Part shown: one piece after another, positions 1 to 64,000 of the stretch
Position numbering within the stretch: position 1 is the stretch's first letter
Layout of the letters: each line of letters opens with the position of its first letter
Origin: Naegleria gruberi
Lineage: Eukaryota
Reading direction: 5' to 3' (one strand)
Length of the DNA stretch: 64,000 bases
Assembly: GCA_000004985.1 (NCBI GenBank)
Contig: GG738930.1
Program-made: the position numbers and the translations under genes
Notes under the pieces: model-generated
What the model saw: the letters and a program-made list of their open reading frames with translations, nothing else
Database searches by the model: none
What the model was told of the DNA's origin: nothing

Positions 1-1405
1 GATAGTTCTGGTCTGAACCAATTTTATCTGCCTTCAGAGTGCTATTCTCAGTTGGACCCAAGAATTCATAAATTGCCTGATGTAGTTCAACAGAAGCATC
101 ATCCAAAAACAATTCACTCACATGTTCCCCAAGAGCACTGAATGAAAAGACTCCAAATAAATCCTCGGCTTCCTTATTCAAATATTCTATTGAGCCAAGT
201 TTGTCAAAAACAAGAACTGGAAATCCACAAGTCATGAATTGAGACACCAAATGATTCAACTGTACAAATTCTACCTGATGTGTAAATCCAACTTCTTCAT
301 TAATTTCTCTATCACTCAGTAGGGCAGTTTCTGTCGACCTCACAGACATAACAGAAACTTCGCTCACTGTATCAGGAAAATCATCAAATCCTTCATTCTT
401 CGTTTTCATTTTGGAAAGGAATCTCTGATTAATTGACTGTTTGTAGCCTTGATCGTTTCTTGACATTCCTCTTTCGAGTGGAGGTCTTGCTCTGGGCACA
501 GATTGTGATCCCTCCCTCATCATTAAACTGTTTTCTCTCTGTAGTGGCCCTCTCTTTGTTGGAACATCAGACAAGGGTTTATCAGATAGCTCATATTCAT
601 TATTCTTCCTAGTAATAAAACTACTATTCTCTCTTTGTAACATTCCTCTCCTAGGAGCAGATGGTGCTGTTGTCATTGTAGAATTACCTCTCAATAGAGG
701 AGGTGGTCTCGATAGTGTGCCATCGTTATTCGTCAGCAGAGAAGAACCTTCCCTCCTTAACATTCCTCTTGGTTTTTGGGAGATAGTAGAATTTTCTCTT
801 GTCAGTTTTGGAGCTACTCTCAACGATGAAGAAACTCCAACTTTAAGCATTGCAGAGGTATCCAAACCTTCAAATATGTTCCTAGAACTTGCTGTATTTT
901 TCGACGATACCTCATACATGGATTGTTTTTTAGACATGAACTCATTAAGTGCTTTTTGATCTTCGTCTTCCTTCTCCTTTCTAGCAGAGGCAGGTGTTTC
1001 TGTTATTGTAAATGGAGCAAGAAAGTCTGAACCACCTACTCCATCATTATTTGGAATCCGTGTTGGTACTTTAGGTTTTACTGGACTAAACCCTACCAAT
1101 ACATTTCTCGAACTTTGAGTATTGAAAGCTCCAGGAGACGGTTTTGACTTTTTTGCTTGGAGAAACTCTTGGAGAGCCTTCTCATCCTCATCTTCATCAT
1201 CCTTATTGTTTTGTTTTGTTGGGGAGGTTAGAGGTTTTTTAGGAGAAGTACTTTTAGAAAGAGCAGAAGCATCAAACGAAGCAAATATATTCCTCGAACT
1301 CTGATGATTAAAATTGGAAGAGGGTGAATGAAGGTTTGCTGTCTTCTTCTTGGCTAGAAATTCCTGTAGAGCCTTATCGTCATCATCGTCATCATAATTT
1401 GTCAT
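1..1405 (-). CDS. PAS-domain protein, N-terminal part (partial; continues past the window start)
   Basis: The ATG is the reverse complement of 1403-1405. I translated the minus frame by hand and found no stop down to position 1. The low-complexity N-terminus carries three copies of a motif like ALQEFL..KK..SSRN(I/V)F. The region near position 1 reads GFPVLVFDKLGSIEYLNKEAEDLFG, a typical PAS-core signature. The ORF track does not list it because there is no stop inside the window. Confidence 0.55.
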   Translation of the reverse strand, partial: MTNYDDDDDDKALQEFLAKKKTANLHSPSSNFNHQSSRNIFASFDASALSKSTSPKKPLTSPTKQNNKDDEDEDEKALQEFLQAKKSKPSPGAFNTQSSRNVLVGFSPVKPKVPTRIPNNDGVGGSDFLAPFTITETPASARKEKEDEDQKALNEFMSKKQSMYEVSSKNTASSRNIFEGLDTSAMLKVGVSSSLRVAPKLTRENSTISQKPRGMLRREGSSLLTNNDGTLSRPPPLLRGNSTMTTAPSAPRRGMLQRENSSFITRKNNEYELSDKPLSDVPTKRGPLQRENSLMMREGSQSVPRARPPLERGMSRNDQGYKQSINQRFLSKMKTKNEGFDDFPDTVSEVSVMSVRSTETALLSDREINEEVGFTHQVEFVQLNHLVSQFMTCGFPVLVFDKLGSIEYLNKEAEDLFGVFSFSALGEHVSELFLDDASVELHQAIYEFLGPTENSTLKADKIGSDQNY

Positions 1406-1863
1406 GTTGTTGTTATTATGAATAATTGAAACTCTATTCTTTGATTATACAATTAATAGTAATTAAATTATAACAGCTGTTATCCTCCTAGTAGAACAAA
1501 TTAATGTCTTTTTTACGTTTCATAATCACTATAGTACAGATGATATATGATGATGAGTGAGAGTTGTAAATTATAATGTACAACTGAGAGAAAGAAGACA
1601 ACAATTTGATGAGCGATGATGTTGTGTGTTCATCTCTGCTTTAAAGAGGAAGGTACCGAAAGAAGTTTGTTGGAGGTAACCTCTCAAATGCAATCACATG
1701 TGATGGTATATCTCAAGGAATAGCTTGGTATTTTGTTGTTGCTTTTTTTCATTGTTACCGTTACGAATTAATTTAATTCTTTATTTTTTTAAATTGTTGA
1801 AATAAAATGGCGCTATTTGCTTCTTTGTATTATTCTGATGATTTTGCTGAGCAGCAACAAAGA

Positions 1864-2250
1864 TTATTGTTGGCCACCTTCTTCGTCTAATGATTGTTTT
1901 GCTTCGTGTTCCTCTTCTTCTGCTTGTAGTCTTGATGGTTCCTCCAAACCCATCGAACAAACCGTTGTTACTATTAACGAAAGATCTTGTCCACTTTTTT
2001 CGTATTCATCAAGAGTATTGATAAACTCAGCCAGCACTCGAGCATTCTTGATTTGAAAACCAATTTCCTCCCCGAGATCATTCAATACGGTGAGAGAGCC
2101 ATCATTCCTATCCAAATTTACAAACACATAATTCTTCTCTGTAATAACTGGAACATCCACATCGCTTGCTGTTGCTACTACAATATGATGCTTTTCTCCA
2201 GTGTAAATATCGTGAGCAACGATGAATGTTTTGGTTTTACTCTTTGACAT
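1864..2250 (-). CDS. hypothetical small protein with an acidic C-terminus (128 aa)
   Basis: ATG-initiated ORF (cat at 2248-2250). It begins 155 nt downstream of the kinase gene's stop, on the same strand. I recognised no family. Confidence 0.4.
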   Translation of the reverse strand: MSKSKTKTFIVAHDIYTGEKHHIVVATASDVDVPVITEKNYVFVNLDRNDGSLTVLNDLGEEIGFQIKNARVLAEFINTLDEYEKSGQDLSLIVTTVCSMGLEEPSRLQAEEEEHEAKQSLDEEGGQQ

Positions 2251-2404
2251 GATGATTGATAATGACGATTTTGTGATTGTTTTTTACTGTGGATCGAAAC
2301 AGTTGATATTAATAGAAAAGCAATGTTCATTTCGAATTATTCCATACCTAGAAAGCAGGTTTACAAAATTAGAATTGGTTTTGATTCAAAATTTTCACAT
2401 GATT

Positions 2405-4709
2405 TTACTGTTTCATCAACTTGGATTGAATAATTTTGGTGAGGTGTAAAATCTTATTGTTATCCTCTTTGTTTTCTTTCGTCAATTCGGACAAGTAAGA
2501 CAATAAATAAAAGGCTCTATTATACAGGGCAGTCCACTTGGGATAACCAATCATTTCCCAACAACAAGCTTCTTTGGTCAACTCGATAGCCGACAAATAC
2601 ATTACATTGGTAATGTCTTTGCATTTTGATGGCTCTAATAATTTGGTTTTGGAGTGTAGTTTTTCTGTCCTCTTGAAAACATCATTTAATAAATGATTCA
2701 TGAATGACATGAGAGCTGTTTTGCGATCAGATGGTGGAATTCGAGAAAGAAAAGGGGTGCAGTTCTGTAAAAGTTGAGTTGATCTCAAGTAGAGAGCAAA
2801 AGATTCAGTTATTTTCGAGGTTCTTTCAAAATTGAGAGCCATCTCTGCAAGAACCCAACTGATTTGAAGATTTCGTTCTACATTATCCAAAGTTGGCTTG
2901 TCCTCTGGGGATGATGCTAGCTCTGAAAAATCAAATATTACAATTGGATATTTTTCCAATGAGGATTCTATGGTATAAGTTTTAGAAATGTACAAATCTG
3001 GATTAGGTTCAAATTTTTCATCAAAGAGAATAATTAAATTCTTCTTTTCTGTTGAATCAGTGAGGGATGGTGGTTGTTGAGTAGATGTTGATGATGATGA
3101 AGCAACAATTGGGGAAGGGGTAGGAGTTGAGTTTGTTGAGATATCAGTTGTTGAAATAATGATATCATCTGGAGTTGATGGTATTCCTTGAATTTCCAAA
3201 GGATCTATAATGTCATACTCTTCTTCCAAGCTCGAAAGTTGAATGACATTTGGTTCACTGCTCTTTCGTTGCTCGTTTCTAATATTTACAATGTAAGGAT
3301 GATTGTAAAATTGATCGAAATCAAATCTTGAATTAGGATCAAATGTCAATAATCCTTTCAATAAATCAATCAATTCAGGCGAAGTGTCTCTAGTTGGAAA
3401 GGATGTTCCACTCATCACTCTCCTATATTGTTGAGCCATATCGTTTGCTATGAAAGGTAAATTACCATAGCATAATAAATAAATAATTACACCAATTGAC
3501 CATAAATCAGCCTTAATATCATAGGTAACTTGTTTTCCAGCCAAGTAATGCATAATTTCAGGTCTTTGCTCCAATGAATAAAATAGAAATTACAAAAACT
3601 TACGCCATAAACATTGGAGTTCCACAAACTGTCTGAGCTAATTTGTTTGTATCCAATTCCTTTGCAAGTCCCAAATCTGCAATCTTTAACGTTCCAAAAT
3701 CAATATCATAATCATCATCTCCATTATCTATTATTTCCATTGGTTTGGAAAAGAGTAAATTTGCTGGTTTTAAATCTCTAAACAACAAATTAGTTCAAAA
3801 TGCAAGCAATATAACCTACCTATGCATAATCTGTTTTCTATTCAAATATTCAACTCCTTCAGATAATTGGTAAATCAACTTTTTCAAAAATCTCTCTTTC
3901 ATTCTTCCATTATTATTGAACACGAGTGGTGATCTCTTCTTAATCAAATCATTCAAATCACCTCCTCCACAAAATTCCAACACAACATAACAATTGTGAT
4001 GCGTCTCTAAAAATTCAACCATTCTAATGCAATAATCCGAATCCAAATCTCTCATAATCTTAATTTCACTCGAAAAGTATTTGAGATTGGAAGAATTCAA
4101 AATTTTCTTATCAATCACCTTGATGGCAACTTGTTGCTTTGTTATTGAATGCATTCCTTCATAAACACTTGCATAACTTCCTGATCCCAACTTGCTATCA
4201 ATAAATATCAAAAAGTCACCAACTTTCTTTGCCTTTTCCTTCTTGTCTGATTGATAAACAAGACCTCCACTTGATTGTACACGATGAGTGGTTGCCACTC
4301 TCTTCTTCTTTTGTTCTGGTGTTACAACTACAGTTGTTCCTGATGATGCAGGTGATGATTTACTATTTACATTTCTTGGTGATGATGATGGAGATGCTGA
4401 TGAAGGCACTTTGAATTCGGAAAGGTTGATATCAGATGATGATCGAATAGAATCTTCCTCTCCCACCTTGACAAGTCTTGATGACTTGTTCGTTTCATCC
4501 AATTTACGTGTTATTGTTGTTGATACTCCAATAGTTTCAATTGTTGTTGTTGTTGTTGCTGTTGCTGTTGTGGCAGCAGAATCAAATGAATTATTGCCAT
4601 CACTACTACCCGATGATCCATTATTATTGTCATCATCCACCACTACTGAATCATCATTATTGTTTTCTTCAACGATGAAAATTCCTTCACGAATTCGTTT
4701 TGTTGACAT
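2405..4709 (-). CDS. Ser/Thr protein kinase of the ULK/Atg1 family; three exons at 4709..3820, 3777..3604 and 3563..2405
   Basis: Three minus-strand ORFs carry consecutive kinase subdomains: GSGSYASVY..AIKVIDKK, then HRDLKPANLL..IADLGLAKEL, then CGTPMFMA|PEIMHY..KADLWSIGVIIY..RFDFDQFYNHPYI. They join through two introns I located by hand. Intron 1 is 3819..3778 (42 nt, GTAGGT..TAG) and restores QIMH-R-DLKP. Intron 2 is 3603..3564 (40 nt, GTAAGT..AAG) and restores MFMA-PEIM. The exon lengths sum to 2223 nt, which is 741 codons. The motifs EFCGGGDL, CGTPMFMAPEI, KADLWSIG and the C-terminal RFDFDQF closely match ULK1/Atg1. Confidence 0.7.
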
Positions 4710-4926
4710 TTTTTAGTAGGTTACCAAATTTTCAAAAGTGGAAACGTGATGAAAACTCTTGTTGTCATTCTCGAGAGAAGCATGTTTAACGTGATTGAGT
4801 TTACTGTTTGAGAAAACAACTGTTTTCAATAACATTGTAAACTGGGTTGATAATAAATTGCAATTTATTAGATATTAGTAAATAATTGAGTTTTAAATCG
4901 ACAGTCGAGAGAATTATCAAGATTTC

Positions 4927-5364
4927 TTAAGCAATGATGCATGATTTTCCAGGCAAGCTTGAACTGTCCCAATTGGATTCAAAATGAGTTTGAATATTGT
5001 TGGCAAAATTACCAAACATTGACATGTCCAAACAATTCTCTGCAGATGCTTCTCCTTGTCCAACAATGTACCCATACAATGCACTAGTATCAGAAGAAGG
5101 TCCATATCGATGACAATAATGAGCAACAGCTTGTTCTTCACCTTGATTATTGCCCAAAAGGAAAACACTTGCCGATTCTCTCAGATAATATCCCATCGAT
5201 GCATAGGATGCTGACAATGATTCGGAAGAAATTGAACTCACATCCATTCGAAAATTAAAAGTATGACCACTTTTACTAATGGAAAATGAGTGACTCGATT
5301 TCTCACAGAGAGGATAAGGTGCTGAAAGATTGGCAGTGTAGGATGGAATAGTTGAGGAGGACAT
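4927..5364 (-). CDS. hypothetical protein, tandem paralogue A (145 aa)
   Basis: ATG-initiated ORF. It shares a conserved skeleton with the neighbouring ORF at 5640..6038: PYPL..TFNFR.D..SISS.SL..LRESA..FLL.NN..VA.YCH.YGP..YGYIVGQ..MF.NF..IQ.HFE.NW. I recognised no family. Confidence 0.45.
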   Translation of the reverse strand: MSSSTIPSYTANLSAPYPLCEKSSHSFSISKSGHTFNFRMDVSSISSESLSASYASMGYYLRESASVFLLGNNQGEEQAVAHYCHRYGPSSDTSALYGYIVGQGEASAENCLDMSMFGNFANNIQTHFESNWDSSSLPGKSCIIA

Positions 5365-5639
5365 TTTTTTACTGTTATTGTTTGGGATATTTCTTCACAT
5401 TGCACAATTATTCATTTGATTTTGGAGGGTTACACATTCCAGCATGTACAAACTGGAAGGAGAATCGCTTACTACTATGGTATTATATTTGGTGTTGTTG
5501 TGTGAACTTTGGAAAGGTTTACAATAATGTCATCATCACACTAGTAGTCGTTAGTAGAGAGATAGAGGTATTAGAATGCACAGTTGGGGATGTAACACGA
5601 TCAGATATGATTTTACAGTAAAATAAACAAATGGAAAGT

Positions 5640-6038
5640 TTAGTTTTGTTTCCAATTCAATTCAAAGTGTTTTTGAATTGCTTTTGTAAAATTAGCAAAC
5701 ATGTCATGTTCAAAACTATTATCATCTTGTTCTCCTCCTGATTGTCCAACAATATATCCATAGAATGAGCTCATATTTGAACAAGGTCCATAGCCATGAC
5801 AATATTGAGCAACCATTCTTTGCTCATCATTATTTTCTAATAGGAAGATTGTTGCCGATTCTCTTAGAAAAACTCCCTTGGTTGCAAAGGATCTTGTTAG
5901 AGATTGGGAAGAAATTGAATAAATATCAATTCGAAAATTGAAAGTTTGATTATTTCTTGTGAGTGAAAATAATTGATTGCTGACTTCGGAGAGAGGATAA
6001 GGTGATGGAAGTTTGGCAGTGTATTTGATTATTGACAT
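5640..6038 (-). CDS. hypothetical protein, tandem paralogue B (132 aa)
   Basis: ATG-initiated ORF. About 40% of positions are identical to the ORF at 4927..5364. It lies on the same strand, 275 nt upstream. Confidence 0.45.
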   Translation of the reverse strand: MSIIKYTAKLPSPYPLSEVSNQLFSLTRNNQTFNFRIDIYSISSQSLTRSFATKGVFLRESATIFLLENNDEQRMVAQYCHGYGPCSNMSSFYGYIVGQSGGEQDDNSFEHDMFANFTKAIQKHFELNWKQN

Positions 6039-6689
6039 TTTTTTTTGATCTTTTGTTAGAAATTAACAGGTTAGGGAATGTTCAAAACACTTCAATTTAC
6101 TGGTAAATTGTTTATTTCTTGAAACAGTGCCACTGGGGCATGCCTTGAATGAAAATCAGGTGAGAGTGGATAAATTTTAGATGAAAGATTGTTAAATTCA
6201 GAATATTATTCCAAGAGAAATGGAATATCTTCTATTAATTCATTAAGTAAACCTGTTTTGAGATTATAAAAAAAGTTAAGATTGGAAGCCAACTCCCTCT
6301 CTAATATGTTGCTATGATTCTATGCATGTATTGTATGAAGGAATATTGCAGGATATGATGGCCATGATTCCAGTTTCTTATTGGGAGAAATTCGATCTCC
6401 TCTTCCTTAAACAAAAATATCCTTCATTTCTTCACAAACATCCTAGAAAAACAACTAATGGACAAACAATGAATAGTTTGAAAGCCATTGAAGTATATAT
6501 GATAACTCATTATTATTTGGAATTATTTACTTGTATAGAAAATTATCAAGCAATTGAAAGAGAAGTTAATCTTATTCGCAGATTTGTTAATATCATAGAT
6601 TCATTGACAGATTCATTCATTTCTTCTGAATTGGAGCAAAAGCATTTCCTCAACCATTAATCTTAAAGGTTTATAAAGTAGACAAAAGC

Positions 6690-6762
6690 TGGGGACTGTG
6701 AGGATCGAACTCACGACCTTAGGATTATGAGACCTACGCGCTACCGACTGCGCCAAGTCCCC
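6690..6762 (-). tRNA. tRNA-Met (CAT), elongator type
   Basis: The reverse complement folds by hand into a cloverleaf. Acceptor stem GGGGACT/AGTCCCC, D-arm GCGC-AGTCGGTA-GCGC, anticodon arm TAGGT-CTCATAA-TCCTA (anticodon CAT), T-arm GTGAG-TTCGATC-CTCAC, discriminator A, and no encoded CCA. Its 3' half is near-identical to eukaryotic elongator tRNA-Met. Confidence 0.85.
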
Positions 6763-7028
6763 TTACATGTATGTCCTTAATAATTAATTTTTCACCAATG
6801 AAATAACACATACTCTAAAAATGAGCACCAATTTTTTCCCTTATTTACTCAGATGTATCTTATCCTTATTGGTACTCAGGATCCTTCCAAATCTTTGCGA
6901 ACAAGGCAACCAGTTCAAAACGTTATGGCCACATCTTCACAACTTCACTACGCATCAAACAAAACCGCCTCTTCACTTGCCCTCAAATTCAACCCACAAC
7001 TTTCTATCAACACTATATTGAAAAAAAC

Positions 7029-9968
7029 ATGCCCACCAATACAATAGCCACTTCTGCTACTCCCTCAACAAACAACTCGACTGCTGCATACTCAGCAACA
7101 ACAACAAATTCCAACTCCAATTTTTTACTTCGACCCTCTTCGAGAGAACCACGAGTTATACGAAAAGCTCCAACTCCTCAGCCTTATCAATCGAAAAAGT
7201 CTGCTATCGGTCCAACTAGTGNNNNNNNNNNNNNNNNNNNNNNNNNNNNNNNNNNNNNNNNNNNNNNNNNNNNNNNNNNNNNNNNNNNNNNNNNNNNNNN
7301 NNNNNNNNNNNNNNNNNNNNNNNNNNNNNNNNNNNNNNNNNNNNNNNNNNNNNNNNNNNNNNNNNNNNNNNNNNNNNNNNNNNNNNNNNNNNNNNNNNNN
7401 NNNNNNNNNNNNNNNNNNNNNNNNNNNNNNNNNNNNNNNNNNNNNNNNNNNNNNNNNNNNNNNNNNNNNNNNNAACGAGAAGCAAAACCTCCTGGAAATT
7501 CTGAGGTTCCTCCTCTCAAGAAGAAATCTTCATCAATAACAACCACTCTAACTTCATCACCTAAGGCTGCCTCTGGAGGAGAGAAAAAAAAGGCTTCTAA
7601 TCTATCTCCCTCGCCAGTAAGAAAGAGAGGTTACGAATTGGCCACCAAGTCAAGCTCGAGTTCTTCCCTATTGAAGAATGAAGAAGGAAGTGCTGCCAAG
7701 CCATCTCAATTGAGAAAATCAGGATCGTTTACAGGGCAGAATGTCATTTCTAATAATACAAAGAAGGAAGCAAATAATGGAAAAAAGTTGGCAAGACCAA
7801 AGGGATCTGCTTTTCAAAAGAAGCGTCCTCTTGATGATAAATCTGTTTCATACAAGCTGTTGGAAGAAATTGTCAATTCAACCATTACTCAGTTTATTAA
7901 GCAAGATGGAATTTTAAGTCATAGAGACTTACGCTTAATTATTAATAAGAAGATTGCCCTCGTCAAGTCAATCCATGACAATATTATTGGATCTGAAGCT
8001 GTATTTAGAACACCATTTGGGTCGAAAAAGTATTTACCAATCACGTATTGTGATTACATTGCAACGGGGAAACCATTGAAAATGATTGAGGATTACATTT
8101 TGGAACAAGTTTTACCAACCTATGCCAACACTCATAATACAACATCTTTCACAGGTTATCAAACAACACACTTGATAGAAGATGCAAGACAAATAATTGC
8201 TCAATGTGTGAATGCCAATTTGAAAAAACCAGAAGTTGCAAGTTCAACCTGTACAGTGAGTGGGGAGTGTGCTTCACAGGAATCCAACAACACTCAGAAG
8301 GAAGACGATGAAGATGTTATTATCTTTGCTGGAAGTGGTAGTGCAGCATGTATCAATACACTCATTCACTACATTGGAATCAGACAGAAAGTGAGAGAGG
8401 CACCAAGTGAAAAGGAGCTCCCTGTTGTCATTATCTCAACACTGGAACACCACAGTAATATTCTTGCTTGGAGAGAAACTGGAGCTTGTGTGATTCAAAT
8501 TATGGAAGATAAGTACGGTAATGTCGACCTGGATGAACTACTAATTCACCTCAAACAATTCAAAGACAGTGGAAGAATGCTAATTGTCTCAATGACTGCA
8601 GCTTCAAATGTAACTGGTGTTGTGACTGATACTGAAGCTATTGCCAAGTTGGCTCACGAAAATAATGCTTGGTGCTTTTTTGACTATGCTGGAGGTGCTC
8701 CATATTTGGATATTAATGTCAATCCAAAGAATGATCCTCTTCTTGCTAAGGATGCAGTCTTTATATCCCCACACAAATTTATTGGTGGTCCAAGCACTCC
8801 TGGTGTTTTGATTGCCAAGAAGAAACTCTTTTCAAATACAGTGCCAAGTCAACCTGGTGGTGGTACAGTGACCTACAATCACAGTTATACTCCAGTTGTT
8901 GAAGAAAAGGAGGAAGGAGGCACATCAAATATTATTGGAAGCATTCGGTGTGCTCTGGTATTCAAGTTGAAGGATGAAGTTGGACCAAAATTGATTCAGA
9001 GAATTGAGGAAAAGTATAGAGATAGAGCTTTAAAGACGTGGTCAACAAATCCCAATCTTGTAATGGTTGGTCCTGGATTGGACTGTATTGGGGAGGGAAA
9101 GGTTGAAAAACTTGCCTTCTTCTCCTTTTTGGTCAAACATGAAGACTACTTTTTGCATCCATCCTATGTGAGTTTGTTGTTGAATGATCTGTTTGGACTG
9201 CAGAGCCGTCCCGGATGTTCTTGTGCTGGTCCTTACGGGGCTGAAATATTGGGCATTCAAATGACCAAGTTAAATCTTATTGAAGCTGCCATTGTTGAAT
9301 CTATCAAGTCGTCCAATAGCTTGACTTGTTTGAAGCCAGGTTGGAGTAGACTCAATTTGAACTACTTTTTCGATGATAATACTGTTCAATTTGTTTTACA
9401 GGCTGTGGACTTTGTTGCAACTCATGGCTGGAAATTATTGCCTTACTATGTTTTTGATTCAAAAACCAATGAATGGAGTCATAGAAGATTTGGAAATAAT
9501 TCACCTATGCGTTTGTCAGGATATTTTGATAACTTTACCAAATACACAGAGGAAAATAGAAAGAAACTGACAGAGGTTTCATTTTCAAATGGCTTCTTGG
9601 AGTTTGTAGATAAGAATGGAGAACTTCACAACACCGAGCCAACCACACCATTATCATACAGTAATATTTTGAAAGAAGCAGAGTCTGTATTGAGAGAATC
9701 AACAAATAACTTTAATGCACTCTACATTAACATTGAATCTGAACTTAATAATATTTTTGGTGATGAGGAGCTCGGATTAAGACATAGATATGGTAATTTG
9801 CGATGGTTCATGCTTCCTTCTGAAGCTTTAATGGACATGAAAGGTATTGAACGTGAGAAACATACAGATCCTGTGATTGTTCCAAAAGTTTACCCATCCT
9901 CAGATAGTTATATCAAGCAAAAAAAGATTGAATCAAGAACATTCCTCAAATCAAGGTTAAATAAATAA
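7029..9968 (+). CDS. class V PLP-dependent aminotransferase-like protein (cysteine desulfurase / selenocysteine lyase fold) with a long low-complexity N-terminus; spans gap 7222-7473
   Basis: ATG at 7029. The motif FISPHKFIGGPSTPGVLIAKKKLF matches the S-x-HK-x-x-GGP pyridoxal-lysine signature of class V aminotransferases. IIFAGSGSAACINTLI and ASNVTGVV..FFDYAGGAPY match the family core. The frame across the gap cannot be assessed. Confidence 0.6.
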   Translation: MPTNTIATSATPSTNNSTAAYSATTTNSNSNFLLRPSSREPRVIRKAPTPQPYQSKKSAIGPTSXXXXXXXXXXXXXXXXXXXXXXXXXXXXXXXXXXXXXXXXXXXXXXXXXXXXXXXXXXXXXXXXXXXXXXXXXXXXXXXXXXXXXREAKPPGNSEVPPLKKKSSSITTTLTSSPKAASGGEKKKASNLSPSPVRKRGYELATKSSSSSSLLKNEEGSAAKPSQLRKSGSFTGQNVISNNTKKEANNGKKLARPKGSAFQKKRPLDDKSVSYKLLEEIVNSTITQFIKQDGILSHRDLRLIINKKIALVKSIHDNIIGSEAVFRTPFGSKKYLPITYCDYIATGKPLKMIEDYILEQVLPTYANTHNTTSFTGYQTTHLIEDARQIIAQCVNANLKKPEVASSTCTVSGECASQESNNTQKEDDEDVIIFAGSGSAACINTLIHYIGIRQKVREAPSEKELPVVIISTLEHHSNILAWRETGACVIQIMEDKYGNVDLDELLIHLKQFKDSGRMLIVSMTAASNVTGVVTDTEAIAKLAHENNAWCFFDYAGGAPYLDINVNPKNDPLLAKDAVFISPHKFIGGPSTPGVLIAKKKLFSNTVPSQPGGGTVTYNHSYTPVVEEKEEGGTSNIIGSIRCALVFKLKDEVGPKLIQRIEEKYRDRALKTWSTNPNLVMVGPGLDCIGEGKVEKLAFFSFLVKHEDYFLHPSYVSLLLNDLFGLQSRPGCSCAGPYGAEILGIQMTKLNLIEAAIVESIKSSNSLTCLKPGWSRLNLNYFFDDNTVQFVLQAVDFVATHGWKLLPYYVFDSKTNEWSHRRFGNNSPMRLSGYFDNFTKYTEENRKKLTEVSFSNGFLEFVDKNGELHNTEPTTPLSYSNILKEAESVLRESTNNFNALYINIESELNNIFGDEELGLRHRYGNLRWFMLPSEALMDMKGIEREKHTDPVIVPKVYPSSDSYIKQKKIESRTFLKSRLNK
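7222..7473. other. assembly gap (N run)
   Basis: 252 consecutive n. Confidence 1.
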
Positions 9969-10823
9969 TCTATCCCTAGGTAAAATAATTCGGTTCTGTT
10001 CAATCTTGACATCTTTTACTTCGAAGAGAGTTGACAACCTATTCAACCGTATGAGGTTTCCAGAAGAAAAAATTGCCATAATATTCCATTCTTCATTGCC
10101 AGTTTCAATGATTCGTTTCATGTCCAATCCTGTTAGATTTGTTTCATGAGAATTTGAAGAATCTCTTCTTGCAAATTGAAATATCTTTTCCGAGTCTATT
10201 AGATGGGAAATAGTGGAAATACTGACCATACTTTTTAATGCAGTAAAGCTTGGGTCAAACAATATGGACAATAAAAAAGTTAAAAGTGGTAGACAAGTTG
10301 GAGCAAGATCATATTTCCTGAATGTAAAGCATGGTTTCAATTTGACTTGATTATTGTGTAGAGTTGATATTTTCGAGAGGGATATTATCTTGCAGAGTGA
10401 AACAAGAGTCGATAATTCATTTTGAATTTCATCTTGATTGTTACCATATTTATATTCTAAAAATGTCATAATATCAAAATTAAATATAAATTCCAACGAG
10501 TTTTCGCCTCTCCTTGGTAGTAGAGAGAAAAGATATTGAAACACTCTCACATAATCAATACAATCATTATCCAAAAATTCATATTCACTTCCACCAATAA
10601 AATTCCTAATTAAATTAAAATTAGAAATGGCCTTCTCCAATCCAATCAACACATCTTCCAAGTAGTATTTCTTTACAAATATATATTTGTAAATATATGA
10701 ACTTGTATGAATAGCAATGTACCATGTTCTACTGACAAGGCTACATTTAATTTGATCCGATAGGTCCAAATATTCCGTGATGACTGATACGAGGTCTTGA
10801 TGAAGAACGTCTTGTTGATTCAT
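9957..10823 (-). CDS. F-box domain protein
   Basis: The N-terminus [25 protein letters not shown] fits the F-box consensus (L..I..yLd..dl.....VsK.W). Its ATG at 10823-10821 overlaps the upstream gene's stop. Its own stop overlaps the 3' end of the convergent gene at 7029..9968 by 12 nt. Confidence 0.55.
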
Positions 10824-11713
10824 TTTTTCTTACGATTTTCCTGTTCAAAATTGTGGATCAAATCTTCTGAAATGTTCTCAAGTGGTTCCCAAGTATTATC
10901 AGAGTCAGGATAACCAGCCCACTTAACAAGGTATTCAACCTTTTTCCTTCTTGTTCTCTTACCCACTAATTTTTCTACTCTGTATTGTCCATCGTCCAGC
11001 TCGTCATCACTTTCTAAAGTTGGTGGTTCAATAACTTGTGCTGTTTTTGGTTTTCTGATTGGTGTTCTCTTTGGTGTTTCTGTTTTGGCCTTTTTGGAAG
11101 AAGAAGCTCCACCTCTCTTGATGGATTTACGTTTCTTTGGAACTTCTTCCTCTGATATTGGAGTTGTTACTTCTGTTTCGAGTCGTTTCTTACTAGGGGT
11201 TGAAGGAGGAGGTAAAATTGAAGTTGATGGTCCTGGTTGTTCACCCAGAACTTCCTTGATAAGTGAAGACTGTGCTTCGTGAACACCTGTCACTTCTGAA
11301 AAGTAATTGAATATATTTGCTAATCCAATTGGCAGATCAACACCTCTATCATCCTGATTTAAATAATCCAAAATCAACAATTGATTATAATATTGAAAAT
11401 GTTGGTCTCTGGTAAAACTGGAACCAATTTTTCTCTTTTCGATATCTAAATAATATTTAGCACAAGTTAATAGTTTTGTCTGACTATTAATCAAAGCTCC
11501 CAACATTGGAGTATCCGATCCACTTGTTGTTGTTGTTCCATTACTACTTGAAGTTCCAGCTTTTCTTCTACTAGTTGCAGTTACTGTTGTTGTTGTTGAA
11601 GATTTTGATGAAGAAGATTTACTAGCAGGAAGCTTAACTTCAGGTTCCTCGTCTTCACTACTACTACTGAGTGTGTAAGTTGCCGAAGCTTCTTTCGATC
11701 GTTTTGTAGCCAT
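10820..11713 (-). CDS. chromodomain protein (HP1-like chromo domain at the C-terminus)
   Basis: The C-terminal [38 protein letters not shown] matches the chromodomain consensus (E.iL..R...G.veYLvKWkGy...nTWEP.eNl). Starts at an ATG. The N-terminus is Ser/Thr/Lys-rich. Confidence 0.65.
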
Positions 11714-11818
11714 TTTTTATTGTTAATAATTTAAAAAACGATTTTTGTTTTGGCGCCAAAACATAAAATAATATTTAATATTATATTGAAATGAATTAAA
11801 GAAATGTTATGAAAATTG

Positions 11819-14301
11819 TTATTCCAAAATGTTGAGAGTTGGTGTTTGAGCTTGTTGTTCACATAATCGAAGTAAATGTTGGGTTGGAAGGTCATTTGGG
11901 TTGACTTGTTGATATTCTCGAAATAGAGGAATGGCTTCTTCAAATTTACCTTCAAACAGAAGAGAGCAACCTTGGTTGTAAACTCCCCATTTTAAATATC
12001 TTTCCTTCTTATTGAAATGTGAATGTAAATCTTTGGTCGAGTTAAGTAAATGAGTAGAGATTGGAAACTTACCATCATCAGTTTCTTGTTTCATTTCAAT
12101 TGAATCTCCCAATTCATATAATAAACAATCTTTTGTCAATGAATTTGACATAGAAACACTTCCAATTTCCCAATTTTCTTGGTTGAAATCATCTAGAGAG
12201 GAAAAGAAATAATCCTCCCTTAATTCTCTTCTATCCAGGAATCTAGTCTCACACCTAGTGTGGCAATATTGCTTGATGTGCTGTGTGATAATGATTGGAA
12301 CTTTGAGTTTCTTGCCAAATCTTATTATTTGATCCAAATTATGTCTCGTGCTTGAAAAAATTGTAAAGTGCTTAATGTCTTTAGTTCCAATATTTCCACA
12401 AAATGTTTTTTGAGCACAAATAGCAAATCTGAAATTAATCAATTCACAAATTTCCTCCCTCAATAGTCCACTTTCTCTCCACTTGTTTTCTTTCACGTTG
12501 GTTAACTTTTCTTGTAAAAGTTGAGCGCTGGCAACTGCTTTTTCTTCGTGATTGTTCTGGTTAATAGTAGTATTATAAGCAATAGTTAAAATATCATTCT
12601 CAAAGTTGACCAAATGGCCAGATGTAGTCCTAATCACTGTGTCCACTTGGCTAAATAAATCTCCCAACAATGAAACTAGATGAGTTGGGTTTCCTTCTAA
12701 GGATAACAACCATTCATTCAATCCTTCAATGTACATTTGATTGATACTAATCTTTCTTGGTTCCAAATAGAGAGAAAATTTGCATTTCAATTTAGATGAT
12801 TTTTTCTTACTGTCCAAAATATTAGATAATTTTGAAGCTTTCCCTCCTTCAAGTGAATTATCTTCAATGCTTGAAAATGGTTGACTTTTTTCCAATTCAA
12901 CAGAATCTGAAGTCATTGTTCTAGGTGAAAAGGAATCCAACGAAAGTCTAGTTGCAGTTTCTTGTTCTCCATTTNNNNNNNNNNNNNNNNNNNNNNNNNN
13001 NNNNNNNNNNNNNNNNNNNNNNNNNNNNNNNNNNNNNNNNNNNNNNNNNNNNNNNNNNNNNNNNNNNNNNNNNNNNNNNNNNNNNNNNNNNNNNNNNNNN
13101 NNNNNNNNNNNNNNNNNNNNNNNNNNNNNNNNNNNNNNNNNNNNNNNNNNNNNNNNNNNNNNNNNNNNNNNNNNNNNNNNNNNNNNNNNNNNNNNNNNNN
13201 NNNNNNNNNNNNNNNNNNNNNNNNNNNNNNNNNNNNNNNNNNNNNNNNNNNNNNNNNNNNNNNNNNNNNNNNNNNNNNNNNNNNNNNNNNNNNNNNNNNN
13301 NNNNNNNNNNNNNNNNNNNNNNNNNNNNNNNNNNNNNNNNNNNNNNNNNNNNNNNNNNNNNNNNNNNNNNNNNNNNNNNNNNNNNNNNNNNNNNNNNNNN
13401 NNNNNNNNNNNNNNNNNNNNNNNNNNNNNNNNNNNNNNNNNNNNNNNNNNNNNNNNNNNNNNNNNNNNNNNNNNNNNNNNNNNNNNNNNNNNNNNNNNNN
13501 NNNNNNNNNNNNNNNNNNNNNNNNNNNNNNNNNNNNNNNNNNNNNNNNNNNNNNNNNNNNNNNNNNNNNNNNNNNNNNNNNNNNNNNNNNNNNNNNNNNN
13601 NNNNNNNNNNNNNNNNNNNNNNNNNNNNNNNNNNNNNNNNNNNNNNNNNNNNNNNNNNNNNNNNNNNNNNNNNNNNNNNNNNNNNNNNNNNNNNNNNNNN
13701 NNNNNNNNNNNNNNNNNNNNNNNNNNNNNNNNNNNNNNNNNNNNNNNNNNNNNNNNNNNNNNNNNNNNNNNNNNNNNNNNNNNNNNNNNNNNNNNNNNNN
13801 NNNNNNNNNNNNNNNNNNNNNNNNNNNNNNNNNNNNNNNNNNNNNNNNNNNNNNNNNNNNNNNNNNNNNNNNNNNNNNNNNNNNNNNNNNNNNNNNNNNN
13901 NNNNNNNNNNNNNNNNNNNNNNNNNNNNNNNNNNNNNNNNNNNNNNNNNNNNNNNNNNNNNNNNNNNNNNNNNNNNNNNNNNNNNNNNNNNNNNNNNNNN
14001 NNNNNNNNNNNNNNNNNNNNNNNNNNNNNNNNNNNNNNNNNNNNNNNNNNNNNATAACAAACACACTCATTAATGTCAAACTCGAAATTACTATAAGCAT
14101 ACAATTTCTTATAGAAATTTGGCAATTGCTCGCCGATAAGAAGAAGACGGAAGAGTTTGTATCCGAATTATTGTATTTTCTATTCCAATCATTGTCTTCA
14201 TAACTAAATCTCCCATTAGAATAAATATCATGTTGAGGTAAATCAAAGGCAAGAGGTAAAACCTTACGAGAGGACGTTGATGATCGCCTTGTGAGTGGCA
14301 T
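11819..14301 (-). CDS. membrane protein with a cyclase-homology domain and a C-terminal TPR-like region; spans gap 12975-14053
   Basis: ATG at 14301. The N-terminal ORF runs into the gap with a hydrophobic stretch. The post-gap ORF contains FRFAICAQKTFCGNIGTKDIKHFTIFSSTRHNLDQIIRFGKKLKVPIIITQ. This aligns to the C-terminal half of class III cyclase catalytic domains (l.lRiGihsG.v..G.iG.....y.v.G..VN.AsR...........i.vs). A KWGVYNQGCSLLFEGKFEEAI helical-repeat tail follows. Frame continuity across the gap is unknowable. Confidence 0.5.
12975..14053. other. assembly gap (N run)
   Basis: 1079 n. Confidence 1.
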
Positions 14302-14545
14302 ATTATTACTAAATTAAATTTCCCTTACTTTTACCTCTTCTACCAGTAGTCCGAGATTAATTTCCTTTGATGACCAAGAGAAAAAATATTGCTAAATTTC
14401 AAAGCAGAAAAGCGCGAGGTTGTGTTGCACCTTTTTTTTTGAGGTTGTTTTAGGTGCATATCTCGCCTTAATAAGGAAGAGCGAGAGGAACAAGAGTATG
14501 AGGAGATTTTAGAAATGACATTTAGATATAGATTGTTTATGTAAA

Positions 14546-17500
14546 TTAAGCTTCTGTTTTTGAGGGAGAGATTGTTGGTGAAGGGTTGAGATTGTTGGTT
14601 GTTTCTGGTAAATTTTGTTGGGTGTTGGATGTTTGATTGAGTTTGAGAACAGTCAATTCGTCAACTGAACTTGATTCTAATAGATTTGTTGGAGATTGGG
14701 AGTCTATCTTGAGTTCTTGAATTTCTTGAACTGTTGGCAATGGGTTTGCATGATGTTTGTCCTTTAACAGGTATGTTTTCATTTCACCCTTTCCTTTGAC
14801 ATAGATTGATTCTCTTTCTTCAAATTCATATCCCAAATCGAATACTCTTTCATAGGTTGCTCTTGAAATTTGAATTCTTCCTGGAACACCTGTTGATTCC
14901 ATTCGAGAGGCTGTGTTGATTGTATCACCCCACAAATCGTAAGCAAACTTTTTAGTTCCAATAACACCTCCAACACATGGTCCTGTGTGCATTCCAATTC
15001 TCAAATTCACTTCCTTTCCAAATTTAATATTGAAATCTCTCAAGAATGAATAAACTGAGATTGCAAACTTTAACATTCTCTCAGGGTGGTCAGATGATTT
15101 TGAAGAGTGAGTTCCTGAAACTGCAAAGTAAGCATCTCCAATAGTTTTGATCTTGTCAATCAAATATTTCTCAGTCAACTTGTCAAATTCATTCACAATT
15201 GTGTTCAACATCATCACCAATTGATCTGCTTCCATTCCTGAAGACATTTTGGTGAAACCAACCATATCAGAAAAGAAAATCGTAACATCTGGGAACTTTT
15301 CTGCGATATAGGTTTCTCCTTGTTTCAATCTATTAGCAACTGGCAATGGCAAAATATTCAACAATAACTCTTCACTTTTCTTCTTTTCCTCACCTAGCAA
15401 CAATGAATGTTTCTTCAATTGAGTAACATCCTTCACAAAACAGGACAAGATTGGTTTACCAAGGTACTGACTGATAGAAATCGACACAAATGCAGGGAAA
15501 GTGGTCTTGTTCTTTCTCAATCCTGTCACTTCGAATGAATCTGCTGAAACACCTGTTTCCTCATTGCAAACTTTCATGGAATCAATAAGAACTGTAATCT
15601 TTTCCACATTCAATTCTGTAAATAGAGTTTCTAATCGAATTCCCAAAATCTCTTCCTTCTTATAACCAAACATATCTTCACTGGAAGGATTGAACATTAC
15701 AACCTCTCCCTTTGGATTACAGATAATGCTTCCATCTACACCACTATTCAAAATTGATCTTGTCATGTCCATATTTTCATCATCCACTTCAAGTCCAGAC
15801 ATGACTGCATTTCTTCTCTTTATCAATTTCTTCAATTTTTGAGCTGAGGATGGAACTCTATAGTTTAAAATATAGTCAATCATATCTGGTATCATGTCAA
15901 CAACATCTTTAGGAATATAATTCAACATTATTCTTAATGATTGAATTTCTCTAAAGAGATCCATCATCGCTAGATAGGAAAGCCAACCAAACACAAGAAC
16001 TGCTAATGAGCCCAGAATGGTTGAAATGATTGCCAAGTAATCTTCTGATTGTTTTGTATTCTGTACATATGTGCTTGTGAAATCGTAAATAAGCTGAACT
16101 GCAACCAGAGCTGGATAGTACAGATATGTAAAGTACTGATCAGTTTCGTATGATTTTGTGTAAAACCTTGCTTTTAAATCCTCATTAATCTCTGCTGCTA
16201 GATCTTGAAAAGAGTGAATCAACTTTTCTAAACCATAACATGAAACTCTTGTCTTCACCAAACTGTCTGGGAGAATATCCAAAGCCGGACCACTTGTGTA
16301 ATTAACCATTGAAGTATTTGAATCACACTTATAGGCAAGTAATTTGTCAATATCAGAATATTTTCCAAAAAGAGAATTGGAATAGCCCAACTCTGGAGCT
16401 CCTCTTACAGCATAAGACCAGGACATTGTAATATTCATTAATTGCTTTTGATTCCGCAAGTGTAACTCATCGGGAGTGTAATCTGACATATTTGATGCAA
16501 TAATCATCTCGGCCAACTTGAAATTCACAGAAGTTACTGAACTAAGAACGTAGTTTACAGAAGCAGCAGTTTTCATTGTAATAAACTGATTCTGTTTGTT
16601 GAGTTGGAATTCGTATATCTGAATAGGACTCACCAATGCTACTACAAAAAATGTGATTGCAGTGTATATGATAATCTTATTCTTTGGACTTAGTACAGTT
16701 TCTCCGTAATCTCCAGTTTTAGTAGATGTCAAAGTGTGATATAGCTTACCAACCTCATCCTTTTGAATCTTTCTAAAGATATGAAAAATGACCTGTCTTA
16801 TTTGAACAAAGTATTGACTCAACATGGATATATAGAACCCAACCAATACAAAATAGCATCCCAATAGAATTCCTGAACTCCATAAAAACACTTGTGAGAG
16901 GGTATCTGCTCTTTCCATGGAAAATGTCAAAAAGTATTGGCAAAACCCATCAAATGCATCGGTCATCGTCTCTCTATTGTACAGGAAGAACAAGACTGGG
17001 AAGTTTGTGGCAGTGTTATTCAATTGAACAGGATAAGAAAACTGACTGATAACTGTTGGAGCTTGAGCTGCAAACATTGCAATGAAATCCAACACTGACA
17101 CATTCATGGTTGTGTAAACCTGAGAGGATTCTCCAACTACCTGCTTGTTTGGAATTTTGTAAGTCCACTTTTGAGAGATGAAGTCATCTGTAATAGATGG
17201 AAAGAATGACTCTGTGGATGCACTCATCACATTCTTAACTAAATTTAAAACATAGTTCGCTTGCAGTGTTGCCAAATGCTGAACTGGTCCAGCAGTGGTT
17301 TCGTTCAAGTACCTGTATCTTGCTTGCAATGTTCTAACATGATTTGCCATAATGCTTGGAGCACCAGCTATTGAGCAAATCTTTTCCTCTAGTGCTGTTC
17401 TACTCGTAAACTCTGATGAAACAATCAAACTAAGAATCAACATGAATAGAATAATGAGAATGGAAATTACAATAAATGGAAGAAAAAGCATAAAGAATGA

Positions 17501-18076
17501 TTTCCTGCGCTCTGGCATGTTGATAGAATTTCTGTAGAATGCTTCCTCCCTCATAGTTTCTTCCATTCTTGCACTGATTGAATCCCAATTATCCACAACT
17601 TCATCGAATGAAACAGCATTCTTCATGGCAGCATTGGACTTACTGTGCTTCATTAATTGAGATGTAGAAGTAGCATAGGGAAGAACTCTATTTTCTGGTT
17701 GTTTTTTCTTAGTTGACTTTGCTTTCTCTTCCTCAATTTGGTTGGCTTCTTCATAAAGTTCTGCAGCCATTTCCAGTTCAAATTTGAAAGTTTCTAAGAA
17801 GTGAGCATATGCTCTCATTAAAGTCTTGTTATTCATATTGGAACTCATACTATTCTTGTATGCATTTTCACAATAATGTGTAAGATTGTGAGCTTGTCTG
17901 TTGATGTCCTCTAATTTTGTCTCTGAAGGATTTTCGCTTGAAAGCTCTTTAAAGAAATCCTGATGTAGATTAATGATCTTTGCTTGTCTCTTCTCAAGTT
18001 TTTCCAATATTTTTTGAAGTTCAAAACTCAAGGCATCACCATCTTGTGATTGCACTTCAATTTCCTTACTTCTCAA
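14546..18076 (-). CDS. membrane-anchored PAS-domain adenylate/guanylate cyclase (class III catalytic domain); the true 5' end lies in gap 18117-19306
   Basis: The canonical catalytic motifs are present: VTIFFSDMVGFT, KTIGDAYFAVSG, RIGMHTGPCVGGVIG and WGDTINTASRMES. A PAS-like segment (ICNPKGEVVMFNPSSEDMFGYKKEEILG) precedes the catalytic domain and a hydrophobic multi-TM block lies upstream. The track's first codon at 18076 is TTG. Hand translation upstream (..RHSPSFVQLFHFYLRSKEIEV) stays open to the gap edge and matches the paralogue's N-terminus, so the real ATG is inside the gap. Confidence 0.8.
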   Translation of the reverse strand: MRSKEIEVQSQDGDALSFELQKILEKLEKRQAKIINLHQDFFKELSSENPSETKLEDINRQAHNLTHYCENAYKNSMSSNMNNKTLMRAYAHFLETFKFELEMAAELYEEANQIEEEKAKSTKKKQPENRVLPYATSTSQLMKHSKSNAAMKNAVSFDEVVDNWDSISARMEETMREEAFYRNSINMPERRKSFFMLFLPFIVISILIILFMLILSLIVSSEFTSRTALEEKICSIAGAPSIMANHVRTLQARYRYLNETTAGPVQHLATLQANYVLNLVKNVMSASTESFFPSITDDFISQKWTYKIPNKQVVGESSQVYTTMNVSVLDFIAMFAAQAPTVISQFSYPVQLNNTATNFPVLFFLYNRETMTDAFDGFCQYFLTFSMERADTLSQVFLWSSGILLGCYFVLVGFYISMLSQYFVQIRQVIFHIFRKIQKDEVGKLYHTLTSTKTGDYGETVLSPKNKIIIYTAITFFVVALVSPIQIYEFQLNKQNQFITMKTAASVNYVLSSVTSVNFKLAEMIIASNMSDYTPDELHLRNQKQLMNITMSWSYAVRGAPELGYSNSLFGKYSDIDKLLAYKCDSNTSMVNYTSGPALDILPDSLVKTRVSCYGLEKLIHSFQDLAAEINEDLKARFYTKSYETDQYFTYLYYPALVAVQLIYDFTSTYVQNTKQSEDYLAIISTILGSLAVLVFGWLSYLAMMDLFREIQSLRIMLNYIPKDVVDMIPDMIDYILNYRVPSSAQKLKKLIKRRNAVMSGLEVDDENMDMTRSILNSGVDGSIICNPKGEVVMFNPSSEDMFGYKKEEILGIRLETLFTELNVEKITVLIDSMKVCNEETGVSADSFEVTGLRKNKTTFPAFVSISISQYLGKPILSCFVKDVTQLKKHSLLLGEEKKKSEELLLNILPLPVANRLKQGETYIAEKFPDVTIFFSDMVGFTKMSSGMEADQLVMMLNTIVNEFDKLTEKYLIDKIKTIGDAYFAVSGTHSSKSSDHPERMLKFAISVYSFLRDFNIKFGKEVNLRIGMHTGPCVGGVIGTKKFAYDLWGDTINTASRMESTGVPGRIQISRATYERVFDLGYEFEERESIYVKGKGEMKTYLLKDKHHANPLPTVQEIQELKIDSQSPTNLLESSSVDELTVLKLNQTSNTQQNLPETTNNLNPSPTISPSKTEA

Positions 18077-20529
18077 ATAGAAATGGAATAGTTGGACGAA
18101 ACTTGGACTATGTCTCNNNNNNNNNNNNNNNNNNNNNNNNNNNNNNNNNNNNNNNNNNNNNNNNNNNNNNNNNNNNNNNNNNNNNNNNNNNNNNNNNNNN
18201 NNNNNNNNNNNNNNNNNNNNNNNNNNNNNNNNNNNNNNNNNNNNNNNNNNNNNNNNNNNNNNNNNNNNNNNNNNNNNNNNNNNNNNNNNNNNNNNNNNNN
18301 NNNNNNNNNNNNNNNNNNNNNNNNNNNNNNNNNNNNNNNNNNNNNNNNNNNNNNNNNNNNNNNNNNNNNNNNNNNNNNNNNNNNNNNNNNNNNNNNNNNN
18401 NNNNNNNNNNNNNNNNNNNNNNNNNNNNNNNNNNNNNNNNNNNNNNNNNNNNNNNNNNNNNNNNNNNNNNNNNNNNNNNNNNNNNNNNNNNNNNNNNNNN
18501 NNNNNNNNNNNNNNNNNNNNNNNNNNNNNNNNNNNNNNNNNNNNNNNNNNNNNNNNNNNNNNNNNNNNNNNNNNNNNNNNNNNNNNNNNNNNNNNNNNNN
18601 NNNNNNNNNNNNNNNNNNNNNNNNNNNNNNNNNNNNNNNNNNNNNNNNNNNNNNNNNNNNNNNNNNNNNNNNNNNNNNNNNNNNNNNNNNNNNNNNNNNN
18701 NNNNNNNNNNNNNNNNNNNNNNNNNNNNNNNNNNNNNNNNNNNNNNNNNNNNNNNNNNNNNNNNNNNNNNNNNNNNNNNNNNNNNNNNNNNNNNNNNNNN
18801 NNNNNNNNNNNNNNNNNNNNNNNNNNNNNNNNNNNNNNNNNNNNNNNNNNNNNNNNNNNNNNNNNNNNNNNNNNNNNNNNNNNNNNNNNNNNNNNNNNNN
18901 NNNNNNNNNNNNNNNNNNNNNNNNNNNNNNNNNNNNNNNNNNNNNNNNNNNNNNNNNNNNNNNNNNNNNNNNNNNNNNNNNNNNNNNNNNNNNNNNNNNN
19001 NNNNNNNNNNNNNNNNNNNNNNNNNNNNNNNNNNNNNNNNNNNNNNNNNNNNNNNNNNNNNNNNNNNNNNNNNNNNNNNNNNNNNNNNNNNNNNNNNNNN
19101 NNNNNNNNNNNNNNNNNNNNNNNNNNNNNNNNNNNNNNNNNNNNNNNNNNNNNNNNNNNNNNNNNNNNNNNNNNNNNNNNNNNNNNNNNNNNNNNNNNNN
19201 NNNNNNNNNNNNNNNNNNNNNNNNNNNNNNNNNNNNNNNNNNNNNNNNNNNNNNNNNNNNNNNNNNNNNNNNNNNNNNNNNNNNNNNNNNNNNNNNNNNN
19301 NNNNNNCAGTCAGCTCTCTCCATAGAAGTATCCAAAAATGATCTACAAAACCAATCAAAAGCCTCAGACATTGTCTCTCTATTGTAGAGGAAGAAAAGAA
19401 CTGGAAAATTTGTTGAAGTGTCGTTCAGTTGGGCAGGAGAGCTCAATTGAGAAATTGCTCTACCAGCATGATTTTCAAACATGTTTAAAAATTCCAAAAC
19501 AGATACATTCATGGTAGAATAGAGTTGTGTAGATTCTCCTACAACTTGTTTGTTTGGAACCTTGTACAAAAACTTTTGGGCAATAAAATCTTCAGTAACA
19601 GCTGGGAAGAATGATGAGGAAGATGCACTCAATACATTATTAATCAATGTTGTAACATAGCTGGTCTGAACAGTAGCTAAGGCATGAGCGGTACTTGCTG
19701 AAGATTCATTCAAATATCTATACCTAGCTTGAATAGAACGAATGTGATTGGCCATAATGCTTGGAGCACCAGCTATTGAGCAAATCTTTTCTTCTAACAC
19801 TGTTCTACTGGTAAATTCTGACGAAAAGACCAGAGACATTGTTAATAAAATTAATAAAACAAGGAATGAAACAATCACAAACGGTAAAAATGTGAAATAA
19901 TAGGATTTTCTGTGTTCTGGAGTGTTGATTGAATTTCTATAGAAGGCTTCTTGTTTCATTGATTCTTCCATTCTTGCACTGATCGAATCCCAGTTATCTA
20001 CAACTTCATCGAATGATACTCCATGTTTCAGAGTGTCTGATTTCCTTCTTTTCATAAGTGATGACTCTTCTGAGGCACTGGTATAAGGAACTACTCTATT
20101 ACTTTTTGAATGAGACTGCTTGTTGGTTTTGGATTTCTCTTCCTCAATTTGATTAGCCTCCTCATATAATTCATTGGCCACTTCAATCTCAAATCTAAAT
20201 ATCTCCAAAAAGTATGCGTAAGCTCTCAACAGGGTCTTGTTGTTCATATTGGTATACATGCAATTCTTGTATGCATTTTCACAAAATATTATCAAATTAT
20301 TGGATTTTCTGTTAATCTTTTCAAGTTTGTCCTCAGAAGGATTTTCACTGGAAAGCTCTTTGAAAAATTCCTGGTGCAATGCCAGTATCTGAGATTGTTT
20401 CTTATCGAGTCTCTCTAATAATTTTTTAACTTCATAACTAACATTAGCATAATTCTCAGAGTTGGCTTCAATCTCTTTGCATCTCAAAAAGTAATGGAAA
20501 ACTTGAACGAAATTTGGGTTTTGTTTCAA
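18073..20529 (-). CDS. PAS-cyclase paralogue, N-terminal part (C-terminal catalytic part lost in gap 18117-19306)
   Basis: About 70% identical to the gene at 14546..18076 over the N-terminal coiled region, the TM block and the FPVLFFLYNRETM segment. The first codon reported at 20529 is TTG, and an in-frame TGA lies 6 codons upstream. The conserved N-terminal block therefore has no in-frame ATG. The annotated 3' end at 18073 is a TGA that actually lies inside the downstream paralogue's 5' coding extension, in a different frame. Confidence 0.6.
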   Translation of the reverse strand: MKQNPNFVQVFHYFLRCKEIEANSENYANVSYEVKKLLERLDKKQSQILALHQEFFKELSSENPSEDKLEKINRKSNNLIIFCENAYKNCMYTNMNNKTLLRAYAYFLEIFRFEIEVANELYEEANQIEEEKSKTNKQSHSKSNRVVPYTSASEESSLMKRRKSDTLKHGVSFDEVVDNWDSISARMEESMKQEAFYRNSINTPEHRKSYYFTFLPFVIVSFLVLLILLTMSLVFSSEFTSRTVLEEKICSIAGAPSIMANHIRSIQARYRYLNESSASTAHALATVQTSYVTTLINNVLSASSSSFFPAVTEDFIAQKFLYKVPNKQVVGESTQLYSTMNVSVLEFLNMFENHAGRAISQLSSPAQLNDTSTNFPVLFFLYNRETMSEAFDWFCRSFLDTSMERADXXXXXXXXXXXXXXXXXXXXXXXXXXXXXXXXXXXXXXXXXXXXXXXXXXXXXXXXXXXXXXXXXXXXXXXXXXXXXXXXXXXXXXXXXXXXXXXXXXXXXXXXXXXXXXXXXXXXXXXXXXXXXXXXXXXXXXXXXXXXXXXXXXXXXXXXXXXXXXXXXXXXXXXXXXXXXXXXXXXXXXXXXXXXXXXXXXXXXXXXXXXXXXXXXXXXXXXXXXXXXXXXXXXXXXXXXXXXXXXXXXXXXXXXXXXXXXXXXXXXXXXXXXXXXXXXXXXXXXXXXXXXXXXXXXXXXXXXXXXXXXXXXXXXXXXXXXXXXXXXXXXXXXXXXXXXXXXXXXXXXXXXXXXXXXXXXXXXXXXXXXXXXXXXXXXXXXXXXXXXXXXXXXXXXXXXXXXXXXDIVQVSSNYSISI
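18117..19306. other. assembly gap (N run)
   Basis: 1190 n. Confidence 1.
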
Positions 20530-22211
20530 ACTCTTCTCATTATTTCAACTGCAAGGGCTGTGTTTCCACTTTCTGTGGTGCTAGCTGGGGCATTATTACC
20601 AACAAAGCTTGCTGCCATGATTAACAAGTTGACATCTGTAACACTACGTAAGTTTGCTGATTTGATGAATTTTCTTGCCAACTCCAAATCTGAACCTTCT
20701 CCACCCTTTGTTTTCAATGTGTTAAATTTAATGAACATGATAATACTCTTGTTCATCTTTTTTGTTGTCAATTCAGAGACAATATTGGATACGGAATGGC
20801 TGTCTGAAAAGTATTCGTTCAATACTGTTCTTATCGATCTCATCTTTAGTCTTGTATAAATTTCCATAATCACATATCCAAGTATGAAACCAACAATCAT
20901 CAGAGCCAATGTTATTCCTGTTAAGATTCCTCCAATTAATTCCTTGTCAATGGTTGAATCTCTTGTGACAAGCAAACAAACAAGAGGTCCTAAACTTCCC
21001 AAAGCCCTTGAAACTCCAACTCCACAATAAACACAATTCTCCCACCTTCTGTAGAAGGGTATTGCCACAAATAGTGAAACAATAAAGAGAATGCTCAACA
21101 AGAATTTGATACCAGCGGAAATAACACACAACTCATAAGTTAAAACTACTGTCAGTATGATACCAACTTGGTTATTGAGTAACAAGAGACATAGTGGATA
21201 AATTCTATCTAGTACGAATACTGTCCTGGTTCCTCTTGTTGGAATAGTTTCATATACAAGATAAAAACCTAATACAGAAATACCTAGTGTCAAAATTGCC
21301 CCTATACATCCAATAACAATGAGACCAATGTTAACAGAGGCTGTAAATAATGGTGTTGTGAAATGTTTCATATAAATTTCGGTTGATGATGATGTGGAGA
21401 AGATATTCATGTTAACAGCTAGAGGGTATGTATGTACAAAAAGCATGAATGGTGAAAGTATAATTACAATTATTATGAATAGTCTGGATACCATTTTGAT
21501 TTTGTCATTGTATCTGCTTCCATTCTTGATTCCTACTCTGTATGCATAAAAGCAAATCAAACATAGAATTTCAACGAATAGCCATATTGCAGAAAATGTA
21601 TAAACTAGCTCATAAGGATAATATTGTATTCCAAAATCAAGAGGAAAATGCAAAACTCTCCAAATCCAACCACCAACAACACCCCACATTGCTCCACTAC
21701 TCTCCTCACTCGCAGTCGTTGTTATTGAACAGGTTATCAAAGAATAGTATATCATGTAAATATGTAACATAATCCATGCGACTGCTTGGTATTTGCTCTT
21801 GATGAAAGATTCATTCCTCTTGAAAGAAACAATAAATTCAAATATGGAATTACGAAATGCTAGTAATGGTGATTGAGGATTTGTAAAGGCTGATGATGAA
21901 TAACTGGTATTACTTCCCACATAGGAAGCTTCACCCTTATTCATTGGTTGATTTGCAACTTCTTCATCTTGCGAGTTTTTGATGGGTTTTCCCCAATATT
22001 GGTCATCATCTTCATCTTCCATCAAATTCTTTGTGCTTCCATGTGAGGATGGTGTTGGAATAGGTGAGGAATGATGTTGTTGATGTTGAGAATGATGTGG
22101 ATCTAAATGATGCACAGATGTATTGCTCTTGTCTCGCCTTATCGAGATGGGCTGAGGATCATCACCATTGCCCAATGTTGTTGTTGTTGTATTGATGTGA
22201 GGGTGAGACAT
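20526..22211 (-). CDS. polytopic membrane protein (about 10 predicted TM helices) with a His/Gln-rich N-terminus
   Basis: ATG at 22211. Repeated 20-25 aa hydrophobic segments. No family recognised. The stop TGA (20528-20526) overlaps the TTG at 20529-20527 that the track used as the start of the next ORF. Confidence 0.5.
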   Translation of the reverse strand: MSHPHINTTTTTLGNGDDPQPISIRRDKSNTSVHHLDPHHSQHQQHHSSPIPTPSSHGSTKNLMEDEDDDQYWGKPIKNSQDEEVANQPMNKGEASYVGSNTSYSSSAFTNPQSPLLAFRNSIFEFIVSFKRNESFIKSKYQAVAWIMLHIYMIYYSLITCSITTTASEESSGAMWGVVGGWIWRVLHFPLDFGIQYYPYELVYTFSAIWLFVEILCLICFYAYRVGIKNGSRYNDKIKMVSRLFIIIVIILSPFMLFVHTYPLAVNMNIFSTSSSTEIYMKHFTTPLFTASVNIGLIVIGCIGAILTLGISVLGFYLVYETIPTRGTRTVFVLDRIYPLCLLLLNNQVGIILTVVLTYELCVISAGIKFLLSILFIVSLFVAIPFYRRWENCVYCGVGVSRALGSLGPLVCLLVTRDSTIDKELIGGILTGITLALMIVGFILGYVIMEIYTRLKMRSIRTVLNEYFSDSHSVSNIVSELTTKKMNKSIIMFIKFNTLKTKGGEGSDLELARKFIKSANLRSVTDVNLLIMAASFVGNNAPASTTESGNTALAVEIMRRV

Positions 22212-22735
22212 CGAGGGGTTTTTTTCTTAGCTTTTTTCAACTACAAGTATCTTATATTTTGGCGGGAGTATAATGTCGCTTTTAGAGACGGCATCGCACA
22301 TTTGAGACCTTAATCAATGAATTGTGCTCTCCAATTTAAAAATTTCCCTTTGCATCTTAATAAGCTGAGAATGATCGGTTTTGTCCTTCTGCCGAGATTC
22401 TAAACCCGCTTATGTTCAGATTTCAATTGAAGGGAGAAGATATGATATTCCAATGGTAATGTGGGCGTATTATTGTGTGTTCATTATTCATTGTATTTTA
22501 CAATTATTACTGCTCTAAAGAGAGAGATTATCATTCCGTAACAATTGTTTTGTGCTTGCGAGATCGTATTAAATATTAATTATTTTTGTTACTGTAATTT
22601 ATACGTCTTGTTTTGGATTAATCTCTACAGGTTCTTTGCTGAGAACATTTGTGTTGTTCTTTTAATTATTATTATTAATATATTTCCTAATCGTCTGATG
22701 AAGAAGAATACATGTTGTTGTTTTTGTTTTGAATA

Positions 22736-23349
22736 NNNNNNNNNNNNNNNNNNNNNNNNNNNNNNNNNNNNNNNNNNNNNNNNNNNNNNNNNNNNNNNNN
22801 NNNNNNNNNNNNNNNNNNNNNNNNNNNNNNNNNNNNNNNNNNNNNNNNNNNNNNNNNNNNNNNNNNNNNNNNNNNNNNNNNNNNNNNNNNNNNNNNNNNN
22901 NNNNNNNNNNNNNNNNNNNNNNNNNNNNNNNNNNNNNNNNNNNNNNNNNNNNNNNNNNNNNNNNNNNNNNNNNNNNNNNNNNNNNNNNNNNNNNNNNNNN
23001 NNNNNNNNNNNNNNNNNNNNNNNNNNNNNNNNNNNNNNNNNNNNNNNNNNNNNNNNNNNNNNNNNNNNNNNNNNNNNNNNNNNNNNNNNNNNNNNNNNNN
23101 NNNNNNNNNNNNNNNNNNNNNNNNNNNNNNNNNNNNNNNNNNNNNNNNNNNNNNNNNNNNNNNNNNNNNNNNNNNNNNNNNNNNNNNNNNNNNNNNNNNN
23201 NNNNNNNNNNNNNNNNNNNNNNNNNNNNNNNNNNNNNNNNNNNNNNNNNNNNNNNNNNNNNNNNNNNNNNNNNNNNNNNNNNNNNNNNNNNNNNNNNNNN
23301 NNNNNNNNNNNNNNNNNNNNNNNNNNNNNNNNNNNNNNNNNNNNNNNNN
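22736..23349. other. assembly gap (N run)
   Basis: 614 n. Confidence 1.
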
Positions 23350-23453
23350 ATAGATGCGAAGGATTGTTTGGATTCTCCAAATTGATGAAAATGTTTTGGA
23401 ATTTTTCATAACTTAGTGCAAGGAATTGTTTCAATTACATAGACAAAAAAAAG

Positions 23454-25046
23454 ATGAATCCATTTCTTAACCTTGATTCTCTGATATTGAATTTGACTGA
23501 TAATGATAATAATTTATTGGAAGACTTTCCAACAATTGGCAGTGTTACCAACACTGAAGAAAGTAATAGTTCAAGTCCACTAACAGAAGAATTATCTGAA
23601 ACCAATAGTGACAATCAAACATCTAATGAAGTTGACTTTCATCCCATCTCTTGTATTCGTTGTAGGCGTATGCACAAATATTGTTGTAAGTATTCCACAT
23701 AATATGTCAGAATTATGAGAATGTAACAAAACATGCAAATAGCCAAGAACAAACCTGCATGTGAAAGATGTACCTCGAGAGGTGTTGAATGCATCTATAG
23801 AGAACCTAAGAAAATCTTGAAAAGTAAGGAACATTCACCAACATCAACAAGCAAGAGAAAGAGGGATGCATCATCTGACCATCAAGTGGATGATAATCAT
23901 CCCTCACCCAAGCATGTGGTGGTCAATTTGGAAGAAGCACATGTCAATACAACAACCATTGAACATTATGCACCATGGTACTTTTCCATGCCTCTTCCTC
24001 TCAACTTTTTTGTTACGAGTGTGACTAGGAGGGAAAACATGCATTTAAATAGAGATTTATTTGAACAGTACTTTGGAAAATATCAAGCATGCGAATCACC
24101 AGAAAGTTACATGCTGGAAAGGAATGCCTTTTATTGGAGTGTGCAAGCTCTGTTATATCAATCATGTGGAAAGTTGAATTTGGCTGAGGAATGTGGTATG
24201 AAATCGAGAAATTTAATTTCAAAAAGTTTCAATCCAAGTTGTATTATAGTTTCGTATACATATCTAAATTTAGGACTCTTCGAAACGGGAAGAGGAAATG
24301 TAGAAATTTCAAATTTTGATTTGCACTGTTGCAAATTTGGAATGCAAGCCAACATTTCAAATGGAGAGTTGAAGAATGAGAATTTGGCAAGGACTGTTTC
24401 ATTTGTTGAGCAATTTTCTTTGGGTGAGATGGATGTGTTGCGCCTTGCAAGTCGACTACCTTTCATCTTTGAGTTTATTTGTGGAAATGCATTAGCATCT
24501 CAATTGGTGAATTTATTGCAACAAAATATTACAAAAGAAAATTGTCATGATATTGTCAGTACAGGATCAGACATTGTAAAATTGTGTATTTCTAACATTC
24601 GAGCCAGAATAACCAAAGATTCCAACAATGATGAAAACTCTTCACAAAATGGATTTGAATTCACTCAAACATTATTAATTGAAGGATTGAAAATGGGAGT
24701 TTTTATTTCTTCCCTTAGTAGAACTGACCTCATAGAAGAATGTAGCTTGAAAATAACCTATCTGTGTGAAAGTGATGCTTTCAATCATTGTAGCTTGTTC
24801 ATGATTCCATTCATTGTAATGGCCACACGTGTTAACTTGCAAGTGGTGAAATCCATCTCCAATGGTTCAAGAATTAATGCTCCCATAGGAGTGGGCGAGC
24901 TTGGAAATCTGCAACCAATAGATTATTATGGAATTCTGCGAAGAAATCAAAGAGCTCTCCACTCTTTAAACTCTCGATTTTCAATCGTTTCGATTGTTCA
25001 TGGAAAATTGATGGCATCAATAGGTGAAATACTTGCAAACAAATAA
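23454..25046 (+). CDS. Zn(II)2Cys6 binuclear-cluster (Gal4-type) DNA-binding protein; exons 23454..23685 and 23743..25046
   Basis: Two ORFs join through a 57-nt GTAAGT..TAG intron at 23686..23742. Joined, they give C-IR-C-RRMHKY-C-SKNKPA-C-ER-C-TSRGVE-C. That is exactly the Gal4 spacing C-X2-C-X6-C-X6-C-X2-C-X6-C, including the conserved K-P before the fourth Cys. The intron falls between the third and fourth cysteines. Gap 22736-23349 lies upstream, so further 5' exons cannot be excluded. Confidence 0.6.
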
Positions 25047-25269
25047 AGTATCCAAAATGTGCCTCATTGAAAATCACGAATTATATTCCACTTGTATATC
25101 TCCGTCAAGTTCAAATCAAAGTTTCCCACTTCTCCAAAAATTGCCATTACACTAGTTTTCACTTCACCAACATATAAAAATCAATAAAACATTTCAACAG
25201 AAGTTGGTATCATTTATTAATGACAGTTTCTTGTGAAAGGAGTTTCTTCCACACGTGTTTTAATAAATC

Positions 25270-25512
25270 TTAAGCATTGTTGCATTGTTCGACCATGCCT
25301 GGAATTAAACAAGCATCAATTAACCAACCAATACCACACAAAGCACCAGTGAGGAGGTAAACAATACCCATAATTGGTGAATTCAAGTAGAATCTAATCA
25401 TGAAACTAAACTAAACCATGCACACAACAATCGAAACTTACCTATGGATACCAAGGAATCCAAACAAGAACCACAAAATGTAAGCAATAGCAATATCCTT
25501 TTGTTCAGCCAT
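25270..25512 (-). CDS. TM2-domain protein (64 aa); exons 25512..25442 and 25393..25270
   Basis: Not in the ORF track. By hand: ATG (rc of 25510-25512) MAEQKDIAIAYILWFLFGFLGIHR, then a 48-nt GTAAGT..TAG intron (25441..25394), then FYLNSPIMGIVYLLTGALCGIGWLIDACLIPGMVEQCNNA and TAA. This matches the TM2-domain signature G.HRFYLg....G..qL.t.GG.GIWwLiD..lI. Confidence 0.7.
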
Positions 25513-25989
25513 TTTTTTCAAGTGTTAAATCTTTAGTTTGGTTTCGTTATTATAACTGTCATGGAATTTATACCTTGTTACACGCACTGAGGGTAAATGT
25601 TAAAAGAGCGTTAATCATCACACCCTAAAAGGAGTGTTTTAATGGCAATGAAGAAACTAAACTAAACCAAGATAATTGACATAACTCTGTAATATGGTGG
25701 CCATGGTTTTCTGAAAAGTTGCGATGATGGCTATTCTGTAAATACTCCAATGTCACTTTCCTTTTGACTGAGGTTTGTTGACTTTTGACTTGTATGAAAT
25801 GTCACTTTCTTTCTAAGGGTTGTTTGTTGTTACAAACCAAAGTGCATCAATAGTTTACAATTGTTGTTTCTGTAGTGCGTTGTCGGTAAAGCGAGTCCGA
25901 TTTTGAATGGCTTCCTTAACGAAAATCAATAAAATATACTATTCAAAACAGAAGAACAAAGTTAAAGATAAAAAAATTAATCATTATCA

Positions 25990-26523
25990 ATGGCCACATC
26001 AGAGAAGAGTTTAATCCTAGCCTATCTGCTTTGGTTTCTATTCGGATTTTTTGGCTTTCATAGGTAAGTCCTTATTATCGACCTTTCTTCCACTTTCCTC
26101 CAGATTCTACTTGGATTCTCCAATCATGGGAATACTCTTCTTCTTCACAGGCGCTTTCTGTGGCGTAAGTACCTTCCAACCAACCCATAAATCCTCTAAC
26201 TCTCCTATCAGTTTGGTTGGCTAATTGACTTTTGTCTCATTCCTCATCTCATCCACCAATCCAATTCGAAACACACAATTTCCACAACAACAACAATTTT
26301 AAATTCAAATCCAACAAATTTTAATAATCAAAATCCAAATGTTGTAAATAATCAAATTGACAACAGCAATCAAAATAATTTTGTTCAACCACCTTCGTTT
26401 AATATAAAGGCAGTTCAGCCAATGATGATGTCGATGGAACAGCAACCTGCGTATGTGCAGGCAGGTGTTGTGGGGTATGATTTACAGCAACTACCACCTC
26501 CTGCTTATTCATTTCAACAATAA
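25990..26523 (+). CDS. TM2-domain protein (148 aa) with an Asn/Gln-rich tail; exons 25990..26063, 26104..26164 and 26212..26523
   Basis: Not in the ORF track. By hand: MATSEKSLILAYLLWFLFGFFGFH-R (40-nt intron 26064..26103, GTAAGT..CAG), then FYLDSPIMGILFFFTGAFCG (47-nt intron 26165..26211, GTAAGT..CAG), then FGWLIDFCLIP and a low-complexity tail to TAA at 26521-26523. The first intron sits at the identical position and phase (CAT AG|A) as in the divergent paralogue at 25270..25512. Confidence 0.7.
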
Positions 26524-26684
26524 GTTTAATAAAAATCTATTCGAAAAAAGTTTAGTTTCGAATTGGATTCTTTTCCTTTTTACTAAATTTGATTCAAACA
26601 TACCAATTTTGGAGTCGTACTGGAACCTGTAATTAGATGTTGTGATAATTGGAAAGTTTTGAAATTGCGTTTCCAATAAAAAAA

Positions 26685-29195
26685 ATGCAACCTAGACTAT
26701 TCTTCATCTTTGTTTGTCTCATTCTCATTTTCGAATATTCAACTTGCAATGATATTAGAATCATCAAACCAATCAATCTTCAAAGTCAACTACAAGATAT
26801 CTCTGAACCATTCTCCATCATTTCTATTCGAAAGTATTACAGTTTAATCATTAATAATATAGCTCCAATCATGGGCAAAAGTGCAGAATTTCTTGACGAT
26901 TCAACAACTCTTGCTTCATTCTCCAACCTTTCCTGCGTTTTAAATATTCCATCCAATGGTGAATTAGCTCCATATGACAAGTCAATTGTCAACTCGATAG
27001 AAACGACAAGCTCTGTATGTTCATCTTTCATTTTGGTTGAAAGAGGAAACATGCAAATCGATGCAGCACATCATGCCTACCTAGTTTTGGGCGAAGAACC
27101 AACTTTAATGATTTCTCCGAATGATTTAATTCCACTTTGGTCAATTGTGTTGAAAAATGCAATGTTTTATGAGAATACTCGATTTGGAATTTGGAATAGG
27201 ACAATTGACCAGGTGTTTACATTATCACCGATATATTTTACACCTTATTCTGTTGAATATGTATTGGATAATCAATTAGAAAGTGAAAGAAATGAAATTG
27301 TGAAAGAATTGGAAGAGGAAATTTTGGTTGACTTGGAACTTTTTGAAATAGTTCATCGAATTCAATTAGCGGAAGGGAGAGTAATGGGATTTAGTTCGAT
27401 TAGAGTGGACGAAACATTTTTTTGTAATTCAACATTACATAATTCAACTTTTGTGGAAGAATATCACAATGCCTTATATAGAATTGATTTCTATTTATAT
27501 ATAATACTTAATCTAGGTTTAGTCAATTCAAGTGGTACAATTTCTGGTATTCAGGATATTGATTTGGTATTTAGTGATGGGAAATTTCGTAAATTTAATC
27601 CAAATTTCATATTAGAATCTATTCGAAACGTATTACAACGAGGAGGTTTCAACAATTATCTATCCTATTCTCATCCTAACTCTTCTTTCGACATGCACTA
27701 CTTTTCAAACTTACAAAAATCAAATATACGATCAGTTTCTGAACTCATGATTCATTCCTACTGTTTCAGTTATTACAATCACTATGCCTCTCAATACTAT
27801 TTCAGAGATAGCTCTCTATTTTACCTAATCTTCAATGATGTGATTTACTTTCTACTAGCATTCACTGGAATTGCCCTCCTCCTTCTCAACATCACAAGTT
27901 ATTCATTGGATTTCAATCTTTTCCTAAAGAAGAGAATTTTACTTCCCCTCATGGGACCTCCTACCTTAATATTGATAAGTTTGTGTTATACAGTTGCGAT
28001 CAGATCAAAGTTATCGGTTGCAACTTATTGGATTCTCATGATTATTATTGTGTTTCCAGTTCCAGTTTTGATAGGTTCATATATGGTAACACTTTTTAGG
28101 TTTTCCTATTTAAAGAATATGGATTTGTGGCAGAAAGTTGTTTTCAAACATCCCAAAATTCAAAGACATTTGGCATCTGTCAAATCCTCAGTGGTTATTT
28201 CATTAATTTTGACATTGGCAGGTTTCGTCATTTGTGCAGCTCCTGTCATTGGTGCTTCTCTCGCTGTTTTATATAGCAGTTTGAGTGTTCCACAGGAGAT
28301 GTTCATTATCATGTTTGCTGCTGAGATTTTGTACATGTTAATTCTTGCAGTAATTTTCTTTACTGTTGATTTGAAGAATAATGGCGCCAAAATTATTAGA
28401 CGAAAGGGAATAGGATACTTTTTCTTCTTTGATGATCCGTTTTATTATAGAATTGACTTGTTAATTATGATGGTTATGATGTTGTTGATTATTCCAATAA
28501 TTGTTGGTTCTTTGAATGATACACTTTCGTATTTTATTGTTCGAAAGGTATTCTCATTGATTTTCTTCATGATGTTTTATTCGATAATTGGTGGAACTGT
28601 TACAATATTTTATTGGATTGGCAAAGTGAAACGATTATTATTTAGGAATAAGGAAGAAGAACCATTAGTTACACAATTAGAAAGTTTGTTGGAAGACGAA
28701 ACTTTCAGAGAAATATTCAAATCTTATTCAAAGAATGAATTTTCAATGGAGAATATTCTTCTATATGAGGAATTGGAAAGATTGAGAAAACAAAGGAAAT
28801 GTACACTGCAAGATTTGAAAAATTTATTCGAAACCTTTCTTTCAGCAACAGCAGTTCACGAAGTCAATTTTCCATCAGGAATTAAAAAGAGTTATCAAGA
28901 AATTATGGACTCTTACAAGGACGACATTTCAGATAATAGTGAAGGCAGTAATCTTTCAAAATTTGTTTCGAATTTAGCAAACCTAAACCTTCAGGATCAA
29001 TTAAAACACCAAACCAAAAAGGAAAATTCAAGAATTGAGCAAGTTTTCGAACTACTTAGACCTGATCTACTGAAAAACATGTTAGACACCTTTTCTCGAT
29101 TAGAAACCACTCCAGAATTTATCAATTGGAAGAAAATGAAAGAAATTCAAGTTTGTGAACTTGGAGAAGAAAAATCAAAGGAAGAAAATGTTTAA
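26685..29195 (+). CDS. 7-TM receptor-like protein with a large N-terminal ectodomain and a C-terminal RGS domain
   Basis: The track start at 26649 is TTG. The first ATG at 26685 begins a signal peptide (MQPRLFFIFVCLILIFEYSTC). Seven hydrophobic helices lie between about 27840 and 28620. The C-terminal FREIFKSYSKNEFSMENILLYEELERLRK..LFETFLSATAVHEVNFPS matches the RGS-domain consensus (F..FL.sEFSeENl.FW.a.e.fk....lf..yi...a..evNl). Confidence 0.65.
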   Translation: MQPRLFFIFVCLILIFEYSTCNDIRIIKPINLQSQLQDISEPFSIISIRKYYSLIINNIAPIMGKSAEFLDDSTTLASFSNLSCVLNIPSNGELAPYDKSIVNSIETTSSVCSSFILVERGNMQIDAAHHAYLVLGEEPTLMISPNDLIPLWSIVLKNAMFYENTRFGIWNRTIDQVFTLSPIYFTPYSVEYVLDNQLESERNEIVKELEEEILVDLELFEIVHRIQLAEGRVMGFSSIRVDETFFCNSTLHNSTFVEEYHNALYRIDFYLYIILNLGLVNSSGTISGIQDIDLVFSDGKFRKFNPNFILESIRNVLQRGGFNNYLSYSHPNSSFDMHYFSNLQKSNIRSVSELMIHSYCFSYYNHYASQYYFRDSSLFYLIFNDVIYFLLAFTGIALLLLNITSYSLDFNLFLKKRILLPLMGPPTLILISLCYTVAIRSKLSVATYWILMIIIVFPVPVLIGSYMVTLFRFSYLKNMDLWQKVVFKHPKIQRHLASVKSSVVISLILTLAGFVICAAPVIGASLAVLYSSLSVPQEMFIIMFAAEILYMLILAVIFFTVDLKNNGAKIIRRKGIGYFFFFDDPFYYRIDLLIMMVMMLLIIPIIVGSLNDTLSYFIVRKVFSLIFFMMFYSIIGGTVTIFYWIGKVKRLLFRNKEEEPLVTQLESLLEDETFREIFKSYSKNEFSMENILLYEELERLRKQRKCTLQDLKNLFETFLSATAVHEVNFPSGIKKSYQEIMDSYKDDISDNSEGSNLSKFVSNLANLNLQDQLKHQTKKENSRIEQVFELLRPDLLKNMLDTFSRLETTPEFINWKKMKEIQVCELGEEKSKEENV

Positions 29196-29819
29196 ATTTT
29201 AAATAAATAGAAAAGATGAATAGTTGTCAAGTTAAATAATGAAAGAATGGAATGTTTATTAAAAGAATTTTGATTTACTTCCTTCTATCCATTTATGTAT
29301 TTGTTGTGGTTGACCGACATTTGGAAGATCCTCCAATTCCTTCGCATTCTTATTTGAAAACGGACACAAGTCTTTTGGTGTTGTGTTAGATAGACATTTC
29401 GTATGATGTTTTAATTCCTTCTTTAGATTCGGAAGGAAATGAGTAAAATTCGGGCAACGGTTGATTAGTTTAAAAGAAGGACGAATGTGGACGAAATTAA
29501 GATAACAAACATTAAAAAAATAGCACAAGAGATATCAAACAGAATGAATAACAATAATAATAACAACAATAACGAACAAATGAGCAATGAAGAGATAATT
29601 GCTCACGTGTGGAGATTTTATGCAGAATTTCTCAGTGAAGACAGGTAAGTTGTTGGTTGACCATTTCTTCTAATATTATTGACAGTAAATCGAAAGATAG
29701 AAGGTTTATTTTGAGTTGGTTTGCAAATTGACATGTTTCCATGAGCAATATTTGCAGAAATAGGTCTTATTCGAAACTAAATTTTATTCGAAATATTGAA
29801 AATATATCAGAAAGTCAAT

Positions 29820-30350
29820 CTATCCATTTGGAACATAACAAACAGAATATCCAATCTTATTCCACTTTCCATCCACACTCCAATTACAATTAGAATATTC
29901 ACAACTGAAAATATCACCTCTCAATGAAACTCTAATTTTTTCTGAACCAGATCCAATTTTTCCATCATTGGATTGACCTGAACTTCCACACACAATCAAA
30001 CCATCTCCAATAAATGCATTTCCATTCATTGTAAAAGTTACAGCCAAATTGGTAAATGTGTACAAATATGGTTCTGCAAAATTTGTGGCGCCAATTATAA
30101 TTCCTTTTGTGGATTTGAAAGAATTTGGTTGGATAAACATGGACAGGGCTGATTCTTTGAGAGGGAAAGTACGGAGGCCAATGGATTGGAATGATTGGTC
30201 ATTGTTGGACGAATATCCAGTGTAAAACATTGGATGGTCAACCGTGGTGTTGACTTGCAAGACGAAACGTTGTGCTGTTGTGAATGAGACGAAACTGCAC
30301 AAGAAAATCAAGATTGAAAGTGAGAGGATACTTTTGTGTTGTTGTTGCAT
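29820..30350 (-). CDS. secreted hypothetical protein (176 aa)
   Basis: ATG at 30350. N-terminal signal-peptide-like segment ILSLSILIFLCSFVSFTTAQ. Cys-containing C-terminus. No family recognised. Confidence 0.45.
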   Translation of the reverse strand: MQQQHKSILSLSILIFLCSFVSFTTAQRFVLQVNTTVDHPMFYTGYSSNNDQSFQSIGLRTFPLKESALSMFIQPNSFKSTKGIIIGATNFAEPYLYTFTNLAVTFTMNGNAFIGDGLIVCGSSGQSNDGKIGSGSEKIRVSLRGDIFSCEYSNCNWSVDGKWNKIGYSVCYVPNG

Positions 30351-30514
30351 TTTTTTTTTGCAAGACGAAAGGTGTGAGGCAAACTGTCCAAATAAATCCT
30401 ATTCGAAAATATCCGAAACACCTTGAATCATTGGCGAGTTTAGAATTATTGTAAATTGTTATTTGTTTATTATAATACATTAAATCATGGCTACTGCAAA
30501 ATATTTCCAGTTTC

Positions 30515-31822
30515 TTAAGCCATTTGACTTGTTTCTTGACTTTCTTCTGATTGACTAACTTCACTTGGTGAGGTCACTACGATATTAGAACCAGATTGAT
30601 GAAGTATGGAAGGTTCCTTTCCAACTTGTGATTTTCTACGTCCAAGAAGTGGAGATGGTGAAGAAGGATCTCCTTTCAATTCAAGATTTTGAGGAGTGGC
30701 AACTGACATGTTACTGGAAGAGGCATTCTTACCCTCTTGAGTCCAGTATGGAGCATAGCAAAACAAGACAAAGGAAGAGAATAAGGTTACTCCCAAACCA
30801 TGTAAAAAGTAGTCAATAATATGCAAGTCATCATTCAAAAGTGATGTGAAAACTGAAACAATAATTGACAGGATGGCACAAAGTTGGAAAATTAAAATAC
30901 CAATAATGAGACCAACTATCTTGGTATATGGACGGTTCATGAAGGATCTGAGAGTGTTGGTATGTTGAACTTGAGAAGCACCAAGAGAATTCTTTCTAAC
31001 AACGTAAATTAAACGAATGCCACTTGCCAAAAAGATAATAATTTCAGTAATGTTGATGGCAATGTAAACAATGAAGAGTGAAATGTAGATTGGAGTGACA
31101 TCAAACTTGATTTCTTGAATTTTGATTAATAAATTGATCAAACCATTGAGAATAGCCAAAATGATTTGAACAGTGACAGCAATAACTGTCACTACCATGA
31201 CAAACCAAAAGATAATAGTGTAAGCTTTCTTACTCATAGCACCTGCTCTCTCTACAGTTCTCAAACTATATTTCATCTATCAATATCACTCACAAAATAT
31301 ATTCGAAACTTACAAAATAATTTGAATAAATGACATGATAGCAATAGAAAATGGAATCATCTGCAAGAATGAAATCACATTCTCCATAAACGAAGTAGCC
31401 CACATCAACTTTAAATCCTCAATCACAGTGTCCTTTTCAATATTTGGAGTTACCAAATTAATATGTAGCCCAGTACAATTATAAATTAATCTCAAAACTA
31501 AAGCAACTAATTGAGTGAAAACAAAGGAGAAGAGCAAAACAAAGAGGATTTTCTGGTTTCTCATGATGGTATCCTTCGATTTTAAATAGTACATGACTAC
31601 GGTTGAGCAAATGATAATGTAAATTGGGATGAAAAAGCAAGTGTTGGCAATTGATGTGGCGTTTTGAATATATTGTGGAAATTTGGATCCTGATGTGATG
31701 GAACTGACTGTCATGTTAGTGAAATCAATTGCTCTTGGCTGGTAAGCCAAGTATTCACTCAACAATTGGTTTCCACCACTTTCTAATAATTTCGTCAAAG
31801 TATAGTCTATCAGTGAATTCAT
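30515..31822 (-). CDS. 7-TM membrane protein (GPCR-like topology, 419 aa); exons 31822..31314 and 31265..30515
   Basis: Two adjacent minus-strand ORFs, each with 3-4 hydrophobic helices. They join by a 48-nt intron (31313..31266, GTAAGT..ATATAG) in phase 2: ..FIQII-F-LRTVERAG... The first ORF's apparent stop TAA is the TAAG of the GTAAGT donor. Exon lengths are 509 + 751 = 1260 nt, which is 420 codons including the stop. Confidence 0.55.
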
Positions 31823-42741: not shown

Positions 42742-43505
42742 NNNNNNNNNNNNNNNNNNNNNNNNNNNNNNNNNNNNNNNNNNNNNNNNNNNNNNNNNNN
42801 NNNNNNNNNNNNNNNNNNNNNNNNNNNNNNNNNNNNNNNNNNNNNNNNNNNNNNNNNNNNNNNNNNNNNNNNNNNNNNNNNNNNNNNNNNNNNNNNNNNN
42901 NNNNNNNNNNNNNNNNNNNNNNNNNNNNNNNNNNNNNNNNNNNNNNNNNNNNNNNNNNNNNNNNNNNNNNNNNNNNNNNNNNNNNNNNNNNNNNNNNNNN
43001 NNNNNNNNNNNNNNNNNNNNNNNNNNNNNNNNNNNNNNNNNNNNNNNNNNNNNNNNNNNNNNNNNNNNNNNNNNNNNNNNNNNNNNNNNNNNNNNNNNNN
43101 NNNNNNNNNNNNNNNNNNNNNNNNNNNNNNNNNNNNNNNNNNNNNNNNNNNNNNNNNNNNNNNNNNNNNNNNNNNNNNNNNNNNNNNNNNNNNNNNNNNN
43201 NNNNNNNNNNNNNNNNNNNNNNNNNNNNNNNNNNNNNNNNNNNNNNNNNNNNNNNNNNNNNNNNNNNNNNNNNNNNNNNNNNNNNNNNNNNNNNNNNNNN
43301 NNNNNNNNNNNNNNNNNNNNNNNNNNNNNNNNNNNNNNNNNNNNNNNNNNNNNNNNNNNNNNNNNNNNNNNNNNNNNNNNNNNNNNNNNNNNNNNNNNNN
43401 NNNNNNNNNNNNNNNNNNNNNNNNNNNNNNNNNNNNNNNNNNNNNNNNNNNNNNNNNNNNNNNNNNNNNNNNNNNNNNNNNNNNNNNNNNNNNNNNNNNN
43501 NNNNN
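42742..43505. other. assembly gap (N run)
   Basis: 764 n. Confidence 1.
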
Positions 43506-45872
43506 TCCAGAATTAGAAAAGTTGACGTTTCCACAGGTAAGATTTATACTGTAGCAGGTACTGGATCAGCCGGATTTTCTGGTGATGGAAGTCAAGCGTC
43601 ACTTGCCAAGATTAGCTCACCAAAAGGAATATTTTATTCCTCAATAGATGAATCTTTCTATTTTTCTGATAATGGAAATTCTCGTATCAGAAAATTAAGC
43701 TTTGATTACTGTCCATCATTTTATACTTTTGACAAGTCAACCAAGAAATGTCTTCCTCAATGTTTTGGAATTGACAATCAAGCATCAAATGTTTGTGGAG
43801 GTCATGGAGTTTGCATTGATGTGGATAATTGTACTTGCTCAACTGGATATTTTGGAGATAAATGTCAATATTTTGATTGCTCATTATCTGCCAATCAAAA
43901 TGATGTTTGTTTCAATGGAGGAAACTGTCCAGTTGGTGGAGGGTTGTGTGAATGTCAGTTGTCATTCACAGGTAATGGTTGTGAGCTACCTATTTGTTTT
44001 GACATTCCTTCAAATGAAACCAATGTTTGTTCATCACATGGAATATGCTCAAATCCAAATACTTGTTCATGCTCTTCCAATTGGTTTGGAGATTCATGTA
44101 ATATTTCAACATGTTTCGGATATTTTTCAAACGAAACTTTAGTTTGTTCATCTCATGGTTTATGTACCACTTACAACAAATGCGACTGTTTTAATGGTTG
44201 GGGAGGATCAACCTGTAGCTTACCTAAATGTAATGGAACTCTGTCTGGAGCTAGTTCTGTTTGTAACGGAAGAGGAAATTGTGTCTCAGTTGACCAATGC
44301 GATTGTTACAATGGATTTGGAGGTCAGTTTTGTGAAATTGTGAAATGTGGTGGAATTCTTGCGAATGAATCATCCACTTGTTCCAATCATGGTTTGTGTA
44401 TTGATGTTGACACTTGCATTTGTACAAATTCAAGTTTTGGTGGTCAATTGTGTAATATTTCCAAATGTGATGGGAAATTGGCAACTGACATATCTGTTTG
44501 TTATGGACATGGTTTTTGCGTTGATGGATTATGTATCTGTACTGACCAATCCTATGGAGGTCAATTTTGCAACATTTCCAAATGTAATGGAAAACTTTCA
44601 GTTGACTCGAATGTTTGTAGCAAGAATGGAAATTGTAATGAGCTTGGAAATTGTATTTGCAACACTAATTATGGAGGTATCGATTGTGAGCTACCTAAAT
44701 GTCATGGAATTTTACAAAATAATTTGACAGTTTGCAGTGGAAATGGAACTTGTCAATCGGTGGATTCATGCTTGTGTAACTCTGGATATTTTGGAGAAAA
44801 TTGTGAATTTTCTATTTGCTATGGAATTCCTTCTAATGATTCTAAAAGTTGCTCTGGAGTTGGTCAATGTATTTCTCCGAATAATTGCAAATGTCCTAGT
44901 CAACTGTGGACAGGTTTCGAATGTCAAGTGCCAATGTGCTTTTCTATCAATGGTACTGACTCTAGAGTATGCTCTAATGGAAGAGGTAGATGTGTTGGGG
45001 CTAATCAATGTGAATGTGAAACCAATTATTTTGGGTCGCAATGTCAGTTTACAACTTGTCAAGGAATTCAAAGTAATGACAGCTCTGTATGTTATGGACA
45101 CGGATCTTGTGAATCCTTCAACAATTGTACATGTTCTGATGGTTATGGACCTTCCAATTCATGTCAATACCCTATTTGTTTTGGAATTCTTGCTAACAAT
45201 GCTTCCGTCTGCAACTCTTCACAAATTTGTTTGGCACCTGACAGATGTGTTCCAAAAGATCCCATTTGCTACGGCAAGTTCAATAATGATTCAACTGTTT
45301 GCTCTTCACACGGTACTTGCCTTGACAATAATAATTGCAAATGCCAAAGTGGATATTTTGGAAATGAATGTCAATTGTGGAAATGTCATAACATTGATAT
45401 GAATGCAACCAACGTTTGTAATGGACCAAATGGACAATGTTCTTCTCCAAATAATTGTTCATGCACTATTGGATTTCTTGGATTGGAATGTGAAACACCA
45501 ACCTGTCAAGGAATTTCTGCATTAAATGTCAAGGTCTGTAATGGAAATGGCAGCTGTAATGGATTGGATAAGTGTGCCTGTAACCAGGGATGGTCAGGAT
45601 CTCAATGTGAAACACCACTTTGTAATGGAATTTCCTCCCAAGATTTAAAGGTTTGTTCTGGAAGAGGTAAATGTGCAGCACCTGACACCTGTCAATGCAA
45701 TGGAAAAGCATATGGAGCCAATTGTGAGCTAGTTCGGTCCACATCTACATTCAATAATGGGTCATCAGTTCCAACAGCTTCACATTCTGTTACCAGATTG
45801 AACGAATGTAGTTCTTTGGAAAGAATTTCATCGTTCTTATTTGCCATTTTGTTGCTTTTTCTTTTTCCTTAA
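43506..45872 (+). CDS. surface protein with NHL repeats followed by about 20 tenascin-type EGF repeats and a hydrophobic C-terminal tail; the N-terminus lies in gap 42742-43505
   Basis: The post-gap sequence SRIRKVDVSTGKIYTVAGTGSAGFSGDG..SPKGIFY..FYFSDNGNSRIRKL has the NHL-repeat signature. Repeats of about 31 aa follow, of the form C.G.G.C.....C.C..G(Y/F).G..C....C. The protein ends ..ISSFLFAILLLFLFP, which looks like a GPI-signal-like tail. Confidence 0.65.
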   Translation, partial: SRIRKVDVSTGKIYTVAGTGSAGFSGDGSQASLAKISSPKGIFYSSIDESFYFSDNGNSRIRKLSFDYCPSFYTFDKSTKKCLPQCFGIDNQASNVCGGHGVCIDVDNCTCSTGYFGDKCQYFDCSLSANQNDVCFNGGNCPVGGGLCECQLSFTGNGCELPICFDIPSNETNVCSSHGICSNPNTCSCSSNWFGDSCNISTCFGYFSNETLVCSSHGLCTTYNKCDCFNGWGGSTCSLPKCNGTLSGASSVCNGRGNCVSVDQCDCYNGFGGQFCEIVKCGGILANESSTCSNHGLCIDVDTCICTNSSFGGQLCNISKCDGKLATDISVCYGHGFCVDGLCICTDQSYGGQFCNISKCNGKLSVDSNVCSKNGNCNELGNCICNTNYGGIDCELPKCHGILQNNLTVCSGNGTCQSVDSCLCNSGYFGENCEFSICYGIPSNDSKSCSGVGQCISPNNCKCPSQLWTGFECQVPMCFSINGTDSRVCSNGRGRCVGANQCECETNYFGSQCQFTTCQGIQSNDSSVCYGHGSCESFNNCTCSDGYGPSNSCQYPICFGILANNASVCNSSQICLAPDRCVPKDPICYGKFNNDSTVCSSHGTCLDNNNCKCQSGYFGNECQLWKCHNIDMNATNVCNGPNGQCSSPNNCSCTIGFLGLECETPTCQGISALNVKVCNGNGSCNGLDKCACNQGWSGSQCETPLCNGISSQDLKVCSGRGKCAAPDTCQCNGKAYGANCELVRSTSTFNNGSSVPTASHSVTRLNECSSLERISSFLFAILLLFLFP

Positions 45873-45963
45873 TAAAGACTAGTTCTTTGTTTTCCACTTA
45901 ACCACTTATCATTTGCAGGGCTATGTATGTTGTTATTTGAATACTATTCTTAATGAATGTAAA

Positions 45964-46037
45964 GCCGTCATAGCTCAGTTGGATAGAGCACAGGACTTCT
46001 AATCCTGGGGTCGTGGGTTCGAGCCCCATTGTCGGTA
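45964..46037 (+). tRNA. tRNA-Arg (TCT)
   Basis: Hand fold: acceptor GCCGTCA/TGTCGGT (one U-U mismatch at 5-68 and a G-U at 1-72), D-arm GCTC-AGTTGGATA-GAGC, anticodon arm CAGGA-CTTCTAA-TCCTG (anticodon TCT), variable GGGTC, T-arm GTGGG-TTCGAGC-CCCAT, discriminator A. Confidence 0.75.
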
Positions 46038-46096
46038 ACTGTTTTTTCAATTGGAAACTTAGACTGGTAAACCTAACTATCCTTAAATGAATGTAA

Positions 46097-46183
46097 CCGA
46101 TGATAGCTCAGCTGGTAGAGCATGGGACTGTAGCAAGAAAAACTGTCATCCTGTGGTCGGCGGTTCGATTCCGTCTCATCGGA
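46097..46183 (+). tRNA. tRNA-Tyr (GTA) with a 14-nt intron (46134..46147) at the canonical 37/38 position
   Basis: Hand fold: acceptor CCGATGA/TCATCGG, D-arm GCTC-AGCTGGTA-GAGC, anticodon stem TGGGA, loop CTGTAG, then the intron CAAGAAAAACTGTC, then A and stem TCCTG. Variable TGGTC, T-arm GGCGG-TTCGATT-CCGTC, discriminator A. Eukaryotic tRNA-Tyr genes characteristically carry an intron at this site. Confidence 0.85.
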
Positions 46184-46375
46184 TAATTTTAACCTTAAAG
46201 CACTTCTTTTATCATTTGGAATTCATTGCAAACTGTAAACAATTCATCTTACAGCTTCTTTCCGAGATACTGTGAAAAGATTTACATTGTAATCAAGTCA
46301 ATACTGTCATTAACAAATACAATAGGCACCTGTAAGTATCTATTGAAAATAGATCTGTTGAATTTTGTTTTATAG

Positions 46376-46732
46376 GAATTACTTTCAGATAATCACAAAG
46401 GTAAAAGCACAAAAGTGGACGTTTATTCATTTGGAGTAATAATGTGGGAGCTATTATATGAAATATTACCATTTTCAAATCAAATTGATAACTCTACAAC
46501 TGTTTTCCAAATATTGATGAGAGTTGCAAAAGGACACAGGCCAGAACTGTTACATACAAAATCATTCAGTGAAAAACAAATTAATGAGTGGATTGAACAC
46601 AATTTTACAAAGAAACAGATCGAAGCTCTTGGAAAAAGTGAAATTATTGGATTTTTAGAATCATATGTTCAAATTATGGAAAGATGTTGGGCTCAGGATT
46701 CCTCACAAAGACCTGAATTTATTGCTTTTTAA
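46376..46732 (+). pseudogene. protein-kinase C-lobe fragment (subdomains VIII-XI only); probable truncated gene relic
   Basis: Translation from 46376 gives ELLSDNHKGKSTKVDVYSFGVIMWELL..PF..ILMRVAKGHRPEL..IMERCWAQDSSQRPEF. This is the APE to DVYSFG to CW..RP C-lobe of a TK/TKL-like kinase. There is no N-lobe: a clean acceptor-like site (tttgttttatag) sits at 46364-46375, yet only about 190 nt separate it from tRNA-Tyr. The track's first codon at 46415 is GTG. Confidence 0.5.
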
Positions 46733-47446
46733 ATCCTCGCTTCACTTTCCAAACTTGGAACTTTATTAATTTCATTGCTATGAAATTTCTGCATCTCTAC
46801 TACAGCTAATTATTTACAACTTTCGTCTATTCATATGTCTCTTTCACAAACAATCAGGAAATCACTGGTATTACATTTTATGTATTTCTTTGATTTTGTT
46901 AAGGGATATGACAGTAGTGGATAATGTTATTCGAATGATGAGACTAAAGTGAATATTATACATTATTGAAAGGAGATTTCCTAATAAACATTTGCATAAC
47001 TTACATACAACCATCACAACACATAATACATTATTCAAACTTCATATTTACAACAAAAACCTTTCATTCGAAACTGATTGGCTCAATTATCAGCAGTTCG
47101 ACATCCTAATCAATGAATTCACTCTGAAAACGTTCGAATAATCTCCAAAGATGTTCACTGAAGAGATGACAAATCCGCCAAATTTGAATTGAACGTGTCT
47201 ACAATCATCACTACAAATCTTACTTTCGTATAAAAATATTCATTTATTCGTACAAGATTGAACTTGCAATTGTATGAGACGAATCACGTCTTGAATTCCC
47301 ACTCACATCACCACTTGCAATGTTTATTCCCTCACTTCCCATCAAACAACCTATGAAACTCTGTTTACCCGCTCTCATTGTTCTGTGGAGATTAAAACCT
47401 CAACAAGCAGCAGCAGCAAATTAGCAACAAAAAACTACAAAAAAAT

Positions 47447-50400
47447 ATGAAGAAGAATTGCTTGTTGCAGGCTAGTGTGGGTCTTATTGTGGCGACTTTG
47501 TGTTGTATGGTAGCCTTTGAAGGCTTGGTTGTGGAGGCTGTTGTTCAACCTACTCCTACTGTGTCATTCGATTATCTTAGTGGCTTGAAGTTTAATTTCA
47601 CTCTCGGATTAAATCTTCAAGATAGTGGAAATGTTTGTAAGATTGGTGTCATTGATGGCATGTATTCATCTCTCAAGGCTCTTAATCAAAGCTCTAATTA
47701 TACATTGTATACTGTTCCTTGTATTGGTTCTTCAGTACTCAAGGTTCCATACTATGGTTATCCATTCACCAAATTCTTGTACAAGTATGACAATGTCAAA
47801 TATAGCTCGATTTCCAAAGAGTATTATGGTTATTTCCCAACCTTCTCTGCTGTTCTAGGTAATATCACTCANAGCAGTGTGGTTTATTCTANNNNNNNNN
47901 NNNNNNNNNNNNNNNNNNNNNNNNNNNNNNNNNNNNNNNNNNNNNNNNNNNNNNNNNNNNNNNNNNNNNNNNNNNNNNNNNNNNNNNNNNNNNNNNNNNN
48001 NNNNNNNNNNNNNNNNNNNNNNNNNNNNNNNNNNNNNNNNNNNNNNNNNNNNNNNNNNNNNNNNNNNNNNNNNNNNNNNNNNNNNNNNNNNNNNNNNNNN
48101 NNNNNNNNNNNNNNNNNNNNNNNNNNNNNNNNNNNNNNNNNNNNNNNNNNNNNNNNNNNNNNNNNNNNNNNNNNNNNNNNNNNNNNNNNNNNNNNNNNNN
48201 NNNNNNNNNNNNNNNNNNNNNNNNNNNNNNNNNNNNNNNNNNNNNNNNNNNNNNNNNNNNNNNNNNNNNNNNNNNNNNNNNNNNNNNNNNNNNNNNNNNN
48301 NNNNNNNNNNNNNNNNNNNNNNNNNNNNNNNNNNNNNNNNNNNNNNNNNNNNNNNNNNNNNNNNNNNTATGCAATGAAAAATGGTTATGTATTGCTAACG
48401 AAACTTCAACTTGTTTCGGTAAGAATAGTACCGATAGTTCTGTTTGCTCAGGACATGGTACTTGTTCTGCAGGAGTTTGTAAATGCAGTCCTGGTTACAC
48501 TGGTGGCAATTGTTCTCTTCCAATTTGTTTCTCACTTGATGCCTCTGAATTTGGTGTTTGTTATGGCAATGGTAAATGTGTAGGACCTGACACTTGTAAG
48601 TGTGACTCTCTCTTCTCTGGAATGGAATGTGAAACACCAACTTGTAATGGTAAGACAGAACTCGATGGTGGTTGTTCATTCCGTGGTACTTGTAATTCCT
48701 ACTCTCACTTGTGTGAATGTAAAGGAAACTTTGCTGGATCATCTTGTTCATCTTGTAAAAGTGGTTTCACTGGTACAAGTTGTGAAATTCCAATTTGTAA
48801 TGGTATTAGCTCAATTGACAAGTCAGTTTGTAATGGAAGGGGATCCTGTTCTTCAGTCAATGGTTCATCTCCAGTGTGTGTCTGTTCAGGAAATTATTAC
48901 GGTGCAAACTGTGGTTCCTTCAAATGTAATGGTCTTGAAAGATCCAACTCTTCAGTCTGTTCTTCAAGAGGTTCATGTCTTTCACCTGATACTTGCTCAT
49001 GTAAAGGAAACTACGATCCTGCCTCATACTGTTCCAAATGTCTTCCTTCATACTCTGGTTCTGATTGTACTGTTGCAGTGTGTGATAGTGCAACTACTTG
49101 TAATAGTAAGGGTACTTGTAATGACAAGCTTCAATGTGTTTGTAGTGGAAACTACGCTGGTACATATTGTGACAAGTGTAAAGATGGTTTTGTAGGTACA
49201 TCTTGTCAATACTCATGTTCTGCTGCTACTACTTGTAATGGCAAAGGTACTTGTTCTCAAATTGGTGAATGTATCTGTTCTGGAAATACTAATGGAAAGA
49301 AATGTGAGAATTGTAATGCTGGTTGGTATGGAGATAAGTGTGATTTCAATATTGATACTACTTCTTTCGAATTTAATGAGAATGGTGATTCTATCATTGC
49401 TACTGTTAAGAGCAGTATCAAGAAGAAGATTTCATGCTCTTCTCTCATTACTAATACTCATGTATTAGGAAGTGAACCTTCCTGTTTGTTGGATGGTGAG
49501 AAGAGTCAATTGGTTATTCAACTTGGTCCAATGGCAACTATTGTTATTGGTGGTAGTTTGAGTGTTAGAGCATACATTGATAGTAGTTCAGTTTCTTCTG
49601 TAACTGTTAAGGGCACCAACTACAAGTCTGTTGAGCCATCTGCTTATTTAACTTCTGACATTTCTTCTATTGCTTGTGGTAATATGATTTTGGACTCTTC
49701 TGCTTCATCCTCATTGGATAGAAGACAATTGATTTTCAGTTATTCAGCAACTCTTGCTCCTTCTAATCAAGATATTACACTTCTTAACTCACTTATTAGT
49801 GGCTCTACTGACAGCTTTGTCAAATTCCCAGTTAGTCAATTAAGTGCTGGTACCTATTCCGTCCAAGTTGCTGTACAAAGCTCATTCTCTGGAAAAGTTT
49901 CATATGCTACTTATACTTTCTCAGTTACTGAATCATCTCCTCCAACTTTGACCATTAGAAATGGTGCTTCTAGTTCAATTACTATCGGTAATTCATTGGC
50001 TATTGTTCCAGTTGTTACATTCCCATCTTGTTATCGTGGAAATCCATCCGCAAGTAGTTTGAAATACACCTACACTCAAACAAGTGGTCCAAGTCTTCAA
50101 ATCAAGCAAAAGAATGAACTTTTGGTCTTTAGCTCAGATTATACTCAACTTACCGAAGAAGGTGACTATGTATTCACTTTGAAGGCATCTGAGCCTGGAT
50201 ATCCAGAAGCATCAGTTTCATTCAAGGTTTCAGCATCTGCTCTCCCATTACAAGTTTCTTTCAATATTAGAGATATGAGTCAATCTTTGGAAGACAATGT
50301 CAAGTTTAGAATTACAAAGAAAGATCCAAGCAATCCTACTTCTACAGATGGTCAAGTTAAACTTACTTGTACTGATTTGGAGACTTTAGCTTCATGCACT

Positions 50401-52356
50401 GGTTTTGACAATGGATTGAATATTGATCAATCAACTTTGTTGTTCGATAAGCAATTTACACCTGGTAGCTACATGTTCACTGCTGTTTTCAGCAAGTCTT
50501 CAAGATCTTCAAGTACTTCAGTCAAGGTAATTGTCACTAGTCAAACTAAGGCAACTTCAGTAAGAATTTACATTGATACTCCTTCAGGATCTGATGTTTC
50601 AGCTATTGATCCATCCAATGATTTGATCTTGCAAGCACAAAGCTTGGATCTTCTCTCCCCTCAAAGAGTATTCTCTTGGTCTTCCAGTGACTTTACCTTT
50701 GATTCTACTATTGATTTAACAAAGAAATATTTAACAATTCCAAAGAGTTTACTTGCTCCAGGTGCTTCATACTCTGTCTCTATTACTGTCACTGATGGTG
50801 TCAAGACTGGTCAAGCCAGTATTTCATTCATCGTTAATGCTCCACCATCCTTAGGTATTTTTGAAGTTTCTCCATCTACAGGTGTAGCTTTAGTTGATGA
50901 ATTCAAAGTTTCATGTGGTAATGGTTGGTCAGATTCTCAACTTCCTCTTTCATTCAAATTCGTGTTCAGACAAAAGGGAGAAGAAATTTGGAAGGTATTG
51001 AAAGAAAAGTCTGAAACAAGATCTTTCAGAACTTCCATGCCAACTGGTCAATTGGAAATCAAGGCTATTGTTTATGATGCTAAGGGCGCTTTCACTGAAA
51101 CCACTTCAAATATTAATGTCACTACTCCAGTTGATGTTAGTTCAGCTATTCAATCTTTGTCCGTGTTGACTACTTCTACCTTGACTCCTTCCTCTGCTTC
51201 ATCAGCTTTGAGTGTCATTTTGGCAGTTAAACCAACCACAGCTGAAGATAAACAAAAATTGGTGGCAGCTGGTTTGAAGATTGTTCAAGCATACTTTGCT
51301 CAAATGGATGCTGAACAAAATGTCACTTCCCAAACAGAAGCTTCAACAAGTTCATCCTTGTCTGTTATTTCCTCAGTCAGTACTTGTGTTGAAAATCTTC
51401 CAGACGAAACTGTTAGTTTGACCATTACCAAATTCAAAGCAATGATTGAAGGTGCTTACTTGCTTCTCAAACTTGCAAGTCAAGATATCAACTCAGCACT
51501 TGACAGCGCTGCTTCAATTCAAACTCACGTTTCCAAGAAGGTCACTTCAAGATCTGTACTTTTCACTAAAGACGAAGTCAAGAGCATTGATTCTATCAAG
51601 GATACATTACTTTCACTCCAATTGAAGAATGCAGTTCCTGATATGCCTGCAACAAGAACATTCGGATCTGATTCTTTCTCTTATGCAAGATTACTCAGTG
51701 TTTCTACATTGAGCAGCTTGAATGAAACCATCAATTCAGTTTCATCATTCAAACTCTCTGCAACATTCAACAGTTTGAGTCAAGTTTCAAGCTTGGATAA
51801 TGTCAAATTAGTTATGAAAGTTCAAACTCAAGCTAAGGCAGTTTCCAAACTAGTTACTTTCAGAGTAGAATCCAATGATGTAGATGTTGGTGTTTCATCC
51901 AATTCCAATACCACCTACATTGCTGAATTCAATATTGAAAAGAATCCATCAACTAGAAATATTAGAGAAACTAGAAATGTATGTTCAGTATTACAAAATG
52001 GTGTTTTGGTTGCAGCAAGTGGATGTACCATTTCTTCAACATCTGGTGGAATGTTCACCATTCAAGTTTCTTCATCTGGATCTTATGCCGTTGTCAGTGA
52101 AGAAGTTGTTGCTCCACAAGCTTCTCCAAAAACTAGCTCATCAAAGACAACCACCGTGATTACAACCAAATCAAACAATCTTGAATACCTTGCCTTCCTC
52201 GTTTTACTCGTTCCAGTAATTGCTGTCGTTGTTATCATTATTATTGTGGTTGTGTGCTGTCTCAGAAAGAAGAAGACTAAATACACGAAAGGACAACATG
52301 AAAGAAACTTTGAAGACAAGTCATTCATGGAATTGAATGAAATGAGAGAAATTTAA
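47447..52356 (+). CDS. type I membrane protein: signal peptide, EGF-like repeat array, long Ser/Thr-rich ectodomain, single C-terminal TM and short basic tail; spans gap 47892-48367
   Basis: ATG at 47447 with signal peptide (LLQASVGLIVATLCCMVAFEG). After the gap, my hand translation from 48370 is stop-free and already in the EGF frame (CNEKWLCIANETSTCFGKNSTDSSVCSGHGTCSAGVCKCSPGYTGGNCS..). It continues into ORF 48622..52356 with about 13 C.G.G.C.....C.C.G.(Y/F).G..C EGF units. A roughly 1000-aa S/T-rich region follows, then TM LAFLVLLVPVIAVVVIIIIVVVCCL and then RKKKTKY... Confidence 0.65.
47892..48367. other. assembly gap (N run)
   Basis: 476 n, plus a single n at 47872. Confidence 1.
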
Positions 52357-52473
52357 ACCTAAATAAAATTTATAACCATTAATTACAAACGAATGCATCA
52401 ATTTCTGTGTTGATATTCTTCGTCTTAAAAGGCGCAAGATCTTAGAGCTTTGTCATTGGTAGAAATTCATCCT

Positions 52474-54525
52474 TTACTTTTGTTTTTTAGCTATCATTAA
52501 GGAGATTGTTTCAGATGTGATTAATGGTTGCTTGATCTGCATTTTGGTTTTGTCCAATTGTTGGGAATACATTTTAATGTACGGTTCTGAAATAGCAAGT
52601 CTGGCAGAAACAAATAAAACATTCCCGTTCAATTTGGAAACAGCCAACTTGACAATTTCATCATCATCATTAAATGGACATCCAATAAAAATAAATGGGT
52701 GAACATTAATCCATTCCATAAAGGTCTTCATATTCACGAGCTGTGTGGGAAGATAGCTCCAAAACTCTCTCATCCTTGCTGCCTTATCAATTAGTTCCCC
52801 TTTGTTTGTGTTTGCTGGAAATAGTTTCTTGTGTAAATCAAGAATTGTTTGAGAGGAAGTTTCCCTTGACATGAATCTCAATAGTTTGATGTTTTCTTTG
52901 CATATTGCTATCCACTGCTTCACGCTGAAGATAATATCCGAAGGAAGAAAGTAAAATGCCTCTTCATAAGGTAAATTACTCCAAAAATCTGGATTATTCC
53001 TCAGTTTCTGATCTATCTCATTTAAAAATGTTGGATAACTTTTACGATTGATTAGTACATTGCACAACTTCTGTACGAACATAGCATCTGACTTTAACTT
53101 ATCTGATATTAAAGAAAACCATAAAGGGTTAAATGTGCATACTTTCAAACAAAGTTCAGAATTATTTCCTATACTATTGTGAACTAATGGGAAAAGTTGA
53201 ATGTCCAAATTGAAAATAGCATTGCAAATGTCAACATCTTTGAAATTTTCATCTGAAATATTTGATAGAATTGTCTTGGAGTTTCTATGTTTGAGTATTA
53301 ATAATAATACTTGTTTCTCATTGAAATATTGACTCTCAGCAATCTTTTTTGGTAGTGTCAATTTAAGAATATCCATTAAGAACTTCTTGTCACTGTCGAT
53401 GGATTTTTGATCAAGATTTGAAACAATATATTCTGCTACTTCTGCTTTCATATTTTTGTGTAAAGCAAATTTGTAAAGTGCCAAATCTTGTGAATATTTG
53501 ATAATCTTGTAATAATTTTGATATTTTTGATCTGAAATTAGTTTCTCTATTAAATTTCTATCCTCTAATAATTTTACAAGTAGATCAAGTATACTTTTCG
53601 ATCCTTTTTTCAAAATATCCACAAAAGTGTCATAATTCTTGCAATTCAAAGCCAACACTGTTACAACTCTTGCATCTTGCCTTGTTTTAGGAGAAAGTTT
53701 TGCATAGCTTCCATTACTTGTTTTAAGTAGCTCTTTTACTACCAGAAAATCATTGGAAATACTTTCTCTGACACTAGTTAAGAATTTAGGATGCGCAGCA
53801 AGTAATCGTCTTTGCACAATTCTTCCACAATTCAAAAACGATGGTGGGAAATCCAGTGAGAACCGTTGCTTCTTGAAAAGGTGACTAATAAGCATTTCAT
53901 TTTGCTTATCATCCTCATCTAGTGATTTGAAATCACTCTCAGATATTACATATTTGGAAATTGGTAAGGAATGAAACCACATTTTCAGATAAATGTTCGA
54001 TCTAATAGCTTTAGAACGAATCTCAAGAGATGATTTACACAAGACATTCAAATCATACAAATTCTGTAACTTTTCATACATGCCCATATCAATTAATCGT
54101 GAATCAATTTTTGAAATGGTTCTACTTTTAAGTATTGGTACATGTTCAATAGCTATTGAAATAGTATTCTCAGGATTACGAGATGAAGTGAGATAATCAG
54201 CAACTATTGCATAGTGAGTATAATAAAGAATTTCATCTTTTGTAAAGAGTTTGACATGATTCAGTAAGAGTTTCATATTCTTCGGATTCAATAATAAATT
54301 CTTATTGAATGTTGTATTCCTCTTGATTTCATCCGATAAATCCAAATATTCCTCTTTAGTGAGAACCAAAGCAAATGCCTTACAGCAAGCAATGTGTAAA
54401 GGCATACATTTTACAGAATATAAATAAAAAGCTTTTGATACTTGTTGGAAAGTTGCATAACTGAATAGATCAATGTATTCTAATATTGTACGGAAATAAT
54501 CTGATGAAAGCTGTTCGATCATCAT
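52474..54525 (-). CDS. F-box-like N-terminus protein with a helical repeat body (683 aa)
   Basis: ATG at 54525. The N-terminus LSSDYFRTILEYIDLFSYATFQQVSKAFY fits the F-box pattern. The remainder is Leu/Lys-rich helical repeats. No confident family. Confidence 0.45.
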   Translation of the reverse strand: MMIEQLSSDYFRTILEYIDLFSYATFQQVSKAFYLYSVKCMPLHIACCKAFALVLTKEEYLDLSDEIKRNTTFNKNLLLNPKNMKLLLNHVKLFTKDEILYYTHYAIVADYLTSSRNPENTISIAIEHVPILKSRTISKIDSRLIDMGMYEKLQNLYDLNVLCKSSLEIRSKAIRSNIYLKMWFHSLPISKYVISESDFKSLDEDDKQNEMLISHLFKKQRFSLDFPPSFLNCGRIVQRRLLAAHPKFLTSVRESISNDFLVVKELLKTSNGSYAKLSPKTRQDARVVTVLALNCKNYDTFVDILKKGSKSILDLLVKLLEDRNLIEKLISDQKYQNYYKIIKYSQDLALYKFALHKNMKAEVAEYIVSNLDQKSIDSDKKFLMDILKLTLPKKIAESQYFNEKQVLLLILKHRNSKTILSNISDENFKDVDICNAIFNLDIQLFPLVHNSIGNNSELCLKVCTFNPLWFSLISDKLKSDAMFVQKLCNVLINRKSYPTFLNEIDQKLRNNPDFWSNLPYEEAFYFLPSDIIFSVKQWIAICKENIKLLRFMSRETSSQTILDLHKKLFPANTNKGELIDKAARMREFWSYLPTQLVNMKTFMEWINVHPFIFIGCPFNDDDEIVKLAVSKLNGNVLFVSARLAISEPYIKMYSQQLDKTKMQIKQPLITSETISLMIAKKQK

Positions 54526-54772
54526 TTTAAATAATTCGAATGAGTTTAAAATATTGTTGCCGAAACTGCTATTTTTTTTTTAAATAATTAACCAGATGTT
54601 GTAAACGTTGATATTGAATCCGTGAGCTATTCTTGAATAAGTGGAAAAATTATCATCAAGCTTGAGAAATAGCATACTATGTAGTTTTTGAGTATGCCGC
54701 TCAATAAGCTGGTGTCATTAGAAATTCAATAAATTAATTTTCAAAATTGTTTATTTGTTTTAAACGAATGCC

Positions 54773-56743
54773 TTAGTCGACATCAACATCTTCGAATTTT
54801 GGTTGAGCACCAGATGGAGGAGCATCATCGGAAGAACCAGCACCAGCAGCACCGGCACCTGGGAAACCACCAGCACCTGGGAAGCCACCTTCAGCACCTG
54901 GCATACCACCAGCACCTTGGTACAACTTGGAAATGATTGGAGCACACTTGCCTTCCAATTCCTTTTGCTTAGCTTCGAATTCTTCCTTAGAAGCAGTTTG
55001 GTTGTTATCAATCCAGTTAATAGCAGCTTCACAAGCTTCCTTAATAGTCTTCTTGTCAGATTCTGGGATCTTACCAGCAAGGTTTGGATCTTCAACAGTT
55101 GACTTCATTTGATAAGCATATGATTCCAAATGATTCTTAGCTTCAACCTTCTTTCTCAATTCATCATCTTGAGCCTTCATGTTTTCAGCTTGTCTCAACA
55201 TTTCGTCAATTTCTTCCTTTGACAATCTACCCTTATCGTTAGTGATGGTAATATTTTCAGTCTTACCAGAAGATTCATCCTTAGCAGCAACCTTCATGAT
55301 ACCGTTAGCATCAATTTCGAAAGTAACTTCAATCTTTGGAACACCTCTTGGTGCAGGTGGAATACCTTCAAGATTGAATTTACCCAACAAGTGGTTATCC
55401 TTAGTCATGGTTCTTTCACCTTCATAAACTTGAATGGTGACAGCAGTTTGGTTGTCAGCATAAGTAGTGAAGATTTGAGACTTCTTACAAGGGATAGTAG
55501 TATTTCTTTCAATCAATTTAGTCATGACACCACCAGCAGTTTCAATACCCAAAGACAATGGAGTAACGTCGATCAACAAGACTCTAGTTTCCTTACCAGT
55601 CAAAACACCAGCTTGAACAGCAGCACCATAAGCAACAGCTTCATCAGGATTGATGGACTTGCAGAGTTCCTTACCATTGAAGAATTCCTTAAGCATTTCT
55701 TGAACCTTTGGAATACGAGTAGAACCACCGACCAAAACGACATCATCAATTTGTGATTTATCCAAACCAGAATCTTGGAGAACCTTCTTAACTGGTTCGA
55801 AACAATTTCTGAACATATCCATATTCATTTGTTCGAATTTAGCACGAGTCATAGTAATATCCAAATCAATACCATCCATAATAGAATCAACATTGATAGA
55901 AGCGTTAGCAGCAGAAGACAAATTTCTCTTAGCTCTTTCACAAGAAGTTCTTAATCTTCTCAAAGCTCTTGGATTTTCTTGGAGATCCTTCTTGTGCTTT
56001 CTCTTGAATTCTTGGCAACAGAAATCGACCATTCTGTTATCGAAATCTTCACCACCCAAGTGAGTATCACCAGCAGTAGCCTTAACTTCGAAAACACCAT
56101 CTTCAATGTTCAAGATGGAAACATCGAAAGTACCACCACCCAAATCGAAGATCAAAACGTTTCTTTCGCCCTTCTTGTTCAAACCATAAGCAATAGCAGC
56201 AGCAGTTGGTTCGTTGATAATTCTCAAAACTTCCAAACCAGCAATAGCACCGGCATCTTTGGTAGCTTGTCTTTGAGAGTCGTTGAAGTAAGCTGGGACA
56301 GTAACAACAGCCTTCTTAACTTGCTTACCCAAATATTGTTCGGCAATATCTCTCATCTTGGTCAAAACCATTGATGAAACTTGTTCTGGAGTGAAAGTGT
56401 GAGTTTCATTCTTGTATTCAACTTGAATGTATGGCTTATCGTCACCCTTGGTGATAACCTTGAAAGGCCAGTGCTTCATGTCTGATTGAACTGAAGAATC
56501 AGTGAATTTTCTACCAATCAAACGCTTAGCATCGAAAACTGTATTGTGTGGGTTCATGGCAACTTGATTCTTAGCAGCATCACCGATTAAACGTTCTTCA
56601 TCAGTGAAAGCAACATAAGATGGAGTGGTTCTGTTACCTTGATCGTTTGGAACAATTTCGACGTTGTCTCCCATATAAACACCGACGCAAGAGTATGTTG
56701 TACCCAAATCGATACCGATGGCACCGTCAAAAACACCTGACAT
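54773..56743 (-). CDS. HSP70: heat shock protein 70, cytosolic (DnaK/HSPA family)
   Basis: [60 protein letters not shown]. The Gly-rich tail and the C-terminal ..FEDVDVD are an EEVD-like cytosolic signature. The track start at 56779 is TTG, so I corrected the start to the first ATG (rc of 56741-56743). Confidence 0.9.
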
Positions 56744-56820
56744 TTTATATATTGTTGTTGTAGTTGTTTTTTTTAACAAATATTTTCAGCGAAGGTTTTA
56801 AAATTCTCTGCGCTGCCTCC

Positions 56821-57385
56821 AGTGGCTGAAAATACATTCCGAAGTTACATCAAGCCTTTGAAGCAACATTTTCCTTGAACGTGATTTGTTGGCAGAGGTT
56901 AAAAATAAATTTCTTCATAGGCTTACCAAATATTCGTTGTAGTATCGGAAAGACTTCGGAAGTTGTGGGAATTTAAATTGTAATCAAGAGCAAACTATTT
57001 GAAGTATTATTTGGATGTTGATTCAAGGATAATGTATTGATGGAGAGTTTTAATGTATTAGTATTTAGATGATGTGAAGAGATTTCATAAGATTCCGAGT
57101 AAGTTTTATATGCTTGAGGAATATCTTACGGAATTTTACATTCCGAAAAAAATTGTAATGAGCAGAAACTTTGAGAAGGATAATTACTTTTGTTAAACAA
57201 TACGGAACAACAAGAAATAATAACAAAACTTCTTGTTGATGCTGAAGCTGTACAACTACTATTAGTTGGAATGGAAATATAAGAACTTTATTTTGGATGT
57301 AGGAATTATCACAAGGAATTAATCAACAACAAAAATGTTCAAAAAGTTAATCACTAGTCTTTATAATATTCCGAAAAACATCATC
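56821..57385. promoter_or_regulatory. cluster of TTCCGAA / CGGAA motifs in the 5' flank of the Hsp70 gene
   Basis: I located five copies by eye: acattccgaag (56833), cggaaagacttcggaag (56946), ttacggaatttt then acattccgaaaaa (57125-57140), tacggaacaac (57201) and atattccgaaaaac (57368). The unit tacattccgaa occurs twice exactly. The spacing is TTCnGAA, not the canonical HSE TTCnnGAA. Confidence 0.25.
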
Positions 57386-57654
57386 AATAACAAGACACTT
57401 TACACTTTCTGATGATCATCTATCCAAGTGTTTGTCATCTCTAAACCTGTGGAATTTACACTCTCTATTAGAAATTTAACTTTTGGGAAGCAATTGCCAA
57501 TTCACAGAAATTAATTACAAGTAATTGGATGGATAGGAGATTAGTCAATCACTCAAACATTTAACAGAGCTCTATATTTACAATAATCACCTAGAAGATG
57601 AAGGCATGGAGGCTTGTTTCACTTTCCAACTTGATACAACTCAGTGTTAATTTA

Positions 57655-57684
57655 TAAGGGAGTGGGTTCTATTGGTTTGTTGAG
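57655..57684. repeat. copy 1 of a short dispersed repeat (taagggagtgggttctattggtttgttgag)
   Basis: 24/24 identical to 60340..60363, then diverging. Lies about 500 bp upstream of the TLC-like gene. Confidence 0.5.
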
Positions 57685-58184
57685 AAAATTGAGTGAATAG
57701 GAAATTCAATTAGTGAATAAGGAGCCAAGTCCATCAGCACTTTCCAGTTTGACCCTCCTAGACATAAGGACAATAGACTAGGCTAAGAAGGAGCAAAAGT
57801 AATATCATTAATAATTTGAAAACTTAGAATTACCAGGAGTGAAATTGGTTAGTTGGTGTTGACATTATTTGATTTAAAACATCACGTGAATACAATTCGA
57901 ATTGGAAGAAAGTTTAAAAAATTTGAGACTGAAAAGGCATGTTCTTTTAATGAGCACTTCTTTTGGAAGAAAGCTAACGCTTGGTCTCTTGCTGGAAGCT
58001 CAAATCACAAGATGTAATCTTGCTTAATGTTCCAAAAGAAAACCTCTTCAAATCTGACAGTCAACTGTTTTGCACTTGTTTTGGTGATGTAAGGTGTGTG
58101 CAATCAGCACCTAGAACAAAAACGAACTGTAACTGATCTAATCTGATTATTTAACAAAAAGAAAATACCTAAATCACCTTGAAT

Positions 58185-59024
58185 ATGATTTCCCTTGCTG
58201 TAATTTGCGCCTACTTTACATTCTTTGTATTGGCAAACTTCATCACAACTTCTGCTTTGGAACAAGCGACTAAACGAGGTTTCGTCAAAATACTCAAACA
58301 AAAAGAACAAAAGATAGTTTCTGTTTTGCTACACTTGCTCTACATGACCATACTGACACCCTTCTCCATTTGGTTTACAATTGCTGCATGGGATCACATC
58401 AAAGGAGATGTACTAGTTGATGGATATGAAATTTATTTGGAGATTATTCAAATTGGCATGGGATTCTACAAGTATGATGTTATCATTATGAAACCTCAGA
58501 AAGCTCGATTAGTTCACCACTTTGTCAGTATAATGGCCTACATCATGATTCTGTCGGAGAATAGCATTATTTGGTATGGAGCTGTTTTGAACATTGAAGC
58601 TTACAAGTTACCTTTGATTATTATGCAACTGTTGTACTATTTTGAAAAGAGTGAAACAATTTGGTACAAGGTAGCGAGAGGGTTGAGAATGGTACTATGG
58701 ATTGTCATCAAGGGAGGATGTACTTTATTGTCAATTAGCAAGTCAATTATGCATGGATTTCCAAATGTTTATTCAGGTTATCATGGAATTATGATTAGTT
58801 CATCAGTGTTGATTACTTTTTACAGTTTGTATATTGTTTATCAGGATGTGGAATATTTTTATAGATTGGCAAGACCATTGAAAAAGAAAGAAGATGAGAA
58901 TTTATCGTCTGTGGTGAAGGATTCCAACATGGATAAACATTTAGAAATGAAATCTATTGAAAGGAGTGCAAGTAATGGTCCAAATGTGAGTACGACGAAT
59001 CTAATTGAAAATGTTCAAGTGTAA
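58185..59024 (+). CDS. TLC-domain-like multi-pass membrane protein (279 aa)
   Basis: The track start at 58179 is TTG. The first ATG is at 58185 (MISLAVICAYF..). Six hydrophobic helices. HHFVSIMAYIMIL is a HH-containing helix typical of TLC/TRAM-LAG1-CLN8-like proteins. Family assignment is tentative. Confidence 0.45.
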   Translation: MISLAVICAYFTFFVLANFITTSALEQATKRGFVKILKQKEQKIVSVLLHLLYMTILTPFSIWFTIAAWDHIKGDVLVDGYEIYLEIIQIGMGFYKYDVIIMKPQKARLVHHFVSIMAYIMILSENSIIWYGAVLNIEAYKLPLIIMQLLYYFEKSETIWYKVARGLRMVLWIVIKGGCTLLSISKSIMHGFPNVYSGYHGIMISSSVLITFYSLYIVYQDVEYFYRLARPLKKKEDENLSSVVKDSNMDKHLEMKSIERSASNGPNVSTTNLIENVQV

Positions 59025-59112
59025 GAACAGTTCCACTGAAAAAAGCACTGAAGCCTTTTCCTTGATAAAAACTTGATATTTCTCTTTGATTCAGTTGTAC
59101 ATCATTCTTTAA

Positions 59113-60232
59113 ATGGTACTTGGAACTTTCTTCGAAATTATCGAAGAAGATAGAGAACAATCTTCTTATTTGACCTTGAATTGTTTTAAAAAAATGGCTA
59201 GAAACAAGACACCTAAAAAGTGGAACATTTTTGAAGGATTCTGCGAAATGCTTTATGAAAAATACAAAAACATTGTTCCGAATGATGCTTTCGAAGGAGT
59301 TTGCTGGACAGATCTTCCCTTAATGAAAACTTTATTTGTTAAATTAAAGAAAGACACTCTATTAAGCAAAACTTTTAAGGGATTTCCAACAAACAATGGC
59401 TATAGAAAAACCGAAAAAAGATTCCCTACTGCGACATCAATTGCTAAAGATCATCCAGAAATTGTTCGTATATTCCAATCCTTCTTCTCAAAAAACGATC
59501 AAGCTTCAGAAAAGAATTTTTGAGGAGGTTGCAAAAAACCCTAATCTTTCTCAACAAGGTGTAGATGAAGATGAAGATTATGTAGATGAAGGAGATGATT
59601 CGGGAATGGATGATTCATCAAAGAAATCTCCTAAACAATGTAAAATGATGTCTACAACCGACAAAAGGAAGAGATCTGATGACTTAGATGATACCCGCTT
59701 GAAAAAGGAACCAAAACAAGAATTACAAGCCTCTAAGGATAAAGATATTCAATCAGAGCAATTTCAAGATAACAATACAGTTCGAGTACCAACAGTGGAA
59801 AAAGCTCAAGTTAAGAAAAGCAAACCTGTTGATGTTTCAAAAAACTTTGTGACAGAAATTAAGAAATCGATCAAGAAAGCTATGTTGACGGATGCAGACT
59901 TGAAATCACCTGATATGCTAAATTGTAATGAAGTAATAAGAAGTTTGGAAAAGGAGTTACATAAATATGAACCATTAATGAAGGATCAATTACTAGTTTG
60001 GGAATTGGAAAAGGCGGAATTGCTAAAGATTACAAATGAAAAGATCGCTGAAATTGACAAAGAAATGGAACAATTAAAGAATAGCTCATTTGCAAATATT
60101 CAGATTATCAAAGGATTGGCTGCATTTTTGGTTGGGTATTCTGAAAAAACAGGAAAAGAATTCAGAAGTGCCAAAGAGAAAGAATTGGAGGAAATTGATG
60201 ATTTCTTAAAAGCACACAACTACCAAGAGTAA
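59113..60232 (+). CDS. hypothetical charged, coiled-coil-like protein, read as two overlapping ORFs (59113..59523 and 59396..60232) offset by one frame
   Basis: Both ORFs start at an ATG. They overlap over 59396-59523 around homopolymer runs (aaaaaa at 59490-59495). Either two genes, or one gene with a frameshift or an unrecognised tiny intron. Confidence 0.35.
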
Positions 60233-60339
60233 CTTTTGAGGATTGGTTTAACAGGACAATCGTATACAATGACTATTTTTTTGAATCATTGACAGTTGAA
60301 GTCACTGCAAATCAATTTTAATTTAAACTAAATTACCAT

Positions 60340-60369
60340 TAAGGGAGTGGGTTCTATTGGTTTATTGGA
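60340..60369. repeat. copy 2 of the short dispersed repeat
   Basis: taagggagtgggttctattggttt matches 57655..57678. Directly abuts the TLC pseudo-fragment. Confidence 0.5.
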
Positions 60370-60376
60370 GTAAATT

Positions 60377-60540
60377 CACAATTGCTGCATGGGACCACAC
60401 CAAAGGAGATGTATTGGTTTTGGTTATTGGATATGAAATTGGTTTGGGATTCTACATGTATGATGTGATCATTATGAAACATTAGAAAGATAGATCCACT
60501 TTGTCATAATTTTCTGCCATTACTTGTTTACTGCTGCACA
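60377..60540 (+). pseudogene. degenerate partial duplicate of the TLC-like gene (corresponds to about 58374..58560)
   Basis: cacaattgctgcatgggaccacaccaaaggagatgtattggtt..gatatgaaatt..gggattctacatgtatgatgtgatcattatgaaacattag..ccactttgtcataat. About 80% identical to the parental segment, with internal deletions and an in-frame TAG. Confidence 0.5.
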
Positions 60541-60990
60541 ATTAATTTCTAGAAAAATCAAAAAATCAAAGAATGAATAACAACTTCAAGGAGATTGGCA
60601 AAATATTAGCTCTGAAAACGAGGATTGATGGCACTAGTTGAACATGCGCACAATCTTCTAAAGTATTTGGTCTGCAAGTTCATTTAGTCAACCCGGCAAA
60701 ATATTAGATTATACTTTTTTAGATTAGGAGGAGATTTTTAAAGACAATTCACTGTTCCCAATTCAAAACAATAGATATATTAGTGTTTTTCTGCTCTCGA
60801 TTCCATCAATTCGGTCTATTTTGTCCTAATTCATTGAAACATCAGAACACATCAGAGATTTGATTTGTGGATCAAGTTGTAGTTTAGTAAATTCGAATCT
60901 ACAGAACAGAGATATCCTAAACTAATGGTCTAACAACACATTATCATAAAATACAACCTCTCTCTCGAAATCATAAAAAAACAACAGAAA

Positions 60991-63515
60991 ATGCCAAAAG
61001 TCACACCAGTCTTGGAAGAGAAACAAAACGGCATTGAATATCTTCAAGAAGCAACTTCATGCAATCAATCACTTCTCGAGGAATCTCAAATCAAACAAAG
61101 AAATTCCATTCTCTCATGCATTCTCAGTATCAGATTATTCCTCATTGCCATGATCACTCTAGTTGTCCTATTAACTTCAGTTTCGATTTGGGTAACTGCC
61201 TACACGATGAATGAACAGGCAGCAATGGAACAAGTCAATATCGTTATTGATAATATGAATGAAAAGATTGCAACTTTTGTAAATGGTCAACTGATTCCTG
61301 CCAAATATGTTGCTGATTCAATGGTTAATGATTATCATAGAGGATACATTGATTTAACAGATTCAATTAGAGAATACTTGTTTGATAGGATTAGTACGTT
61401 TGGTGTTTCGGTTACTAATCTGTGTTTCGGTGAAGGAGGTTACAATACTTTGTTTGCTTATTCAGTTTATGCTGATGGAAGTATAACATATGGAACAAAG
61501 AGACAAAATGAGAATCTTTTCGTATACAAAGCCAATAGAACTACTGGTGAATACTACATTGACAAGCCCACTATTAATAATATGACCTATACTATTAGAA
61601 ATACTGATTATTACACTGAATCAATTGCTCTGGTTGACAAGTATCCAAATGGAGCTTTTGGAGCACCTTACAAAGTGTTGAATGGTCCTCAGTCCACCTA
61701 TTGGAGCACTCCTGTGTATAATAGAACTGAATTACCACAAAAGAAGAATAGAATTGGTTTTGCAAAGATTAATATTTCATTGGCAGCCATAGCTCAATTT
61801 CTATCAAATGTCAAAGTCATGGAACGTGGTTATGTGATTATTTCAGAATATGGAAATGATTATGTCATTGGAAGTTCTCTCAATATTCCAGGTATTGACG
61901 ATCGCAGAATCAAAATGACCAACATTACCACAAGAAGCGCAGGAAGCATCATGTCAAAGTTATTGAACTTCCAAAAGGTAAATTCACTCAATAACACTGC
62001 AAAAATAGTCACTTCACTCATGAATGAGAATGGTGAAAGCTATCTAGTTGCTTCCTCTCCCTATATCTTTCATAATTTACAATGGAGAATGACTCTCATC
62101 TTTGACGAAACTGAAATTAAAAAGGGAATCATTCAGAGCAGTTATGTAATCCTTGGAGTTTCTATTGGAGTTAGTATTTTGGGAATTATTGTGAGTGTTG
62201 TTATTGGTTGGTCAGTTACTAGTCCGTTTTTTAAATTGCAAACAGATTTCAAAAATATTGAAATTCTTGATCTTGTCAATGTCAAACCAAGAAGTTCCAT
62301 ATTTAGTGAAGCAAATGCAATTTATTCGAGTTTAACAGAGACTGTAAGATGGTTGGCGGAGATTAGAGCATTCATTCCTGACTCGATTTTGAATCAATTA
62401 GAAAGAACAAAATTTATGAAAGAAGGTAATCCTGAGAATAAGAAGGATAACTCAACCTTTGATCCTGGAATGTCATACATAGCTAGTTCACAAACATTGC
62501 AACGGGTAGGTGAACTGAAAAGTGGAATTTCGAATTATTCCAGTAGAATTTCCAAAACTTCTTCAGGAAAACCACAAGATGTCACAAATAATTTATTCAA
62601 AATTGGACTTTCCTTAAGAGATTGCTCAATAATTTACATGACAGTTCCAAATCTTGATGAAAATCATTATGACCTTTCGTCTGGTTTACTTTCCAATTTA
62701 ATTTCCAAAGCACTCACTTCCATTTCAAGTATTTGCAAAACGTGTAAAGCAGATTTCCAAATCAAGTCATTTAATGAATTTATGATTTTATTCTCAGATA
62801 AGAAATCATCTGTAACCGCATTGGAAACCTCTTTAAAAATTCTCACCTTACTGAACTCGTTGAATGAGAGTATTCAAAGGATGGCNNNNNNNNNNNNNNN
62901 NNNNNNNNNNNNNNNNNNNNNNNNNNNNNNNNNNNCCCCACTATTATGGGAAATGTAGGAAGTAAGCAGATGCGTTACTTTGCCACCTTGGGTCCAGTCA
63001 TGAATAGAGCAAAGGAATTGAATGAAATTGCTCAAATGTTGAACGTTCAAGTTATTGTTGATCAGACTACTGCACAGTTGACCAAAGATTCTGTCATTTT
63101 TAGACCTGTGGAGAGGATTCTAGAGGATTCTCAGCGAATTCAAACAGTATATCAACTCTTACGAAAGAATACTATTAGAGATGATGAATGGTTATATGAA
63201 CTGGAACAAAAGAAAGCAAATGCTGAGTTTGATCAGTTCAATTCAGACTTCAGTAAGATTTTTGAGTCAGTTGATAATGAATTCGGCAATGAGAATGGAT
63301 TAGACTCTGTACTCTCTAGATTGACTGAATATTCACAGAGTAATCCAAACGATCTGGTCATAAAGAGATTAGAACAAATCCTCTCCGAAAGTAAGTTAAA
63401 GGGTGAGTCCTTCTTCACCAAATATCACACACAACTGGCTAAGCAATTAGTTAGCTATGTGAGACCTGGTGAGCTAATTCAATCTTCAATGATTTATCAA
63501 AGAGATGGACAATAA
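60991..63515 (+). CDS. receptor-type sensor + degenerate cyclase-homology protein, paralogue of 35858..38233; spans 50-nt gap 62886-62935
   Basis: ATG at 60991. Co-linear similarity to 35858..38233 from the N-terminal TM (LIAMITLVVLLTSVSIWVTAYTMNEQAAMEQV vs LIIVITLLVIATALSIWIAAYKVNEQAALEAV) through to the C-terminal DEWLYELEQKKANAEF block. ORFs 60991..62958 and 62946..63515 are one gene split by the small gap. Confidence 0.6.
62886..62935. other. assembly gap (N run)
   Basis: 50 n. Confidence 1.
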
Positions 63516-63620
63516 TTCCAGTATCTTCAATAAATCATGTTGAGGAAAGTGATATGTTTATGATAAAGCAAGACAGAATTGTTTGAAAAGCAAATTTATT
63601 AGTGATGAAAGAATTATTCA

Positions 63621-63974
63621 TTAGGACACCATATCGAAATTCTCTCTAGTTGGCCCCTCTTTTTTATAAAATTTAGTATTTCCCAGTACCATAAAATCTC
63701 CATTTTCTTCCATTTTGGTATGGTGAATTACAAAATCAACCTTACCTTCACTAACCTTTCTCTCTATTAACTGGGCAGCAATTTTAGTCATAGGTTGGTT
63801 ACTTTCTTTCATACGTTGAACAACGTCATTTACATACTCTTTTGTTCCTTGTTTGTGACCACCACTTGTTCCATAAGTTGGATTATTGCTTTTAGTGGTT
63901 AATTTGGATTCTAAAATTATTAAATTACCAGTTTTCTTGTCAATATATACATGATCAAATCCATTAGAGCCCAT
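63621..63974 (-). CDS. hypothetical protein (117 aa)
   Basis: ATG at 63974 (cat at 63972-63974). MGSNGFDHVYIDKKTGNLIILESKLTT..GGHKQGTKEY... No family recognised. It lies at the window edge. Confidence 0.35.
   Translation of the reverse strand: MGSNGFDHVYIDKKTGNLIILESKLTTKSNNPTYGTSGGHKQGTKEYVNDVVQRMKESNQPMTKIAAQLIERKVSEGKVDFVIHHTKMEENGDFMVLGNTKFYKKEGPTRENFDMVS

Positions 63975-64000: not shown

What the first reader, a model, noticed from the sequence alone, without database searches (positions are those of the whole stretch)
11819..20529. Three cyclase-domain genes packed head-to-tail on the minus strand, including a tandem PAS-cyclase pair
Within 8.7 kb, three minus-strand genes carry class III cyclase catalytic or homology domains. 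The gene at 14546..18076 is a full membrane PAS-cyclase with intact FSDMVGFT, KTIGDAY and GDTINTASRMES motifs. The gene at 18073..20529 is its roughly 70%-identical tandem paralogue, truncated by a gap. The gene at 11819..14301 has a different architecture: TM, cyclase-homology domain and TPR-like tail. Together with the two receptor-type cyclase-homology genes at 35858 and 60991, this gives five cyclase-domain genes in 64 kb. That is a striking local concentration of cAMP/cGMP signalling genes. It suggests recent tandem expansion and a lineage that uses a very large cyclase repertoire.
Basis: partly seen in the sequence, partly recalled or inferred. Interest (0 to 1): 0.6.

Follow-up and report, generated by a model that had tools for sequence, protein, structure and literature searches.

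The report
Naegleria cyclase and pseudo-cyclase gene cluster
This stretch of the amoeba Naegleria gruberi's genome holds one intact PAS-regulated adenylyl cyclase, an old duplicate of its membrane half whose catalytic part is unseen and probably absent, and three receptor-like genes with dead cyclase domains, which is ordinary for an organism known to have about a hundred cyclases.

Summary
The window is a gappy Naegleria gruberi NEG-M scaffold. Gene A (14546..18115, minus strand) is a real membrane PAS–class III adenylyl cyclase. It scores 8e-60 against Pfam Guanylate_cyc and has all six catalytic residues.

Gene B (19307..20529, plus the upstream ORF 20526..22211) is a true paralogue. It is 65.5% identical in protein and 69% in DNA, but only its TPR and membrane half is visible. 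No PAS or cyclase domain is seen. Synonymous sites are saturated (pS 0.75, dN 0.23), so the duplication is ancient, not recent, and not an assembly duplicate.

The 1,190-N gap is too small for two complete genes, which would need at least 4.0 kb. It matches the 1,143 nt needed to finish only the membrane module. B therefore probably lacks its own cyclase. The GenBank model (1,602 aa) is a B/A chimera.

Gene C and the genes at 35858 and 60991 carry cyclase-homology domains. Custom HMM, hhalign, an exhaustive phmmer search and a fold match all agree. They have lost most catalytic residues, so they are receptor-type pseudo-cyclases, and one has a dCache-like ectodomain.

The large Naegleria cyclase repertoire is already published. 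Interest is low.

The parts
14546..18115 (-). Gene A, visible part (1,189 codons, open to the gap edge). Order: TPR_TmcB, then 4 predicted TM segments with two large loops, then PAS, then a class III adenylyl cyclase.
   Evidence: Translation. Pfam. TM scan. It is 100% identical to residues 428-1602 of the N. gruberi predicted protein P0001.
14762..15304 (-). Gene A cyclase catalytic domain, with all six canonical residues: metal Asp, Lys, metal Asp, Asp, Asn, Arg.
   Evidence: Pfam PF00211 8e-60. Residue table. Best PDB relatives are AC9 at 2e-73 and Rv1625c at 2e-47.
15419..15736 (-). Gene A PAS domain. It is closest to FixL haem-PAS, but the proximal His is Ile.
   Evidence: Pfam PAS_9 8.4e-16. 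FixL 1.2e-9, with 'h' aligned to 'i'.
17717..18067 (-). Gene A TPR_TmcB domain.
   Evidence: Pfam PF25474 3.3e-14, 53 bits against a cut-off of 27.
18117..19306 (.). Assembly gap (1,190 N). It hides the junction between B and A.
   Evidence: The GenBank model P0001 jumps it as an 'intron'. Length argument.
19307..20529 (-). Gene or module B, visible part (407 codons): TPR_TmcB (20128-20481), one TM segment (19825-19881) and a loop. It is paralogous to A residues 1-404.
20526..22211 (-). ORF1, 561 aa, with about 7 predicted TM segments (20883-21608). It is the probable N-terminal part of B. It joins B across a frame change near 20530, either an intron or a 1-nt error.
   Evidence: Its first 175 aa are used in model P0001.
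11819..12973 (-). Gene C, C-terminal part: a degenerate cyclase-homology domain (about 12194-12811) and one TPR-like motif (about 11852-12010).
   Evidence: Pfam 16.7 bits, E 0.0057. Exhaustive phmmer gave 58 hits below 1e-10 and reached the true cyclase P0072 at 5.4e-9. Custom CHD HMM 64.5 bits. hhalign 99.2%. TPR: PP5 at E 0.013.
12975..14053 (.). Assembly gap (1,079 N). It hides gene C's ectodomain and second TM segment.
   Evidence: Four full-length homologues predict 1,170-1,250 nt here.
14054..14301 (-). Gene C, N-terminal 82 codons with a TM segment at residues 64-82.
   Evidence: It aligns to TM1 of the N. lovaniensis homologue P0015.
35858..38233 (+). Gene D. Order: TM (35963-36019), dCache-like ectodomain (36020-36946), TM (36947-37003), degenerate cyclase-homology domain (37370-37927), helical tail.
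60991..63515 (+). Gene E, a paralogue of D (42% aa identity). Its cyclase-homology domain is interrupted by the 50-N gap at 62886-62935.

Best explanation
This is an ordinary nuclear locus of the amoeboflagellate Naegleria gruberi.

**Gene A.** It encodes a multi-pass membrane protein whose cytoplasmic end is a PAS domain followed by a class IIIa-like cyclase domain. All catalytic residues are intact. By analogy with homodimeric class III cyclases such as Rv1625c, two chains should pair their catalytic domains head-to-tail. That pairing would form two active sites that convert ATP to cAMP. The Lys/Asp specificity pair points to ATP as the substrate. The PAS domain and the TmcB-like TPR/membrane module would act as regulators. 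This mechanism is inferred, not shown.

**Gene B.** Directly upstream lies an anciently duplicated copy of the TPR-plus-membrane module, preceded by a roughly 7-TM ORF. Both copies have been kept under purifying selection. The catalytic half of B has never been sequenced, and the estimated gap is too small for it. My estimate is about 55-60% that B has no PAS-cyclase of its own. In that case the locus is one of two things:
- a single giant gene with an internally duplicated TPR+4TM module, which would leave the membrane topology unchanged; or
- a cyclase-less TmcB-like gene followed by gene A.

**Genes C, D and E.** These belong to a Naegleria-expanded family of single-ectodomain receptors. 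Their intracellular cyclase-homology domains have lost the first metal-binding Asp and the transition-state Arg, and at least one more canonical residue each. They are predicted not to make cyclic nucleotides. They most likely act as ligand-regulated dimerisation or scaffold modules.
For: **Organism**
- The best hit is 100% identical to an N. gruberi predicted protein.

**Gene A**
- Pfam hits: Guanylate_cyc 8e-60, PAS_9 and TPR_TmcB.
- All six catalytic residues are present.
- The closest solved structures are AC9 and Rv1625c.

**Gene B**
- Identity to A is 65.5% aa and 69% nt. Codon-position identity is 0.73/0.85/0.50.
- pS is 0.749 and dN is 0.228, with no stop codon in 407 codons.
- No closer relative of A or B exists in 5.8 billion proteins.

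**Gap arithmetic**
- 1,143 nt are needed to complete the membrane module, against 1,190 N.
- At least 4,038 nt are needed for two full genes.
- Gap C is 1,079 N against 1,170-1,250 nt expected. Gap E is 50 N against about 42-54 nt expected.
- The GenBank model is a chimera.

**Genes C, D and E**
- Custom HMM of 25 canonical domains: 64.5, 57 and 26 bits.
- hhalign: 99.2% and 98.1%.
- Gene C's exhaustive phmmer search reaches many true cyclases.
- Family members are named adenylate/guanylate cyclase in Naegleria species.
- The D model matches CyaB with TM 0.79 and rmsd 3.0 Å.
- The D ectodomain matches only dCache sensor domains.
- Catalytic residues are lost.
Against: - The junction between B and A lies in a gap. 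Gap sizes are estimates, and a repeat-induced collapse could hide several kb. Two complete tandem genes therefore remain possible.
- The frame change between ORF1 and B near 20530 is unexplained. It could be an intron, a sequencing error or a real frameshift.
- No expression or enzymatic data were available.
- The inactivity of C, D and E is inferred from residue loss only. The alignment around the first metal Asp and the Asn is not certain to within one residue.
- The dCache model has only moderate confidence. Mean pLDDT is 61.6, and the membrane-distal module is below 50.
Confidence: 0.8

Rival explanations
1. One reading: two complete, independent tandem PAS-adenylyl cyclase genes, each about 1,750 aa (7TM + TPR + 4TM + PAS + cyclase). 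The gap would be under-estimated by at least 3 kb.
For: A's frame is open and homologous to B right up to the gap edge, so A continues upstream. An unrelated Logan protein, P0002 (1,572 aa), has a single-unit 7TM+4TM+PAS+cyclase layout. That layout suggests what a complete gene looks like. Both copies are under purifying selection.
Against: It needs at least 4,038 nt where 1,190 N are recorded. Two other gaps on the same scaffold are accurate to within about 15%. No second PAS or cyclase sequence is visible anywhere in the window or in the protein database.
Confidence: 0.35
2. B is an assembly duplicate or an allelic copy of A.
For: The scaffold is very gappy, with 10 N-runs in 64 kb.
Against: Nucleotide identity is only 69%. 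Synonymous sites are saturated and the substitution pattern is codon-structured. Alleles or mis-assemblies would be nearly identical.
Confidence: 0.01
3. The GenBank model P0001 (1,602 aa) is correct as annotated, with long introns at 20482-21686 and 18074-19722.
For: It is the deposited model.
Against: Its 'introns' discard 386 open codons of ORF1 that hold about 7 TM segments. They also discard 139 open codons of B that are about 65% identical to coding sequence of A, and they span an assembly gap.
Confidence: 0.03
4. C, D and E are active cyclases that use non-canonical catalytic residues, or that become active as heterodimers.
For: C keeps the second metal Asp (END motif) and probably the Asn. 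D and E keep the Lys and have Glu at the second metal site. Family members are named 'adenylate/guanylate cyclase' in databases.
Against: All 24 canonical reference domains keep Asp, Lys, Asp, Asn and Arg. C, D and E each lack the first metal Asp and the Arg. No pairing among them, or with A, reconstitutes a full site on the degenerate side. That last point is my inference from the class III mechanism.
Confidence: 0.05

Closest known systems
Homodimeric class IIIa adenylyl cyclases (Mycobacterium Rv1625c/Cya; the C1/C2 domains of mammalian AC9, AC8 and AC5)
   Same: Gene A's catalytic domain aligns end to end: AC9 at 2e-73 and Rv1625c at 2e-47. It keeps both metal Asp, the Lys/Asp adenine pair, and the Asn and Arg.
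   Different: It sits at the end of a TmcB-like TPR/multi-TM module with a PAS domain, rather than on a 6-TM anchor. It has a single catalytic domain per chain, unlike mammalian ACs.
The expanded Naegleria adenylate/guanylate cyclase repertoire (Fritz-Laylin et al. 2010, cited from memory; Naegleria pangenome, PMC9928731)
   Same: Same organism and same gene family. 'At least 81 cyclases' are reported for the genus. Members of gene C's family are already named adenylate/guanylate cyclase.
   Different: Those counts do not separate catalytically intact from degenerate domains. This locus is annotated only as 'predicted protein', with a chimeric model.
Bacterial sensor-cyclases with extracytoplasmic sensor domains (CHASE2-cyclase-TPR such as P0072; dCache chemoreceptors Mlp24, PctA and Tlp3)
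   Same: The layout is TM, ectodomain, TM, cyclase-homology domain, then a TPR-like tail. Gene C hits P0072 at 5.4e-9. The D ectodomain model matches dCache ligand-binding domains at E 1e-9 to 1e-6. Upadhyay et al. 2016 noted one Naegleria Cache 'bacterial-type adenylate cyclase' (PMC4822843).
   Different: C, D and E have lost catalytic residues. Pfam Cache and cyclase models do not detect D or E.
FixL/DosP haem-PAS sensors
   Same: They are the best solved relatives of gene A's PAS domain (1.2e-9).
   Different: The haem-ligating proximal His is Ile in gene A. Haem-based O2 sensing of the FixL type is therefore not expected.
Dictyostelium TmcB (Pfam PF25474, TPR_TmcB)
   Same: A and B both match the TmcB TPR model above its cut-off, at 53 and 47 bits against 27. 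In both, multi-TM regions flank it.
   Different: Here the module is fused to PAS and a cyclase. Homology outside the TPR region was not tested. No literature on TmcB was found in the library.

Membership tests
Class III nucleotidyl cyclase (Pfam PF00211), gene A | Profile match above the curated cut-off | tested here: met
   202 bits against a cut-off of 21.9, E 8e-60, profile positions 3-182 of 183.
Class III nucleotidyl cyclase, gene A | Two metal-binding Asp, the substrate-specifying Lys and Asp, and the transition-state Asn and Arg | tested here: met
   D, K, D, D, N and R are all present. The same columns are invariant in 24 reference domains, except the specificity position, which is D or T.
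Class III nucleotidyl cyclase, gene A | Dimeric head-to-tail catalytic core and measurable cAMP synthesis | not testable with these tools
   Needs biochemistry.
Class III nucleotidyl cyclase, gene B | Presence of a cyclase domain | not testable with these tools
   Only TPR_TmcB is found in the visible 407 codons. The rest lies in the 1,190-N gap, which is shorter than the 2,355 nt required.
Class III cyclase-homology domain, gene C | Profile match above the Pfam cut-off | tested here: not met
   16.7 bits against 21.9, E 0.0057.
Class III cyclase-homology domain, gene C | Homology to bona fide cyclase domains by sensitive sequence methods | tested here: met
   phmmer over 1.84 billion proteins reaches P0072 (Pfam cyclase 2.6e-25) at 5.4e-9, and many other true cyclases. 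Custom HMM 64.5 bits. hhalign 99.2%, E 1e-19.
Class III cyclase, genes C, D and E | Catalytic residue set | tested here: not met
   First metal Asp: C=Tyr, D=Arg, E=Thr. Arg: C=Gln, D=Asn, E=Glu. Lys is lost in C. The second Asp is Glu in D and E.
Class III cyclase-homology domain, genes D and E | Fold and profile homology | tested here: met
   No Pfam hit. However, PDB phmmer gives OaPAC at 4.2e-5, hhalign gives 98.1% and E 1e-13, and the custom HMM gives 57 and 26 bits. The AF2 model matches CyaB 3r5g at TM 0.79 and rmsd 3.0 Å.
PAS domain, gene A | Profile match above the cut-off | tested here: met
   PAS_9 58.6 bits against 27.
FixL-type haem PAS, gene A | Proximal His that ligates haem | tested here: not met
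   The His of FixL aligns with Ile.
dCache sensor domain, gene D ectodomain | Long N-terminal helix plus two PAS-like modules between two TM segments | tested here: inconclusive
   All top 50 Foldseek hits are dCache ligand-binding domains (E 1e-9 to 2e-6, TMt 0.53-0.72). The model's mean pLDDT is only 61.6, with the distal module below 50. There is no Pfam Cache hit.
TPR repeat, gene C tail | Profile match above the cut-off | tested here: inconclusive
   TPR_1 18 bits against 27.8. PP5 TPR at E 0.013. At most one repeat.
Recent tandem gene duplication (A/B) | Low synonymous divergence between copies | tested here: not met
   pS 0.749, which is saturated. Third-position identity is 0.50.

The most novel reading that the evidence does not exclude
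C, D and E, together with their dozens of Naegleria relatives, would form a distinct class of eukaryotic receptor pseudo-cyclases. Each would combine a dCache-like or Cys-rich ectodomain, a catalytically dead cyclase-homology domain and a TPR-like tail. They would signal without making cyclic nucleotides, for example by pairing with and regulating intact cyclases such as gene A. Their clustering with A would then reflect functional coupling. In parallel, the A/B locus would be one giant protein of about 2,550 aa and 15 TM segments, with an internally duplicated sensor module.
Probability: 0.1. Interest if true: 0.5.

Novelty: new member of a known kind. Interest (0 to 1): 0.2.

Why it matters
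It matters little for biology at large. Naegleria's very large cyclase repertoire has been known since its genome paper, and tandem or local duplicates in such families are expected. Three points are practically useful:

1. The deposited gene model for this locus is a chimera of two paralogous units joined across an assembly gap. Any cyclase census or domain-architecture survey that uses it is wrong here.
2. Three of the five 'cyclase' genes in the window are predicted to be catalytically dead. Published cyclase counts for Naegleria probably mix enzymes with pseudo-enzymes.
3. At least one of these receptor types has a dCache-like ectodomain that profile searches miss. That hints that Cache-type sensing is more common in Naegleria than the single case reported.

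Tried and rejected
- **Word-indexed homologue searches.** Queries were gene A, gene C and ORF1+B. They returned essentially only the N. gruberi models themselves. No orthologue or alternative assembly was found that could close the gaps.
- **Exact-product look-ups.** P0001 and ORF1 are not on record.
- **Literature on TmcB.** The search found nothing relevant. A search for pseudo-cyclase terms gave no hits. The 2010 genome paper is not held.
- **Sequence similarity between the membrane regions of A/B and P0002.** None was found; only the TM layout is alike.
- **Conventional intron joining ORF1 to B.** The only in-frame GT..AG candidate I found by eye is 95 nt (20531-20625), with a poor donor (GTTAAT). 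This is unresolved.
- **Assembly duplicate or allele for B.** Rejected on 69% nt identity.
- **FixL-type haem sensing.** Rejected because the proximal His is replaced by Ile.
- **LOV-type PAS.** Rejected by eye, because there is no NCRFL-type Cys motif.
- **Chance clustering.** With roughly 81-108 cyclases in about 41 Mb (my memory for genome size and the 108), five in 64 kb is improbable if the genes are independent (P about 1e-6). Counting the three independent founders (A/B, C, D/E), about 0.2-0.5 such windows are expected genome-wide. The concentration is therefore mostly explained by two old local duplications.
Full report
**Source and state of the sequence**

The window is AT-rich (about 35% GC) and contains ten N-runs.

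The long minus-strand ORF at 14546..18076 is 100% identical to a 1,602-aa 'predicted protein [Naegleria gruberi]' on a 158,571-bp contig. The other ORFs in the window are ordinary eukaryotic genes:
- a split protein kinase
- a class V aminotransferase
- F-box, chromo, RGS and BTB proteins
- a Mem_trans transporter
- EGF/REJ proteins
- Hsp70

The N-runs are real assembly gaps. The GenBank model of gene A jumps the 18117-19306 gap as an 'intron'. The model of gene C starts just after its gap.

**Gene A**

Translated from the gap edge (18115) to the stop (14546), it gives 1,189 residues. Pfam hits are as follows:

| Domain | Residues | Score |
|---|---|---|
| TPR_TmcB | 17-133 | 53 bits, cut-off 27 |
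| PAS_9 | 794-899 | 8.4e-16 |
| Guanylate_cyc | 938-1118 | 8e-60, nearly full length |

I aligned gene A with 24 bona fide cyclase domains. It has both metal-binding Asp, the Lys four residues before the second Asp, the Asp seven residues before the Asn, and the Asn and Arg. This is the residue set of an ATP-specific, homodimer-competent class III enzyme. That reading rests on established knowledge of Rv1625c and the mammalian ACs. The nearest solved structures are AC9 (2e-73), AC8, AC5 and Rv1625c (2e-47).

The PAS domain is closest to FixL (1.2e-9), but the haem-ligating His aligns with Ile. FixL-type haem sensing is therefore not expected, and the PAS ligand is unknown.

A hydropathy scan gives four TM segments, at residues 214, 409, 481 and 694, with two large loops that carry N-glycosylation sequons.

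The true start of gene A is not 18076. The frame is open to the gap edge, and the 13 extra codons are homologous to B.

**Gene B**

Only 407 codons (19307..20529) are visible. They align without frameshift or stop to A residues 1-404. Identity is 65.5% aa and 69.2% nt. Per-codon-position identity is 0.73/0.85/0.50. Nei-Gojobori counting gives pS = 0.749, which is saturated, and dN = 0.228.

B is therefore a real paralogue kept under purifying selection. The duplication is ancient. B is not an allele or an assembly duplicate, and the expansion is not recent.

Pfam finds only TPR_TmcB in the visible part. No PAS or cyclase domain is observed. The reported 3' end at 18073 is an artefact. The gap length is not a multiple of three, so the 'tail' is gene A's 5' region read out of frame.

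Upstream, a 561-aa ORF (20526..22211) with about seven TM segments abuts B in another frame. Three observations suggest that ORF1 and B belong together, joined by a short intron or a 1-nt error:
- Homology between A and B continues upstream of B's first possible start codon.
- B has no nearby Met.
- The distance from the last TM of ORF1 to the next TM (about 335 aa) matches that in P0002 (324 aa). P0002 is an unrelated 1,572-aa protein with a 7TM+4TM+PAS+cyclase layout.

The junction itself is unresolved.

The deposited 1,602-aa model is a chimera. It joins 22211..21687 (ORF1), 20481..19723 (B) and 18073..14549 (A). In doing so it discards 386 open codons of ORF1 and 139 conserved codons of B.

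**Is there a second PAS-cyclase?**

B's last visible residue corresponds to A residue 404. The sequence needed beyond that point is as follows:
- Reaching the residue just before the PAS domain needs 1,143 nt.
- Finishing a PAS-cyclase needs 2,355 nt.
- An ORF1-like N-terminus for A needs another 1,683 nt.

The gap is recorded as 1,190 nt.

Gap estimates on this scaffold can be checked twice:
- Gene C's gap is 1,079 N. Four full-length homologues predict 1,170-1,250 nt between TM1 and the start of the visible C-terminal part.
- Gene E's gap is 50 N. Its paralogue D predicts about 42-54 nt.

Both estimates are good. I therefore consider it more likely than not (about 55-60%) that B has no catalytic half. 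Two layouts would then fit:
- One gene in which the TPR+4TM module is duplicated in tandem. An even number of TM segments would leave the topology unchanged.
- A cyclase-less TmcB-like gene followed by gene A.

Two complete genes (about 35%) would require the gap to be under-estimated more than three-fold, for instance by a collapsed repeat. Only gap closure can decide this.

**Gene C**

The two sides of the gap are in different frames. The N-terminal 82 codons (14054..14301) end in a TM segment. The C-terminal 384 codons (11819..12973) give only sub-threshold Pfam hits: Guanylate_cyc at 16.7 bits and TPR_1 at 18 bits.

An exhaustive phmmer search of 1.84 billion representatives gave 159 hits, 58 of them below 1e-10. 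The strong hits are a Naegleria family from N. lovaniensis, N. fowleri and N. gruberi. Some are named 'adenylate/guanylate cyclase' or 'guanylate cyclase domain-containing'. The weaker hits include many bona fide cyclases, for example the CHASE2-cyclase-TPR protein P0072 at 5.4e-9. P0072's own Pfam cyclase score is 2.6e-25.

A custom HMM of 25 canonical domains scores gene C at 64.5 bits. Profile-profile comparison gives 99.2% probability and E 1e-19. The domain is therefore homologous to class III cyclases.

It is degenerate, however:
- The first metal Asp is Tyr.
- The Lys is Asn.
- The Arg is Gln.
- Only the second Asp (the END motif) and probably the Asn remain.

**Genes D (35858) and E (60991)**

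They are 42% identical paralogues. Pfam sees nothing in either. The cyclase-homology domain is supported by the following:
- PDB phmmer gives OaPAC at 4.2e-5.
- The custom HMM gives 57 and 26 bits.
- hhalign gives 98.1% and E 1e-13.
- BLAST to C-family proteins gives P0033 at 7e-21.
- An AlphaFold model has a CHD with pLDDT of about 80-90. It superposes on CyaB at TM 0.79 and 3.0 Å, and on Cya2 and Rv1625c.

The catalytic residues are again lost.

A separate model of the ectodomain has a mean pLDDT of 61.6. Its top 50 Foldseek matches are all dCache ligand-binding domains of chemoreceptors and histidine kinases. This is suggestive but not firm. [quoted passage not shown]

**Is the concentration remarkable?**

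The Naegleria pangenome paper reports at least 81 cyclases. I recall about 108 cyclases and a genome of about 41 Mb from the 2010 genome paper, which is not held in the library.

On those numbers, five independent cyclase-family genes in 64 kb would be very unlikely (P about 1e-6). But they reduce to three founders (A/B, C, D/E). About 0.2-0.5 such windows are then expected genome-wide. The cluster is modest and is explained by two old local duplications. A proper test needs the whole genome, which I could not scan.

**Verdict**

- One intact PAS-adenylyl cyclase is present.
- B is a genuine but ancient paralogue of the membrane half only, with no visible cyclase and probably none hidden.
- Three genes are receptor-type pseudo-cyclases.

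The inference of recent expansion is refuted. The inference of a large cyclase repertoire is correct and already published. This is a new member of a known kind, and interest is low. The practical yield is a corrected gene structure and the distinction between active and dead cyclase domains.

Noticed in passing
window 14549-22211 (-): The GenBank/JGI model P0001 (1,602 aa) is a chimera of ORF1, module B and gene A. Its two long 'introns' skip open, conserved coding sequence and an assembly gap.
   Followed up: yes
window 20520-20630 (-): The reading frame changes between the 7-TM ORF1 (stop at 20526-20528) and module B. One in-frame GT..AG candidate intron of 95 nt (20531-20625, donor GTTAAT) would read ...SVTDVN|FLKQNPNFVQ. 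A 1-nt sequencing error is equally possible.
   Followed up: partly
window ~11940-12065 (-): The GenBank model P0010 of gene C removes an in-frame stretch of about 41 aa as an intron, although the ORF is continuous. The removed stretch contains the TPR-like motif.
   Followed up: partly
window 36020-36946 (+), and the equivalent part of 60991-62274: The ectodomain of gene D is predicted to fold as a double-Cache (dCache) sensor. Pfam detects nothing there. The literature reports Cache in only one Naegleria protein.
   Followed up: partly
window, all N-runs (7222-7473, 12975-14053, 18117-19306, 22736-23349, 33500-34191, 39634-40449, 42742-43505, 47872, 47892-48367, 62886-62935): There are ten assembly gaps in 64 kb, most of them inside genes. 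Where they can be checked against homologues (genes C and E), the recorded gap lengths are accurate to about 15%.
   Followed up: partly
window 15419-15736 (-): Gene A's PAS domain is most similar to the haem-binding PAS of FixL and DosP but has Ile in place of the proximal His. Its cofactor or ligand is unknown.
   Followed up: partly
window 2405-4709 (-) and 26649-29195 (+): There are further signalling genes nearby. One is a protein kinase split into at least two exons (Pfam Pkinase positions 4-122 and 166-263 in separate ORFs). The other is an 848-aa RGS-domain protein.
   Followed up: no
proteins P0011-P0061: Gene C's family of degenerate cyclase-homology receptors is large. There are 58 cluster representatives below 1e-10, from N. 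gruberi, N. fowleri, N. lovaniensis and environmental assemblies. It has conserved FEND, HExKA and CGNxGT motifs and a Cys-rich ectodomain. A few relatives carry NIT or ankyrin domains instead.
   Followed up: partly

What the first reader, a model, noticed from the sequence alone, without database searches (positions are those of the whole stretch)
18073..20529. Apparent 4-nt stop/start overlaps (TTGA) between three consecutive genes are start-codon artefacts, and the second PAS-cyclase has no in-frame ATG for its conserved N-terminus
The ORF track places gene boundaries at 20526-20529 and 18073-18076 as TTGA overlaps, where a TGA stop overlaps a TTG read as M. By hand, both first codons are TTG. 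For the gene at 14546..18076 the frame stays open upstream to the gap (..RHSPSFVQLFHFYL) and aligns with the paralogue's N-terminus (NPNFVQVFHYFL). Its real start is therefore in the gap. The TGA at 18073 is not the paralogue's true stop. For the gene at 18073..20529 an in-frame TGA lies 6 codons upstream of the conserved block. No in-frame ATG occurs until about 90 residues downstream. The first explanation is a conserved N-terminus supplied by an unrecognised upstream exon. The second is an N-terminally truncated or inactivated copy. The third is one gene that is frameshifted relative to 20526..22211.
Basis: seen in the sequence. Interest (0 to 1): 0.5.

Follow-up and report, generated by a model that had tools for sequence, protein, structure and literature searches.

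The report
Split cyclase gene in draft assembly
The odd gene boundaries come from running a bacterial ORF finder on a gapped draft of the amoeba Naegleria gruberi: the first two "genes" are one membrane PAS-cyclase gene broken by a one-base frame error or mutation, and this is ordinary.

Summary
The window is Naegleria gruberi; the only near-identical database protein is XP_002669227.1 (NAEGRDRAFT_54380). The TTG "starts" and TTGA overlaps come from bacterial ORF calling. ORF 18073..20529 runs through 1190 N (18117-19306), so its stop is meaningless.

ORF 22211..20526 (561 aa, multi-TM) and fragment 20529..19307 (407 aa, TPR_TmcB) belong to one gene:
- 70 homologues from Naegleria and Willaertia were found. 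The full-length ones (1582-1763 aa) carry multi-TM, TPR_TmcB, TMs, PAS and cyclase in one chain.
- About 50 of them align across the junction in a single BLASTP HSP, and MAFFT shows no gap there.
- Adding one base within 20527-20547 scores 741 bits against a family HMM. The best GT-AG intron scores 684 bits.
- An N. fowleri homologue has no intron at this position.
- There is no slippery site or downstream RNA structure.

The third ORF (18115..14546) is the 3' 1189 codons of a paralogue (65% identity) whose 5' end lies in the gap. The public model is a chimera of all three pieces.

Two points stay unresolved. The one-base defect may be an assembly error or a real mutation. The gap may hide 3.4 kb or more (two full genes) or about 1.2 kb (one gene with a duplicated module). 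Interest is low.

The parts
20526..22211 (-). Gene A, 5' part: ATG at 22211-22209, 561 codons, TGA at 20528-20526. It has a low-complexity head followed by a multi-pass membrane domain, with at least 7 strongly hydrophobic segments between residues 202 and 443.
   Evidence: ORF. No Pfam hit. 70 homologues were found, and in the long ones this region is the N-terminal ~535 residues. Hydropathy scan.
20527..20547 (-). Frame-break interval. The upstream frame must change to the -1 frame between the TGA of the downstream frame (20547-20545) and the TGA of the upstream frame (20528-20526). Adding one base restores a single ORF reading ...ALAVEIMRRVLKQNPNFVQVF... The most likely position is 20527-20539, and the longest homopolymer there is TTT at 20530-20528.
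   Evidence: No slippery heptamer. No downstream RNA structure, z = +0.74.
19307..20529 (-). Gene A, continuation: 407 codons that run into the assembly gap. It holds a TPR_TmcB domain (residues 17-134, 20481..20128) and a transmembrane helix (about 19881..19825).
   Evidence: Pfam PF25474, E = 2.7e-12. 65% identical to gene B. Single HSPs to homologues run across 20529.
18117..19306 (.). Assembly gap of 1190 N. It hides the 3' part of gene A and the 5' part of gene B, or the middle of one larger gene.
14546..18115 (-). Gene B, 3' part: 1189 codons plus a stop. It holds TPR_TmcB (18067..17717), four hydrophobic segments, PAS_9 (15736..15419) and a class III cyclase domain (15304..14762). The stop is at 14548-14546.
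   Evidence: Pfam, (Guanylate_cyc 8e-60, PAS_9 8.4e-16, TPR_TmcB 3.3e-14). Residues 1-1132 align to residues 543-1683 of N. fowleri P0015.

Best explanation
The window is a gapped draft of Naegleria gruberi, a eukaryote. The three 'genes' are not three genes.

ORF 22211..20526 and fragment 20529..19307 are the N-terminal membrane domain and the following TPR_TmcB/membrane region of one gene of a heterolobosean family. This family has about 1600-1750 aa per protein. Its layout is a multi-pass membrane domain, TmcB-type TPR, four TM segments with large loops, PAS, and a class III cyclase.

The two pieces are out of frame because the assembly is one base short (or, less well supported, two bases long) somewhere in 20527-20547. 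The TTG 'start' and the TTGA overlap follow from that.

The rest of gene A lies in the 1190-N gap. ORF 14546..18115 is the 3' two-thirds of a 65%-identical paralogous copy of the same architecture, and its 5' end lies in the same gap.

Shown here: the single-gene architecture, the position and size of the frame break, and the absence of an intron or slippery site.

Inferred: the break is either a base-calling or assembly error or a very recent mutation, roughly even odds. Also inferred: the protein acts as a membrane sensor that makes cAMP as a homodimer. Gene B keeps the class III metal, substrate and transition-state motifs FFSDMVGFT, KTIGDAY and YDLWGDTINTASRMES. That is my reading of the sequence against textbook class III motifs, not a test.
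For: Organism and public model:
- P0001 = XP_002669227.1 (NAEGRDRAFT_54380) maps to 22211-21687, 20481-19723 and 18073-14549.

Homologues of the 561-aa ORF:
- There are 70, from N. gruberi, N. fowleri, N. lovaniensis and Willaertia magna.
- Five of the six scanned are long (1400-1685 aa) and carry TPR_TmcB right after that region, then PAS. Four of those also carry the cyclase domain.

Continuity across the junction:
- BLASTP of the plain concatenation gives one HSP across the junction in about 50 homologues, for example P0010 q106-963, E = 7e-147.
- The MAFFT alignment is gap-free through EIMRRV|LKQNPNF.
- Scores against an HMM of 20 homologues: +1 nt 740.7 bits; -2 nt 733.3; best GT-AG intron 683.6; the two pieces separately 354.2 + 350.0.
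- Only insertions between the two TGAs give an open frame. Positions 20527-20539 score best.

Other mechanisms:
- N. fowleri P0015 encodes residues 1-935, junction included, in one exon.
- There is no X XXY YYZ heptamer.
- The downstream 107 nt fold no better than shuffles.

Both copies are constrained:
- dN = 0.23 with synonymous sites saturated.
Against: No independent sequence of this locus was found:
- The exact 561-aa product is not in the 15-billion-protein collection.
- No other near-identical protein exists.
- The metagenome scan for the junction was empty.
So error and real mutation cannot be separated, and expression is untested.

The interval holds no long homopolymer (TTT at most), so a classic homopolymer miscall is not especially favoured.

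The written gap (1190 N) is about three times too small to hold the missing parts of two full-length genes.
Confidence: 0.9

Rival explanations
1. The frame break is a real, recent 1-nt deletion in strain NEG-M, possibly in one allele only. Gene A would then be a young pseudogene, or would be expressed only as a 561-aa membrane protein. This is a sub-case of the best explanation: it assumes the same gene and differs only in the cause of the break.
For: The break lies in the sequence as given and not next to a long homopolymer. The family is large and lineage-expanded: 70 relatives, and at least 81 cyclases in Naegleria according to PMC9928731. Such families shed copies. The gap looks too small for two intact genes, which would fit a decaying copy.
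Against: Both flanking ORFs are intact over 561 and 407 codons in a 34% GC genome, where random frames close after a few dozen codons at most. Any inactivation would therefore be very recent. The window has 10 gaps in 64 kb, which points to poorly covered draft sequence where base errors are expected.
Confidence: 0.4
2. All three ORFs are one gene of about 2550 aa. The module 'TPR_TmcB + four TM segments' would be tandemly duplicated between the N-terminal membrane domain and the PAS-cyclase. The gap would then be about as long as written.
For: With the written gap, the two TPR starts are 2414 nt (805 codons) apart. That is close to the 793 residues from TPR start to PAS start in gene B. All gaps in the window are 1190 nt or shorter. 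Four TM segments per module keep the topology consistent. The exhaustive search found no protein about 65% identical to the 561-aa region, which a second N-terminus would be; the best hits are 34-43%.
Against: Of 68 family proteins with this module, only the chimeric model of this very locus has two copies. Gap lengths are estimates. The two frames do not match across 1190 N, although that carries little weight.
Confidence: 0.25
3. A spliceosomal intron joins the upstream ORF to the conserved block.
For: GT...AG pairs of length 2 mod 3 exist, for example 20603..20536 at 68 nt. N. gruberi does have introns, and the N. fowleri homologue has three.
Against: The residues on both sides of 20529 align to homologues without a gap, and the two frames overlap by one base, so nothing is left over to be an intron. 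Every candidate intron removes conserved residues and scores at least 57 bits lower than the 1-nt repair. None has a strong donor sequence. The N. fowleri homologue has no intron there.
Confidence: 0.03
4. A programmed -1 ribosomal frameshift joins the two frames.
For: The required shift is -1, and a stop codon follows at once.
Against: There is no X XXY YYZ heptamer in the permitted interval. There is no stable downstream structure: MFE -10.5 kcal/mol, z = +0.74. Homologues encode the junction in one frame.
Confidence: 0.01

Closest known systems
Naegleria/Willaertia membrane PAS-adenylate/guanylate cyclases. Examples: N. gruberi NAEGRDRAFT_71437 (XP_002673480.1), N. fowleri FDP41_007173 (XP_044558499.1) and FDP41_008555, N. 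lovaniensis C9374_003576, W. magna ABK040_006139.
   Same: They share the domain order: multi-TM, TPR_TmcB, TM segments, PAS_9, Guanylate_cyc. They align end to end at 25-40% identity.
   Different: In this locus the gene is interrupted by a 1-nt frame break and by an assembly gap, and a 65%-identical second copy follows in tandem.
The public gene model of this locus: XP_002669227.1 / EFC36483.1 / NAEGRDRAFT_54380 (1602 aa).
   Same: It is built from the same DNA, and 100% of its residues map to the window.
   Different: It is a chimera. It skips most of the membrane domain with a 1.2-kb 'intron' (21686..20482). It treats 19722..18074, which includes the N gap, as a second 'intron'. It therefore contains two TPR_TmcB modules.
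Proteins carrying the TmcB/TmcC TPR domain (Pfam PF25474). The Pfam family is named after TmcB; my recollection, not checked here, is that this is the Dictyostelium 'tiny macrocysts' protein.
   Same: Both copies match the TPR_TmcB model (47 and 53 bits against a cut-off of 27). In Naegleria the domain sits after a multi-pass membrane region.
   Different: Here the module is fused to PAS and a class III cyclase. I did not compare it with the Dictyostelium proteins themselves.

Membership tests
Class III adenylate/guanylate cyclase (PF00211) | Catalytic cyclase homology domain above the Pfam gathering score | tested here: met
   Gene B scores 202 bits, E = 8e-60, covering profile positions 3-182 of 183. 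In gene A this part would lie in the gap and cannot be seen.
Class III adenylate/guanylate cyclase (PF00211) | Metal-binding Asp pair, substrate-defining Lys/Asp, transition-state Asn/Arg | tested here: inconclusive
   The motifs FFSDMVGFT, KTIGDAY and YDLWGDTINTASRMES are visible in the gene B translation. I assigned them to catalytic roles from memory of class III enzymes, not with a tool.
Heterolobosean multi-TM, TPR_TmcB, PAS, cyclase family | N-terminal multi-pass region homologous to that of full-length members | tested here: met
   The 561-aa ORF hits 70 proteins. P0010 gives E = 2e-67, q81-559 against residues 40-533 of 1596.
Heterolobosean multi-TM, TPR_TmcB, PAS, cyclase family | TPR_TmcB directly after the membrane region, in the same polypeptide | tested here: met
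   This holds in the homologues. In the window the two parts abut at 20529 but in different frames. The concatenation aligns without a gap.
Heterolobosean multi-TM, TPR_TmcB, PAS, cyclase family | One uninterrupted reading frame | tested here: not met
   There is a frame break within 20527-20547. Whether it is an error or a mutation cannot be told with these tools.
Spliceosomal intron at the junction | A GT-AG interval whose removal restores the frame and preserves homology | tested here: not met
   Frame-restoring candidates exist, but each loses at least 57 bits against the family HMM. The N. fowleri homologue has none at this position.
Programmed -1 ribosomal frameshift | Slippery heptamer X XXY YYZ plus a downstream stimulatory structure | tested here: not met
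   No heptamer. The downstream fold has z = +0.74.
Bacterial-style translational coupling (4-nt stop/start overlap) | A prokaryotic genome with real TTG/ATG starts overlapping stops | tested here: not met
   The organism is the eukaryote N. gruberi. One 'stop' is read across 1190 N. The other 'start' lies inside a conserved domain boundary.

The most novel reading that the evidence does not exclude
The written gap length is about right, and the whole interval 22211..14546 is one gene of about 2550 aa. Its TPR_TmcB + four-TM sensor module would be tandemly duplicated (65% identity, both copies under purifying selection) ahead of a single PAS-cyclase. This two-module architecture was seen in none of the other 67 family members examined.
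Probability: 0.2. Interest if true: 0.3.

Novelty: already known. Interest (0 to 1): 0.12.

Why it matters
The value is mainly in cleaning up an annotation. The RefSeq/UniProt entry for this locus (XP_002669227.1, D2W3A5_NAEGR) is a chimera of two paralogous copies and lacks most of its membrane domain. Domain counts or phylogenies of Naegleria cyclases that include it are slightly wrong.

The case also shows the signature to expect when bacterial ORF calling is applied to gapped eukaryotic drafts: TTG "starts", 4-nt overlaps and N-filled ORFs. No new biology follows, unless the single-gene, duplicated-module reading turns out to be true.

Tried and rejected
I used the 561-aa ORF instead.
- The word-indexed protein search found only the locus's own model for the concatenation. 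For gene B it found only distant PAS or cyclase hits. It missed all the Naegleria paralogues that the exhaustive search found.
- Exact-sequence look-ups for contigs encoding P0001 and P0010 returned nothing. The exact 561-aa product is not in the collection.
- A scan of JGI metagenome contigs for the junction, allowing 2-5 bases at the T run, found nothing. No independent read of the site is therefore available.
- The literature search for TmcB gave only unrelated acronyms. The N. gruberi genome paper is not in the searchable library.
- Intron hypothesis: candidates enumerated, scored and rejected.
- Programmed frameshift: checked and rejected.
- TGA read-through or recoding: rejected by reading the frames. 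The upstream frame past the TGA gives NKTQISFKFSITF*, which is non-homologous.
- Homology could not place the missing base more precisely than about 20527-20539.
Full report
**What the sequence shows**

Four long ORFs are listed on the minus strand between 14546 and 22211, and three concern this finding:
- 20526..22211: ATG start, 561 aa.
- 18073..20529: TTG start, 818 aa.
- 14546..18076: TTG start, 1176 aa.

Each junction is a TTGA in which a TGA stop overlaps a TTG. The window contains ten runs of N. One of them, 18117-19306 (1190 N), lies inside the middle ORF. That ORF is therefore 407 real codons (20529..19309), about 397 X, and 13 codons read in a frame that means nothing on the far side of the gap.

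The third ORF's frame is open up to the gap edge at 18116. It reads RHSPSFVQLFHFYLRSKEIE, parallel to LKQNPNFVQVFHYFLRCKEIE in the middle ORF. The two stretches are 65% identical over 407 aa.

In the frame of the middle ORF a TGA lies six codons upstream of the TTG (20547-20545), and the first Met is residue 91.

**Where the window comes from**

The only near-identical protein among 5.8 billion is 'predicted protein [Naegleria gruberi]', XP_002669227.1 / NAEGRDRAFT_54380, 1602 aa. It maps back onto the window in three blocks: 22211-21687, 20481-19723 and 18073-14549.

The blocks are joined by GT-AG 'introns'. One is 1.2 kb long and removes most of the first ORF. The other spans the N gap. The public model is thus a chimera of all three ORFs.

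Neighbouring ORFs carry F-box, Chromo, RGS and REJ/EGF domains, which fits a eukaryote. TTG starts and 4-nt stop/start coupling are bacterial conventions with no standing here.

**What the pieces are**

Pfam finds the following:
- 561-aa ORF: no domain.
- 407-aa fragment: TPR_TmcB (PF25474) at residues 17-134.
- Third ORF: TPR_TmcB, PAS_9 and Guanylate_cyc.

A hydropathy scan gives at least seven strongly hydrophobic segments in the 561-aa ORF. It gives one in the visible part of the middle fragment and four in the third ORF.

**One gene or two? Homologues decide**

An exhaustive HMMER search with the 561-aa ORF found 70 relatives, 41 of them with E ≤ 1e-10. Where they carry names, they come from N. 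gruberi, N. fowleri, N. lovaniensis and Willaertia magna.

In the long ones the matching region is the N-terminal ~535 residues of a 1400-1808-aa protein. I scanned six. Five are long (1400-1685 aa) and have TPR_TmcB immediately after that region and PAS further on. Four of those also have the cyclase domain.

BLASTP of the plain concatenation (561 + 407 aa) against these proteins gives a single HSP running through the junction in about 50 of them. An example is P0010, q106-963 against s70-951, E = 7e-147.

A MAFFT alignment of 17 homologues is gap-free through ...ALAVEIMRRV|LKQNPNFVQVFHYFLR.... The family consensus is of the type 'LL+KA.K..PN'.

Against an HMM built from 20 homologues the bit scores were as follows:

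| Reconstruction | Bits |
|---|---|
| One base added | 740.7 |
| Two bases removed | 733.3 |
| Best of 14 frame-restoring GT-AG introns | 683.6 |
| The two pieces scored separately | 354.2 + 350.0 |

Only insertions between the two TGAs (20547..20527) give an open frame. Positions 20527-20539 score best, at 740-743 bits, and homology cannot narrow it further.

In N. fowleri, the gene for P0015 encodes residues 1-935, junction included, in one exon.

The required shift is -1, but the interval has no X XXY YYZ heptamer. The 107 nt downstream fold no better than shuffled sequence, z = +0.74.

The first two ORFs are therefore one gene. They are split by a 1-nt defect, not by an intron or by recoding.

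**The third ORF**

Its first visible residue aligns to residue 467-565 of thirteen full-length homologues, and it then runs to their C-termini. It is the 3' 1189 codons of a second copy of the same architecture.

The two copies are far closer to each other (65%) than to any other family member (25-40%). Between them dN = 0.23 and synonymous sites are saturated (pS = 0.75). The duplication is old and both copies have been kept under constraint.

**What cannot be settled here**

(a) Error or mutation. No independent sequence of the site was found.
- For an error: this is draft sequence with a gap every ~6 kb, and the flanking ORFs are perfectly intact in an AT-rich genome.
- For a real lesion: the interval has no long homopolymer, and the family is large.
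- I put the odds near even.

(b) What the gap hides. Two complete genes would need roughly 590-830 codons of gene A plus 470-560 codons of gene B. That is about 3.4 kb or more, and about 3.9 kb with typical values, against 1190 N.

With the written gap the two TPR starts are 805 codons apart, about the distance from TPR start to PAS start in gene B. That would fit a single gene with an internal duplication of the TPR + 4-TM module.

Against this, only the chimeric model of this locus has two such modules among 68 family proteins. PCR across the gap would decide.

**Likely function (inferred)**

The product is a multi-pass membrane sensor of a heterolobosean family that couples a TmcB-type TPR/membrane module and a PAS domain to a class III cyclase. 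Gene B retains motifs that I read, from general knowledge of class III enzymes, as the metal-binding, adenine-specifying and transition-state residues. It is probably an active homodimeric adenylate cyclase. Naegleria is reported to have at least 81 cyclases (PMC9928731).

**Verdict**

The feature is an artefact of ORF calling, an assembly gap and a single-base frame defect in a member of a known gene family. Interest is low. The useful by-product is that the public model NAEGRDRAFT_54380 is chimeric.

Noticed in passing
window 9957-11713, minus strand: A second 4-nt stop/start overlap (ATGA at 10820-10823). It lies between a 297-aa ORF ending in a Chromo domain (10820..11713) and a 288-aa ORF beginning with an F-box (9957..10823). 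In a eukaryote this could be another frame error or a mis-set start.
   Followed up: no
window 18117-19306: The written gap (1190 N) is about three times too short for the missing parts of two full-length family genes. It matches the length expected if the TPR + 4-TM module were duplicated inside one gene.
   Followed up: partly
window 14546-22211; public protein XP_002669227.1: The RefSeq/UniProt model NAEGRDRAFT_54380 is a chimera. It combines 175 aa of the membrane domain, 253 aa of copy A and 1175 aa of copy B, with one 'intron' drawn across the N gap.
   Followed up: yes
window 47447-52356, plus strand: ORFs 47447..48583 and 48622..52356 are only 38 nt apart. The first is broken by gap 47892-48367, and the second carries REJ and EGF domains. 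They may be one gene.
   Followed up: no
window 11819-14125, 33489-35657, 38237-40513, 42711-45872: Several other long ORFs 'start' inside or just beyond an N run. Ns read as X inflate ORFs and give false TTG/GTG starts throughout this window.
   Followed up: no
N. fowleri proteins P0087/P0088 versus P0089: In one N. fowleri annotation a family member is split into adjacent genes of 178 aa and 1512 aa (FDP41_007427/007428). Another annotation has a single 1724-aa protein (CAG4714363.1). Split models of this family appear to recur.
   Followed up: no

What the first reader, a model, noticed from the sequence alone, without database searches (positions are those of the whole stretch)
25270..26523. 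Divergently oriented pair of small multi-exon TM2-domain genes missed by the ORF track, with a shared intron position
Reading the 25.2-26.6 kb gap in the ORF track by hand reveals two head-to-head genes about 480 bp apart. Each encodes a TM2-domain protein (G.HRFYL....G.....TG..CG.GWLID.CLIP). Both are interrupted after the HR codon (CAT AG|A) by a 40-48 nt GTAAGT intron at the identical position and phase. The plus-strand copy has a second intron and a long Asn/Gln-rich tail. This is an inverted duplication with a conserved gene structure. It also shows that short-exon genes are systematically invisible to the supplied ORF scan. The shared roughly 480-bp interval is a candidate bidirectional promoter.
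Basis: seen in the sequence. Interest (0 to 1): 0.55.

Follow-up and report, generated by a model that had tools for sequence, protein, structure and literature searches.

The report
Two unannotated Naegleria TM2 membrane-protein genes
The gap holds two real, head-to-head, intron-containing genes of the amoeba Naegleria gruberi that encode small two-helix membrane proteins of the well-known TM2 family; they are missing from the public protein sets searched here but are otherwise ordinary.

Summary
The window is a Naegleria gruberi scaffold. Gene A (minus strand, 25512..25270, one 48-nt intron) encodes 64 aa. Gene B (plus strand, 25990..26523, introns of 40 and 47 nt) encodes 148 aa. After splicing, both match Pfam TM2 (PF05154) end to end (E 1.7e-20 and 4.4e-17). 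Both carry a GTAAGT...AG intron at the same site and phase (CAT AG|A, inside the HRFY loop motif).

The copies are 68% identical in the domain. Synonymous sites are saturated and dN is 0.22, so this is an old inverted duplication with both copies kept under purifying selection. The N. fowleri orthologue and a Naegleria-like environmental contig have introns at other positions and none at HR.

Neither protein is in a 15-billion-protein collection that does hold the neighbouring N. gruberi gene and a third, annotated N. gruberi TM2 paralogue. Both genes therefore appear unannotated.

They are bare TM2 hairpins: no signal peptide, no ectodomain, HRF instead of DRF. They resemble bacterial YozV-type and other protist proteins, not metazoan TM2D1-3. 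B's disordered N/Q/P-rich tail ends in PPAY, a C-terminal motif strongly enriched across the family. No RNA evidence was available and the promoter idea is untested. Verdict: new members of a known kind, low interest.

The parts
25442..25512 (-). Gene A exon 1 (ATG 25512-25510; MAEQKDIAIAYILWFLFGFLGIH + first 2 nt of the Arg codon): first TM helix
25394..25441 (-). Gene A intron, 48 nt, GTAAGT...ATTAG, phase 2. An in-frame alternative acceptor would give a 36-nt intron and add 4 aa.
   Evidence: homology favours the 48-nt version
25270..25393 (-). Gene A exon 2 (..R FYLNSPIMGIVYLLTGALCGIGWLIDACLIPGMVEQCNNA, TAA stop at 25272-25270): loop and second TM helix
25513..25989 (.). 477-bp spacer between the two start codons; candidate shared promoter region (arrangement only)
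   Evidence: no Rfam match
25749..25829 (+). Two copies of a 32-nt imperfect direct repeat (AATGTCACTTTC...GTTTGTTG; 25749-25780 and 25798-25829, 78%) in the middle of the spacer
   Evidence: D1; AATGTCAC is not enriched window-wide
25653..25669 (+). Spacer copy of the 17-mer GAAACTAAACTAAACCA. The only other copy in the window lies inside gene A's intron (25402-25418).
   Evidence: D4; 2 found, 0.01 expected
25990..26063 (+). Gene B exon 1 (MATSEKSLILAYLLWFLFGFFGFH + 2 nt of Arg): first TM helix
26064..26103 (+). Gene B intron 1, 40 nt, GTAAGT...CCAG, phase 2, same codon position as gene A's intron
26104..26164 (+). Gene B exon 2 (..R FYLDSPIMGILFFFTGAFCG)
26165..26211 (+). Gene B intron 2, 47 nt, GTAAGT...TCAG, phase 0; absent from gene A
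26212..26523 (+). Gene B exon 3: end of the TM2 domain (FGWLIDFCLIP) plus a 92-aa N/Q/P-rich tail and TAA stop
26497..26508 (+). PPAY (PPxY-type) motif, 4 residues from B's C-terminus
   Evidence: direct reading

Best explanation
These are two genuine, spliced, protein-coding paralogues of Naegleria gruberi. They arose by an old inverted duplication of a small intron-containing gene, and both have been kept by purifying selection. Each encodes a bare TM2 domain (PF05154): two transmembrane helices joined by a short HRFYL(N/D)SP loop, with small-residue faces (GxxG in helix 1, TGAxCGxGW in helix 2) of the kind that pack helices together. A is the domain alone (64 aa). B adds a 92-aa disordered Asn/Gln/Pro-rich tail ending in PPAY. 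The first intron (phase 2, after CAT AG) was inherited by both copies from their common ancestor. B's second intron is private to B. Most likely mode of action (inferred, not shown): small membrane-embedded hairpins that self-associate or associate with each other in a membrane, with B's tail acting as a docking or sorting arm. The biochemical function of the TM2 domain is unknown in any organism. Shown here: gene structure, family membership, paralogy, constraint, and absence from the public protein collection searched. Inferred: actual splicing, co-expression from the shared spacer, topology, oligomerisation and tail function. The confidence given applies to the gene identity, structure and duplication history, not to the inferred mode of action.
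For: Host identity: the neighbouring ORF 26685-29195 is 100% identical to a 'predicted protein [Naegleria gruberi]'. Pfam TM2 hits at 73.4 and 62.5 bits, each one ungapped stretch across the splice junctions. The exons align in register with 17 homologues. Canonical GTAAGT...AG introns of 40-48 nt match other introns in the window. Retention of either first intron gives an immediate stop. Transcript-derived relatives (Heterolobosea sp. BB2, Endostelium, Ceratiomyxa) and the N. fowleri gene read straight through G(I/V)HR(F/L/C)YL. A and B share 36 of 53 domain residues; pS=0.76 (saturated) and dN=0.22. Inverted DNA repeats of 62 nt (79%) and 38 nt (76%) cover the exons only. Two hydrophobic segments appear at about residues 6-23 and 29-56. 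An AF2 model of the N. fowleri orthologue gives helix 3-24, a turn at 25-28 and helix 29-70, with pLDDT 81-92 over residues 1-60 and below 50 in the tail. In an NJ tree A+B are sister (59% bootstrap) and N. fowleri + L004 are sister (94%). B's tail frame is open with P=0.002.
Against: There are no transcript data for N. gruberi, so the junctions are inferred. An in-frame alternative acceptor exists in gene A (36-nt intron, +4 aa). A+B monophyly has only 59% bootstrap on 52 columns, so the timing of the duplication relative to the N. gruberi / N. fowleri split is unresolved. Function, topology and oligomerisation rest on analogy. There is no solved structure of any TM2 domain detectable by sequence.
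Confidence: 0.85

Rival explanations
1. One or both copies are unexpressed relics (pseudogenes) that merely retain recognisable TM2 similarity, which would explain why they are absent from the public protein sets.
For: Neither protein is in the public collection. B sits on a long branch (43-52% identity to other family members against 56-67% for A).
Against: Both have intact start codons, stops and frames, and all six splice sites are canonical. Synonymous sites are saturated while dN is only 0.22, so both lineages have been constrained since the duplication. Both score far above the Pfam cut-off. B's 92-codon tail is open with P=0.002. Very short exons (24, 20 and 41 codons) are a sufficient reason for gene callers to miss them.
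Confidence: 0.06
2. The shared intron position is not inherited. Two introns were inserted independently at the same AG|A proto-splice site after the duplication.
For: The two introns share nothing beyond GTAAGT and AG. Intron positions in this small gene are labile: five different positions occur among four Naegleria-clade genes. The HR intron is absent from N. fowleri and L004.
Against: Site and phase are identical. With about 171 nucleotide positions in the shared domain and two introns in B, a chance coincidence is about 1% if sites are equiprobable. Saturated synonymous sites mean that unalignable introns are expected even if they were inherited. The tree weakly places A and B as sisters, which makes a single gain before the duplication the simplest history.
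Confidence: 0.08
3. The genes are of recent bacterial origin: either horizontal transfer into Naegleria or contaminating bacterial DNA in the assembly.
For: A is 67-69% identical to a 64-aa protein (P0002) that lies among clearly bacterial genes (ComEC, SBP_bac_5, G6PD). That is as close as A is to the N. fowleri orthologue. The proteins are bare domains like bacterial YozV-type proteins and carry HRF, not the metazoan DRF.
Against: Contamination is excluded. Both genes have spliceosomal introns, have host-like GC, and sit between N. gruberi genes on one scaffold. Close relatives exist in other heteroloboseans and in Amoebozoa transcriptomes. The three Naegleria sequences clustered at 93% in the small tree. 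The domain is too short (about 52 columns) to resolve deeper history.
Confidence: 0.1
4. The gene models differ in detail. Gene A may use the 36-nt intron (product GIHSFMIRFYL..., 68 aa), or B's tail may contain a further intron or end elsewhere.
For: An in-frame AG lies 12 nt upstream of the preferred acceptor in A. The N. fowleri orthologue has an intron in its tail.
Against: Only the 48-nt version restores the ungapped family consensus G-x-HRFY. B's tail is one uninterrupted open frame ending in the family-typical P/Q/Y-rich C-terminus.
Confidence: 0.1

Closest known systems
Naegleria fowleri FDP41_011350, 'TM2 domain-containing protein' (P0001, 92 aa)
   Same: Best named hit to A (67% over 95%). 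It is a bare TM2 hairpin starting at residue about 3, with the same MAxKD start, the LTGALCGIGWLID block and the MV(E/D)xCN end, plus a T/Q/P/Y-rich disordered tail like B's.
   Different: It is a single gene at a non-syntenic locus, and its divergent neighbour is not a TM2 gene. Its introns lie after GWL (phase 0) and in the tail, with none at HR. Its loop reads HRLYLDQP.
Naegleria gruberi NAEGRDRAFT_81353 / XP_002671946.1 (P0167, 122 aa), the annotated TM2 paralogue
   Same: Same species, a bare TM2 domain (Pfam 49.2 bits) with an HRFYLDS loop and a P/Q/Y-rich tail.
   Different: It lies on another scaffold and is a distant paralogue that does not group with A/B. Its gene structure could not be read because its DNA was not retrievable.
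Bacterial short TM2 proteins ('TM2 domain-containing membrane protein YozV' type)
   Same: 60-110 aa consisting of one TM2 domain with the G-x-HRFY loop. P0002 is 67-69% identical to A.
   Different: They are prokaryotic genes without introns, and most lack P/Q/Y-rich tails: only 3 of the 37 family representatives of 200 aa or less carry PPxY. No NCBIfam model matches A or B.
Metazoan TM2D1/TM2D2/TM2D3 (Drosophila biscotti, amaretto, almondex)
   Same: They share the Pfam TM2 domain: two TM helices and a short conserved loop (PMC8714088). The TM2 domain alone (Amx lacking its ectodomain) is biologically active in flies, where it inhibits Notch at the gamma-secretase step.
   Different: TM2D proteins have a signal sequence, a long divergent extracellular region and a DRF loop motif (PMC8714088). 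A and B start directly with the first helix and have HRF. No orthology is implied.
Multi-TM2-repeat proteins of marine invertebrates (for example Lingula anatina XP_013400308.1 and Anneissia japonica XP_033126577.1)
   Same: They are the top scorers in the exhaustive search. Their repeats are of the same H(R/H)FYLxRP subtype at 40-46% identity, and their P/Q/Y-rich C-termini carry PPxY, as B's does.
   Different: They have 3-7 tandem TM2 domains and are 240-760 aa long. They are uncharacterised.

Membership tests
Pfam TM2 domain (PF05154) | Profile score above the curated gathering threshold (27.9 bits) over essentially the whole 51-position model | tested here: met
   A scores 73.4 bits (residues 4-51, profile 2-50). 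B scores 62.5 bits (residues 5-52, profile 2-50).
Pfam TM2 domain (PF05154) | Two transmembrane helices joined by a short linker | tested here: met
   Kyte-Doolittle windows above 1.6 occur at about residues 6-23 and 29-56 in both proteins. The AF2 model of the N. fowleri orthologue gives helix 3-24, a turn, then helix 29-70 at high pLDDT.
Pfam TM2 domain (PF05154) | Conserved (D/H)RF motif in the loop | tested here: met
   HRFY is present in both, and is recreated only by splicing.
Metazoan TM2D1-3 / Almondex family | N-terminal signal sequence followed by an extracellular domain before the TM2 domain (PMC8714088) | tested here: not met
   The first helix begins at residue about 6-7 of both proteins, and the start codon is the first ATG after an in-frame stop.
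Metazoan TM2D1-3 / Almondex family | DRF motif in the intracellular loop (PMC8714088) | tested here: not met
   Both have HRF.
Bacterial YozV-type short TM2 proteins | Small protein made of one TM2 domain with no other domain | tested here: met
   A is 64 aa with TM2 only and is 67-69% identical to P0002, which sits in a bacterial gene context. Architecture only: A is a eukaryotic gene with a spliceosomal intron.
Eukaryotic bare-TM2 proteins with a P/Q/Y-rich tail (unnamed group: N. fowleri FDP41_011350, N. gruberi NAEGRDRAFT_81353, Heterolobosea BB2, Endostelium, Ceratiomyxa) | N-terminal TM2 domain followed by a low-complexity tail rich in P, Q, Y, T | tested here: met
   B has a 92-aa tail (N15, Q13, P9) ending QQLPPPAYSFQQ. 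A lacks a tail, so only B fits fully.
Bidirectional (divergent) promoter pair | Head-to-head genes with start sites less than 1 kb apart | tested here: met
   477 bp separate the ATGs.
Bidirectional (divergent) promoter pair | Mapped divergent transcription start sites and correlated expression | not testable with these tools
   No transcript data. The only leads are a 32-nt direct repeat and a 17-mer repeat in the spacer.
PY-motif membrane adaptors or cargo of WW-HECT ligases (works like NDFIP, Sna3 or LITAF; comparison from my own knowledge) | PPxY motif in a tail | tested here: met
   PPAY at 26497-26508, 4 aa from B's C-terminus. P=0.025 on tail shuffling, and P=0.0045 for a motif within the last 20 aa. 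Family-wide, 32 of 129 tails have PPxY in the last 30 aa against 2.5 expected.
PY-motif membrane adaptors or cargo of WW-HECT ligases | A Nedd4-type C2-WW-HECT ligase in the host, and a cytosolic orientation of the tail | tested here: inconclusive
   A published survey finds the Nedd4-like group only in Opisthokonta and Apusozoa and describes Excavata as HECT-poor (PMC3673628). The charge distribution around A's helices weakly favours the loop, not the termini, being cytosolic (direct reading). Topology is not testable here.

The most novel reading that the evidence does not exclude
Bare TM2 hairpins with P/Q/Y-rich tails ending in PPxY, often with P(T/S)AP as well, could form an unrecognised, eukaryote-wide class of membrane-anchored docking proteins for WW-domain or ESCRT machinery. 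Gene B would be the Naegleria representative. The A/B pair would then be a tail-less plus tailed module co-expressed from one spacer and acting as a hetero-oligomer. I found no paper linking PF05154 to PY motifs.
Probability: 0.1. Interest if true: 0.5.

Novelty: new member of a known kind. Interest (0 to 1): 0.2.

Why it matters
In practical terms this adds two genes to the N. gruberi gene set. It also shows that very small genes with 20-25-codon exons escape both ORF scans and, apparently, the annotation behind the public N. gruberi protein set. For intron evolution it is a compact case: four Naegleria-clade copies of a gene with a domain of about 60 codons carry introns at five different positions, and only the two local paralogues share one. 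For TM2-domain biology, whose mechanism is unknown even for the Alzheimer- and Notch-linked TM2D proteins, it adds minimal domain-only and domain-plus-tail versions in a tractable protist. It also points to a family-wide C-terminal PPxY signature that could be tested. None of this changes current understanding.

Tried and rejected
- Exact look-ups of window ORFs and of the N. gruberi proteins P0024 and P0167 in the gene-position index found nothing. I therefore could not read the official gene calls at this locus or the gene structure of the third paralogue.
- The word-index search with B returned nothing. I use it only as evidence that B is not in the collection.
I used the N. fowleri orthologue instead.
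- No synteny was found between the window and the N. fowleri locus.
- There is no further TM2 copy in the window.
- NCBIfam, PDB sequence search and Rfam (24900-26800) all gave no hit.
- Promoter motifs: AATGTCAC is not enriched window-wide. The 9-mers shared with the N. fowleri upstream region are about as many as chance gives.
- The low-GC 2-kb bins are assembly gaps (runs of N), not biology.
- NEDD4 docking by B's PPAY was considered and marked down, because the Nedd4-like group is reported absent outside Opisthokonta and Apusozoa.
- N. gruberi intron statistics could not be found in the literature held: the genome paper is not held and the others lack the figures.

Full report
**What the window is.** The ORF just downstream of the finding (26685-29195) is 100% identical over 836 aa to a 'predicted protein [Naegleria gruberi]'. 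The window is therefore a draft N. gruberi scaffold. It has 34.6% GC outside ten runs of N. Those N runs, not biology, explain the 14-24% GC bins in the composition profile.

**The observation.**
- Gene A, minus strand: exon 1 25512..25442, intron 25441..25394 (48 nt, GTAAGT...ATTAG), exon 2 25393..25270. Product: MAEQKDIAIAYILWFLFGFLGIHRFYLNSPIMGIVYLLTGALCGIGWLIDACLIPGMVEQCNNA (64 aa).
- Gene B, plus strand: exons 25990-26063, 26104-26164 and 26212-26523, with introns of 40 and 47 nt, both GTAAGT...AG. Product: 148 aa.
- In both genes the first intron follows CAT AG (phase 2, inside the Arg codon of HRFY). Retention gives an immediate TAA stop.
- The two ATGs are 477 bp apart.
- AATAAA lies 5 nt (B) and about 50 nt (A) past the stops.

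**Is it more than chance?** Yes.
- Both spliced products match Pfam TM2 (PF05154) at 73.4 and 62.5 bits against a cut-off of 27.9. Each match is one ungapped stretch covering profile positions 2-50 of 51, so it runs straight across the junctions.
- The five domain-bearing exons, aligned separately, fall in register with 17 homologues.
- The exons show up as inverted DNA repeats: 62 nt at 79% and 38 nt at 76%.
- B's 92-codon tail is open with P=0.002, while the other five frames carry 3-7 stops each.
- The octamer AGGTAAGT is over-represented in the window (4 found, 1.15 expected). Short GTAAGT introns of 40-57 nt that join long ORFs occur at 3603(-), 23686(+), 31313(-) and 46332(+), so these introns are typical of this genome.
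- Transcript-derived relatives and the N. fowleri gene read through the G-x-HR(F/L/C)Y motif without interruption. This is the best available proxy for RNA evidence.
- One caveat: an in-frame AG 12 nt upstream in A's intron would add four residues. Homology favours the 48-nt intron.

**History of the pair.**
- A and B share 36 of 53 domain residues. By Nei-Gojobori counting, pS=0.76 (saturated) and dN=0.22. The duplication is therefore old, and both copies have been under purifying selection since.
- The two introns no longer align, as expected at that depth.
- The N. fowleri orthologue (P0001, 67% to A) lies at a non-syntenic locus with a non-TM2 divergent neighbour. Its introns lie after GWL (phase 0) and in the tail, with none at HR.
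- A 713-bp environmental contig encodes a protein 82% identical to the N. fowleri one. It has no intron at either of those sites but has a GTAAGT donor one nucleotide after CLIP.
- That makes five intron positions among four Naegleria-clade genes, with only A and B sharing one.
- NJ trees place A+B as sisters (59% bootstrap) and N. fowleri + L004 as sisters (94%). A smaller tree groups the three Naegleria sequences at 93% but leaves their order unresolved.
- The simplest history has the HR intron present in the A/B ancestor and copied by an inverted duplication in the N. gruberi lineage. B later gained, or alone retained, a second intron. A lost, or never had, the tail.

**Annotation status.** The word-index search with A returned no N. 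gruberi protein, and the search with B returned nothing at all. Exact look-ups of A, B and two alternative models in the 15-billion-protein collection all failed. That collection does contain the neighbouring N. gruberi protein and a third, distant N. gruberi TM2 paralogue, XP_002671946.1 / NAEGRDRAFT_81353. A and B therefore appear to be missing from the public gene set. I could not inspect the official gene calls directly.

**What kind of TM2 protein.**
- According to PMC8714088, metazoan TM2D1-3 have a signal sequence, a divergent ectodomain, two TM helices and a DRF loop.
- A and B start directly with helix 1 and have HRF. They therefore fail two defining features of that family, while fully meeting those of the Pfam domain.
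- In architecture they match bacterial YozV-type mini-proteins. P0002, in a clearly bacterial gene context, is 67-69% identical to A.
- They also match a set of protist proteins from Heterolobosea sp. BB2, Endostelium and Ceratiomyxa that carry P/Q/Y-rich tails.
- The exhaustive search with the N. fowleri orthologue found 2412 cluster representatives at E<=1e-3. The top scorers are multi-TM2-repeat proteins of marine invertebrates.
- An AF2 model of the orthologue is a helical hairpin (helix 3-24, turn, helix 29-70; pLDDT 81-92 over residues 1-60) with a disordered tail.
- No solved structure is detectable by sequence.

**Mechanism.**
- The biochemical role of the TM2 domain is unknown. Truncated fly Amx, consisting essentially of the TM2 domain, is active on its own (PMC8714088), so a domain-only protein such as A is plausible as a functional unit.
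- My best inference is that these are membrane hairpins that associate through their small-residue helix faces, with B's tail serving as an interaction arm.
- A lead turned up in passing. PPxY is strongly enriched at the C-termini of the family: 43 of 129 tails against 8.8 expected from tail-only shuffles, and 32 against 2.5 within the last 30 residues.
- B ends ...LPPPAYSFQQ (P=0.0045 for a PPxY in the last 20 residues).
- That would suggest WW-domain or ESCRT docking. However, the Nedd4-like C2-WW-HECT group is reported only from Opisthokonta and Apusozoa (PMC3673628).
- The charge pattern around A's helices weakly favours the termini facing outward.
- I therefore rate this reading low for Naegleria.

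**The spacer.** Nothing decisive was found.
- A 32-nt imperfect direct repeat sits at its centre.
- Two 9-mers are shared with the N. fowleri upstream region, but that is about the chance number.
- A 17-mer, GAAACTAAACTAAACCA, occurs only twice in 64 kb: once in the spacer and once inside A's intron (0.01 expected). This is unexplained.
- There is no Rfam match.

**Verdict.** The genes are ordinary: two new, apparently unannotated members of a known and widespread family, from an old inverted duplication.

Noticed in passing
window 25402-25418 and 25653-25669: The 17-mer GAAACTAAACTAAACCA occurs exactly twice in the window (0.01 expected). One copy lies inside gene A's intron and the other 141-157 nt upstream of A's ATG, in the same orientation; the match extends to 23 nt at 91%. 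It could be a paired cis element or a trace of local sequence copying into the intron. Unexplained.
   Followed up: partly
family-wide (P0027-P0176); window 26497-26508: Close relatives of these TM2 proteins, mostly multi-repeat proteins some of which are named as marine invertebrates, carry PPxY, often with P(T/S)AP, at the extreme C-terminus far more often than tail-only shuffles predict (32 against 2.5 in the last 30 aa). B ends with PPAY. I found no paper linking PF05154 to PY motifs.
   Followed up: partly
L001 6001-6428; L004 394-560: Intron positions in the small Naegleria TM2 gene differ in every lineage examined: after GWL and in the tail in N. fowleri, and one nucleotide after CLIP in the environmental Naegleria-like contig. 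The HR intron is seen only in the two N. gruberi copies.
   Followed up: yes
window 23686-23742: The neighbouring 437-aa ORF (23733-25046, +) probably has an upstream exon. A GTAAGT donor at 23686 and a 57-nt intron would join 91 open codons to it, so that gene is also multi-exon. It carries a KPACERCTSRGVECIY stretch that looked to me like a zinc-cluster motif, but Pfam gave no such hit.
   Followed up: no
window 48622-52356 (+): A 1244-aa ORF has EGF-type repeats and a strong REJ domain match (PF02010, E 4e-42), the module known from polycystin-1 and the sea-urchin egg-jelly receptor, plus a C-terminal TM-like region. This is a notable architecture for a heterolobosean.
   Followed up: no
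window 7222-7473, 12975-14053, 18117-19306, 22736-23349, 33500-34191, 39634-40449, 42742-43505, 47872, 47892-48367, 62886-62935: Ten runs of N (assembly gaps). They create spurious six-frame 'ORFs' and the very low-GC bins in the composition profile.
   Followed up: yes
L002 6001-6195 (P0002): A 64-aa TM2 protein in an unmistakably bacterial gene neighbourhood (ComEC, SBP_bac_5, G6PD) is 67-69% identical to the Naegleria protein A, as close as the N. fowleri orthologue is. The domain is either extremely conserved or has moved between domains of life.
   Followed up: partly
P0167 tail (N. gruberi XP_002671946.1, another scaffold): The annotated third paralogue ends in YVPPQQAYYPPQQGYVPPQQGY repeats. 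From memory, these resemble the GYPPQQ repeats of annexin VII-type N-termini that bind penta-EF-hand proteins. Not tested.
   Followed up: no

What the first reader, a model, noticed from the sequence alone, without database searches (positions are those of the whole stretch)
26685..29195. 7-TM receptor fused to an RGS domain
A single long ORF combines a signal peptide, a roughly 400-aa ectodomain, seven TM helices and a C-terminal RGS box (..EFSMENILLYEELERLRK..EVNFPS..). GPCR-RGS fusions are known from plants (the AtRGS1 type) and a few protists. They imply receptor-coupled GAP activity acting directly on Galpha. The ORF track mis-starts it at a TTG 36 nt upstream of the real signal-peptide ATG.
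Basis: partly seen in the sequence, partly recalled or inferred. Interest (0 to 1): 0.5.

Follow-up and report, generated by a model that had tools for sequence, protein, structure and literature searches.

The report
Naegleria seven-helix receptor fused to RGS
This is an intact Naegleria gruberi gene for a cell-surface seven-helix receptor with a built-in G-protein "off-switch" (RGS) domain, an arrangement already described in plants, Trichomonas and Naegleria fowleri, so it is a real but ordinary member of a known class.

Summary
Window 26685-29195 (+) is one uninterrupted 836-codon ORF. It is 100% identical to the deposited Naegleria gruberi protein NAEGRDRAFT_75880 (XP_002669200.1, UniProt D2W3A7, "predicted protein").

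The protein has four parts:
- a signal peptide (aa 1-22);
- a 356-aa ectodomain carrying six N-glycosylation sequons;
- seven hydrophobic helices (aa 379-646), with 19 K/R in the cytosolic loops against 2 in the extracellular loops, which puts the C-terminus inside the cell;
- an RGS box (aa 661-825), starting about 15 residues after the seventh helix.

The RGS box passes Pfam's curated threshold (33.2 bits against 23.9). It keeps the RGS4 Galpha-contact residues (S85, E87, N88, N128, D163, R167 equivalents).

The 7TM-RGS class is already published for Naegleria: 28 genes in N. fowleri, with GAP activity shown for three isolated RGS domains (Bosch et al. 2022). The gene is therefore a new, uncharacterised member of a known kind.

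The ectodomain fold is unresolved. It shows only a weak resemblance to periplasmic solute-binding proteins.

The parts
26685..29195 (+). Complete single-exon CDS (836 aa plus TAA) of N. gruberi NAEGRDRAFT_75880 / XP_002669200.1 / D2W3A7
26649..26684 (+). In-frame TTG-initiated 5' extension reported by the bacterial-code ORF lister. It is not part of the protein: the deposited gene model starts at ATG 26685.
26685..26750 (+). Signal peptide, aa 1-22 (MQPRLFFIFVCLILIFEYSTCN). The cleavage site is inferred.
   Evidence: hydropathy; inference from sequence
26751..27818 (+). Ectodomain, aa 23-378. It is a mixed alpha/beta domain with 6 N-glycosylation sequons and conserved Cys84, Cys247 and Cys360. 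It has no Pfam family. Its fold resembles class-II solute-binding proteins only weakly.
27819..28622 (+). Seven-transmembrane domain, aa 379-646, with a GPCR fold. It belongs to a lineage-restricted sequence family.
28395..28460 (+). Most conserved stretch of the 7TM family: third cytosolic loop into TM6, aa 571-592 (IIRRKGIGYFFFFDDPFYYRIDL; family consensus IRxKGxxYFLFFDDPFxxRIDL)
28665..29159 (+). RGS domain, aa 661-825, containing the EFSMEN (685-690), EVN (726-728) and DTFSR (801-805) contact motifs
28914..29039 (+). Low-complexity Ser/Asn-rich insert inside the RGS box, aa 744-785, between helices alpha6 and alpha7. It has low pLDDT and varies in length across the family. It explains why Pfam matches only profile positions 2-82 of 117.

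Best explanation
The ORF encodes a type-I-oriented plasma-membrane protein of the 7TM-RGS ('receptor-GAP') class. An N-terminal glycosylated ectodomain faces outward and a GPCR-fold seven-helix bundle spans the membrane. A canonical RGS box hangs directly under the bundle, about 15 residues after TM7, in the cytosol.

The RGS box most probably binds the transition state of GTP-bound Galpha subunits and accelerates their GTP hydrolysis, keeping them off. N. gruberi has a very large Galpha family. An extracellular cue sensed by the ectodomain/7TM module would then change that GAP activity or the protein's location, and so release or restrain Galpha signalling. This is the model proposed for AtRGS1 and for the N. 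fowleri 7TM RGS proteins.

Shown here:
- the intact ORF and its identity with the deposited gene;
- the topology;
- the GPCR fold of the predicted model;
- RGS family membership and conservation of the Galpha-contact residues;
- near-obligatory co-occurrence of this 7TM domain with an RGS box, in a family found among named proteins only in Naegleria and Willaertia.

Inferred, not shown: GAP activity, the Galpha partner, ligand regulation, and surface localisation.
For: ORF and identity.

Topology: seven hydrophobic segments, seven long helices in the AF2 model (pLDDT 75.5, pTM 0.68), and K+R of 19 inside against 2 outside, with sequons enriched in the ectodomain.

RGS:
- Pfam 33.2 bits, above the gathering cut-off of 23.9.
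- The family RGS profile hits RGS17, RGS10, RGS18, GAIP and RGS4 at E 1e-10 to 1e-6.
- S687, E689, N690, N728, D801, T802 and R805 align with RGS4 S85, E87, N88, N128, D163, S164 and R167.
- E685, S687, E689, N690, N728, N798, D801, R805 and E811 are invariant in 19 family members.

Family:
- 32 hits among 1.84e9 representative proteins.
- The named ones are N. gruberi, N. lovaniensis and Willaertia magna, and N. fowleri members exist.
- 31 of 32 have the E[FY]SxEN-type RGS motif just after TM7.

Precedent: isolated RGS domains of three N. fowleri 7TM RGS proteins accelerate GTP hydrolysis on Nf Galpha subunits. They bind the AlF4- state, and the switch-1 G-to-S mutation abolishes the effect (PMC9283941). 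AtRGS1 is a GAP for the self-activating AtGPA1 (PMC3386157).
Against: No biochemical or expression data exist for this protein.

The four N. fowleri proteins that were assayed are much larger (RGS fragments at aa 1036-1215 up to 2293-2459). I could not show that they belong to the same 7TM sequence family. The C-termini encoded by their primers do not match the N. fowleri members I retrieved.

The RGS box carries a 42-residue insert, and Pfam aligns only its first two thirds.

Topology rests on hydropathy, the positive-inside rule and a predicted model. No dedicated topology predictor or experiment was used.
Confidence: 0.75

Rival explanations
1. It is a bona fide G-protein-coupled receptor that also activates Galpha (GEF). 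The fused RGS box then acts as a built-in terminator or kinetic scaffold. On this reading the protein both switches its G protein on and speeds its switching off, rather than being a pure receptor-GAP.
For: The 7TM bundle has the GPCR fold.

Fourteen of the 18 invariant or near-invariant positions of the 7TM family lie on the cytosolic face, where GPCRs dock G proteins (note). These are KRRLxLP in ICL1, RFxYLRNLY at the TM3 end/ICL2 (the position of the class-A DRY motif), and IRxKGxxYFLFFDDPFxxRIDL in ICL3/TM6.

Bosch et al. found both slow- and fast-exchanging Galpha subunits in Naegleria, so exchange factors are expected to exist (PMC9283941).
Against: GEF activity has not been demonstrated for any 7TM-RGS protein in the papers read here.

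The RGS box starts about 15 residues after TM7. It would therefore occupy or crowd the G-protein docking site.

The conserved cytosolic face could equally be an intramolecular contact surface for the RGS box.
Confidence: 0.12
2. The RGS box is a non-catalytic Galpha-binding or scaffolding module, like the RGS-homology domains of RhoGEFs, GRKs, axin or sorting nexins. The protein would then be an effector or anchor rather than a GAP.
For: The Pfam alignment covers only profile positions 2-82 of 117.

A 42-aa insert interrupts the domain.

Naegleria also has an RGS-RhoGEF effector (PMC9283941).
Against: The closest solved relatives are canonical GAP-competent RGS proteins (RGS17, RGS10, RGS18, GAIP, RGS4). 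EhRGS-RhoGEF is much weaker at E 2.8e-4.

All key RGS4 Galpha-contact residues, including the catalytic-site Asn128 equivalent, are present and invariant in the family.

The insert lies in a surface loop between alpha6 and alpha7, and its length varies among relatives.
Confidence: 0.06
3. The 7TM module is only a membrane anchor, and the ectodomain has an adhesion or structural role. No ligand regulates the RGS box, which would act as a constitutive membrane-tethered GAP.
For: No recognisable ligand-binding domain or pocket was found.

Ectodomains are highly variable across the family.

de Mendoza et al. note that RGS domains are fused to at least one TM segment in most lineages, consistent with simple membrane targeting (PMC3971589).
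Against: A single TM segment would be enough for anchoring. Yet the full seven-helix GPCR fold, with conserved intra-bundle and cytosolic motifs, is maintained across Naegleria and Willaertia.

At least one relative carries a Pfam-significant NMT1/THI5 solute-binding domain as its ectodomain, which points to small-molecule sensing in the family.
Confidence: 0.07

Closest known systems
Naegleria fowleri 7TM RGS proteins (28 genes; Nf 7TM RGS1-4 studied; Bosch, Jeck & Siderovski 2022, PMC9283941)
   Same: Same genus. Same architecture: extracellular N-terminus, 7TM, RGS at the C-terminus. The RGS domain is canonical. N. fowleri proteins with the same 7TM motifs (KRRLxxP, RFYYLRNLY, FDDPFxxRID, GGN) and RGS motifs exist: P0036 (FDP41_000658) and P0039.
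   Different: The four assayed N. fowleri proteins are far larger (their RGS fragments end at residues 1215, 1419, 1678 and 2459) and are described with EGF repeats, lectin domains and GPS motifs. This protein is 836 aa and has none of these by Pfam. I could not verify that the assayed proteins share its 7TM family. The closest relative found outside N. gruberi is N. lovaniensis C9374_013995, at only 36% identity.
Arabidopsis AtRGS1 (prototype plant 7TM-RGS; PMC3386157)
   Same: An N-terminal 7TM domain fused to a cytosolic C-terminal RGS box. The proposed role is the same: a receptor-type GAP for Galpha.
   Different: The 7TM domains show no detectable sequence homology. An exhaustive HMMER search with the ectodomain+7TM profile returned no plant protein among the named hits. 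AtRGS1 has no signal peptide or large ectodomain, and has a longer TM7-RGS linker (recombinant RGS fragment 284-459; the rest is my own knowledge). From memory, AtRGS1's RGS box has AGET where this protein has the canonical SMEN, so this box is closer to animal R4/RZ RGS domains.
Trichomonas vaginalis 7TM-RGS proteins (Bradford et al. 2013, as cited in PMC3971589 and PMC9283941)
   Same: 7TM-RGS architecture in an excavate protist. It is coupled to self-activating Galpha subunits.
   Different: No Trichomonas protein appeared among the named hits of the 7TM-profile search. The 7TM domains are therefore not demonstrably homologous. The primary paper could not be read.
Canonical animal RGS proteins (RGS17/RZ, RGS10, RGS18, GAIP, RGS4)
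   Same: These are the best sequence matches to the RGS box. The Galpha-contact residues are conserved.
   Different: They are soluble or lipid-anchored proteins without a 7TM domain. They also lack the alpha6-alpha7 insert.
Class C GPCRs and other GPCRs with a large ligand-binding ectodomain

Membership tests
RGS domain (Pfam PF00615) | Profile match above Pfam's curated gathering score | tested here: met
   33.2 bits against 23.9 on the whole protein; 35.4 bits on the tail alone
RGS domain (Pfam PF00615) | All-helical (nine-helix) RGS box fold | tested here: inconclusive
RGS domain (GAP-competent subtype) | Conservation of the RGS4 Galpha-contact residues (S85, E87, N88, N128, D163, S164, R167) | tested here: met
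   S687, E689, N690, N728, D801, T802 and R805. Six of these seven are invariant in 19 relatives and T802 is nearly invariant. Its length and match coordinates agree with PDB 1agr_E.
RGS domain (GAP-competent subtype) | Acceleration of Galpha GTP hydrolysis; binding to Galpha-GDP-AlF4- | not testable with these tools
   This needs biochemistry. It has been shown only for three isolated RGS domains from N. fowleri (PMC9283941).
7TM-RGS architectural class | Seven transmembrane helices N-terminal to the RGS box | tested here: met
7TM-RGS architectural class | RGS box on the cytosolic side (odd number of TM segments after an extracellular N-terminus) | tested here: met
   Signal peptide plus 7 TM segments. 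K+R is 19 in the cytosolic loops and 2 in the extracellular loops. Six sequons lie in the ectodomain. This is computational only.
AtRGS1-type (plant) 7TM-RGS orthologous family | 7TM domain homologous in sequence to the AtRGS1 7TM domain | tested here: not met
   A profile HMM of the ectodomain+7TM was run against 1.84e9 representative proteins and gave 32 hits. All named ones are Naegleria or Willaertia, and none is from a plant.
AtRGS1-type (plant) 7TM-RGS orthologous family | Short extracellular N-terminus; C-terminal phospho-serine cluster that drives endocytosis | tested here: not met
   This protein has a 356-aa ectodomain after a signal peptide. Its tail after the RGS box is only about 11 residues. 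The AtRGS1 features are from my own knowledge.
Heterolobosean 7TM-RGS sequence family (defined here) | Motifs KRRLxLP (ICL1), RFxYLRNLY (ICL2), IRxKGxxYFLFFDDPFxxRIDL (ICL3/TM6), GG(T/N) (TM7), followed directly by E(F/Y)SxEN ... EVNxPS ... NxxDTxxRL | tested here: met
   This protein has KKRILLP, RFSYLKNMD, IRRKGIGYFFFFDDPFYYRIDL, GGT, EFSMEN, EVNFPS and NMLDTFSRL.
Adhesion-GPCR-like 7TM RGS (GAIN/GPS-containing; described for some N. fowleri members) | GPS/GAIN motif immediately before TM1; EGF or lectin repeats | tested here: not met
   No GPS, GAIN, EGF or lectin Pfam hit at E<=1 on the whole protein or on the ectodomain alone.
Established GPCR sequence classes (Pfam 7tm_1/2/3, Frizzled, Dicty_CAR, etc.) | Significant profile match of the 7TM region | tested here: not met
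   No 7TM Pfam family at E<=1. A 23-sequence family profile found no GPCR among PDB sequences at E<=10. The similarity is at fold level only.
Periplasmic solute-binding protein fold, class II (NMT1/SsuA type), as ectodomain | Two alpha/beta lobes with significant structural or profile similarity to SBPs | tested here: inconclusive

The most novel reading that the evidence does not exclude
The seven-helix domain defines a GPCR-fold receptor family of its own. Among named proteins it is confined to Naegleria and Willaertia, and it has no Pfam model and no sequence link to any known GPCR class. Its RGS box is an almost obligatory output module (31 of 32 representatives).

Its strongly conserved cytosolic face (KRRLxLP, RFxYLRNLY, FFDDPFxxRIDL) would be a dedicated docking or allosteric surface. 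That surface would couple ectodomain ligand binding, possibly through a degenerate solute-binding-protein-like sensor, directly to the RGS box placed where a G protein normally docks. This would be an independently evolved receptor-GAP switch rather than a relative of AtRGS1. It might have dual GEF/GAP behaviour or motif-driven (DPF/FxDxF) endocytic regulation.
Probability: 0.2. Interest if true: 0.5.

Novelty: new member of a known kind. Interest (0 to 1): 0.25.

Why it matters
7TM-RGS proteins invert the textbook GPCR logic: the receptor carries the off-switch instead of the on-switch. They are central to the debate on whether ancestral eukaryotic G-protein signalling was GAP-controlled.

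Naegleria has an unusually large Galpha and RGS repertoire, and one species is a lethal pathogen. A compact, single-exon, 836-aa member with a modest ectodomain could be a more tractable model for structure and ligand hunting than the 1200-2400-aa N. fowleri proteins studied so far.

What this analysis adds is modest:
- The 7TM module is a lineage-restricted sequence family with a GPCR fold and a highly conserved cytosolic face.
- It is not detectably homologous to AtRGS1, which argues for independent fusion events or extreme divergence.

The gene and the class are otherwise already in the databases and the literature.

Tried and rejected
- Tandem paralogues: tblastn of the protein against the window found only the gene itself.
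- GPS/GAIN, EGF, lectin, ANF_receptor or any 7TM Pfam family: none at E<=1.
- Weak Hemopexin (16 bits), DUF7605 and MurT (PDB 6gs2) hits all fall below threshold and lie on the FFDDPF motif or the RGS helices. I treated them as chance.
- The search for homologous proteins with the 7TM profile (A4) was unproductive. The word prefilter was swamped by hydrophobic words and returned only 2 proteins. The first single-sequence search also returned only 3. The exhaustive HMMER search was what revealed the family.
- Link to the four biochemically assayed N. fowleri proteins: I translated the cloning primers in Table S1. By my own translation, Nf 7TM RGS2/3 end in ...QVNLL*, RGS1 in ...NVVYLC* and RGS4 in ...VVYGI*. 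I compared these with N. fowleri relatives retrieved using P0016. There was no match: P0036 ends ...QSQMKI and P0039 ends ...VKSFEC. Shared 7TM-family membership with the assayed proteins remains unproven.
- Solute-binding-protein hypothesis for the ectodomain: hhalign between this protein's ectodomain group and the NMT1-like group gave no signal (probability 0.2%). It did link this group to the P0007/8/9/13/15/16 group (probability 85%, E 6e-6).
- Foldseek against AFDB50 was not available.
- The contig look-up for paralogue P0002 found nothing on record.
- Anantharaman et al. 2011 and Bradford et al. 2013 are not held in the library.
- Pseudogene or gene-model artefact was rejected. The frame is intact, the protein is identical to the deposited model, and all family-invariant residues are present.
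Full report
**Source and ORF.** The window is nuclear DNA of the heterolobosean amoeba Naegleria gruberi. The protein translated from 26685-29192 (+) is 100% identical over all 836 residues to a deposited 'predicted protein [Naegleria gruberi]'. That protein is NAEGRDRAFT_75880 / XP_002669200.1 / EFC36456.1 / UniProt D2W3A7.

The mechanical ORF list starts the frame at a TTG at 26649. The ATG at 26685 is preceded by an A-rich stretch and is the start of the deposited model. The gene is a single exon ending in TAA at 29193-29195.

By my own arithmetic, at about 33% G+C an 836-codon open frame is far beyond chance. No paralogue lies elsewhere in the window.

**Anatomy.** Kyte-Doolittle analysis finds an N-terminal hydrophobic signal-like segment (aa 1-22) and seven further hydrophobic segments between aa 379 and 646.

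An AlphaFold2 model was built on a 32-sequence family alignment (mean pLDDT 75.5, pTM 0.68). It places seven long helices at 377-407, 420-438, 445-477, 499-530, 536-574, 588-610 and 614-653. A helical domain follows at 661-825, interrupted by a disordered stretch around 750-768.

Basic residues follow the positive-inside rule for an N-out/C-in topology. The cytosolic loops and the proximal tail hold 2, 6, 5 and 6 K+R, against 2, 0 and 0 in the three extracellular loops. Six of the nine N-x-S/T sequons lie in the 356-aa ectodomain.

**RGS box.** Pfam RGS (PF00615) scores 33.2 bits on the whole protein and 35.4 bits on the tail, against a gathering cut-off of 23.9. Only profile positions 2-82 of 117 align. 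The reason is a 42-residue Ser/Asn-rich insert (aa 744-785) between helices alpha6 and alpha7, whose length varies among relatives.

A profile of 19 family RGS boxes hits RGS17 (2.6e-10), RGS10 (over almost its full length), RGS18, GAIP, RGS2 and RGS4 in the PDB. EhRGS-RhoGEF is far weaker.

Aligned to RGS4, the Galpha-contact residues are all present:

| This protein | RGS4 |
|---|---|
| S687 | S85 |
| E689 | E87 |
| N690 | N88 |
| N728 | N128 |
| D801 | D163 |
| T802 | S164 |
| R805 | R167 |

The role of these residues is from my knowledge of the RGS4-Galpha-i1 structure (Tesmer et al. 1997).

E685, S687, E689, N690, N728, N798, D801, R805 and E811 are invariant across the family. This is the signature of a GAP-competent RGS domain rather than a divergent RGS-homology domain.

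**Seven-helix domain.** It has no Pfam family at E<=1. A 23-sequence profile finds no GPCR among all PDB sequences.

An exhaustive HMMER search of 1.84 billion representative proteins, using a profile of the ectodomain plus 7TM, returned only 32 proteins at E<=1e-3. Every one that carries a name is from N. gruberi, N. lovaniensis or Willaertia magna, and the rest are unnamed ENA contigs. N. fowleri members were then retrieved directly: FDP41_000658 and an unnamed product.

Thirty-one of the 32 have an E[FY]SxEN-type RGS motif immediately after TM7, and 18 pass Pfam RGS at E<1e-3.

The most conserved positions of the 7TM domain lie almost entirely on the cytosolic face:
- KRRLxLP in loop 1;
- RFxYLRNLY after TM3;
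- IRxKGxxYFLFFDDPFxxRIDL in loop 3/TM6;
- GG(T/N) in TM7.

Here the RGS box begins only about 15 residues after TM7. It must therefore sit directly beneath this conserved face.

**Ectodomain.** It has no Pfam match. Among the closest relatives it keeps three invariant cysteines and two N-S-T sequons.

One family member (P0024) has a Pfam-significant NMT1/THI5 domain as its ectodomain (22.3 bits against 20.5).

Profile-profile comparison links this protein's ectodomain only to the group of P0007/8/9/13/15/16 (probability 85%, E 6e-6). It does not link it to the NMT1-like group.

The binding-protein idea is therefore a lead, not a result. The ligand-sensing part of the protein remains unidentified.

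**Mechanism.** The best-supported reading is a receptor-type GAP. The cytosolic RGS box accelerates GTP hydrolysis on one or more of Naegleria's many Galpha subunits; 44 are quoted for N. gruberi in PMC8584482. The ectodomain/7TM module modulates that activity or the protein's location in response to an external cue.

Direct precedent exists in the same genus. Bosch, Jeck and Siderovski (PMC9283941) report 28 7TM RGS genes in N. fowleri. They show that isolated RGS domains of three of them are selective GAPs for Nf Galpha2, 3, 5 and 7. These domains bind the AlF4- state and are blocked by the switch-1 G-to-S mutation.

AtRGS1 is the plant prototype (PMC3386157). de Mendoza et al. record 7TM-RGS architectures in many bikonts and some opisthokonts (PMC3971589).

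GAP activity, the partner Galpha, ligand control and surface location are all inferred for the present protein. The rivals cannot be excluded, but the residue conservation and the maintained GPCR fold make them less likely. They are a dual GEF/GAP receptor, a non-catalytic RGS-homology role, and a mere membrane anchor.

**Comparison and novelty.** In function and architecture this is a 7TM-RGS protein. It is not a demonstrable member of the AtRGS1 family, for three reasons:
- the 7TM domains share no detectable sequence similarity;
- it has a signal peptide and a large ectodomain;
- its RGS box looks more like animal R4/RZ boxes.

It also differs from the N. fowleri proteins highlighted in the literature, because it is small and lacks GPS, EGF and lectin modules. 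I could not prove that those assayed proteins share its 7TM family.

The gene is already deposited, as an unnamed predicted protein with a precomputed RGS hit, and the class is already published for Naegleria. I rate it a new, uncharacterised member of a known kind, of modest interest.

The only mildly new points are these:
- the 7TM module is a GPCR-fold family without a Pfam model, found among named proteins only in Naegleria and Willaertia;
- it is almost invariably coupled to an RGS box;
- it has a strikingly conserved cytosolic face, including an FDDPF motif that formally matches AP-2 appendage-binding motifs (note; untested).

Noticed in passing
window 7222-7473, 12975-14053, 18117-19306, 22736-23349, 33500-34191, 39634-40449, 42742-43505, 47892-48367, 62886-62935: Runs of N (assembly gaps). 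They cause the apparent very low G+C dips in the composition profile and interrupt several neighbouring gene models.
   Followed up: partly
window 14546-17848 (-) and 18073-20259 (-): Two adjacent paralogous genes with near-identical N-termini. The first encodes a 1100-aa PAS + adenylate/guanylate cyclase protein (Guanylate_cyc 202 bits, PAS_9 58 bits). The second is broken by an N-run. This fits the large cyclase expansion reported for Naegleria.
   Followed up: partly
window 48622-52356 (+), possibly continuing from 47447-48583 (+): A 1244-aa ORF with EGF-like repeats and a REJ domain (144.7 bits), ending in a single TM helix and a short basic tail. It is a type-I surface protein, not a 7TM-RGS. 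The upstream ORF carries a signal peptide and is separated from it by an N-run, so the two may be one gene.
   Followed up: partly
window 23733-25046 (+) and 26200-26514 (+): The upstream neighbour begins with a Cys-rich CERCTSRGVECIY motif that gives a sub-threshold fungal Zn2Cys6 hit (17.8 bits against 21). A Q/N-rich open frame ends at 26514, only 170 bp before the 7TM-RGS start codon. It may be the 3' exon of that gene.
   Followed up: no
window 54773-56743 (-), 7029-9968 (+), 34389-35657 (+): Housekeeping neighbours: a full-length Hsp70 (872 bits), a class-V aminotransferase domain protein (979 aa), and a Mem_trans (auxin-efflux-carrier-like) membrane protein.
   Followed up: no
paralogues P0002 (NAEGRDRAFT_52786, 586 aa) and P0003 (NAEGRDRAFT_71107, 716 aa), elsewhere in the N. 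gruberi genome: The deposited models look incomplete. P0002 lacks TM1-TM5 (the alignment jumps from the juxtamembrane CFCYYN motif straight to TM6). P0003 lacks the signal peptide and the last third of the RGS box. These are probably gene-model or assembly errors rather than real truncations. A contig look-up for P0002 found nothing.
   Followed up: partly
family member P0024 (758 aa, source not looked up), residues 73-145: Its ectodomain gives a Pfam-significant NMT1/THI5-like (class-II solute-binding protein) hit. At least some members of this 7TM-RGS family therefore appear to use a bacterial-type binding-protein fold as their sensor.
   Followed up: partly
window 28428-28442 (aa 582-586, FDDPF): This family-invariant cytosolic motif formally matches the AP-2 alpha-appendage motifs DPF and FxDxF. 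It is probably structural, because it lies 3 residues before TM6. It is noted because AtRGS1 signals through endocytosis (note).
   Followed up: no

What the first reader, a model, noticed from the sequence alone, without database searches (positions are those of the whole stretch)
46376..46732. Orphan protein-kinase C-lobe immediately downstream of the tRNA-Arg/tRNA-Tyr pair
An APE..DVYSFG..CW..RP kinase C-terminal lobe is encoded with no N-lobe anywhere in the 500 bp upstream, which holds the two tRNAs and then the stop of the EGF gene. It is preceded by a perfect acceptor-like tract (tttgttttatag) and a GTAAGT donor at 46332. Read as splice sites, these would imply a 6-nt microexon GCACCT encoding the A-P of APE, but nothing kinase-like lies further upstream. 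Most likely it is a gene relic truncated by rearrangement near the tRNA genes. It could instead be a terminal exon of a gene with distant 5' exons, or an exon used by trans-splicing.
Basis: seen in the sequence. Interest (0 to 1): 0.5.

Follow-up and report, generated by a model that had tools for sequence, protein, structure and literature searches.

The report
Young truncated kinase gene fragment beside tRNAs
The orphan half-kinase is a 418-base piece of an otherwise intact receptor-type kinase gene, cut off at both ends and lying next to two tRNA genes, so it is most likely a very young dead gene fragment and biologically ordinary.

Summary
Window 46376-46732 encodes a protein-kinase C-lobe (Pfam E 2e-9). 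It lies 123 bp downstream of a tRNA-Arg(TCT)/tRNA-Tyr(GTA) pair. No N-lobe lies anywhere in the sequenced parts of the 64-kb window.

The key evidence is a 1030-bp metagenome contig (L001) from another strain of the same species. It carries the intact gene: ...HR|DLKPGN...DFG...TLLYM | AP | ELLSDNHKG...RPEFIEIIDLLEEL...stop. Its introns are 45, 47 and 44 nt.

Window 46307-46724 matches L001 434-851 at 417 of 418 bases. Homology stops abruptly at both ends. The 5' break is inside the intron before the microexon. The 3' break is one base into the codon after RPEFI, and the new flank adds Ala-Phe-stop.

The window holds only a doubly truncated piece with no start codon, N-lobe, HRD or DFG.

Best reading: a very recent DNA-level fragment, an unprocessed pseudogene piece, probably inserted during break repair in the intergenic DNA beside the tRNA genes. 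Distant 5' exons and trans-splicing are not supported. An assembly artefact cannot be fully excluded. Interest is low.

The parts
43506..45872 (+). 3' part of the upstream neighbour gene (context, not part of the relic). It encodes a secreted NHL plus teneurin-type EGF-repeat protein ending in a hydrophobic tail (...SSFLFAILLLFLFP*). The stop is at 45870-45872. The ORF continues 5' across an assembly gap (42742-43505).
   Evidence: ORF list. Pfam EGF_2 at 9.8e-51 and EGF_TEN at 1.6e-50. The closest named homologues are Naegleria gruberi and N. lovaniensis at 36-39% identity.
45964..46037 (+). tRNA-Arg (anticodon TCT). It is followed by a T6 run.
   Evidence: ARAGORN. Rfam RF00005 at 65.2 bits.
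46097..46183 (+). tRNA-Tyr. The anticodon GTA is at 46130-46132 and a 14-nt intron at 46134-46147.
   Evidence: Rfam RF00005 at 54.8 bits with a 17-nt insertion in the anticodon loop. The anticodon and intron positions come from my own reading of the sequence.
46307..46325 (+). The last 19 nt of the parent gene's intron 2 (tcattaacaaatacaatag), with a branch-point-like CATTAAC and the acceptor. The 5' breakpoint of the fragment lies at 46306/46307.
   Evidence: blastn of L001 434-851 against window 46307-46724. Junction sequences. No homology further upstream.
46326..46331 (+). 6-nt microexon GCACCT, encoding Ala-Pro of the APE motif.
   Evidence: The L001 splice model gives ...TLLYM|AP|ELLS... 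in frame. Pfam Pkinase matches the spliced product as one stretch, E 1.3e-43. The homologue profile gains 14.4 bits with the microexon. The second residue (Pro) is kept in 9 of the 10 aligned sequences.
46332..46375 (+). Complete intron 3 of the parent gene (44 nt, GTAAGT...TATAG, phase 0).
   Evidence: A relative (L003) has an intron at the same position and phase.
46376..46724 (+). The first 349 nt of the parent's last exon. It encodes the kinase C-lobe from E of APE through DVYSFG, the family-specific insert and CW...RPEFI. There is one difference from L001, at 46683 (G versus A, Arg versus Lys). The 3' breakpoint lies at 46724/46725.
46725..46732 (+). Sequence from the unrelated flank. It completes codon G|CT (Ala), adds TTT (Phe) and then the TAA stop. 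It replaces the parent's EIIDLLEEL... tail.
   Evidence: Junction comparison. P0001 and L001 show the natural continuation.

Best explanation
Window 46307-46724 is a 418-bp piece of a receptor-like TKL-type protein kinase gene. It was copied or moved at the DNA level and is truncated at both ends. It holds the 3' end of one intron, a 6-nt microexon, a whole 44-nt intron and 349 nt of the last exon.

The piece sits in intergenic DNA, 123 bp downstream of tRNA-Tyr and 722 bp upstream of the next gene. It has no start codon, glycine loop, catalytic lysine, HRD or DFG. It cannot make a kinase, so it is an unprocessed pseudogene fragment.

It is essentially identical to the intact gene seen in another strain, so it arrived very recently.

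The most likely route (inferred, not shown) is capture of a stray genomic fragment during end-joining repair of a chromosome break. The junctions are blunt, share no homology, and show no target-site duplication or terminal repeats. tRNA genes are known replication-fork pause sites and fragile sites (background knowledge), which could explain the location. The tRNA link may equally be coincidence.
For: Shown:
- The C-lobe identity is significant.
- Contig L001 carries the intact gene. Its spliced product is a continuous kinase domain (Pfam Pkinase E 1.3e-43, one stretch).
- Window 46307-46724 equals L001 434-851 at 417 of 418 bases.
- Local alignment of the flanks beyond both junctions scores no better than shuffled sequence.
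- The same metagenome assembly also holds L002, which equals window 40460-42656 at 98.9% identity, with 5 synonymous changes in 1617 coding bases. It is therefore the same species but a different strain. One change in 418 bases is no more than strain-level divergence.
- No N-lobe, HRD or DFG lies on either strand of the window apart from an unrelated kinase at 3452-4238.
- No ATG lies between tRNA-Tyr and the fragment, and stop codons lie in frame just upstream of the microexon.
- Introns are retained and there is no poly(A), so the origin is DNA, not cDNA.
- No target-site duplication or terminal inverted repeat was found. The only inverted repeat touching a junction is within chance, since 14% of random 50-mers score as well.

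Precedent: in the Entamoeba histolytica EhTMKB1 transmembrane-kinase family, 35 members were counted at 95% identity or more, and only 6 are full length (PMC2880585 abstract, seen).
Against: - The parent gene was found only in another strain's metagenome contig, not in the genome the window comes from. Copy-and-insert cannot be separated from excision, or from two-sided truncation in place.
- The junctions have no independent support. The window's versions of the local ORFs, the EGF tail and the N-terminus of the next gene are all absent from the protein collection.
- Near-identity to the parent is also what an assembly error would give.
- The repair mechanism and the role of the tRNA genes are inferences from junction anatomy alone.
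Confidence: 0.7

Rival explanations
1. Assembly artefact. The 418 bp belong only to the intact kinase gene elsewhere in the genome and were wrongly placed here by the assembler or a gap-closing step in this heavily gapped draft scaffold.
For: - The window has 10 runs of N, including a 1-N gap at 47872 that looks like partial gap closing.
- The piece is indistinguishable from the parent gene.
- L001 runs unbroken through both breakpoints, so the metagenome assembly graph shows no sign of a second copy. Coverage there is patchy, so this is weak evidence.
- No independent contig supports the junctions.
Against: - Two false junctions 418 bp apart, with no shared sequence at either, are hard to produce. 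Graph assemblers join through shared k-mers, so each junction should exist in reads. That reasoning is inference.
- The piece lies 1.1 kb and 2.8 kb from the nearest gaps, inside a 4366-bp gap-free contig.
Confidence: 0.13
2. Relic in place. The intact kinase gene originally lay here, and two separate deletions or replacements, one on each side, removed everything but 418 bp.
For: - tRNA genes lie directly upstream, and both neighbours belong to surface-receptor gene families.
- Relatives of the kinase are receptor-like, with large ectodomains.
- The data cannot tell where the parent gene lies in this genome.
Against: - It needs two independent recent events within one gene. Divergence from the intact allele is only 1 in 418.
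- Nothing else from L001 occurs anywhere in the window, neither the 433 bp upstream nor the 179 bp downstream.
- The EGF gene ends with its own stop and a hydrophobic tail, with no kinase remnants after it.
Confidence: 0.1
3. Functional terminal exons. The retained branch point, acceptor, microexon and intron let the piece be spliced onto transcripts that start far upstream, for example read-through from the EGF-repeat gene across the tRNA genes, or onto a trans-spliced partner.
For: - The 3' splice region of intron 2, the microexon and intron 3 are intact.
- A phase-0 GTATGT lies inside the EGF coding sequence at 45087.
Against: - Known introns of this gene are 44-47 nt, whereas a splice from 45087 would need 1239 nt.
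- The product would be half a kinase domain without any catalytic residues, and it also lacks the last helix.
- The GTATGT at 45087 simply encodes Val-Cys in an EGF repeat.
- No kinase N-lobe lies in the window.
Confidence: 0.04
4. Cargo of a mobile element that captures gene fragments (Pack-MULE-like or Helitron-like) or that targets tRNA genes (as the Dictyostelium TRE elements and yeast Ty3 do).
For: The location is 123 bp downstream of a tRNA gene, and a gene fragment with its introns is carried.
Against: - No terminal inverted repeats, target-site duplication, poly(A) or element-derived ORF was found.
- The flanks have no other copy in the window and no Pfam match.
Confidence: 0.03

Closest known systems
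Unprocessed (duplicative) pseudogene fragments of expanded kinase families, e.g. the truncated EhTMKB1 transmembrane-kinase copies of Entamoeba histolytica (PMC2880585)
   Same: It is a near-identical partial copy of a receptor-like kinase gene. It keeps intron sequence, lacks essential domains, and occurs in a protist with a large family of such kinases.
   Different: Only a single 418-bp piece was seen here. Whether the source genome holds many such pieces is unknown. The parent was seen only in another strain.
Capture of stray DNA fragments at double-strand breaks repaired by end joining (yeast mitochondrial-DNA and Ty cDNA capture; 'filler' or templated insertions). This comparison rests on background knowledge.
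   Same: It is a short insert with blunt junctions and no homology, duplication or terminal repeats, placed in intergenic DNA.
   Different: No empty site was available to prove an insertion. The break and the repair pathway are inferred.
Naegleria-type receptor-like TKL kinases (hypothetical proteins of N. lovaniensis and N. fowleri; RIPK and TAK1 are the nearest solved structures)
   Same: The encoded C-lobe has the family's DVYSFG..IMWE motif, the insert with RP...EW, and CW..RP. Identity of the parent's N-terminal kinase part to the Naegleria proteins is 50-54%.
   Different: The window copy lacks the ectodomain, the membrane span, the N-lobe, the catalytic loop, the activation-loop start and the last helix.
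tRNA-gene-targeted retroelements (Dictyostelium TRE5/TRE3, yeast Ty3)
   Same: Foreign DNA lies about 100 bp from a tRNA gene.
   Different: There is no retroelement sequence, no poly(A) and no duplication. Introns are retained, so no RNA intermediate was involved.
Very short microexons flanked by short introns
   Same: A 6-nt exon encodes two conserved residues, bounded by canonical GTAAGT...YAG introns of 47 and 44 nt.
   Different: In the window the microexon is only a fossil inside the fragment. Its use is inferred from the parent gene's reading frame, not from RNA.

Membership tests
Protein kinase catalytic domain (Pfam PF00069 / PF07714) | N-lobe with glycine-rich loop and the VAIK lysine | tested here: not met
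   Pfam matches cover only profile positions 167-253 and 180-251. No such motif or tblastn match lies on the + strand of the window.
Protein kinase catalytic domain (Pfam PF00069 / PF07714) | Catalytic loop HRDLKxxN and the DFG motif | tested here: not met
   Both are present in the parent (L001: HRDLKPGN, DFG). Both are absent from the window.
Protein kinase catalytic domain (Pfam PF00069 / PF07714) | C-lobe motifs: APE, DxWSxG-type (DVYSFG), and the subdomain XI arginine (CW...RP) | tested here: met
   Translation, Pfam and alignment A1. The AP of APE is supplied only by the microexon.
Unprocessed (DNA-level) pseudogene fragment | Homology to an intact gene that includes intron sequence | tested here: met
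   417 of 418 bases match L001 across 19 nt of intron 2, the microexon, the 44-nt intron 3 and 349 nt of exon.
Unprocessed (DNA-level) pseudogene fragment | Loss of the start codon or essential parts, with a reading frame closed by foreign sequence | tested here: met
   Sharp breaks lie at 46306/46307 and 46724/46725. In-frame stops lie upstream, and Ala-Phe-stop comes from the new flank.
Unprocessed (DNA-level) pseudogene fragment | An intact parent gene in the same genome | not testable with these tools
   The parent was seen only on an ENA metagenome contig from another strain of the species. The rest of the source genome is not available.
Unprocessed (DNA-level) pseudogene fragment | Not transcribed or spliced into a functional mRNA | not testable with these tools
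   No RNA data are available.
Processed (retro-) pseudogene | Introns removed and a poly(A) tail at the 3' end | tested here: not met
   Intron 3 and part of intron 2 are retained. The 3' end lies inside the coding sequence and has no A-run.
Transposon-captured gene fragment (Pack-MULE / Helitron type) | Terminal repeats or a hairpin, and a target-site duplication | tested here: not met
   Repeat search. The junction inverted repeat is within chance.
Naegleria-type receptor-like TKL kinase family | Ectodomain, membrane span, juxtamembrane segment and kinase domain in one gene | tested here: not met
   Relatives have this architecture (L004; P0019). The window piece has only part of the kinase domain. 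The 5' part of the parent itself is unknown because L001 starts inside the kinase domain.
Naegleria-type receptor-like TKL kinase family | Family-specific C-lobe insert (G.RP.... EW ...) between subdomains X and XI | tested here: met
   Alignment A1 has R57, P58 and W74 invariant.
tRNA genes (Rfam RF00005) | Cloverleaf scoring above the gathering threshold | tested here: met
   65.2 and 54.8 bits against a threshold of 29.

The most novel reading that the evidence does not exclude
The fragment is not dead. Because it keeps a complete branch point, acceptor, microexon and intron, it could serve as a spliceable 3' cassette, for example for read-through transcripts that cross the two tRNA genes. 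Alternatively it could act as a silent donor cassette that exchanges C-lobe sequence with full-length receptor-kinase genes by gene conversion. Gene conversion would also explain why it stays identical to its parent.
Probability: 0.04. Interest if true: 0.6.

Novelty: new member of a known kind. Interest (0 to 1): 0.17.

Why it matters
It matters little beyond annotation. The piece should be marked as a pseudogene fragment, not as a gene or as the last exon of a hidden gene.

Two small points may be useful:
- It documents a genuine 6-nt microexon, encoding the A-P of the kinase APE motif between 47- and 44-nt introns, in a Naegleria-like protist. A gene predictor would need to model this.
- It is a dated example, no older than strain divergence, of small gene-fragment insertion beside tRNA genes. 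If the pattern recurred across the genome, it would say something about break repair and the turnover of large receptor-kinase families in these amoebae.

Tried and rejected
- Extended, diverged homology beyond the junctions, which would indicate an old pseudogene refreshed by gene conversion. Local alignment scores equal those of shuffles.
- An inverted repeat spanning the 5' junction (46299-46322 against 46890-46919). 14% of random 50-mers from the region do as well, so I dropped it.
- Independent support for the junctions in the metagenome of the same species:
  - Exact look-ups of the window's 71-aa, 105-aa and 62-aa ORFs found nothing.
  - The EGF search threshold (1e-40) was too strict to catch short fragments.
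  - A chimeric query of EGF tail, next-gene N-terminus and parent N-lobe was swamped by kinases. A full-length identical match to either of the first two parts would have topped the list, and none appeared.
- An exact 27-mer across the microexon in JGI metagenomes gave 0 hits.
- A profile scan of JGI metagenomes returned only distant kinases at 35% identity or less, which is uninformative.
- Identifying the organism or project:
  - PRJEB11402, ERR1078381 and ERZ929261 do not appear in the paper library. A guessed accession (ERP012803) hit only unrelated American Gut papers.
  - Exact look-ups of the window's 683-aa ORF, Hsp70 and the 538-aa protein were not on record or not in the cluster table.
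  - The organism is therefore only inferred to be Naegleria-like.
- A hidden relic in the 722 bp downstream of the fragment. The small ORFs there have no Pfam match.
- The bacterial promoter and terminator scan has no bearing on a eukaryote.

Full report
**Setting**

The window is a draft eukaryotic scaffold at about 33% G+C. It has ten runs of N, at 7222-7473, 12975-14053, 18117-19306, 22736-23349, 33500-34191, 39634-40449, 42742-43505, 47872, 47892-48367 and 62886-62935. The finding lies inside a gap-free contig, 43506-47871.

The organism was not identified. The closest named homologues of the upstream EGF-repeat protein are from Naegleria gruberi and N. lovaniensis, at 36-39% identity. The closest named homologues of the kinase are from N. 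lovaniensis and N. fowleri, at 50-54%. A Naegleria-like heterolobosean is therefore an inference.

**Checking the observation**

- The frame 46376-46732 reads ELLSDNHKGKSTKVDVYSFGVIMWELL...CWAQDSSQRPEFIAF*.
- It matches only the C-terminal third of the Pfam kinase profiles. PK_Tyr_Ser-Thr gives E 2.1e-9 over positions 180-251 of 258. Pkinase gives E 2e-8 over positions 167-253 of 263.
- RIPK4, TAK1 and RIPK2 are the nearest solved structures.
- tRNA-Arg(TCT) lies at 45964-46037.
- An intron-containing tRNA lies at 46097-46183, Rfam 54.8 bits. I read it as tRNA-Tyr, with anticodon GTA at 46130-46132 and a 14-nt intron at 46134-46147.
- The EGF-repeat ORF stops at 45870-45872.
- The GTAAGT at 46332, the acceptor ending at 46375, and GCACCT at 46326-46331 behind caatag are all present.
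- A motif scan and tblastn with the spliced parent and ten family members find kinase-like coding sequence only at 46286-46768 (+). The one other kinase is unrelated and lies on the minus strand at 3452-4238.

**The decisive evidence**

A protein search with the C-lobe returned one hit, P0001, at 99% identity. It continues past RPEFI as EIIDLLEELQSQ....

P0001 is encoded on a 1030-bp ENA metagenome contig, L001 (ERZ929261, run ERR1078381). L001 carries an intact kinase gene from subdomain IV onward:

| Element | L001 coordinates | Content |
|---|---|---|
| Exon | 1-230 | ...IIHR |
| Intron 1 | 231-275 | 45 nt, GTATGT...TACAG |
| Exon | 276-405 | DLKPGNILLD...VGDFGLSK...TLLYM |
| Intron 2 | 406-452 | 47 nt, GTAAGT...AATAG |
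| Microexon | 453-458 | GCACCT (Ala-Pro) |
| Intron 3 | 459-502 | 44 nt |
| Last exon | 503-979 | to the stop codon |

The spliced product matches Pfam Pkinase as a single stretch, positions 54-258, E 1.3e-43. A profile built from eight homologues scores it 300.9 bits with the microexon and 286.5 bits without. In alignment A1 the second of the two residues before the invariant E of APE is Pro in 9 of the 10 sequences.

A relative from a JGI metagenome, L003, has a phase-0 intron at the same place after AP and none before it.

**What the window holds**

- blastn aligns L001 434-851 to window 46307-46724 at 417 of 418 identical bases and nothing else.
- The single difference is at 46683, G versus A, giving Arg versus Lys at a variable position.
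- Upstream and downstream of these limits, the best local alignments score no better than shuffled sequence.
- The 5' break lies in intron 2, 19 nt before the microexon. The window reads ...CAATACTG|TCATTAAC, and L001 reads ...TTGTGAAT|TCATTAAC.
- The 3' break lies one base into the codon after RPEFI. The window reads ...TTTATTG|CTTTTTAAATCC, and L001 reads ...TTTATTG|AAATTATTG.
- The unrelated flank supplies Ala-Phe-stop, which explains the oddly early end of the ORF.
- The piece is 123 bp from the end of tRNA-Tyr and 722 bp from the ATG of the next gene.
- No ATG lies between tRNA-Tyr and the piece, and stops lie in frame just upstream of the microexon.

**Age**

The same ENA assembly also contains L002, which equals window 40460-42656 at 98.9% identity. 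Its encoded protein is identical, with five synonymous changes in 1617 coding bases and more changes and indels in the flanks.

The metagenome organism is therefore the same species but another strain or haplotype. One change in 418 bases is no more than strain-level divergence. The fragment is effectively identical to its parent, so it is either very young, kept identical by gene conversion, or an artefact.

**Origin**

Introns are retained and there is no poly(A), which excludes a cDNA origin. No target-site duplication, terminal inverted repeat or other copy of the flanks was found. One inverted repeat touching the 5' junction is within chance. The small ORFs in the flanks have no Pfam match.

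Two breakpoints only 418 bp apart, with unrelated sequence on both sides, are explained more simply by insertion of a small fragment than by two independent truncations of a resident gene. Blunt junctions without homology fit end-joining capture of a stray fragment at a chromosome break. This step is inferred. tRNA genes are known pause sites and fragile sites (background knowledge), but the association here may be coincidence.

**Could it be an artefact?**

The scaffold is a gapped draft, and I could get no independent contig across the junctions. Even so, two false junctions with no shared sequence, well inside a 4.4-kb contig, are unlikely for assemblers that join through shared k-mers. I put this rival at about 0.13.

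**Could it be functional?**

The piece would encode at most a third of a kinase domain. It lacks every catalytic motif and the last helix. The parent's introns are 44-47 nt, whereas the nearest strong in-phase donor upstream (45087, inside an EGF repeat) would require a 1239-nt intron. I rate functional use at about 0.04.

**Comparison with known things**

- Relatives of the parent are receptor-like kinases. On L004 a 695-codon ORF encodes a large ectodomain, a membrane span and a juxtamembrane segment ending in GEGK, followed by the kinase. P0019 has an N-terminal membrane span.
- Large families of such genes with many truncated, near-identical copies are documented in Entamoeba histolytica. 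EhTMKB1 has 35 members at 95% identity or more, of which only six are full length (PMC2880585 abstract).
- The window piece fails the tests for a kinase (no N-lobe, HRD or DFG), for a processed pseudogene, and for a transposon-captured fragment.
- It meets the testable criteria of an unprocessed pseudogene fragment.

**Verdict**

The feature is an ordinary, very young, doubly truncated gene fragment. Interest is low, at 0.17. The only mildly notable items are the 6-nt microexon of the parent gene and the position beside two tRNA genes.

Noticed in passing
window 45952-45962 and 46086-46096; also 6763-6771 (minus strand): The identical 11-mer AATGAATGTAA lies directly 5' of both tRNA-Arg and tRNA-Tyr. 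tRNA-Met (6690-6762, minus strand) has ACATGTAAG in the same place. This may be a Pol III upstream or start-site element in this organism. The 11-mer is not over-represented in the window as a whole.
   Followed up: partly
window 46097-46183: tRNA-Tyr carries a 14-nt intron after position 37. ARAGORN missed it in the mode used, and only the Rfam model found it.
   Followed up: yes
L001 453-458 (equals window 46326-46331); L003 about 610-662: The parent kinase gene uses a 6-nt microexon between introns of 47 and 44 nt. A relative (L003) has only the intron after AP. The microexon therefore arose by gain of a second intron 6 nt upstream, or the others lost it.
   Followed up: partly
L004 1-3002: A 63%-identical relative of the kinase is the cytoplasmic part of a receptor-like gene. 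It has a large repeat-rich ectodomain, one membrane span and a juxtamembrane segment, with an intron inside the glycine loop (GEGK|).
   Followed up: partly
window 47447-52356 (+): The downstream neighbour is a large surface protein with a signal peptide, EGF repeats, a REJ domain (Pfam E 4.4e-42) and a C-terminal membrane span. It is interrupted by the assembly gap at 47892-48367.
   Followed up: no
window 40824-42440 (-): A 538-aa secreted-looking protein is made of Gly/Lys-rich repeats (..GKGQ..L..LNK.TGGKSK..) and has no Pfam match. The protein is identical in the other strain (L002), although the flanking DNA differs.
   Followed up: no
window 3452-4238 (-), ORFs 2405-3574 and 3816-4709: An unrelated Ser/Thr kinase (VAIKVIDKK ... 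DFG/DLG) lies on the minus strand, apparently split by at least one intron.
   Followed up: no
window 54776-56743 (-): A complete cytosolic-type Hsp70 gene without introns (Pfam E 1.8e-262).
   Followed up: no
window 47872 and 47873-47891: A single N is followed by a 19-base island and then a 476-N gap. This looks like a trace of partial gap closing and is relevant to how far the local assembly can be trusted.
   Followed up: no
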